In this document: positions 1-32,000 of the stretch, one piece after another
Numbering within the stretch: the first letter of the stretch is position 1
How the letters are laid out: each line of letters begins with the position of its first letter
Origin: Methanococcus maripaludis
GTDB taxonomy: Archaea; AGJL01; Methanococci; Methanococcales; Methanococcaceae
DNA length: 32,000 nt
Direction: 5' to 3'
Assembly: GCF_002945325.1 (NCBI RefSeq)
Contig: NZ_CP026606.1
Location: 150,001-182,000 of the forward strand
The notes under the pieces: generated by a model
Databases searched by the model: none
What the model was told of the DNA's origin: nothing
What the model saw: the letters and a program-made list of their open reading frames with translations, nothing else
Position numbers and translations under genes: made by a program

Positions 1-1
1 T

Positions 2-67
2 AAGGCGCATTCGGGAGATAAAAATAACGAAATTGCAGATAAGTTGGCAAAAGAATCACTTTTGTAA
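2..67 (+). CDS. Type 1 ribonuclease H-like protein, C-terminal fragment (5' part lies outside the window)
   Basis: Frame 2 reads KAHSGDKNNEIADKLAKESLL* with a TAA at 65-67. The H-x-G-x3-N-E-x-A-D-x-L-A pattern is the conserved C-terminal motif of RNase HI. Only 21 codons are visible. Confidence 0.4.
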   Translation, partial: KAHSGDKNNEIADKLAKESLL

Positions 68-81
68 AAAAATAAAATAAT

Positions 82-1263
82 TTAAATCATTTCAACAAAG
101 GCTTCAAGTCTCGTTTTTATCTGTTCTTTATCACTTTCTGAATAGTCTGTTTCTATTCTAATTATTGGAATTCCTAAATTTTTGAGTTCTTTTTCAATTA
201 ATGCACCTTCAACATTAAATGTGTGGCAGTATTGTAATGTATAATAAACAACACCATCTGCATTTTGTTCCTTTACAAGTTCTTTAATTCTTTCAATTCT
301 GCTATCATTTTTAAATGCAGATGCACAGTTGATTTTAAAGTATCTTTCTGCAAGGTCATCAATTGTGTATCCTTTAACCAAATTATCAAATTTTCTGGTT
401 CCAGTACATGTTTCTTCACCGACTACAAGTCCGCCGACTTCTTCGATAATGTCCACAATTTTGGTATTTCCTGCAACCATCGGGCATCCTGCAACCAGAA
501 TTCTTTTTCCAGCGTATCCTTCACCGTTTTTAACCCGTTCTTCGAGTTCAGATATTACTTCTTTCAAAATTGCGAGTCTATCTTTTATATCGAGTAAAAA
601 TGACCTTTGAAATATTTTTAATGCATCAGTTCCAGTTATTGGCGTTGGGATTTTGGATCTTAATTCATAAAGCTTGTGGGATAATATTCTTTCTTCATTT
701 TCTTCATCAATTGCTTCTTTTAATTTTTCTTCAGTAATCTTGTTTCCAGTAAATTTTTCCACGTAATCTTTGAAGTCGTAAACTTCTTTGAGCCATAATT
801 TATATGACCTTTCATCTTTAAAGTGTGGAAGATGCATAACATACATTTCTGACAGTTTTGCCATGTGTTCAAACATCTTTTTCTTTCCATCGCACGTTGT
901 TTCTCCAACAATAACATCTGAAGCTTCAAAGTAAGGGCAGGCTTTATCTTTTTTAAATCCGTATGAAGATTTAATCAGCGGACAGATACTTCTTGGCAGA
1001 TCTTCTTCTGCTGATGGAATGGTTGACTCTTTTCCACCACAAAGTCCGACAGGAATTGCATCAGCAGCACATATAATTTCAGTAGGCACGAATACACAAA
1101 ATCTACCAAATACTTTTTTTCCTTCGTCTTTTTCTCGATATAATTCCTCTTTTCTTTTTGAAAAAATTTCATCGAGTTTTTTGATACTTTTTAATTCGTC
1201 CAAAGTTTCACCGATTTTATAGTTTAAACTATCTTCTAAGATATTATTTAAATTATTTTTCAT
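82..1263 (-). CDS. 2-hydroxyacyl-CoA dehydratase / BcrC-BadD-HgdB family Fe-S protein (double-cubane-cluster-protein-like)
   Basis: Many conserved Cys lie in typical contexts ([63 protein letters not shown]). The C-terminal end [24 protein letters not shown] is typical of this family. The tracked ORF runs to 1449, but its first 62 codons are low-complexity and overlap the divergent MFS gene. I therefore place the start at ATG 1263 ([13 protein letters not shown]). Confidence 0.65.
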
Positions 1264-1423
1264 TATTTGTTGTGTTTGATATCCATTAGAATATCTATTA
1301 AATATATAATAACTACTAAAATCTAATACCATTATCAATATATATCGGTAATTAAATAATCCAATGAAGGTCTTAAGTTTTAAGATACCTGAAATTAAAC
1401 AATAACTATTTTTGAGGTCATAC

Positions 1424-2728
1424 ATGTTATCAAAGGACAACATCGGCAAAATGATGAAATACCGGTGGGTAATCTTTGCAGTTCTTGCGTTAGTTTACTT
1501 CTTCGTGTACTTTCACAGGGTATCTCCTGCAGTTATGGCTGGAGATCTTATGACAACGTTTGGAGTAGGGGCAACTTCAATGGGTCTACTCGGATCAGTT
1601 TATTTTTATGCATATGCATTAATGCAGATTCCTTCAGGGATAATGTCTGATAAATTCGGACCTAGAAGGGTCGTTGCTGTTTTTACACTTGTTGCAGCAG
1701 CAGGTGCAATTCTTACAGGTATTGCAACTGATTTTAACATGGTTATATTAGGAAGGCTTTTAATCGGTGTTGGTGTAGCTGCAGTATACATCCCGATAAT
1801 GAAAATGCTTTCAATCTGGTTTAGAAAAAACGAATTTGCTACTCAAAGTGGCGTTATGCTTGCAGTAGGAAACATTGGGGCATTATCCGCAGCAGCACCA
1901 CTTGCTTACCTTAATACATCATTAGGTTGGCAGACTGTATTCATGGGACTTGGTGTAGCATCAGTCGCTCTTGCAATTCTTTCATATATTGTTATTAGGG
2001 ATAAGCCATCAGAAATGGGATTCCCAAATATTGAAGATATTGAAGCTCAGGAAAATGGCGAAACTGTTTCAGCAGAAGCAAAACCTGCAGAAAACATATC
2101 TATTATGGATTCTATTAAAATGGTACTCGGTAAAAAATCATTCTGGCCCTTGGCAATATGGTTTTTCTTTTACTATGGATCATTAATGGCATACCAAGGA
2201 CTTTGGGCAGGCCCATACTTTAAAGATATTTTAGGTTGGGACAAAGCAACATATGCAAGCCTTTTAACGTTTATCGGAATTGGTTTGATCTTAGGATGTC
2301 CTGTTTCAGGATATCTCGCAGATAAAGTTTTAAAATCAAGAAAAAAGACATTAATTATCGGTACAGTAATGTACACATTATTATGGTTTGCAGTCTGGTA
2401 CTTTAACGGAATGGACAATCCATTATTCTATAAAATATTATACTTATTATTCGGATTCTTCGCAGGATTCTTCGTTGTATGCTACGGACAGGTGAAATCA
2501 TTATTTCCTATCTCAATAACAGGAACTTCCACGTCAATCCTCAATTTCTTCCCATTCTTTGGTGGTGCACTGCTCCAGCAAGTTTGCGGGTTGTTAATCG
2601 CAAGCTACGGGCTTAATGCATTAGGGGGATACACAAGTGCAGGATACCAGATGGCATGGTTATTACTTGCTGTTGGAATGGTTATTGCAACAATTTGCGT
2701 TTATTTCTCTGAAGAAAAAGGACTTTAA
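1424..2728 (+). CDS. MFS (major facilitator superfamily) transporter, 12 predicted TM segments with a central hydrophilic loop
   Basis: The sequence is hydrophobic and helix-rich, with an MFS loop signature ([16 protein letters not shown]-x-G). An acidic central loop ([20 protein letters not shown]) splits it 6+6. GAGGT lies 5 nt upstream of ATG 1424. ATG 1451 (MMKYRW) is an alternative start. Confidence 0.8.
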
Positions 2729-2795
2729 GTCCATTAAATTTTTTTCTTTTTTCATTTTTTAAAAATTTAAAAATAATTTAAACATGGTGGAATTT

Positions 2796-3659
2796 ATGAA
2801 AAAAACATTTTCATGTGTCAGTGACAAGTTAGAAAACATTCCAAAAGAATTAACTGAATCTAAAAATTTAAAATTTCCAAATGTACACGAAAATCTTATC
2901 GATATGGTGGAATTTTCAAAAATAATGAAAGAATATAGGAAAGACTTATTTTGTAGAGTTCCATTCTGTATGACCGTTGAAGCAGAATCATTGGGTGCTA
3001 AAATTAACATGGGCGATGAAAAATACGGCCCAAGAGCTAAAGAATACGCTTTTAAAAATTTAGATGAATTAGAATCCATAACACCAATTGATCTAACCTC
3101 AGGTAGGATTAAAACAGTTCTTGGTGCTATTCGTGAATTAAAAGAATCTGGTGAAATTCCAATTCTTGCAGTTGAGGGGCCATTTACTATATTTTCATCT
3201 TTGATAGATTCGACAGCATTTTATAAAGAACTTAGAAAAAATCCGGACCAAGCAAACGAATTTTTGAATTTTTTAGAGGATGAAATCGTAAAGTATATTC
3301 TTTCAGGAATTGAAAACGGGGCTAAAATTATTTCTTTTGGAGATCCTGCAGGAAGTATCGACATAGTGGGTCCAAAAGTATTTAGGGAATACAGCGGAAA
3401 AATTGCCAAAAATATTATAGAAAAAGTTAGATTAAAAGAAAAAAACTGTATTATTCATCTTTGTGGATTAACATCTGTTGCACTTGAAAATGAAGGAATG
3501 TGCAAATTTAATCCATTAAATTGCGATTCTGAAACATATGGGAAAGCAATTTATGAACTAATTCATGAAAATACAAAAACAAAAATTATTGGTCACAACT
3601 GTATAAAAAAATCAATCTATAAAATTCCAAAAAATACTGTCTGGGAAATAAAAGAATAA
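2796..3659 (+). CDS. Short, divergent URO-D/MtaA-family methyltransferase paralog
   Basis: It is collinear with the 342-aa paralog at 6404-7432 (VPFCMTVEAESLGAKINMG vs VPFCMTVEAEAFGAGVKMG; YKELRKNPDQANEF vs YKELRRKPDAAKEF; FGDPAGS vs ISDPSGT; IIHLCG vs IIHICG). It lacks the N-terminal TPKERL...DR.P segment and has a shortened C-terminus. GGTGG precedes ATG 2796; ATG 2784 is an alternative start. Confidence 0.65.
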   Translation: MKKTFSCVSDKLENIPKELTESKNLKFPNVHENLIDMVEFSKIMKEYRKDLFCRVPFCMTVEAESLGAKINMGDEKYGPRAKEYAFKNLDELESITPIDLTSGRIKTVLGAIRELKESGEIPILAVEGPFTIFSSLIDSTAFYKELRKNPDQANEFLNFLEDEIVKYILSGIENGAKIISFGDPAGSIDIVGPKVFREYSGKIAKNIIEKVRLKEKNCIIHLCGLTSVALENEGMCKFNPLNCDSETYGKAIYELIHENTKTKIIGHNCIKKSIYKIPKNTVWEIKE

Positions 3660-3664
3660 TTATT

Positions 3665-4573
3665 TTATAAATTATTAAATAATTCACTTATTGCTTCTTT
3701 TTCAAGCTCTTTTCCAATTATGCAAATTTTTTGGTCTTTTTTTGTGTTTAAAAGCTCCAACTTGCAATCATTTCCAACATAATTAAACTCCATTGTTTTA
3801 TCATCGATGTTTAAAAAACCCTTTCCACGCATTATCTGTCCATATTTACCACTTTTAAGTTCTAAAATTATATTTTCAATATCTTTTTCTTTAAAAGAAT
3901 CAGTAAATTCAAGTCCAATACTTGATACGCCTTTCATTGCAGCTTCAACGTTTCCACGATATATTTTACCAGAATTTTCAGAACTGTTGTCAAGAATTTT
4001 CAAAAATTCTTCTGGAGCCATAAATTCCCAGTTTTGAGTTACAATTAATGAATTAGGATTTAAATCCCTTAATGATAAAATAATTTTATCAATTTCTTGG
4101 TAATTCATAAACTGAGCTTTACTGATAATTAGTCTGTCTGCATTTTTTATTTGATCTTTAAAAAATTCGCCAAATCCTTCAACTTCTTCGAGATAATTTT
4201 CAGCATCAACTACGGTTGTGAGCGAGTTTATTTCAGAAATTTGTTTGATTTTTGGAAGACTCAATATCCCGATTATCTCACTTAAGAGCCCCATTCCTGT
4301 TGGTTCAACAATAATCCTGTCAGGTTCAAATTCATCTACGATTTTGCTTAACGCTTCGATAAAGTTGGACCTGATGCTACAGCAAATGCATCCTTGTTGA
4401 AGTTCGTATACTTCAAATCCTTCATTTTTGATAAGATCTCCGTCAATTGCAATTTCGCCAAATTCATTTTCAATAACAATTACTTTTTCGTTCCCACAGG
4501 CGTTTAAAAGATGTTTTATAAATGTCGTCTTTCCAGAACCCAAGTAGCCTGATACAACGTCGATTTTAACCAC
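3665..4573 (-). CDS. CobW/COG0523-family G3E P-loop GTPase (putative metallochaperone)
   Basis: It has a Walker A motif GYLGSGKTT, a metal-binding GCICCS (CxCC) motif and a C-terminal CobW_C-like segment (RGKGFLNIDDKTMEFNYVG). The start is GTG, preceded by GGTGAT. Confidence 0.85.
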   Translation of the reverse strand: MVKIDVVSGYLGSGKTTFIKHLLNACGNEKVIVIENEFGEIAIDGDLIKNEGFEVYELQQGCICCSIRSNFIEALSKIVDEFEPDRIIVEPTGMGLLSEIIGILSLPKIKQISEINSLTTVVDAENYLEEVEGFGEFFKDQIKNADRLIISKAQFMNYQEIDKIILSLRDLNPNSLIVTQNWEFMAPEEFLKILDNSSENSGKIYRGNVEAAMKGVSSIGLEFTDSFKEKDIENIILELKSGKYGQIMRGKGFLNIDDKTMEFNYVGNDCKLELLNTKKDQKICIIGKELEKEAISELFNNL

Positions 4574-4624
4574 AATATCACCAAATATAATAAATTTTAA
4601 TATTATTATTTCAAATACTAATTT

Positions 4625-6403
4625 TTAAAAATTTAAAGAATCAATGAACAATTTTTCATAGTTTTCTTTTGTCGAAAGTTCATAATATGTTATATCTTTA
4701 GAGACTGACTCCATTTCCGCTCGTGATTCTTTTGAAAGCAGACAAATTAAAGCACCGGTTTTAGAGGAATTTCCAATATATCTTATTTTTTTGCCAAGTT
4801 TTTCAGGTATGATTCCACTTCCAACGAGGCTTTCAACAGTTAAGTGTTTTCCAAACTGCCCTGCAATTATTACTTCATCAATTTCTTCCATTGTTAAATT
4901 ATTTTCATCCAAAAGTGCTAAAAATCCCGAAACTATAGCTGCTTTTGCCAGTTGAACCTGCCTTATGTCTTTTTGTGAAACTAATATTTCGGGATTTTTT
5001 GAGATCTGAACAAACTTTTTTGAATTTTTTTCTATTATCAAATTTTTATATTCATTATCTGAACCGTTTGAATTAATTAACCTGCCAGTTTTACCCACAA
5101 GGCCTGTTCTAACAATTTCAGATATTGAATCAAGTATTCCACTACCGCAAATTCCAACAGGATTCACATTTCCAATGACTTTTAATTCGATATTGTTTTC
5201 ATTGAATTTAACACATTCAATTGCGCCGTCTGCCGCCCTCATTCCGTAGCTTATATTCATTCCTTCAAGCGCAGGGCCTGCAGCACAGGAACATGATGAA
5301 AGAATACCTGCTTTTGAAAGCATTATTTCCCCATTTGTACCAATATCAATAAAGAGAACATTTTTTTCAGTTTTCAAAAGTTCAGAAACTATAACTCCTG
5401 CAACAATATCTGCTCCAATATACCCTGAAACTCCAGGTAAACAGTAAATTCTACCAAACGGAGAAATATTTATTCCAATATCGTTTGATAAGATGTTTTT
5501 CCCAGACAAAAATACTGGTAAATATGGAGATTTCCCAATCGATTCTGCGCTGATGTTCAATAAAAAGTGCATCATTGTAGTGTTTGCTGCAATTGAAACT
5601 TCGTAGATGTTTTCAACAGCAATTTTGTTCTGCGTTGCTAAATCAAAGATAAGTTTGTTTATTCCGGTAATTATTGCTTTATTTAATAATTCAAGCCCGT
5701 TTTCATTTTTATTTGCAAAATCGATTCGTGAAAGCACGTCTGAACCGTATTCTTTTTGAGGATTTATCATGGTTTCAGATGCAATTTCTTCCCCCTCTAA
5801 AATATCAATTAAAGATGCTACAACGGTAGTAGTTCCAATATCGATTGCAATTCCATATATTTTTTCATTGATTTTGGGTTCAATTCCAATTAATTTATCA
5901 TTTAAAAAAATTGAAGTAAGATTTCCTGTTTTAAACGATTTCTGCAAAGCTTTTAAACATTCAATATCAGATATTTCATCCACATTTAATTTAGTTTTAA
6001 CAATTTCTTCGTAATTATTTTTGTTTGATTCACATTCTGATAGATTGATGATTTTTTTTGTGATAGGCGGATTAATTTTTAAGTTTGGCATGTATCCGTC
6101 AGTTAAAATCTTGTGATTTTCATCCGTATTTAATAATTCAATTTTCACATTTCCAAACGCCTTTGTAAGGCAACTTAGGCGAACTCCCTGATCAATTTCA
6201 TCTTTTGAAAGATATTCAAGCTCTTCAGAAGATAGTGGACTGATTTCTCCACCAACAACTTTTACCTTACATTTTCCGCAGGTTCCAACTCCACCGCAAG
6301 GAACTTCTATTTTAATTCCATTTTTTTGAAGAATTTTAAAAATAAATTCCCCTTCTTTAAACTCAAATTTATTGTTATCATTAGTTATTTCTAGTATTGC
6401 CAT
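4625..6403 (-). CDS. Corrinoid reductive activase, RACo/COG3894 type (N-terminal [2Fe-2S] ferredoxin domain plus ASKHA ATPase domain)
   Basis: The N-terminus has PCGGVGTCGKCKV...RLSC (Cys-x5-Cys-x2-Cys...Cys), a plant-type ferredoxin motif. ASKHA phosphate motifs are present (GIAIDIGTTTVV and LFIDIGTNGEIML). The ATG abuts the upstream stop codon (TAAATG), suggesting translational coupling. Confidence 0.8.
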   Translation of the reverse strand: MAILEITNDNNKFEFKEGEFIFKILQKNGIKIEVPCGGVGTCGKCKVKVVGGEISPLSSEELEYLSKDEIDQGVRLSCLTKAFGNVKIELLNTDENHKILTDGYMPNLKINPPITKKIINLSECESNKNNYEEIVKTKLNVDEISDIECLKALQKSFKTGNLTSIFLNDKLIGIEPKINEKIYGIAIDIGTTTVVASLIDILEGEEIASETMINPQKEYGSDVLSRIDFANKNENGLELLNKAIITGINKLIFDLATQNKIAVENIYEVSIAANTTMMHFLLNISAESIGKSPYLPVFLSGKNILSNDIGINISPFGRIYCLPGVSGYIGADIVAGVIVSELLKTEKNVLFIDIGTNGEIMLSKAGILSSCSCAAGPALEGMNISYGMRAADGAIECVKFNENNIELKVIGNVNPVGICGSGILDSISEIVRTGLVGKTGRLINSNGSDNEYKNLIIEKNSKKFVQISKNPEILVSQKDIRQVQLAKAAIVSGFLALLDENNLTMEEIDEVIIAGQFGKHLTVESLVGSGIIPEKLGKKIRYIGNSSKTGALICLLSKESRAEMESVSKDITYYELSTKENYEKLFIDSLNF

Positions 6404-7432
6404 TTATTCTCCTCTTTTGGAGTTTTTACATGCCTGAACCATTGCTTGAATATTTTCTAACTTTGTTCTAACCCCAATTCCGCATGCAGGAGACAAAATA
6501 TCGACCCCAAATTTAATACATGCTCGACTCATTTTATCAATAGAATCAGGAGTTCCATTTTCAAGCGCAAATGTGCTGACGTTTCCCATGATTGCTTTTC
6601 CAGACACGTTTTCAACTACCTGTCCAACATCAGTAATTGAATCAAAGCTTATTGCGTCACTTTTTAATGAATTTATTTCTTCATAAACACTTTTCAATCT
6701 ACCGCAAATATGGATTATTGTTCCAGTTTCAGCCAAATCACTTGTTTCTTCAATTATTTTATTAATATAAGGAACTGCAAATTCTTTAAACATTTTTGGG
6801 CCCAATATCTCGCCAGTACCGCTTGGATCAGATATTGCCAAAACGTCTGCTCCTGCTTTTAGCTGTGCTTTTCCAAATTCGATTAAGTTTTCAGTTACAA
6901 AATCCATGAATTCTTTTGCAGCGTCGGGTTTTCTTCTAAGTTCTTTATAGTACGTTACAGGTTCCATTAAAGACGATGCAGTACTAACTGGACCTGTGAG
7001 ATTTGCAATAATGGGAACTTCTGAGTTTTTTTCGTTTAAAAGTTCTATTGATTCAAGAACGGTTTTTCCACGTCCCTCATCAATATTGATATGATTTAAT
7101 TTTTCATATTCAGTAACAGAATCTATTGGATAGTTTGTAACTCTTGGTTCAGTAATATCTGTACCCATTTTAACTCCTGCACCAAAAGCTTCGGCTTCTA
7201 CAGTCATGCAGAATGGAACACCATAGTTTTCAAACCCGCCATTTTCATACATTCCAATTGTAAGTTCAGCCATTTTTTCAGCATCGGTGTGTGCTTCTGG
7301 CCAATATATTCCAGTAATGTCCATGATATCTTTTGTAATCATATTCATCATGCCGCCCGGACATATGCACGGGATTCTATCAACTTCTTCTCCTTTGAGG
7401 GTTTTTGAGAGTCTTTCTTTTGGTGTTATCAT
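6404..7432 (-). CDS. MtaA/MtbA-like methylcobamide:CoM-type methyltransferase (URO-D family)
   Basis: The N-terminus ITPKERLSKTLKGEEVDRIP and the segment YWPEAHTDAEKMAEL are typical of MtaA/MtbA. An H-x-C (IIHICG) plus a downstream Cys (SPACG) fits the HxCxnC zinc motif. A GAGTGA RBS is present. Confidence 0.8.
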   Translation of the reverse strand: MITPKERLSKTLKGEEVDRIPCICPGGMMNMITKDIMDITGIYWPEAHTDAEKMAELTIGMYENGGFENYGVPFCMTVEAEAFGAGVKMGTDITEPRVTNYPIDSVTEYEKLNHINIDEGRGKTVLESIELLNEKNSEVPIIANLTGPVSTASSLMEPVTYYKELRRKPDAAKEFMDFVTENLIEFGKAQLKAGADVLAISDPSGTGEILGPKMFKEFAVPYINKIIEETSDLAETGTIIHICGRLKSVYEEINSLKSDAISFDSITDVGQVVENVSGKAIMGNVSTFALENGTPDSIDKMSRACIKFGVDILSPACGIGVRTKLENIQAMVQACKNSKRGE

Positions 7433-7553
7433 TAAATCACTCTTTTTATTTAAATTTTCAAATATAATGCGCCATTAAACTAAATTCTAAAAAAATCAAA
7501 CTAAAAATTTAAAAATTATAAAATCTGGGTGAATAACTTGATAATTTAGGTAC

Positions 7554-8645
7554 TTAGTCTTTGTATTTATCAAAACTAAGTAAATAGTCTAATTTTTCTT
7601 CAGTAACCGGCCATCCCATTTCCCTTGCAGTATCCATCATTGCATCAATGTTTTCAATAGGTACTTCTACTGGAAGGCTGCATCCTGACATGATCATGAA
7701 TCCTTTTTTAGCTTTCAATCCCTGTTTTGCACATTTAATTGTAGCTTTTCTAACGTCTTCTCTTGATCCTGCATACATAATTGCTGAAGGGTCAACATTT
7801 CCTGCAATAACCATTTTATCTCCAACGGTTTCTGCACATTTTTCCATATCTGCAACGTTATCAATGCTTAAAACATCTACGCCCATTTCTACAAGATCAT
7901 CCCAAATTGGATCCGTTATTCCACAAATGTGTATAACCAATTTTCCAGTTCTTGCTTTTATGTGGTCGATAAGTCTTTTTAAGTACGGTGCTGAAAATTC
8001 CCTAAAGTGTTTTGGACTTACAACAGTACATGATGAAAGAGGTTCTGAAATAGTAACTCCAACGCCTTTTTCCAAAACTGCATCGGTTAGTGCAATGCAA
8101 CTTTGTAGTGAAATTTCACAGAGTTTATGAACTGATTCAGGATCTTTTAAAAGCATTTTTGTCATTTTTTCTACGCCAATTAAAAAGAAAGCGTTTGTAA
8201 ATGGGCCTACAACTGAAGCAGTAACTCCAACTTCGCTTGCAATTTCATCCCTTACGATTTCAATTGCCCTTAAATGAACTGGAATTCTACCTTGTGTGTA
8301 TGGATCAATTACTTTTAATTTATCAAATTCTGACATGTCATTTATTGCAGGTTCTTCTAAATCTGCGGTATTATCTTCTGGTTTTCTAACTTTTGCGCCC
8401 ATTGCTTCTGAAACTAAAAATAAATCTGTGAAGATTCTTGCACCATCTGCCCCAAATCTTCTGTATGTTTTAATAATTGCATTAGCAAGCGCTTCTGGGT
8501 CGTCATTAAACTGTGAAATTTTGTAGCCTGCAATTCTTGCCATCCCATTTCCAATGTTTGGGTTGCATGCAACCCGGTCAGCGGGTTCGCCCTTAGCTTT
8601 AGCAGCAGCTCTTTGAGCAGGTGTCATTTTGTCGGGGTAATCCAT
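7554..8645 (-). CDS. Second URO-D/MtaA-family methyltransferase, adjacent to the corrinoid protein (candidate substrate:corrinoid methyltransferase)
   Basis: It has MTPAQRAAAKAKGEPADRVA (the MtaA-like N-terminal pattern), VIHICG and a downstream Cys (MSGCSLP). A GGAGAG RBS is present, and the gene starts 24 nt after the corrinoid protein gene. Confidence 0.75.
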   Translation of the reverse strand: MDYPDKMTPAQRAAAKAKGEPADRVACNPNIGNGMARIAGYKISQFNDDPEALANAIIKTYRRFGADGARIFTDLFLVSEAMGAKVRKPEDNTADLEEPAINDMSEFDKLKVIDPYTQGRIPVHLRAIEIVRDEIASEVGVTASVVGPFTNAFFLIGVEKMTKMLLKDPESVHKLCEISLQSCIALTDAVLEKGVGVTISEPLSSCTVVSPKHFREFSAPYLKRLIDHIKARTGKLVIHICGITDPIWDDLVEMGVDVLSIDNVADMEKCAETVGDKMVIAGNVDPSAIMYAGSREDVRKATIKCAKQGLKAKKGFMIMSGCSLPVEVPIENIDAMMDTAREMGWPVTEEKLDYLLSFDKYKD

Positions 8646-8669
8646 AATAATCTCTCCATACTGTTTAAA

Positions 8670-9329
8670 TTAACCTTTTAATTTTGTAACCAATTCTTTT
8701 GCAATTCTTGCAGATTTTGAAGCTTCTGGTGCATAGCCATCTGCACCAATTTTATCAGCAAAGCTTTGTGAGATTGGGCCGCCTCCAACCATCACCATTG
8801 TAGTTTCTTTCATTCCTTCTTCTTTTAACATGCCAATAACAACTTTCATATTGTCCATTGTAGTCGTCATCAGCGTTGAAAGACCAATGACATCTGCGCT
8901 TACTTCTTTAGCTTTTTTTATGAATTCTACAGGTGGAACATCCCTACCAAGATCATAAACTTCAAAGCCTTGTGTTTCGAGCATGATTTTAAATAAGTTT
9001 TTCCCAATATCATGGGTATCCCCTTCAACAACGCCAACAACTGCTTTAAATTTATTATCTGAATCTTCATACTTTAAATGAGGTTTTAAAATATCCAAGC
9101 CCACATACATTGCATCAGAACAGACTAATAATTCAGGAATAAAATATTCTCCTTCTTCGTAAAGTACCCCTGCCCTGTTCATTCCTTCTGCTAGCCCTTT
9201 TGTGATCCCATCAAAAGCATCAAATCCATTTTCGAGATATTTTTTAGATAATTCTTCTGTTTTTTCTTCATCCATATCAACAACGGAATCAGAAAGCTCT
9301 TGTAGTAGCTGTTCTTTCAATTCACTCAT
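8670..9329 (-). CDS. Methyltransferase cognate corrinoid (B12-binding) protein
   Basis: All parts of the classical cobalamin-binding signature are present: DxHxxG (GDTHDIGKN), SxL (GLSTLMTT) and GG (MVGGGP). An N-terminal helical cap domain is present, and the 219-aa size matches MtaC/MtbC/MtsB/MtpC-type proteins. A GAGGT RBS is present. Confidence 0.9.
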   Translation of the reverse strand: MSELKEQLLQELSDSVVDMDEEKTEELSKKYLENGFDAFDGITKGLAEGMNRAGVLYEEGEYFIPELLVCSDAMYVGLDILKPHLKYEDSDNKFKAVVGVVEGDTHDIGKNLFKIMLETQGFEVYDLGRDVPPVEFIKKAKEVSADVIGLSTLMTTTMDNMKVVIGMLKEEGMKETTMVMVGGGPISQSFADKIGADGYAPEASKSARIAKELVTKLKG

Positions 9330-9596
9330 TTTTGACCTCTAAAATTTAAATTTAAAAAAGGGTAATTAATCAATAAAACTACGTAAATAATATCTTTTAT
9401 AGTTTTCATGAAGAAACCTAATAATTAATAATTACATTAAAAAAACTAATATCTAATAATATTATGGTACGATATACATTAGAAAAATATATAAAAAAAT
9501 TACCCGAATTAAACCTTAAAAACTGTTAGCGAGTGCATAGTAATATATTATATCAAAATATATCCGTTTCTAATGTATTGTAATTAAGGTGTTATT

Positions 9597-9941
9597 TTGA
9601 GTAGTAAATTTGAAGAGCTTTTTAAAAAATTTGAAAAACCAGGATATATGGACTTTGAAAAAACAGTTGTTGAATTAAGTTGCGAAAACTTCTGTGAAGG
9701 AAATAAATCAAAAAGTTCAAAATATTTTATAATAGATAAATATTCTGGCGAAAAATATCCTTTAAAATGTTTCTGGATCGTTGCTTTTGGAATTGCAAAT
9801 CAATTAGATTTTGAAGAAATTTACAAAACGATTGGAAAATCGATTTCTGGCCCAATTTTGATAAATGAATTTGAATTTTTTGGAATAATGCTTGAAAAAT
9901 CTAAAAAAGAAGATATTAGATTTAAGATAATAATCGAATAA
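9597..9941 (+). CDS. Hypothetical protein (114 aa)
   Basis: The ORF has a TTG start 5 nt after AAGGTG. I recognise no family. Confidence 0.45.
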   Translation: MSSKFEELFKKFEKPGYMDFEKTVVELSCENFCEGNKSKSSKYFIIDKYSGEKYPLKCFWIVAFGIANQLDFEEIYKTIGKSISGPILINEFEFFGIMLEKSKKEDIRFKIIIE

Positions 9942-9955
9942 AATAAAAAAGAAAA

Positions 9956-10249
9956 TTATTTCATTTCATTTTCTGAAAGACCTTCAATATGTTTCATTAA
10001 AGGGTCAATTTTCTCCCATATTTTTGAACAGGGAACTAAAAATGATTTATCTGTTACAATTACGTAAAGTTTAGAGCTTCCTTGATCCCAGGTGGCTTGA
10101 AGCTTGATACCATACTGTTTTGGATCTATCGTCCAGGGATTATTTCCACTAACTGATATGCCATGTTCATTTAGTTCTTTAATCATCAAATCAACTTTCT
10201 GTTGATTAATATTTGAATATTCGTGCTTACCGCACTTACCGTCTCCCAT
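9956..10249 (-). CDS. Hypothetical protein (~97 aa)
   Basis: The tracked ORF runs to 10261. The second ATG (10249, MGDGKCGKHEY) is preceded by GAGGGA, so I prefer it. I recognise no family. Confidence 0.45.
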   Translation of the reverse strand: MGDGKCGKHEYSNINQQKVDLMIKELNEHGISVSGNNPWTIDPKQYGIKLQATWDQGSSKLYVIVTDKSFLVPCSKIWEKIDPLMKHIEGLSENEMK

Positions 10250-10486
10250 ATTATCCCTCATTTAACTAAAAAAACTCATTTACAAAATATATGTTAATTA
10301 ATAGTTTTTTACCGATAAGTATACTTTAACTTAATTTTTAAATTATAAATATGTTGCCAATTAAATTACTAATTAATATTGAAAACAAGTTAAAAAGCCA
10401 GATTATTACATAATATATCAAAGACCTTGCAAATACGTAATTTATATATATGTTGATGTAATAAGTATTAATTAACTTTAGAATAA

Positions 10487-10512
10487 ATATGTAATTATAA
10501 TTAATTACATAT
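10487..10512. promoter_or_regulatory. Perfect 10-bp inverted repeat (ATATGTAATT-N6-AATTACATAT), operator-like
   Basis: Read directly from the sequence. It lies between a TATA-like TTTATATATA (10441-10450) and the GTG start at 10531 of the winged-helix gene. Confidence 0.5.
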
Positions 10513-10530
10513 CTTAAAAAGGGGATTTTT

Positions 10531-10797
10531 GTGGATGAAGTTATAATTAGACAGAATATTTTAAGATACCTATTTGAAAAAGAGACCTTTGTAAAAGGTA
10601 AGGAACTTACAACTATTTCAGGACTTGAAAAAGACGATTTAAAATACATTATTCATTTTCTTGAAGTTAAAGGCTATTTAATAGTGAAAAGTTCGTCTTA
10701 TGGTATGAGCTACTATACAAAAATAACTAAGAAAGGAATAGAAATAATAAATGATATTTTGGTTAAAAAGGAAGAAGTACCATATATTTTAAAGTAA
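10531..10797 (+). CDS. Small winged-helix-turn-helix DNA-binding protein (88 aa)
   Basis: The pattern ILRYLFEKETFVKGKELTTISGLEKDDLKYIIHFLEVKGYLIV...ITKKGIEII is typical of MarR/ArsR-like wHTH proteins. The start is GTG, after AGGGGA. Confidence 0.6.
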   Translation: MDEVIIRQNILRYLFEKETFVKGKELTTISGLEKDDLKYIIHFLEVKGYLIVKSSSYGMSYYTKITKKGIEIINDILVKKEEVPYILK

Positions 10798-10849
10798 GCT
10801 TTATTTCAAATACAGAAAACTTAAATAATATAACCCTCACAGTTAATGT

Positions 10850-10875
10850 ATCTCAGGATAACATCTGAGATTTTG
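10850..10875 (+). terminator. Hairpin (ATCTCAG-N8-CTGAGAT) followed by TTTT
   Basis: A 7-bp stem followed by a T-run lies 53 nt downstream of the wHTH stop codon. Confidence 0.35.
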
Positions 10876-11067
10876 TAATATATCTATCCATTGCCGTAAA
10901 TATTAGATAACAGGATTAAATAGCAAATATATCGAATATTAAAGATTTATAGCCACAAATCTTTAACATTTTTGACCTCACCTATTTTTTTTATATTTTA
11001 GGATAAAAAAATTTTGAATCTGAAAAGTTATAAAAAAAATTTAAAAAAATAAAATTTCTGACTTTAG

Positions 11068-12372
11068 TTATAGTAGTTCTTCAACTTTTTTAGATATTCT
11101 TTTTAATATTTCCCGATCTGCAAGCGTACTTTCAGGCGGATCAATTACTTTTTTAAGTTCCAATGGAACTCCATCCATCCTGTAGGCGGTTCCAGTATCC
11201 TCAACACCTGCAATCGTTGGCGGGAGAATTATATTTGCAAGAACTGAAGTTGGTGTTTCGTGAGGGTCTATGCAGATTAATGGAATTTTTGACATTCTTT
11301 TAACTGCATTCTGCGGAAAATGTGCTCCGGGGTCTGACGCGATATTTAGCATTGCATCTGCATCTTCTCTAAGTAAACTATCAGTTACACTCGTGTCTCC
11401 AGGGTTAAATTCTGGAAATCCTCTTGAATAGTCCACACATAACGGAAATCCACTGATCCAAGTACACACCTGATTGAAACCATTTACATTGTAGTGGCCC
11501 CTCATTGGAATCAGCGTAAATTTAGTTTGTGAATTTAAATCGATTACAAGTTCGATTGCAGTATCGATATTTCTATGCTTTCCAGCAGTATGCGTAACAC
11601 CCATTGCAAAGAAAAGTTCCCCATACTGTGCTTTTTTCAATATTTCAACAGTTTCATATATCATTTCTCTAGGGATCCCTGCTATTATTTCAGATTGAAG
11701 TTCAAAACCTTTTAAAGCAGACCTTATCGCACTTATAAGCTCATAATCCTTATGCGGTTCAACTTTTAAGTGAATGTCTGCTAATTTTGCAGTGTCACTT
11801 TCTCTTGGATCAACTACAATTAAAATTCGATCTTTTCTTCCGCGACCCCTAAAAAAGCCCCTTGGAAAAACTCCGTATCGGCTCATGTGTCTTGGGTGTG
11901 CGTGCATCGGGTTTGAACCCCAATAAATTACAACATCTGCCCTGTTTTTAACTTCTCCAAGCGTACATATGGGGTACCCAACATCCTGAAGTGCCCATAC
12001 ACTCGGGCCATGGCATACTTCGGCAGTGTTGCTTACAATTCCCCTTATTTTTTCAGCCAACTTCATACCTTCAATATGTGCGTGGCATTCTGTTGCAGAA
12101 AATCCATAAATAAGAGGTTTTTTCGCATTTACTAAAATTTCAGCAGTTTTTTCTATTGCAGTATCAAAGTCGATTTTTTTAAAATCATCTTTTTTGTTTT
12201 CCCGATAAAGCGGTTCAGTATGTCTTACTGCACCTTTTCGGTGAGTAAACTTGCTGTGACCGATTCTACATGCATTTCTTGTCTTTACAATATGTCCTGA
12301 TTCCACAAAACATTCAATGTCATCACAAAGAGTTCCGCAGAATGGGCATACTACATTTTTTATAACATCCAT
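11068..12372 (-). CDS. fwdB: Formylmethanofuran dehydrogenase subunit B-like molybdopterin/tungstopterin oxidoreductase, cysteine type
   Basis: It has an N-terminal CPFCGTLCDD Fe-S motif and the 434-aa size of FwdB/FmdB. Cys in GFSATECHAH lies in the region where Sec-type FwdB carries selenocysteine. A GGGTGA RBS is present, and the gene follows hdrA directly. Confidence 0.7.
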   Translation of the reverse strand: MDVIKNVVCPFCGTLCDDIECFVESGHIVKTRNACRIGHSKFTHRKGAVRHTEPLYRENKKDDFKKIDFDTAIEKTAEILVNAKKPLIYGFSATECHAHIEGMKLAEKIRGIVSNTAEVCHGPSVWALQDVGYPICTLGEVKNRADVVIYWGSNPMHAHPRHMSRYGVFPRGFFRGRGRKDRILIVVDPRESDTAKLADIHLKVEPHKDYELISAIRSALKGFELQSEIIAGIPREMIYETVEILKKAQYGELFFAMGVTHTAGKHRNIDTAIELVIDLNSQTKFTLIPMRGHYNVNGFNQVCTWISGFPLCVDYSRGFPEFNPGDTSVTDSLLREDADAMLNIASDPGAHFPQNAVKRMSKIPLICIDPHETPTSVLANIILPPTIAGVEDTGTAYRMDGVPLELKKVIDPPESTLADREILKRISKKVEELL

Positions 12373-12418
12373 TATTTCACCCTAAAAAATCACCCAATTT
12401 AAAAAAATAAAAAAGAAA

Positions 12419-14383
12419 TTAGTAGGAATCTTTAAACGCGCCTTCAATTTGTCCGTATATCTGGCTTGTTTTAAAGTGGGACTGTTCAAGTGCGCCACTT
12501 GGACATCCTGCTGCACAGGTTCCACAACCTTTACATAATGCTGAAAGAACTTCTGCTACAACTTTACCGTCTTTTTCAACGAATCTTGGAGCACCATATG
12601 GGCACTGCTGTACACAAATACCGCATGCACCACAGACATTTTCATCGATTGTTACAACGATAGGTTCAACCTGAACTTCCCCTTTTGCAAGAGGTATTGC
12701 AGCTCTTGATGCAGCCGCTGAACCTTGCGCAACAGATGAAGGAATATCTTTTGGACCCTGACATGCACCTGCTAAGTAGATACCGTCTGTTGCAGTATCA
12801 ACAGGTTTTAATTTAGGGTGTGCTTCCATGAAGAACCTGTCAGCAGACCTTGAAACACCGAGCAGTTTTTGTACTTCGTCAGCAGTTGATGTTGGAACCA
12901 TACCTACTGAAAGAACAACTAAATCGTATTCATTTTCAAAGATTTCACCTAAAAGGGTATCTTCTGACCTGATTATTGGATTGTCTCCATCAGGATTATC
13001 CAATACTTGTGCAGGTCTTCCACGGATAAATTTAATTCCATACTGTTTTGAACTTCTTTCGTAGAATTCTTCGTATCCCTTACCAAATGCCCTGATATCC
13101 ATGTAGTAAATATCAATATCTGTTTCAGGAGCTTTTTCTTTAATTAACTGCGAATTTTTCATTGCATACATACAGCATACATTTGAACAGTATTTTTTAC
13201 CGATTTTCGCATCTCTTGAACCAACACACTGAATAAATGCAATTCTTTTTGGTTTTTGACCATCACTTGGCCGGATTACCTTACCCATCGTTGGACCAGA
13301 AGCATTAATCATTCTTTCAAGTTCCATTGAGGTTATGACATTTGGAATTTTTCCGTATCCGTATTCTTCTTTTTCGGTTGGGTCATATGGATCGTATCCT
13401 ATTGCAGAAATGATTGTACCAACTTCTGCTTCAATGATTTCTGGTTTTTGACCGTAATCAATCGCTTGAGGTCCGCACACTTTTGCACACAATCCACAAT
13501 CAATACAGCTTTCTTTGTCAATTGTGTACTTTGCAGGAACTGCTTGTGGGAACGGCTTATAAATTGCTTTTCTAAGCCCAATTCCCATATCAAATTCGTT
13601 TGGAACAGATATAGGACATACTTCCTCACATGAACCGCATCCAGTACATTTTTCTTCAGATAAATATCTTGGTTTTTTCTCGATTTTTACCTTGAAGTTT
13701 CCAATGTATCCTTTTACATCTTTTACTTCTGAGTAGGAATAAAGCTTGATATTTGGGTGTTTTGCAACGTCAACCATTTTTGGAGCTAAAATACAGATCG
13801 AACAGTCGTTTGTTGGAAATACCTTATCTAACTGGGCCATTCTACCCCCAACTGATGGTGTTTTTTCAACAACAATTGTTTCGTATCCTGCATCCCCTAA
13901 ATCAAGTGCGGCCTGAATACCTGCAACCCCTGCTCCGATAACCATGGCTCTTTTGGTAACTGGAACGTTTAGATAATCTAAAGGTTCGAGCTGCCTTGCT
14001 TTTGCAACAGCCATCCTTACAAGGTCGTTTGCTTTTTCGGTAGCTTTTTCTTTTTCTTTCATGTGTACCCATGAACAGTGTTCACGAATGTTTGCAAATT
14101 CAAACAAAAATGGGTTTAAACCTGCTTCTTCTACACACCTTCTAAATGTAGGTTCGTGAAGTCTTGGGGAACATGCTGCAACAATTACCCTGTTTAATCC
14201 AAGTTCCTTGATGTCTTTTTTGATGAGTTCTTGCCCGGGATCTGCACACATGTACTTGTAATCTCTTGCAATCACGACGTTTTCGAGTCCTTCTGCAGTT
14301 CTTGCTACATTTTCGCAATCAACTACACCGCCAATGTTTACACCACAGTGGCAGACGTAAACTCCTATTTTTGGTTCTTCCAT
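12419..14383 (-). CDS. hdrA: Heterodisulfide reductase subunit A, cysteine type
   Basis: It has an FAD motif [19 protein letters not shown] and four CxxCxxCxxxC ferredoxin motifs. The N-terminus is [12 protein letters not shown], and [11 protein letters not shown] contains Cys only. I place the start at ATG 14383 after GGTGAT; the tracked ORF begins 4 codons earlier at a TTG. Confidence 0.9.
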
Positions 14384-14418
14384 AATTATCACCAATATCT
14401 GGCTTGAACTGTTAGTCC

Positions 14419-14434
14419 AAATATATATTTTAAT
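14419..14434 (-). promoter_or_regulatory. Candidate internal TATA box upstream of hdrA
   Basis: The minus strand reads AAAATATATATTTGG, about 40-45 nt upstream of the hdrA ATG, in the 78-bp vhcB-hdrA spacer. Confidence 0.3.
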
Positions 14435-14473
14435 ACCATTATTACATTTTCTAATAGCTACATCTATTAAAAA

Positions 14474-15667
14474 TTATTTCAAAGATAATGCGCTCTTTTT
14501 AGCCTTATCACAGGCTTCAATACATTTCAAACACATTACACAGAACCCTTCGAGAGGTTTTTCTGGTTTTCCTGTTAAGTTAAGCATGTCATAAGGACAC
14601 GTTTCAATACATTTTCCACAGGAATCACATAAATTAGGACTAAATTCGATTCTTTCGTATTCTTTACCATCGTGGATGATTTTACCAATCCTAAGTGCAT
14701 CGTTTGGACAGCTTTGAACACATGCGCCACATCGAATACACATTTTGAACTCGTTTGCTTTTTCAGTTTTTTTCCTGCTTGGCATTTCAAGTCCTTTTGG
14801 ATTTACCACATTTATTGCATTGTTTGGACATTTTATGGCACAAGGTCCGCAGTATGCACATTTTTCTTCATCCCAAACGATACCTTCATCAGTTATCGGT
14901 TTTGGAGATCCATATTCAACCACTAATTCAATTGCATCAACAGGACATGCTGCCATACATAATCCGCATGCAGGACATCCTTTTGGCGGAACTGCAACCA
15001 TTTCATTTAAAACAATTAAATCCCTTGGACATTTGTCAGTACAGTCGCCACATCCAATACATAAATCGCTGTCCACACTAAATTTGACAATATTTTTATC
15101 TCTTTTTGGTGATTTTTTGCCTGCGACGAAGATCGCGTTCCATGGACATGTTTGTGCACAGATACTACAGTATATACAGGAATTTTTGTCAACAACTGCT
15201 TTTTCGCCCTCTATTGAAAGTGCACCAACAGGGCATTCAGAAATACATACCCCACAGCCGACACAATCCTCGGTAACTGCAATAGGTTCTTTTGGTAATG
15301 TAATGTTTCTTTTAGCGGGTTCAACTACGCCTTCCATTCCAACATAGTCGTCGGGACATGCTTCAACACATTTCATACAGCCTACGCAGAAACCTTTTAA
15401 TTTATCATTTTCTATTTTGAGGTTATTTGGACAGACTTTAACACATTCACCACACAAATCGCACTTTGTAGGGAAATATTCGATCTGTTTAATAGTTTTA
15501 CCATTTAATTCAATTTCTCTTAAGTTTAATGCATCGTTTGGACATGCATTGACACAATTTCCACAAAGTTGGCATACTTTAAAGGGATTTAATTTTAAAG
15601 CTTCTGTAGGGCAGCTATTTTCACAAGCTTTACACATATAACAGTCTTCAGTGTTTATCTTGATCAT
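14474..15667 (-). CDS. vhcB: Polyferredoxin subunit of the F420-non-reducing hydrogenase
   Basis: By hand count there are twelve CxxCxxCxxxC(P) [4Fe-4S] motifs in 397 aa. It sits directly downstream of vhcA. Confidence 0.9.
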   Translation of the reverse strand: MIKINTEDCYMCKACENSCPTEALKLNPFKVCQLCGNCVNACPNDALNLREIELNGKTIKQIEYFPTKCDLCGECVKVCPNNLKIENDKLKGFCVGCMKCVEACPDDYVGMEGVVEPAKRNITLPKEPIAVTEDCVGCGVCISECPVGALSIEGEKAVVDKNSCIYCSICAQTCPWNAIFVAGKKSPKRDKNIVKFSVDSDLCIGCGDCTDKCPRDLIVLNEMVAVPPKGCPACGLCMAACPVDAIELVVEYGSPKPITDEGIVWDEEKCAYCGPCAIKCPNNAINVVNPKGLEMPSRKKTEKANEFKMCIRCGACVQSCPNDALRIGKIIHDGKEYERIEFSPNLCDSCGKCIETCPYDMLNLTGKPEKPLEGFCVMCLKCIEACDKAKKSALSLK

Positions 15668-15675
15668 GATATCCC

Positions 15676-17091
15676 CTATAATGTTTTAATTAATTTTCCG
15701 CCCTTGTAGACATCCATTGAAAGCATTCTTTCTTTTCCGTCAATTGTGTGCGTTGCACATGAAAGGCATGGATCGTATGCCCGAATTACCATTTCCATGT
15801 GGTTTAAAACATGTGGTTTTGCATCTTCGGGTGTTTTTATGTATTTTTCAGCAACTTTTTGAACGCCAATATCCATTGCAGGGTTATTTTGAACAGTTGC
15901 AACAACTAAATTTGCATCGGTGATAATTCCTTTATCATCGGTTTTGAAGTGGTGCACTAAAGTTCCTCTTGGAGCTTCGAGGCATCCAACACCTTCTCCA
16001 ACAAGATCGGTTGGTTCTACCCTTATGTCAGTTCCAACAATTGCATCGTCTTCTAAGAATTTTCTTATGAGTTCTGCACTTGAAATAAGCTCGATTAATC
16101 TTGCATAGTGGAAAAGCATCGGGTGGTGTGCAGGTTTTCCAAAAGTTTTTACAAATTCTTCGTAGTATTTTTGAGCAATAGGTGTAGGCATTTTATCGCA
16201 TACATTTAACCTTGAAAGAGTATTTACTCTGTAAACTCCATCAACAGGACCTTTTTCAGTTAAATATGGGAATTTAAGGTATGAATATGGCCTTACTCCT
16301 TCTGACATGTAGTTTAAGTATTCTGAAGGTTCATATTCATATTCGATTTTTCCTTCAGGATTTATGACCCTGATTTTTCCTTCATAAATATCCTGTGCAC
16401 CGTTATTTACCATACCCATGTGGTATGATTCAAAGTAGCCAAGTTCAAGGAGATTTTGTTCTTTTAATCCATCCAATAATTGTTTTCCAACTACCAATGT
16501 TCTTTCAGCAGTATCTACAAGATTTTCTGACATTTTTAAAAGTTCGTCCCTTTCTTCTTCCGTTAATGGTTTTGACTGTCCTCCAACAACTGCAGTTACT
16601 GGGTGAATAGCTCTTCCACCAACTTTTTGAATTATTGTCTGACCAATTTTTCTCATTGAAATTGCATCTTTTACAACATCCATGTTTTCAGCGGCGACAC
16701 CCAAAACGTTCCTTTTAAGTGCATCATCAGTCATCGGGAACATTAAATCAGGGGATGCAAGCATTCCAAAGTGGAGCGCGTGGCTGTGAACATTTGAAGC
16801 TTGTTGCATTAAATTTCTGAGCATGTCGGCAGTTTTTGGAATTTTTACTCCAAATACGTTATCAACTGCTCTTGCGCTTGCCAAATTGTGTGAAACCTGG
16901 CAAATTCCACAAATTCTTGGTGTAAATACCGGAGCATCTTCGATATATCTTCCTTCCAAGAATTTTTCAAAACCTCTAACTTCAACAACGTGGAAATTAA
17001 CTTTATCTAGCTTTCCACTGTCGTCAAAGGAAAGTGTAACCTTACCGTGTCCTTCAACTCTGGTAACAGGTTCTATCGACAGTTTTGTCAT
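15676..17091 (-). CDS. vhcA: F420-non-reducing [NiFe] hydrogenase large subunit, unsplit cysteine type
   Basis: The N-terminal RICGICQVSH and C-terminal DPCLSCATH NiFe-ligand motifs lie in one 471-aa polypeptide. In the Se-type Vhu enzyme the C-terminal part is the separate VhuU peptide. Confidence 0.9.
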   Translation of the reverse strand: MTKLSIEPVTRVEGHGKVTLSFDDSGKLDKVNFHVVEVRGFEKFLEGRYIEDAPVFTPRICGICQVSHNLASARAVDNVFGVKIPKTADMLRNLMQQASNVHSHALHFGMLASPDLMFPMTDDALKRNVLGVAAENMDVVKDAISMRKIGQTIIQKVGGRAIHPVTAVVGGQSKPLTEEERDELLKMSENLVDTAERTLVVGKQLLDGLKEQNLLELGYFESYHMGMVNNGAQDIYEGKIRVINPEGKIEYEYEPSEYLNYMSEGVRPYSYLKFPYLTEKGPVDGVYRVNTLSRLNVCDKMPTPIAQKYYEEFVKTFGKPAHHPMLFHYARLIELISSAELIRKFLEDDAIVGTDIRVEPTDLVGEGVGCLEAPRGTLVHHFKTDDKGIITDANLVVATVQNNPAMDIGVQKVAEKYIKTPEDAKPHVLNHMEMVIRAYDPCLSCATHTIDGKERMLSMDVYKGGKLIKTL

Positions 17092-17112
17092 TATATCACC
17101 GTATTTAGTATC

Positions 17113-18015
17113 TTACCTTTTGTTATTTATCGGAATTAATGCACTTGGGAGCGTAAATTTGTAAAAACTACCCACTTTATCCAGTATCTGTTTAGGAAGT
17201 TCGTTTGGATCCATTGTTCTGTCTTCATCAATTTTATAATCAGATGCAAGCGCAGAAACCATTTTAGCACCCTGATCCACCACTTTATCTGTAGGCCCAT
17301 AACATCCGGTACATGGAACGCCTGCTGTTGGGCATATTGCACCACATGAAGCTCTTGTTGCAATTCCCATGCAGAGATATCCTTGTTCAAGCAGGCATTT
17401 TTTAGGATCCGGTGTTCCTTCGTAATTTCTTTTAATTGAATCTATTGAAACTCCTTCTTTGCTTTTTTCTCTAGGGCATACTTCACACATGTTTTTAGTT
17501 GTCAACTCTGGAGTTTTACCTTCTAAAAGTGAAGTAAGTACTCCTGCAATCAATTCTGGTTTTGGAGGACATCCTGGAAGAATATAATCCACATCAATTA
17601 CATCAGAAAGTGGTTTTACTCTTGAAGTTAATTCTGGAACGTCTTCACTTGGAATAATTCCTTCTTCGTTTTTTGTAGAGAATGTAGTTTTGTAAGCTTT
17701 TTCCAAAAGAGCTTCGTTCGAGTATAAATTACCCATTCCTGGAATACCGCCGTAAACTGCACATGTTCCAAATGCAATTACAATTTTCGCTTTTTTTCTC
17801 ATTTCCTGTGCAATATGAAGGTTTTCTTCATTTCTAATACCGCCTTCAATTAATGCAACATCAATATCATCCGGAATTTCTTTAACATCCATTAAAACAG
17901 GGCTGTGAACTAATTCCACCTGTTCAAGAACTTTCAATAAATCTTCATGTAAATCTACAAGACTTATGTGACATCCGGAACAGCATGCAAGCCATGTTGT
18001 AGCTATTTTTACCAT
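17113..18015 (-). CDS. vhcG: F420-non-reducing [NiFe] hydrogenase small subunit
   Basis: It has [11 protein letters not shown] at the N-terminus and LPGCPP, plus C-terminal Cys clusters. An AAGGTGG RBS is present. Confidence 0.9.
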
Positions 18016-18031
18016 AAAACCACCTTAATAG

Positions 18032-18454
18032 TTATTTAAGATTTTCATTCAAGGTGCACGGACCTAAAGCTTTTATTCTGTCGTAAATTTCGTTCATTTT
18101 AGTCTGGAATTTTTCACCTTCAGAAGCTGAAATCCATTCGTGGAGAACTCTTTCCCTGCCAATTCCAAGTTCGTCAAGCATGTCGTAGAGCATCATGACT
18201 CTTCTTTGCCATTTGTAGTTTCCTGCATCGTAGTGGCAATCTCCAAGGTGGCATCCACCTATAAAAACACCGTCTGCACCTTCTTTAAAAGCTTTTAATA
18301 TAAATGATGGTTCAATCCTTCCTGAACACATCACCCGTATTATTCTTATGCTTGGAGGGTACTGCATTCTACCAACTCCTGCTGTATCTGCACCACCATA
18401 GGTACACCAGTTGCAACAAAAGCCGACTATCTTTGGCTCCCATTCTTCAGACAA
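18032..18454 (-). CDS. vhcD: MvhD/VhcD-type hydrogenase delta subunit (Hdr-interacting 2Fe-2S protein), cysteine type
   Basis: It has [13 protein letters not shown] and [10 protein letters not shown] motifs and is 140 aa. The start is TTG, 4 nt after GAGGTGA. Confidence 0.85.
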
Positions 18455-18538
18455 AATTTCACCTCATTGTTATTAGATATTTGGTAAACTAATACCTACA
18501 ATAGTTTATCTAATTGATGTGAGTATAACAATTATTAA

Positions 18539-18546
18539 TATATAAA
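18539..18546 (-). promoter_or_regulatory. TATA box candidate for the vhc operon
   Basis: The plus strand TATATAAA reads TTTATATA on the minus strand, matching the archaeal consensus. It lies about 85-90 nt upstream of the vhcD TTG. Confidence 0.45.
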
Positions 18547-18638
18547 TTAGACAATCTGATGCCAAATAAAAAACTATATATGTTAATAAAAATTTCTAAT
18601 TTATACTTGTTAAATAATATAAAAATAGTATTTAATAA

Positions 18639-18662
18639 TATTTTATAAGATATTTTATAAAA
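18639..18662. repeat. Tandem 12-bp direct repeat TATTTTATAAGA / TATTTTATAAAA near the centre of the vhc-frc intergenic region
   Basis: Read directly; 11 of 12 positions are identical. It is located near the midpoint between the two divergent start codons. Confidence 0.5.
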
Positions 18663-18755
18663 AAGTAGTAATAATTATTTAAAAAGTCGCTTTTTGTTTT
18701 AACATATAACTCTTTTTATTTAATACGATTAACAATTACTTTTAATATCTATCAT

Positions 18756-18764
18756 ATTATATAA
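18756..18764 (+). promoter_or_regulatory. TATA box candidate for the frc operon
   Basis: ATTATATAA lies about 50 nt upstream of the frcA ATG. The AGGTGAT RBS is at 18803-18809. Confidence 0.45.
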
Positions 18765-18812
18765 TGTAGGTAATGAATTATCAAATACCTAATATTAAAG
18801 ATAGGTGATCTG

Positions 18813-20045
18813 ATGGGTAAGACGGTAGAGATAAATCCTACAACAAGACACGAAGGGCATACCAAACTTGTCTTGAAAGTGGATGATGACGGAATTGTTG
18901 AAAAAGGTAACTATTTAAGCGTTACCCCAGTTAGAGGCTTTGAAAAATTTTTAGTTGGAAAAGTGGCAGAATTTGCACCGATTGCAGTTTCAAGATTTTG
19001 TGGAATCTGTCCAATTGCACACGCTACTTCATCAGTAGAGGCTATTGAAGATGCATGTGGGATTACACCTCCAAAAGACGGATTATTATTAAGAGAATTA
19101 ACTGGACTTGGAAATAAAATGCACTCCCACCCATTACACGAGTTTTTAATTGCTCCAGACTTTATACCTGAAGCAGATAGGGTTGAATACATAAAAAGAA
19201 TTCAGGAAATGAGAAAAACTGGCCAATACATTGTTGATACAATAGGTGGAGAAGCAATTCACGCACCAAATATCAAAGTTGGCGGTATGTTAAAAAATAT
19301 TACTGAAAACGCAGCTTCAAAAATATATTACAAATGTAGGGAATACGAAAAATTAGCAAAAGAGCATGTTGAATATTTAATTCCTATTTTTGAAAGTAAT
19401 ATGCTTGCAGATGGAACAGAAATTCCTGAAAAATTAGGTTACCACGATTTTGGATACATTGCAACTGATGCCACATACGGAAACAGGGAAAACATCGACC
19501 AGAGCAAAGTTGTTGAATATACTCCATACGATGTTTATGAAAAAGACGTTGCAGTACAAGCTTGTACTACCATCCCAAGATACAACGGCAGATTAATGGA
19601 AGTTGGACCTAGAGCAAGATTTGCAAAATTCCACGACTTTAAAAACAAAGGTGCTATGGCAATACACATTGCAAGAGCTTATGAAAACGTAGTACACGTA
19701 AAAAGAGCAATGGAAATCATTGATGAATTAGACGTTAATGGAAAAACAAGATCAAATGAACCAATCCTCGGGGACGGTGAAAAAATAGGTCTTGGTGTTC
19801 ATGAAGCTGCGAGAGGCCACAACACCCACCAGGCTGCAATTGACGCAAAAGGAAGAATTACTTATTATAATGCAATTGTTGCTACCACTTGGAATATCCC
19901 GTTAATTGGGAAAGCTACAGAAGGAACACACTACAAATTTGCAGAACACGTTGTAAGAGCATACGATCCATGCGTTTCATGCGCAACTCACGTAATTGCA
20001 ATGGACTACGATAACAAAATCGTTGACAAAAAAATAATACAATAA
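18813..20045 (+). CDS. frcA: F420-reducing [NiFe] hydrogenase alpha (large) subunit, cysteine type
   Basis: It has [10 protein letters not shown] and C-terminal DPCVSCATH motifs with Cys (no in-frame TGA), and is 410 aa. Confidence 0.9.
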
Positions 20046-20058
20046 ATACTGGTGAATC

Positions 20059-20559
20059 ATGCCCGAATATTTAGAAAAAGAAGTTTTAGTCCTCGGATGC
20101 GGAAATATCTTGTTTGGGGATGATGGATTTGGATATGCTGTAGTAAATAAATTAAATGAACTAAAAAAAGAACATCATATACTTGAATCCAATAAAATAC
20201 AGATTATTGATGCAGGTACGGGAGCTTCTCACTTTATACTTTCATTAATTGATGAAAAAACTCCATTAAAGAAAATAATAATTGCAGATGTTATCGATTA
20301 TGGATTGACGCCAGGAGAATTGAAAAAATTATATTCAAAAGACCTTCCAGATATCGATAAATATCACATTGATGCCCACGACATGCCGCTTGCAGGGATG
20401 TTAAAGGATATTGAAGATAATTACGGCGTAAAAATCGTTGTTATTGGATGCCAGCAAAAAAATGTGCCTGCACCAGACATTCTTCTCGAACTTTCAGATG
20501 AAGTAAATGCTGCTGTAGATGGCGCTGTTTCATTAATAATAGATGAATTAAACGAATAA
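20059..20559 (+). CDS. frcD: F420-reducing hydrogenase delta subunit / hydrogenase maturation endopeptidase family
   Basis: [17 protein letters not shown] is the signature of HycI/FrhD-type maturation proteases. The position between the alpha and gamma genes also fits. Confidence 0.85.
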
Positions 20560-20569
20560 TGGTGATATA

Positions 20570-21298
20570 GTGGTAAGAGTTGCCCATATACACATGAGTG
20601 GTTGTACAGGATGTTTAATTTCCCTTACAGACACTTATGAAAAACTTTTAGATATATTGGGAGCTGTTGAGCTAGTTTATGCATTAACACTCGCAGATGA
20701 AAAGACAGAAATTACTGAAACTGACGATAAAATATTAATTGAAAGAAAAATTCCTGAAAACATTGATATTGCACTCGTTGAAGGAAGTGTCTGTTTAGAT
20801 GACCACCACTCAGTTGAAGACATCTTAACGACAAGAAAAAATTCAAAAATTGTTGTAGCACTCGGTGCCTGTGCAGCATCAGGTGGAGTTACTAGATTTG
20901 GAAGAGGGGGCCAGATGTCACAGCCATCACATTCCTCATTCGTTCCAATTGGCGATGTAATTAAAGTAGATTTAGCACTTCCGGGATGCCCGCCATCAAC
21001 AGAATCAATTGTAAACTTAATTATGGCTGCACTAAACGGCGACATGGATTATTTAGAACCATTTGCTGAAATTGCAAAATACGGAAAAGATGCATGCGGA
21101 TGCGATGTAATCAAAAACGTTATAGACCAGTCACTTTGCATGGGTTGCGGAACTTGCGCTGCAGCATGTCAGGTAAAGGCAATCGAAATGATTGAAGGAA
21201 AACCAAACATAATGACTGAATTTTGTATAAAATGCGGTATTTGTGGAGCTCAGTGCCCAAGAGTTAGATTTCCAGAATTAGTTCAAAAAATCGAATAA
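20570..21298 (+). CDS. frcG: F420-reducing hydrogenase gamma (small) subunit
   Basis: It has [10 protein letters not shown] and LPGCPP motifs, plus two C-terminal ferredoxin motifs ([23 protein letters not shown]). The start is GTG, after GGTGAT. Confidence 0.9.
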
Positions 21299-21319
21299 TT
21301 AAGTTTAGAGGTGTTAATT

Positions 21320-22168
21320 ATGGATCCTTTTGGAACATATAAAACAGCTATATCTGCAAGAGCCACAGATAAAGCAATACTTAAAAAATCACAGGATGGA
21401 GGAATAATCTCTGCGTCCTACATCTATGGTTTAGAAAATGGCCTTTTAGATGGTGTAATCGTTGCAAACACTGAAGACGGATTTAAAACCGCTCCAAAAA
21501 TTGCTACAACTCCCGAAGAAGTACTTTCAGCTGCAGGAACTAAATATACAGTTTCACCAAACGTATCTGTGTTAAAAGATGCAGTAAGGGAATACGCACT
21601 TGAAAAAGTTGGAATTGTTGGAACCCCTTGTCAGGTCCGAGCAATTAGAAAATTAATGAAATACCCAATGGGTTTTAGACATACTGATTCAAAAATTGCA
21701 CTTGTTATGGGAATATTCTGTATGGAAAACTTCCCTTACGAAGGTATGAAAGCAATTGTAGAACAGTACGCAGGAATTAGAATGAACGATGTTTTAAAAA
21801 CAGATATCGGAAAAGGTAAATTCTGGGTCTACTCAAAATCTGGCGATGTAAAAGCAGTTCCCCTAAAAGATACGCACATGTACGAACAAAAATCATGCCA
21901 CGTATGTATGGACTACACTGCAGAACTTGCAGATATCTCAACAGGTTCAGTTGGAAGCCCTGACGGATGGAGCACAATCTTTGTTAGAACTGCAAAAGGA
22001 GAAGAGTACTTAAACAAAATGATTGATGCAGGCGCTCTTGAAACAAAACCAATTGAAGACGTAAAACCCGGGCTTGACCTAGTTCAAAAACTTGCCCTCC
22101 AGAAAAAAGAGAAAAACGATAAAGAAATCGTTCACAGAAAAGAAATGGGACTTCCTGTTCCATATTAA
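21320..22168 (+). CDS. frcB: F420-reducing hydrogenase beta subunit (FrhB family, F420/FAD-binding Fe-S protein)
   Basis: FrhB-like sequence is present ([29 protein letters not shown]). ATG 21320 is preceded by GAGGTG; the tracked ORF starts 3 codons earlier at a GTG. Confidence 0.9.
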
Positions 22169-22320
22169 TCCATTCCTTAATTTTTTGATATTGAGATTTA
22201 CAGGTACATATTAAATTTTTTATCCCTATTTTTTCAAATAAATTTTACAAAAATATCCAAACTTATTTTAAAAATGTTTATTAAATCTTTTTTAATTAAG
22301 TATCAAACGAGGTTTTACAA

Positions 22321-22542
22321 ATGGCAGAAATTACTTTTGAAATAGTTGAACATATCGGAGTACTTTATGAATACCCAAATGGCTGGAAAAAAGAGCTAAA
22401 TCTTGTAAGTTGGAACGAAAATGAACCAAAATACGATATAAGGGACTGGAATCCAGAACATGAAAGAATGAGAAAAGGAATCACCTTAAATCCTGAAGAA
22501 TTAAAAGCTTTGAAAGAAATTTTAAAAGAAATTGAACTTTAA
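22321..22542 (+). CDS. PC4/YdbC-like single-stranded DNA-binding protein (73 aa)
   Basis: GWKKELNLVSWNENEPKYDIRDWNPEHERMRKGITLNPEELKALKEIL matches the conserved core I recall for bacterial YdbC/PC4-like proteins. A GAGGT RBS is present. Confidence 0.7.
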   Translation: MAEITFEIVEHIGVLYEYPNGWKKELNLVSWNENEPKYDIRDWNPEHERMRKGITLNPEELKALKEILKEIEL

Positions 22543-22762
22543 TAACGTATTTTTTTATTTTAAAACCTTTAAACTGTAGTTATTTAAAAAAAATTTCATA
22601 AAAATAACAATATTATTTTAAATTTCAGAAATCGGTTAAAAAAATTATATTTTAGACCAAAATTATATGAATCCCCTAAAAACGTCTGTTTTATTTTGAA
22701 AAATTAAATTGATAATATTAACCCGTTTAAAAAGGAAAATAGTATAAATAATTAGCAATATA

Positions 22763-24760
22763 TTGTTTATCTTAAATATATGGCTAAATGGAGGGATCAT
22801 TATAACAACCCTAAAAAAACTCGTAATGGTAACAATACTACTTTCATGTATTGGGTTTGTTTCGGCAGTGGAACCAGATCCAATAGATTACAATCACATG
22901 AATAATTCTAATTATGATACAGTAAGGAACATAACAAGTCCTGGAATGTATTATTTAACTGAAAATATCTCAAGTACAAATGGAATTATAATTAGTTCTG
23001 ATAACGTAACGTTAGATGGACAGGGTTATTTTTTAAATATTACTGGAGATTACGGGGTAAATTCAACATACCACAACAATATCACCGTTAAAAATGTTAA
23101 AATAACCACAACATCCTATAGCGGGATTTATTTTAAAAACGTAAATTTCCCTACGGTTGAAAACAATACAATAAACACAACATATCTATGTTCCCTATGG
23201 GGGTCTGGATACAACTTTACGGTTGTAAATAATTCGATGTCTTCAGGATTTGGTGGAAATTACGGTTTAGAACAGTTAACTACCTACACAGTAGTAGGAA
23301 ATACGTTAAATGGAAAACCGATTTATTTCTACAAAGATACTGAAAATATTGGGGAAATTCCAAGCGATGCGGCACAGATTATTATATCAAACTGTACAAA
23401 CGGGCAGATTAAAAACCTAACTCTCGATGAAAACGCCGTTGTAATTTATATTGGCGATTCAAGCGAAATTACAGTTGAAAACTGTACAATTAAACCAAAT
23501 ATTTACGAAGAATATGCTCTTTATTTAATAAACTCTGAAAGCTGTAGTATCACAAACAATACTTTTGGTATTTCTGAAAATACTGATTTTGGTGTTATTA
23601 GATCACATTATTCAAACAACATAACAATATCAGGAAATACGTTAAATGAAATGGCCGTAGGTTTCAGATTATACGGCATTACAAACTCAAGCATATTTGA
23701 AAATACTTTTGAAAACATAGCTGGCCCGACAATTGTAGAGGAAGGAAGTGTTTCAGAAGTTTATGTTTACTTAAATAACTTTATAAATTGCCCCATAGTG
23801 CTTGTTACAAATATTACATTTAACAGCCCAACTAATGTTTCATACGCATACAATGGAACAGTATACAGCGGAATTGCTGGAAACTACTGGTCTGACTACA
23901 ACGAAACTAATGCAACCATTAATGATGGAATCTGGAGCATTCCTCATACAATAATGGAATTGGTAAACGATTCATACCCGCTTGTAGAACCAGCCAATCC
24001 TGAAACCAAAGAAGAAACTCCAAATGATGGATTAATCCACTTAACACAGGATGATTTCACAGACAACGAAACAGGATACATTGCAAGTGAATCTGGAACT
24101 TATGTTTTAGATGAAAATATAACTTGCGCTATGGGAATTGGAATAAATGCAAGCAACATTACAATTGACGGTAATGGCTTTTATTTAACAGGAAATGTTT
24201 CAGAACGCAGTGAATACTGGGAAGATACTGGAATATACGCTTTAAGCGGTAATTTTGAAAACATCACCGTTAAAAACGTGGTAATAACCGAATGGTACTA
24301 TGGTATTGCAGTACCCTTGCACTGGGAAGATTATGAAATAACAAACTTTTCTGTTATAAACTGTACATTTTTAAATAATGATTGGATGGGAATTGGCGAA
24401 ATGTACGTATTTGGTGGAGAAATTACCAACAGTACTTTTAAAAATAGTTACTATGGAGTTATGCTGCCATACACGGAAAATATTATAATTACAGGAAATG
24501 AATTCAGTGGAAATGAATATGGATTATATGCGGGAGGAGTAAACAACTGGATTTATTTAAATAAATTTGAAAATAATAGTCAAAATATTGACTTTAGATC
24601 ATTATCTGGAAATTACTTCCATTCCCCAGTTGTAAAATATGAATACAACGGAAAAGTCTACGAAGGAAGAGTTGGAAACTACTACGGTGAAGAACTTGGA
24701 ACTTCAAATGCTGGAATATATGATAAACCTTACGGAATCGAAGCAATGATTAGGAAGTAA
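22763..24760 (+). CDS. Secreted right-handed beta-helix (NosD/CASH-like) protein with two tandem modules, sequon-rich
   Basis: It has a signal peptide (LKKLVMVTILLSCIGFVSA) and repeated NxTxxNN/NITVKNV beta-helix rungs. Each module ends in Y-x-Y-N-G-x-V-Y-x-G-x-x-GNYW/Y. The true start is uncertain (TTG 22763, ATT/ATA near 22799-22804 after GGAGGG, or ATG 22826). Confidence 0.7.
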   Translation: MFILNIWLNGGIIITTLKKLVMVTILLSCIGFVSAVEPDPIDYNHMNNSNYDTVRNITSPGMYYLTENISSTNGIIISSDNVTLDGQGYFLNITGDYGVNSTYHNNITVKNVKITTTSYSGIYFKNVNFPTVENNTINTTYLCSLWGSGYNFTVVNNSMSSGFGGNYGLEQLTTYTVVGNTLNGKPIYFYKDTENIGEIPSDAAQIIISNCTNGQIKNLTLDENAVVIYIGDSSEITVENCTIKPNIYEEYALYLINSESCSITNNTFGISENTDFGVIRSHYSNNITISGNTLNEMAVGFRLYGITNSSIFENTFENIAGPTIVEEGSVSEVYVYLNNFINCPIVLVTNITFNSPTNVSYAYNGTVYSGIAGNYWSDYNETNATINDGIWSIPHTIMELVNDSYPLVEPANPETKEETPNDGLIHLTQDDFTDNETGYIASESGTYVLDENITCAMGIGINASNITIDGNGFYLTGNVSERSEYWEDTGIYALSGNFENITVKNVVITEWYYGIAVPLHWEDYEITNFSVINCTFLNNDWMGIGEMYVFGGEITNSTFKNSYYGVMLPYTENIIITGNEFSGNEYGLYAGGVNNWIYLNKFENNSQNIDFRSLSGNYFHSPVVKYEYNGKVYEGRVGNYYGEELGTSNAGIYDKPYGIEAMIRK

Positions 24761-24776
24761 CTGGAGGTGGTAAAAA

Positions 24777-26027
24777 ATGAAAAGACTTTTGATTTTAGCA
24801 ATAATTGCATTAAGCATGTTAGTTTCAGTGAGTGCGGAAATGGATTATAATAATTCAGATTATTATGGGGTCATAAATGAACCTGGAACATATGTCCTTT
24901 CAGAAGATATAATATCACCTAAATGGGGCGGTATTTTAATAAATACGAGCAATGTGGTTTTGGATGGTGATAACCACCATATTATTTGTAATAATGGTTC
25001 TGAAGAGACATATGGTGTTGATATTTATCCAGATGGCCACCCAATAGAAAACATCACGATAAAAAATGCAGTATTCAAAAACTGGACTAGTGCAATATAC
25101 TCTGATGATGACAGTAAAAATGTAACAATCAGAAACTGTGAATTTGAGAACAATACTTACTTTTTAGATTCGTATGGCATAGAAATATATTTCTACTTAA
25201 ATACAATTCATGAAAACCAGTCTGCTGAATCATACGCTCCATTAGCATCACCAAAACTGGTTTACACTTACGGTGGAACTGAATACACTTACCGGCTTGG
25301 AAACTATTATTACGGCTATGAAGGAACAGATACTGAAGATGAAGGAGTTTACTCTGGAGTTTATGAACTCGATAGTACAACTGACCTTTACGCATTAATT
25401 AAAACTCCTGAAAACTACATAATCACTGAAACGTTATATCCTGAAGTAGATTCTGAATACGGCGGCGCATTAATTGCAGATATTTTCGCATTAACTAATG
25501 ATCCTGAAAATTATGTAATTACCGATGCACCAGTAACAACCACTACAACAAGATCATCTGGTAGTAGTGGTGGAAGAAGCTATGACTCAGATATTTCAGA
25601 TGAAATAGACTCAAAAGTTATTAAAAACTTCGTTTCGAGTGCAGCAGTGATCTTTGGAAATGAAATCGATCAGCAATATGCTGAAGAATTAAGAGAAAGA
25701 ATACAAAACGCAGAAAACTACAAAATTTCTGGAAATGCAGTAATTGTCGGTGGACCGTTATCAAACGGCTTTGCCAGAGAATACAACGATCAGTTTGAAA
25801 TGCCAATTTCAAACGATTACCCTGGAGAAAACAAAGGGGTTATTCAGGTATTAAAAATACAAGATAACTCTGGAAAAATCGTTAAAAGCTACACAATTGT
25901 ATATATTGCAGGTTCCGATAGATTGGGAACACAAGCTGCTTTAGAATACTTTAAAACTTTGGATGAGTTGCCAGAAGGACCAATCATGGTCGAATGGACA
26001 GAAAATGGACATAAAGTTGTTGAATAA
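24777..26027 (+). CDS. Secreted protein: one beta-helix module, a Thr-rich linker and a shared C-terminal domain
   Basis: It has a signal peptide MKRLLILAIIALSMLVSVSA. The module is homologous to those of the upstream gene (GTYVLSEDI...NVVLDGDN...NITIKNAVF...YTYGGTEYTYRLGNYY). A TTTTT linker follows. The C-terminal ~160 aa is homologous to the C-terminus of the 27621-29768 product. A GGAGGTG RBS is present. Confidence 0.7.
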   Translation: MKRLLILAIIALSMLVSVSAEMDYNNSDYYGVINEPGTYVLSEDIISPKWGGILINTSNVVLDGDNHHIICNNGSEETYGVDIYPDGHPIENITIKNAVFKNWTSAIYSDDDSKNVTIRNCEFENNTYFLDSYGIEIYFYLNTIHENQSAESYAPLASPKLVYTYGGTEYTYRLGNYYYGYEGTDTEDEGVYSGVYELDSTTDLYALIKTPENYIITETLYPEVDSEYGGALIADIFALTNDPENYVITDAPVTTTTTRSSGSSGGRSYDSDISDEIDSKVIKNFVSSAAVIFGNEIDQQYAEELRERIQNAENYKISGNAVIVGGPLSNGFAREYNDQFEMPISNDYPGENKGVIQVLKIQDNSGKIVKSYTIVYIAGSDRLGTQAALEYFKTLDELPEGPIMVEWTENGHKVVE

Positions 26028-26177
26028 CTTATTAAAAAAAATAAAATTTCTTTTTTTCTGATTTTTAAATTGAATTTAAAAAAGTAGTATTATTATTTTA
26101 AAAATTTAACAAACTGTGAATTTTTTAAAAATTTTTTAAAATAAAAGTGTTAAAAATAATTACATTTTATTTAGAAA

Positions 26178-27287
26178 TTACGTGTTAAATGTTTCAGAAT
26201 ACGATTCTATATGTTCAAAATTATCCCCGTAGAGAATAATTTGGAGTTGGGAATATTCATTTCTGGGGATGTTTAAAAATACGTCTGCATACCCCAAAGA
26301 ACCTTCTTCGTAATCATTTAATTCAAGAGTGGTCTGGTCCCATACATACTCAGGATCATTTAAATTTAATGCTGCTGCATATAATTTTGGATTTTTCGCA
26401 GTTCCTGTGCCAATATTTACAATATCTACATGTATATTATAGCATACATAATTTGAATCATAACTACATACCTCTGCATCCCACGATAGATCCATGTTTG
26501 GGATTTGGACCATCGGGTGAATCGTAGCAGGCTCGAATTCGTATTCTTTGGGAATTTCCCCAATTTTCCAGCCAGTTCCGGTAGTTTCTACATAGAAATA
26601 TTTTTTTTCATTATATTCATAGTACGTTCCCTGAACACTGTTATCACCGCTAACACCAACTGCCATGTGGCCAGGAAGCTCGATTAATACGACACCAAAT
26701 CCGAGTTCATGGAGTAATGCAGCAGTTAATATTGCGGTATCCTCGCAATCGCCCCCATTATCAATTAAAGTTTCTAAGGGATATCTTGGATATTCGTCAT
26801 AACCTGTCGTAACTTTATCTGAGGTATATTCCAAAGACTGTACAAATGCCAAGATAAATTCTACCATCTGGCTTTTTGAATATCCCCTCTGGTTTGAAAC
26901 TTCCTCAAATGAGTTAATCATTGATTTTAAACAGTGTCTATCGTAATCTGATAATGCGTACTGTTCGTAACCGCTGGCTCTTGGTTTACTTTTATAGTAT
27001 AGGTAAAGGTCTTCTGGGATAGATAACGACCAATCCCAGTTTAAACCACCGTACTCCCAGGAATATTCTTCATTAATATACATTAAATCATTGGCTAGGT
27101 CATAATTATAGTTCGTAGTTTCATTTTCAAAACAGTCCAAACTATAATTATAGTTTATAGTTTCTTTTTCTTCTCCTTCTTCAAAAATAGCTTCAGCGTT
27201 TTCTAGTGCAGTTTCTGAAAAATCAGCACATCCTGAAAAAGAAACTATCAAAAGTAAGGCCAAAACAGTGATTTTCAAATATTTCAT
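26178..27287 (-). CDS. Transglutaminase-like (Cys-His-Asp/Glu) superfamily protein with a lipoprotein-type signal peptide
   Basis: The signal MKYLKITVLALLLIVSFSGC is lipobox-like. The core NGGDCEDTAILTAALLHELGFGVVLIELPGHMAVGV...YVETTG matches the transglutaminase-like cysteine protease fold motif. Confidence 0.65.
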   Translation of the reverse strand: MKYLKITVLALLLIVSFSGCADFSETALENAEAIFEEGEEKETINYNYSLDCFENETTNYNYDLANDLMYINEEYSWEYGGLNWDWSLSIPEDLYLYYKSKPRASGYEQYALSDYDRHCLKSMINSFEEVSNQRGYSKSQMVEFILAFVQSLEYTSDKVTTGYDEYPRYPLETLIDNGGDCEDTAILTAALLHELGFGVVLIELPGHMAVGVSGDNSVQGTYYEYNEKKYFYVETTGTGWKIGEIPKEYEFEPATIHPMVQIPNMDLSWDAEVCSYDSNYVCYNIHVDIVNIGTGTAKNPKLYAAALNLNDPEYVWDQTTLELNDYEEGSLGYADVFLNIPRNEYSQLQIILYGDNFEHIESYSETFNT

Positions 27288-27620
27288 GCTTTCCCGAAAA
27301 ATCCATATTATAACAACTATTATGGGCGTGATTTCGTAATTTATAAAATTATTTTAAACCTAATTGATATTTTAGTAGCAGGTCTAAAAATAACTTTTTA
27401 AAGTTTAAATTTCGGAGTCATATATGTAAAAATAAAAAAATAAGTCCATTTTACTGAATAGGTGATTAAACTATTTTTAAGTTCAAATTAGGAGTTTAGC
27501 TCTTATATATTATGCCTAATCGACATTTTTAAATATATATGCCACATATTTTATGAAATATCAATTAAATTAAATATATCTGTACTTTAACATTAATAAT
27601 CTAATTCGGGGCGATTTTAA

Positions 27621-29768
27621 TTGAATTTTTTTAAAAAAGTTTTAGTAATTTTGTTACTAGTCGCATCAATTTCAGTAAATTTTTCAGAATCTGTAGACGA
27701 TGGAACGTATATTTATCACAATTTTACAAAAGCAGATGCAGAAGAAATTGGAGTGGATGAAAATACAACTGATTACGAAAAAAATGAAACTATTCAGACG
27801 TTTTCAGATTCATATAATGATATTTACGTAACGGGATGTTTTCTCCCAACTAAAGAAGAATTAATGTCAATGTCAGAACAAATTACGGTTGTTGAAGGAG
27901 TATCTGAATCTGCAAATCTATCAAATAATACTTATCTTGACCTTTCAAAAGACCCTTGCTTTCCAACTGTTGGAGATCAGGGCAAAATTGGTTCCTGTGC
28001 CTCATGGGCAATATTATATTATGCAAACTCATACCTGCAGGCAAAAATTCATAATTATGATTTAAAAGGAAATGATAGTTTAAAATGTTTTAACCCAATG
28101 TGGGCTTATAATAAGATAAATGATGGGAAAAATGAAGGTTCAGGACTTATTGGTAATCTAAACCTAATTTCAAGACTCGGTAGTGCAACATATGAAACCA
28201 TGCCTCCAACAAATAATTACACGATTTGGGGGAATGAAGAAGCATGGCTTGAAGCACCCCAGTACAGAATAACGGGTTATGAAATATCTTCAACAAATAA
28301 TACCGACGTTATGAAATCCTGGCTAAATGAAGGATCTGTAATTATTATTGCAATGCACGGCGAAGACATATTTACATTTGACAATAATTCAATACTTTCA
28401 GATTTTGATCAATCACACAATGTATCAAACCACGCGCAGGCGGTTATCGGGTATGATGACAGCATATCTGAAGACAACGAAACAGGTGCTTTTAAAGTCA
28501 TGAACTCGTGGGGTGCCAACTGGAGCCCAAATGGTGATGGAAGTTACTATATGACATATAAAGCAATGGCAAATTTGAATTATACAACATGTTATAGAAT
28601 AACGAGTGCAGTTTATAATGATTCAGATTCTCATCCAGAATTATTTGGAGTTTTAAGATTTGATCCTGAAAATAAAGGTACAAAAGATCAAAATATAACT
28701 TTGGGTATTGGAAACGAATCAAATATTTCTGGATTTGTAGATATATATGAAAGTATAAATCACAATGGCGGAAACGGTTCAATGCCTGATTTTATCGCAA
28801 TCGATTTAACCGACTGGAAATCTGAATTTGAAAACTCATTAAACACCACTGGAAAAGGAGATTACTTTGTTAATTTTTCAAATGGAACGGAAACTTCAAT
28901 AATTTCTGAATTTGGAATAATTAAATACCGCTCTTATCCAGATATCGAAGAAATAAATACATTAAATTCTTACAATTGCAATAAATCAGTAGTATTTAAG
29001 TTTTACAGTAAAACGGCCCCTGAAATTATTAATTCAAGCGTAAATGTTTTGGAAAACGAAGTTGTCGTTTCAATACATGCAGAAGACGTTGAAGATGACT
29101 TATGGGGCGTCAATGTATGTTTTGATGGATCAAATGAGTACTATTCATTAACTAGGGCAAATCAAACGTTTAATACATCATTTAATAAATCCATGTTTTC
29201 TTATGGGGAACACTACGCGATATTTGAAGCTTTTGATGGTTCAGGAAACACAAATAAAAGTGAAAAGGTATATTTTGAAATTTTGGCCCCAACTACTACT
29301 TCAAGAAACACGGGAAGTCACTACAGTTCTGATCTTTCTGAAGGAATAGATTCTGGAACTATTAAAAGAGCAGTTTCAAATTCAAATATTGTATATGGAA
29401 ATAATATTGATCAAGGATATGCAGAAGAATTAAGAGAAAATGTTCAAAATGGAAATAATTACGAACTTTCTAAAGATACAATAATTGTAGGCGGTCCAGA
29501 ATCAAACGGATTTGCTGACAAGTACGATTCAGAATTTGAAATATCCATTTCAAATGATAATCCTGGAGAAAATAGGGGAATTATTCAAATTCAAACTATC
29601 GAAGTAAGGGATGGAAATATCATTAAGCCATATCAAGTAATTTATATCGCAGGTTCTGAAAGGTTAGGAACACAAGCTGCTTTAGAATACTTTAAAACTT
29701 TAGAAAAACTTCCCGATATGCCCCTTACTGTTGAATGGACTGAAAATGGACCCGTAGTTGTTGAATAG
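27621..29768 (+). CDS. Secreted papain-like (C1 family) cysteine peptidase with middle domains and the shared C-terminal domain
   Basis: It has a signal peptide and a catalytic Cys context GDQGKIGSCASWA. The His context is SNHAQAVIGYDD and the Asn/Trp context is VMNSWGANWSPNGDGSYYMTY. The C-terminal 160 aa is homologous to that of the 24777-26027 product. The start is TTG. Confidence 0.7.
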   Translation: MNFFKKVLVILLLVASISVNFSESVDDGTYIYHNFTKADAEEIGVDENTTDYEKNETIQTFSDSYNDIYVTGCFLPTKEELMSMSEQITVVEGVSESANLSNNTYLDLSKDPCFPTVGDQGKIGSCASWAILYYANSYLQAKIHNYDLKGNDSLKCFNPMWAYNKINDGKNEGSGLIGNLNLISRLGSATYETMPPTNNYTIWGNEEAWLEAPQYRITGYEISSTNNTDVMKSWLNEGSVIIIAMHGEDIFTFDNNSILSDFDQSHNVSNHAQAVIGYDDSISEDNETGAFKVMNSWGANWSPNGDGSYYMTYKAMANLNYTTCYRITSAVYNDSDSHPELFGVLRFDPENKGTKDQNITLGIGNESNISGFVDIYESINHNGGNGSMPDFIAIDLTDWKSEFENSLNTTGKGDYFVNFSNGTETSIISEFGIIKYRSYPDIEEINTLNSYNCNKSVVFKFYSKTAPEIINSSVNVLENEVVVSIHAEDVEDDLWGVNVCFDGSNEYYSLTRANQTFNTSFNKSMFSYGEHYAIFEAFDGSGNTNKSEKVYFEILAPTTTSRNTGSHYSSDLSEGIDSGTIKRAVSNSNIVYGNNIDQGYAEELRENVQNGNNYELSKDTIIVGGPESNGFADKYDSEFEISISNDNPGENRGIIQIQTIEVRDGNIIKPYQVIYIAGSERLGTQAALEYFKTLEKLPDMPLTVEWTENGPVVVE

Positions 29769-29782
29769 TTAATTTATTTTTC

Positions 29783-29790
29783 TTTTTTTT
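29783..29790 (+). terminator. Oligo-T tract (T8) immediately after the peptidase gene
   Basis: TTTTTCTTTTTTTT lies 10-25 nt after the stop codon. Archaeal termination typically uses oligo-T. Confidence 0.35.
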
Positions 29791-29847
29791 AATATTTTGG
29801 AATTATATTTATACTTAAAAAACATATATTTCCCACGAGGAGATATA

Positions 29848-30360
29848 TTGCATAAAGAAATACCCATATCGATCCTGAAAGTCAGAGATTTTGAAGATTT
29901 TGATGAAAATAATCTTTTTGAAATGCCATTTAAAAGAAAAATCAGGATTTCAAATGTCAAAGTGTCCCAATCTGGAAAAGCATACTTTTTTATACGGACT
30001 GATGATTTTCAGGAATTTAAAATTTACACGGAAAATTTAAGCGAAAAAATTCAGTTTATACTTAAGAAGGCCGATGGATTTGTAACTGATGGATATGATG
30101 CATTACAATACGTGACTTTTGAAAATTTAAAAAATAAAAAACCTAAGAATAGTAAAAAATCGAAAAAAATACTGGTTAAAATGCCATTATGGCTTGCAAA
30201 CAATAATGAAATCCATTTTGGAGAAGTTATCGAAAAGTTTCGATATATTAATTTTGAATTCGTCGGAGAATCTAAAAAGGGTATCTGTGTGTATTCAAAA
30301 GAATTAAATAAAAAGTTATGGCTCCCAAAAAGCATTATCCAGTATGAAAATCAAGAATAA
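29848..30360 (+). CDS. Hypothetical protein with a Lys-rich central linker
   Basis: The tracked ORF is 29797-30360. TTG 29848 lies 6 nt after AGGAG, so I prefer it. I recognise no family. The central stretch is KNKKPKNSKKSKK. Confidence 0.4.
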   Translation: MHKEIPISILKVRDFEDFDENNLFEMPFKRKIRISNVKVSQSGKAYFFIRTDDFQEFKIYTENLSEKIQFILKKADGFVTDGYDALQYVTFENLKNKKPKNSKKSKKILVKMPLWLANNNEIHFGEVIEKFRYINFEFVGESKKGICVYSKELNKKLWLPKSIIQYENQE

Positions 30361-30446
30361 AATCGCTGGAATTATCCAAAACATTATTATATTTTCAGTG
30401 TCTTTTTTAGTAAATTAATTGTTATTTTAGGTATCTAGGTGAAATT

Positions 30447-31055
30447 TTGAATAAATCAAAAAAATTGGAAATTTTAAAAGCATTATTTTACACGTGCATG
30501 ATACTCGCAAACGTCATAGCTGTTAAAATCGGCAGTTTTTGGGGTTATGTTATGACTGTAGGAATTTTAACGTACCCAATCACGTATTTAATGACTGATA
30601 TAATAAGTGAATGCTGGTCAAAAGAGGAAGCAAGAAACACAGTCATTTTTGGATTTGTTTTAAGCATTATTTCTGTCATTGTTACCCAATCAGCAGTTTT
30701 GGTTCCAAATGCACCATTTTACGATGGTTCATCATTTGAAGCCGTGTTTAATTTTGTTCCAAGGGTAGTTTTAGCATCATTAATGGCATATTTTGTATCC
30801 CAAAACATTGACGTTTCGCTATTCCACAAAATTAAATCATATACTGGAAAAAAACATTTATGGATTAGAAACAATATCTCTACAATGGTAAGCCAGTTAT
30901 TTGATAGTTTTTTATTCATTTCAATTGCTTTTTACGGCATATTGCCAGTTGATGCGATAATAACAATGATTGGGGTGCAGTACGGATTTAAATTTATTAT
31001 AGCAATAATGGATACTCCGTTTATATACCTTGGAAGGCATTGGATTGAAAAATAA
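30447..31055 (+). CDS. YhhQ/DUF165 (VUT) family queuosine-precursor (preQ0) transporter
   Basis: It is a multi-TM protein with the family core LTYPITYLMTDIISECWSKEEARNTV. The start is TTG, 4 nt after AGGTGA. Confidence 0.7.
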   Translation: MNKSKKLEILKALFYTCMILANVIAVKIGSFWGYVMTVGILTYPITYLMTDIISECWSKEEARNTVIFGFVLSIISVIVTQSAVLVPNAPFYDGSSFEAVFNFVPRVVLASLMAYFVSQNIDVSLFHKIKSYTGKKHLWIRNNISTMVSQLFDSFLFISIAFYGILPVDAIITMIGVQYGFKFIIAIMDTPFIYLGRHWIEK

Positions 31056-31101
31056 AAAATAGTTAAATTTTAAGATTTATTTTAAGATTTAAGATTCTTA
31101 A

Positions 31102-31887
31102 TTATTTTTTAAACGTATTAGTTCTTGCCCCAGCAACTTGGTTCGCAATCCTTGCGGCAAATGCACCTGCAACAAATCCTGCATCGATATTTACAACAGA
31201 TACTACCGAACAGGACTGAAGCATTGATAAAAGTGCAGCTTCACCCTTTGCACCAGCACCGTAACCAGTAGATACTGGAAGACCGACAACTGGGACATCA
31301 ACAAGTGCAGAAACCACTGTTGGAAGAGTTCCTTCCCTTCCAGCAGCAACTACAATTGAATCAGGTTTTTTATTCTTTAGTATCTCCATTTCATTAACAA
31401 GCCTGTGAAGTCCCGCAACTCCAACATCATATATTGCAATTGTTTCACAGCCCATTTCTGAAGCGGTCATTTTCGCTTCTTCTGCTACATCAATATCTGC
31501 AGTACCTGCAGTAATTACTGCAACTACACCGCCAGTTTTTTTAATTGGCGTACCATTATGAACTACTGCTGTAGTTGAATGAATGCCCCATTCAATCTCA
31601 CCAGATTTAAAATTTGATTGCAGTGCAGTTCTATGGGTTTCACTAATACGTGTGATTAAAACACGACCACTGGCATCCCTTTGAGCTTTTGCAATTTTTA
31701 CTACGTCTTCAGGGGTTTTTCCTTCAGCAAGCAATGCTTCAATAATTCCTGTTCGATGTTTTCGAAAAGTATCTATTTTAGCAATATCGGTTACTGATAC
31801 GTATCCCATTGAACGAATAGCTGCTTCAGCAGTTTCAATATCTGTTTCACTGTTTTTTACGTTATTCAATATACTTTTGAGGTCCAT
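31102..31887 (-). CDS. larB: LarB (pyridinium-3,5-biscarboxylic acid mononucleotide synthase; PurE/AIR-carboxylase-like, nickel-pincer cofactor biosynthesis)
   Basis: It has a PurE-like core (VAVITAGTADIDVAEEA...VVAAGREGTLPTVVSALVDVPVVGLPVSTGYGAG...) with the N-terminal extension typical of LarB. An AGGTGA RBS is present. Confidence 0.75.
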   Translation of the reverse strand: MDLKSILNNVKNSETDIETAEAAIRSMGYVSVTDIAKIDTFRKHRTGIIEALLAEGKTPEDVVKIAKAQRDASGRVLITRISETHRTALQSNFKSGEIEWGIHSTTAVVHNGTPIKKTGGVVAVITAGTADIDVAEEAKMTASEMGCETIAIYDVGVAGLHRLVNEMEILKNKKPDSIVVAAGREGTLPTVVSALVDVPVVGLPVSTGYGAGAKGEAALLSMLQSCSVVSVVNIDAGFVAGAFAARIANQVAGARTNTFKK

Positions 31888-31898
31888 TTGGTACTCAC

Positions 31899-32000
31899 CT
31901 ACATTTTAAAAACACTCTTTACCATAGCCATTTTTTCATCATTATCAAGACCTTCAAATTCAGCTACAACTTTTTCGAGCATTTCAGGTATCTGGATATT
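31899..32000 (-). CDS. 3' end of an unidentified ORF (start outside the window)
   Basis: The minus strand reads ...NIQIPEMLEKVVAEFEGLDNDEKMAMVKSVFKM* with a TAG at 31899-31901, just upstream of larB. It is too short to assign. Confidence 0.3.
   Translation of the reverse strand, partial: NIQIPEMLEKVVAEFEGLDNDEKMAMVKSVFKM

What the first reader, a model, noticed from the sequence alone, without database searches (positions are those of the whole stretch)
82..9329. Complete-looking corrinoid methyltransferase system in a Methanococcus-type (H2/formate) methanogen
SEEN: nine clustered genes. They are a B12-binding corrinoid protein (DTHDIG/SxL/GGG), three URO-D/MtaA-family paralogs that all keep an H-x-C-G motif (IIHICG, VIHICG, IIHLCG), and a COG3894/RACo-type ASKHA ATPase with a Cys-x5-Cys-x2-Cys 2Fe-2S domain. 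The rest are a CobW/COG0523 GTPase (GSGKTT, CICC), a 12-TM MFS permease and an HgdB/BcrC-type Fe-S protein. ESTABLISHED: corrinoid protein, MT, reductive activase and transporter form the parts list of methyl-X:corrinoid:acceptor systems. Examples are Mta/Mtb/Mts of Methanosarcinales, Mtv/Odm O-demethylases of acetogens and Mto of Methermicoccus. The trio of corrinoid protein, MtaA-like enzyme and MFS permease recalls the mtpCAP methylmercaptopropionate operon of Methanosarcina acetivorans. Methanococcales are regarded as growing only on H2/CO2 or formate. INFERENCE: the host may import a methylated, probably anionic, compound and pass its methyl group via the corrinoid protein to CoM (H2-dependent methyl reduction) or to an anabolic acceptor. 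No MtaB/MtmB/MtbB/MttB-type MT1 is present. One URO-D paralog, most likely the 363-aa one next to the corrinoid protein, would then have to activate the substrate, as MtsA or MtvB/MtoB do. The substrate and physiological role are unknown.
Basis: partly seen in the sequence, partly recalled or inferred. Interest (0 to 1): 0.78.

Follow-up and report, generated by a model that had tools for sequence, protein, structure and literature searches.

The report
Selenium-starvation methyl-selenide demethylase gene cluster
This is the already described, selenium-starvation-induced corrinoid methyltransferase cluster (Sdm, or type 1 mlp cluster) of Methanococcus maripaludis, which most likely strips methyl groups off methylated selenium to recover selenium and is not a hidden pathway for growing on methyl compounds.

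Summary
The genes are real, but there are eight, not nine: a double-cubane reductase (DCCP), an MFS permease, a short URO-D paralog, a COG0523 GTPase, a RACo activase, 342-aa and 363-aa URO-D paralogs, and a corrinoid protein.

Four of the eight proteins were looked up, and all four are 100% identical to Methanococcus maripaludis JJ. The locus is MMJJ_01600-01670. It lies beside the selenium-free (Cys) isoenzyme genes fwdB-hdrA-vhcBAGD and frcADGB.

Published RNA-seq shows all eight genes induced by selenium depletion, from +2.2 to +7.8 log2. The orthologous M. voltae genes sdmA/B/C were tied to dimethylselenide use in 2004. The cluster type was described in 2023 as a "type 1 mlp gene cluster", and a clostridial Mlp2 moved methyl from methylcobalamin to selenide in vitro.

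My own work shows three URO-D lineages, each shared with Clostridia. It also shows synteny of seven of the eight genes with clostridial loci at 43-76% identity.

The methylotrophy reading and the novelty claim are not supported. Still open are the methyl acceptor and the roles of the DCCP, the short paralog, the GTPase and the MFS.

The parts
82..1263 (-). Double-cubane-cluster (DCCP) anaerobic reductase, MMJJ_01600 by gene order. 393 aa from the ATG; other assemblies annotate 373 aa from a TTG at 1203.
   Evidence: NF040772 484.7 bits against cut-off 350; Pfam HGD-D 8e-120. Cys at 56, 75, 94, 124, 260/286, 313 and 346. +2.2 log2 under Se depletion. DCCP orthologues at 40-47% identity lie in 9 of 31 related bacterial clusters.
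1264..1423 (.). Divergent promoter region between the DCCP and MFS genes.
   Evidence: Gene map. Holds three near-copies of AATATCTAATA. The regulatory role is inferred only.
1424..2728 (+). 12-TM MFS permease, MMJJ_01610, annotated 'SauU'. Resembles anion-type MFS families.
   Evidence: MFS_1 4e-53. Best partial NCBIfam matches are PgtP, galactonate, NarK and lactate transporters, all below cut-off. 12 hydrophobic segments. +6.3 log2 under Se depletion; the deletion affects only SeCN use. Absent from the bacterial clusters.
2796..3659 (+). Short URO-D/MtaA-family paralog (287 aa; ORF of 291 aa from 2784). Mlp1-type. MMJJ_01620.
   Evidence: URO-D 1e-32; PRK06252 182 bits, below its 244 cut-off. 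100% identical to AVB75581. H225 and C227 are present, plus a conserved C273 in a GHNCIK motif. AF2 model pLDDT 89.9; best PDB match is MtaA 4AY7/4AY8. Homologues are about 290 aa in bacteria too. +4.84 log2.
3665..4573 (-). COG0523/CobW-family G3E GTPase, a putative metallochaperone. MMJJ_01630.
   Evidence: cobW 2e-41 plus CobW_C. True CobW TIGR02475 scores 115 against a cut-off of 332. GSGKTT and CICC present. +4.05 log2. Present in 8 of 31 bacterial clusters and in M. voltae, absent in M. maripaludis C5.
4625..6403 (-). RACo/Ram-type ATP-dependent reductive activase of corrinoid proteins, with an N-terminal 2Fe-2S domain. MMJJ_01640.
   Evidence: Fer2, Raco_middle and RACo_C_ter. AcsV NF040756 scores 434.7 bits, below its 800 cut-off. 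C36, C42, C45 and C78. +4.72 log2. 47-54% identical to the closest clostridial and deltaproteobacterial cluster activases, 36-46% in the more distant clusters.
6404..7432 (-). 342-aa MtaA-like methyltransferase, Mlp3-type. MMJJ_01650, labelled 'SdmC' by Funkner et al. Likely unloads the methyl-corrinoid.
   Evidence: PRK06252 493 bits against cut-off 244. The MtaA and MtbA equivalogs are not reached: 265 of 400 and 249 of 600. MtaA 4AY7 E 1e-55. H241, C243 and C317. Groups with MtaA in the NJ tree. 64-68% identical to the closest bacterial orthologues. +5.59 log2.
7554..8645 (-). 363-aa URO-D-family methyltransferase, Mlp2-type. MMJJ_01660. Co-orthologue of M. voltae SdmB and SdmC. Likely methyl-selenide:corrinoid methyltransferase (MT1).
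   Evidence: URO-D 2e-88; TIGR01463 209 bits, below its cut-off. 75% and 65% identical to the two adjacent M. voltae PS paralogs AAQ55471 and CAE02690. H239, C241 and C322. +5.76 log2.
8670..9329 (-). Corrinoid (B12-binding) methyl-carrier protein SdmA. MMJJ_01670.
   Evidence: B12-binding_2 plus B12-binding. DxHxxG, SxL and GGG motifs. 81% identical to the M. voltae PS deposit P0255 and 70-76% to clostridial cluster proteins. +7.80 log2, 223-fold.
9330..9596 (-). sdmA promoter region, with a conserved block TTTCTTCATGAAAACTATAAA at 9396-9416. The block has a palindromic TTCATGAA core next to a TATA-like box.
   Evidence: The block is conserved upstream of sdmA in JJ, C5 and M. voltae and is unique in the window. 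Function is inferred.
11068..18454 (-). Context: fwdB-hdrA-vhcB-vhcA-vhcG-vhcD, the selenium-free (Cys) isoforms expressed under Se starvation.
   Evidence: NCBIfam: FwdB 626 bits; HdrA; VhuB-, VhuA(+VhuU fused)-, VhuG- and VhuD-like. All are uninterrupted ORFs. +9 to +14 log2 under Se depletion in JJ.
18813..22168 (+). Context: frcADGB, the selenium-free F420-reducing hydrogenase.
   Evidence: frhA 724 bits, frhD, FrhG and frhB. Strongly induced by Se depletion.

Best explanation
The cluster is the M. maripaludis version of the Sdm system, or type 1 mlp gene cluster. It is a selenium-salvage device switched on by selenium starvation.

Proposed sequence of events:
1. Selenium depletion induces three transcription units: sdmA-mlp2-mlp3-RACo-cobW, MFS-mlp1, and the DCCP gene. 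(Shown in the literature.)
2. The zinc enzyme Mlp2 (363 aa) binds the Se atom of dimethylselenide or methylselenol and transfers the methyl group to Co(I) on SdmA. This ultimately frees selenide for selenophosphate and selenocysteine synthesis. (Inferred; backed by M. voltae genetics and by the reverse reaction of a clostridial orthologue in vitro.)
3. The MtaA-like Mlp3 (342 aa) unloads CH3-Co(III) onto a thiol. The acceptor could be coenzyme M, but it is more likely a ubiquitous thiol, because near-identical orthologues work in bacteria that lack CoM. (Inferred.)
4. RACo uses ATP and its 2Fe-2S cluster to re-reduce inactive Co(II). (By family.)
5. The COG0523 GTPase probably metallates the zinc enzymes. 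(Inferred.)
6. The DCCP may reduce oxidised or dimeric selenium species, the short Mlp1 may widen the substrate range, and the MFS may import an anionic selenium species such as selenocyanate. (Speculative.)
For: - Identity with strain JJ: the four looked-up proteins are 100% identical to AVB75581, AVB75584, AVB75585 and AVB75586. Gene order matches MMJJ_01600-01670, followed by fwdB, hdrA, vhc and frc.
- Published RNA-seq: all eight genes rise under Se depletion by +2.20, +6.30, +4.84, +4.05, +4.72, +5.59, +5.76 and +7.80 log2. The fold change falls along each inferred operon.
- Orthology to M. voltae: SdmA 81%; SdmB and SdmC 75% and 65%. Papers read here report that Niess & Klein tied these genes to dimethylselenide use and that an sdmC deletion lost it.
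- ClMlp2 demethylates methylcobalamin with selenide (Km about 80 uM) 4.3-fold faster than with sulfide.
- His-Cys-Cys zinc ligands, which favour a soft S or Se ligand, are present in the 363-aa and 342-aa proteins.
- Three URO-D clades are each shared with bacteria. The order Corr, 363, 342, RACo, (CobW), 291, DCCP is syntenic in Clostridia.
- The DCCP family NF040772 occurs almost only in SelD-positive genomes, 955 of 970.
- The cluster lies next to the Cys-isoform genes of the selenium regulon.
Against: - No enzyme of this locus has been assayed, and no M. maripaludis mutant in the methyltransferase genes is reported in the papers I could read.
- The 2004 M. voltae paper itself was not available, so its results are second-hand.
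- ClMlp2 was assayed only in the reverse direction, with free methylcobalamin and a low kcat.
- The cluster is induced even without added methyl-selenium, so the true substrate could be endogenous.
- The methyl acceptor is unknown.
- The short paralog may lack a canonical third zinc ligand. phmmer and MAFFT disagree on this.
- No DCCP activase lies next to the DCCP in M. maripaludis.
- About 10% of type 1 clusters in other organisms appear to act on sulfur, not selenium.
Confidence: 0.8

Rival explanations
1. One reading: a methylotrophic module. An imported methylated, probably anionic, compound donates its methyl via the corrinoid protein to CoM, supporting H2-dependent methyl-reducing methanogenesis or methyl assimilation.
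For: - The parts list resembles MtsA/B and MtpCAP: corrinoid protein, MtaA-like enzymes, activase and MFS.
- The 342-aa protein is the closest of the three to MtaA (tree).
- RefSeq names it MtbA.
- ClMlp2 has weak activity with sulfide.
Against: - The cluster is almost silent in selenium-replete cells and is induced up to 223-fold by selenium depletion. That is not the regulation expected of a catabolic pathway.
- The MtaA and MtbA equivalog cut-offs are missed by wide margins.
- The MFS is not part of the conserved cluster, and its deletion has no effect on methylated selenium sources.
- Orthologues at 64-68% identity function in CoM-free Clostridia.
- Methanococcales are not known to grow on methyl compounds.
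Confidence: 0.06
2. Internal recycling rather than scavenging. The system reclaims selenium from methylselenide that forms inside the cell, non-enzymatically, from SAM and selenide. The methyl group may be returned to methionine.
For: - The cluster is induced in M. voltae and C. ljungdahlii without added methyl-selenium.
- The core of the cluster encodes no dedicated transporter.
- This is the proposal of Kountz & Balskus, their Fig. 8.
Against: - Exogenous dimethylselenide and dimethyldiselenide are used by Methanococcus at low concentrations.
- This differs from the best explanation only in where the substrate comes from, so the two are compatible.
Confidence: 0.1
3. A methyl-sulfur or methionine-salvage variant of the type 1 mlp cluster, acting on methylthio compounds rather than selenium.
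For: - A subset of about 10% of type 1 clusters occurs in organisms without selenium traits and lies beside sulfur or methionine genes.
- The His-Cys-Cys zinc site does not distinguish S from Se.
Against: - The host is a selenoprotein user, and the cluster is selenium-regulated and adjacent to the selenium-regulon genes.
- The cluster includes a DCCP, which is linked to SelD.
- No sulfur or methionine salvage genes lie nearby.
Confidence: 0.03

Closest known systems
SdmABC of Methanococcus voltae (Niess & Klein 2004, J Bacteriol 186:3640)
   Same: - Orthologous corrinoid protein (81%) and Mlp2-type methyltransferase (75% and 65%).
- The extended gene set is the same in M. voltae PS: corrinoid, URO-D, URO-D, URO-D, RACo, CobW, MFS, short URO-D.
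- Both are induced by selenium deprivation.
   Different: - M. voltae has two tandem Mlp2 paralogs (SdmB and SdmC). M. maripaludis has one.
- The gene labelled 'SdmC' in M. maripaludis (MMJJ_01650, 342 aa) belongs to a different lineage, Mlp3. Its M. voltae orthologue is the unnamed 356-aa gene.
- The M. maripaludis locus adds a DCCP gene and abuts the vhc and frc genes. The M. voltae locus, as far as seen, has neither.
Type 1 mlp gene clusters (Kountz & Balskus 2023, PMC10418091), e.g. Clostridium ljungdahlii Mlp1-3
   Same: - Core of Mlp2, Mlp3, corrinoid protein and Ram/RACE activase, with an optional Mlp1 and an accessory DCCP.
- No H4folate methyltransferase.
- His-Cys-Cys zinc site.
- Seven of the eight genes are syntenic with clostridial loci at 43-76% identity.
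   Different: - The host is an archaeal methanogen in which CoM is available as a possible acceptor.
- An MFS permease is attached, found in 0 of 31 bacterial loci.
- No adjacent DCCP reductase (BcrAD_BadFG ATPase), whereas two bacterial loci I checked have one.
MtsA/MtsB and MtpCAP methyl-sulfide systems of Methanosarcina
   Same: - A URO-D-family zinc enzyme acts directly on a methylated chalcogen.
- There is a small corrinoid protein.
- MtpP is also an MFS.
   Different: - Those systems feed methanogenesis from sulfur compounds and belong to methylotrophic hosts.
- The window proteins do not reach the MtaA or MtbA equivalog scores.
- Regulation here is by selenium, not by substrate.
- Direct comparison with the MtsA and MtpA sequences was not done.
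MtaABC / MtbA methanol and methylamine systems
   Same: - MT2-like 342-aa enzyme, E 1e-55 to MtaA 4AY7.
- Corrinoid protein of the MtbC/MtaC family.
- ATP-dependent reductive activation.
   Different: - No MtaB-, MtmB-, MtbB- or MttB-type MT1.
- The activase is the bacterial RACo type with 2Fe-2S, not the archaeal RamA type (TIGR04270 scores 123 against a cut-off of 500).

Membership tests
Sdm system (M. voltae sdmA/B/C) | Corrinoid protein orthologous to SdmA | tested here: met
   81% identity over 100% of the length to the M. voltae PS deposit P0255 and to genomic M. voltae proteins. It occupies the same position at the head of the cluster.
Sdm system (M. voltae sdmA/B/C) | MtaA-like methyltransferase orthologous to SdmB/SdmC | tested here: met
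   The 363-aa protein is 75% identical to AAQ55471 and 65% to CAE02690/AAQ55472, which are adjacent genes downstream of sdmA. They fall in the same clade in the NJ tree.
Sdm system (M. voltae sdmA/B/C) | Induction by selenium deprivation | not testable with these tools
   Taken from the literature. RNA-seq of strain JJ, whose four looked-up proteins are identical to the window's, shows +2.2 to +7.8 log2 for MMJJ_01600-01670.
Sdm system (M. voltae sdmA/B/C) | Genetically required for use of dimethylselenide as a selenium source | not testable with these tools
   Reported for M. voltae sdmA and sdmC, second-hand through. No M. maripaludis methyltransferase mutant appears in the papers read.
Type 1 mlp gene cluster | Encodes at least an Mlp2 and an Mlp3 (distinct URO-D lineages), optionally an Mlp1 | tested here: met
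   Three clades, each containing Methanococcus and bacterial cluster members. Clade names were assigned by inference: SdmC is an Mlp2, the 342-aa type is nearest the CoM methyltransferases, and the short type is the often-absent Mlp1. The C. ljungdahlii reference sequences were not compared directly.
Type 1 mlp gene cluster | Co-located corrinoid protein and Ram/RACE activase; no H4folate methyltransferase | tested here: met
   Pfam and NCBIfam. No MtrH- or AcsE-like match in any ORF I scanned.
Type 1 mlp gene cluster | His-Cys-Cys zinc ligands in the Mlps | tested here: inconclusive
   Met for the 363-aa protein (H239, C241, C322) and the 342-aa protein (H241, C243, C317) against MtaA H237, C239 and C316. 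For the short paralog, H225 and C227 are present. The third ligand is either missing (phmmer alignment) or supplied by the conserved C273 (MAFFT).
Methylotrophic-methanogenesis MT2 (MtaA / MtbA equivalogs) | Score above the NCBIfam equivalog cut-off | tested here: not met
   342 aa: MtaA_Meth 265.5 against 400; MtbA 248.7 against 600. 363 aa: 166 and 124. 291 aa: 119 and 94. Only the broad subfamily PRK06252 is passed, and only by the 342-aa protein.
Methylotrophic-methanogenesis systems (Mta/Mtm/Mtb/Mtt) | Dedicated MT1 of the MtaB, MtmB, MtbB or MttB family | tested here: not met
   No such family among the larger ORFs of the window that I scanned.
True uroporphyrinogen decarboxylase (HemE) | TIGR01464 equivalog score | tested here: not met
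   78, 113 and 41 bits against a cut-off of 303. The 'uroporphyrinogen decarboxylase' annotations are family-level only.
Double-cubane cluster protein (NF040772) | Equivalog score and multi-Cys ligand pattern | tested here: met
   484.7 bits against 350. Cys at 56, 75, 94, 124, 286, 313 and 346 give a similar pattern but not the exact published spacing; the regex did not match.
Double-cubane cluster protein (NF040772) | Partner ATP-dependent reductase (BcrAD_BadFG / DCCP-R) nearby | tested here: not met
   Absent within 6 kb beyond the DCCP gene in M. maripaludis. Present directly after the DCCP in bacterial loci L003 and L026. It may be encoded elsewhere in the genome; I did not check.
CobW proper (cobalamin biosynthesis) | TIGR02475 equivalog score | tested here: not met
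   115 bits against 332. It is a generic COG0523 GTPase with a P-loop and CxCC motif.

The most novel reading that the evidence does not exclude
Under selenium starvation the induced system also turns over methyl-chalcogen compounds (DMSe, and more weakly DMS or methanethiol), with Mlp3 passing the methyl to coenzyme M. A supposedly obligate H2/formate methanogen would then make some methane from methyl groups, which is facultative H2-dependent methyl reduction. In parallel, the MFS and DCCP pair would form a separate reductive branch that imports and cleaves anionic or oxidised selenium species such as selenocyanate, methylseleninate or diselenides.
Probability: 0.07. Interest if true: 0.7.

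Novelty: already known. Interest (0 to 1): 0.22.

Why it matters
The cluster explains how a selenoprotein-dependent methanogen can tap volatile methylated selenium when selenite runs out. It also links Methanococcus to a clostridial gene cluster found in more than 100 anaerobic genera, including gut and toxigenic clostridia.

It does not overturn the view that Methanococcales are non-methylotrophic. The physiological context has been in print since 2004, with further work in 2023 and 2024.

What remains worth doing is biochemical: the real methyl acceptor, and the roles of the DCCP, the short Mlp1 paralog, the COG0523 GTPase and the MFS. M. maripaludis JJ, with its genetics and selenium reporter strain, is a good place to do it.

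Tried and rejected
I could not survey Methanococcales that way. I used exact-protein look-ups instead for M. voltae PS, M. maripaludis C5 and another M. maripaludis strain.
- The 2004 M. voltae paper (PMC415765) is not held.
- I searched for an operator shared by the sdmA, DCCP/MFS and vhc/frc promoters. AATATCTAATA gives 9 hits against 2.5 expected, but most hits lie in AT-rich spacers, which whole-window shuffles do not model. I treat this as weak.
- The conserved sdmA promoter block occurs nowhere else in the window.
- The sigma-70 and terminator scan is irrelevant for an archaeon and was at background level.
- Rfam gave no match in the window.
- The small ORFs at 9597-10797 have no significant Pfam family, even at E of 5 or below.
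- The published DCCP 7-Cys regex did not match exactly.
- My first idea, that the short paralog simply lacks the third zinc ligand, was weakened by the conserved GHNCIK cysteine. It could not be settled because model coordinates are not exposed.
- A first, crude hydropathy count for the MFS was noisy. A cleaner peak-picking gave 12 segments.

Full report
**Observation**

The count is eight, not nine. The genes are:
- a double-cubane-cluster reductase at 82-1263(-), NF040772, 484.7 bits against a cut-off of 350.
- an MFS permease at 1424-2728(+), with 12 hydrophobic segments arranged 6+6;
- a short URO-D paralog at 2784/2796-3659(+);
- a COG0523 GTPase at 3665-4573(-);
- a RACo activase with a 2Fe-2S domain at 4625-6403(-);
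- URO-D paralogs of 342 aa at 6404-7432(-) and 363 aa at 7554-8645(-);
- a corrinoid protein at 8670-9329(-).

All quoted motifs are present: DTHDIG, SxL, GGG, GSGKTT, CICC, C-x5-C-x2-C, IIHICG, VIHICG and IIHLCG. None of the larger ORFs of the window that I scanned belongs to the MtaB, MtmB, MtbB or MttB families.

**Whose DNA it is and what lies next door**

I looked up four of the eight proteins: the 363-aa, 342-aa, 219-aa and 287-aa products. All four are 100% identical to AVB75585, AVB75584, AVB75586 and AVB75581 of Methanococcus maripaludis. The spacing of those accession numbers and the gene order match MMJJ_01620-01670 of strain JJ.

Downstream lie fwdB, hdrA, vhcB, vhcA (with a fused VhuU-like tail), vhcG and vhcD. 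Divergent from these is frcADGB. All are uninterrupted ORFs. These are the cysteine isoforms that M. maripaludis expresses only when selenium is scarce.

**What is already published**

- Kountz & Balskus 2023 (PMC10418091) define 'type 1 mlp gene clusters'. [quoted passage not shown] They occur in more than 100 anaerobic genera, including Methanococcus.
- The same authors show that C. ljungdahlii Mlp2 transfers methyl from methylcobalamin to selenide, with a Km of about 80 uM and 4.3-fold faster than to sulfide.
- They cite Niess & Klein 2004, who linked M. voltae sdmA, sdmB and sdmC to dimethylselenide use under selenium deprivation.
- Funkner et al. 2024 (PMC11097638) measured the selenium regulon of strain JJ. 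Their Table S3 lists, under selenium depletion: MMJJ_01600 (HgdB) +2.20; 01610 (SauU/MFS) +6.30; 01620 (UroD) +4.84; 01630 (G3E GTPase) +4.05; 01640 (DUF4445) +4.72; 01650 +5.59; 01660 +5.76; and 01670 (corrinoid) +7.80 log2.
- Deleting the MFS changed nothing on DMSe, DMDSe, methylseleninate, Se-methylselenocysteine, selenomethionine or selenate. It raised the reporter 5-fold on selenocyanate.

**What I added**

1. Transcription units. Gene spacing suggests three units: sdmA-363-342-RACo-GTPase on the minus strand, MFS plus short URO-D on the plus strand, and the DCCP alone. The published fold changes fall along each unit in that order.

2. Three URO-D lineages. An alignment and NJ tree of the Methanococcus paralogs, MtaA (4AY7) and bacterial cluster members resolves three clades.
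 - The 363-aa type includes both tandem M. voltae genes of 362 and 361 aa, which are AAQ55471 and CAE02690/AAQ55472.
 - The 342-aa type has MtaA as nearest outgroup and includes the 356-aa M. voltae gene.
 - The short type includes the 307-aa M. voltae gene.
 - So M. voltae SdmB and SdmC are both Mlp2-type, as Kountz & Balskus also say.
 - The 'SdmC' label on MMJJ_01650 (342 aa) is positional, not orthologous.

3. Bacterial relatives. Among the 31 bacterial loci whose Mlp2 matches the window protein over its best aligned segment at 47-64% identity, the neighbours within 10 kb are: corrinoid protein in 30, 342-aa type in 25, short type in 21, RACo in 18, DCCP in 9, COG0523 in 8, and MFS in none.
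 - Several loci have the same order as the window. Examples are Hathewaya massiliensis (L016), H. proteolytica (L026) and Clostridiales mt11 (L002).
 - Identities in the closest of these loci are about 70-76% for the corrinoid protein, 57-64% for Mlp2, 64-69% for Mlp3, 51-54% for RACo, 40-44% for the GTPase, 46-49% for the short paralog and 42-47% for the DCCP.
 - Methanococcus sequences sit inside bacterial radiations in the tree. This fits acquisition of the cluster as a unit from Clostridia. The tree is NJ only and has no support values.

4. Zinc ligands. The 363-aa protein has H239, C241 and C322. The 342-aa protein has H241, C243 and C317. These align with MtaA H237, C239 and C316.

5. 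The short paralog.
 - It is a conserved family of about 290 aa in bacteria too, so it is not a pseudogene.
 - Its AlphaFold model is confident (pLDDT 89.9), and its best PDB match is MtaA.
 - It keeps H225 and C227 and has a conserved C273 in a GHNCIK motif.
 - Whether C273 is the third ligand is unresolved.

6. Strain and species differences.
 - M. maripaludis C5 has the cluster elsewhere in the genome and without the GTPase.
 - M. voltae has no DCCP within the stretch I saw.
 - Two bacterial loci have a BcrAD_BadFG ATPase, the DCCP reductase, right after the DCCP. M. maripaludis has none nearby.

7. DCCP and selenium. Haft's comparative genomics places 955 of 970 strong NF040772 members in SelD-positive genomes. 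That fits a selenium-related role for this DCCP.

**How it most likely works**

- Shown, in the literature: selenium depletion induces the locus, and Methanococcus uses DMSe and DMDSe as selenium sources.
- Inferred, with genetic and enzymatic support from orthologues: Mlp2 (363 aa) is the methyl-selenide:Co(I)-corrinoid methyltransferase that loads SdmA and liberates methylselenol and then selenide.
- Inferred from family: RACo repairs Co(II) using ATP.
- Inferred: Mlp3 (342 aa) unloads CH3-Co(III) onto a thiol. However, orthologues 64-68% identical operate in Clostridia, and Clostridia do not synthesise CoM (established knowledge). I therefore rate a ubiquitous acceptor, or a second demethylase role, at least as likely as CoM.
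- Speculative: the COG0523 GTPase loads zinc into the Mlps. The DCCP reduces diselenide, seleninate, selenoxide or selenocyanate species. The MFS imports an anionic selenium species.

The architecture and the choice of the 363-aa paralog as substrate activator are right. Three parts are not supported: the idea of a cryptic methylotrophic or methyl-reducing capacity, the 'anionic methyl donor' import, and the statement that substrate and role are unknown.

The regulation, the neighbourhood, the MFS mutant phenotype and the bacterial distribution all point to selenium salvage. The MtaA, MtbA and HemE equivalog thresholds are not met, so 'MtbA' and 'uroporphyrinogen decarboxylase' are over-specific names.

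**Novelty and interest**

This is already known as a system and as a locus in this very strain. The unresolved points are the acceptor, the accessory proteins, and whether the substrate is endogenous or exogenous. These are biochemical details of a described system. Interest is low to moderate.

Noticed in passing
window 11068-22168: The cluster directly abuts the selenium-free isoenzyme genes: fwdB-hdrA-vhcBAGD on the minus strand and frcADGB on the plus strand. Together they form a contiguous block of about 22 kb of selenium-starvation-induced genes. In M. maripaludis C5 (L082) and M. voltae PS (L081) no vhc, frc, hdrA or fwdB genes appear in the ~10 kb flanks I saw.
   Followed up: partly
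window 9396-9416 (-); L082 about 9240-9260; L081 about 9090-9110: A block TTTCTTCATGAAAACTATAAA, with a palindromic TTCATGAA core next to a TATA-like box, is conserved upstream of sdmA in JJ, C5 and M. voltae and is unique in the window. It is a candidate promoter or operator of the sdm operon.
   Followed up: partly
window 1290-1328, 9448-9458, 18471-18481, 18644-18654, 18784-18794: AATATCTAATA with up to one mismatch occurs 9 times against 2.5 expected. Seven of the nine hits lie in the three selenium-regulated promoter regions (DCCP/MFS, sdmA, vhc/frc). This may simply reflect AT-rich spacer composition. It was not tested against other regulon promoters.
   Followed up: partly
window 6404-7432 versus L081 11388-12473 and 12703-13773: Nomenclature mismatch. 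MMJJ_01650 (342 aa) is called 'SdmC' in the M. maripaludis literature, but M. voltae SdmC is an Mlp2-type protein orthologous to the 363-aa gene. The true M. voltae counterpart of the 342-aa gene is the unnamed 356-aa URO-D.
   Followed up: yes
L082 7644-8872 and 14048-17657: M. maripaludis C5 lacks the COG0523 GTPase gene in its cluster. It also carries two adjacent MFS fragments of 140 and 256 aa upstream of sdmA, probably a disrupted second permease.
   Followed up: no
L081 7743-8462 (-); window 9597-10797: M. voltae has an ArsR/HTH_5-type regulator gene divergent from sdmA. At the equivalent place, M. maripaludis has three small ORFs of 114, 101 and 88 aa with no significant Pfam family. 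These three are absent from the published list of selenium-regulated genes.
   Followed up: partly
L003 16108-16866; L026 9211-9969; L086 14508-20751: Two bacterial clusters I checked carry a BcrAD_BadFG ATPase, the presumed DCCP reductase, right after the DCCP. M. maripaludis has none within 6 kb; an RNase H-like gene converges on the DCCP instead.
   Followed up: partly
window 22763-29768: A run of large secreted or surface-type proteins: NosD/beta-helix (665 aa), beta-helix plus S-layer-like C-terminus (416 aa), a transglutaminase-like protein, and a papain-like protease with an S-layer-like C-terminus (715 aa). They are followed by a Vut_1 transporter and an AIRC-domain protein. All are unrelated to the finding.
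   Followed up: no
Genome-contig collection: The representative-genome scan returned no Methanococcus locus for a protein that the protein database holds from many M. maripaludis and M. voltae genomes. Absence from that collection should not be read as absence from Methanococcales.
   Followed up: no
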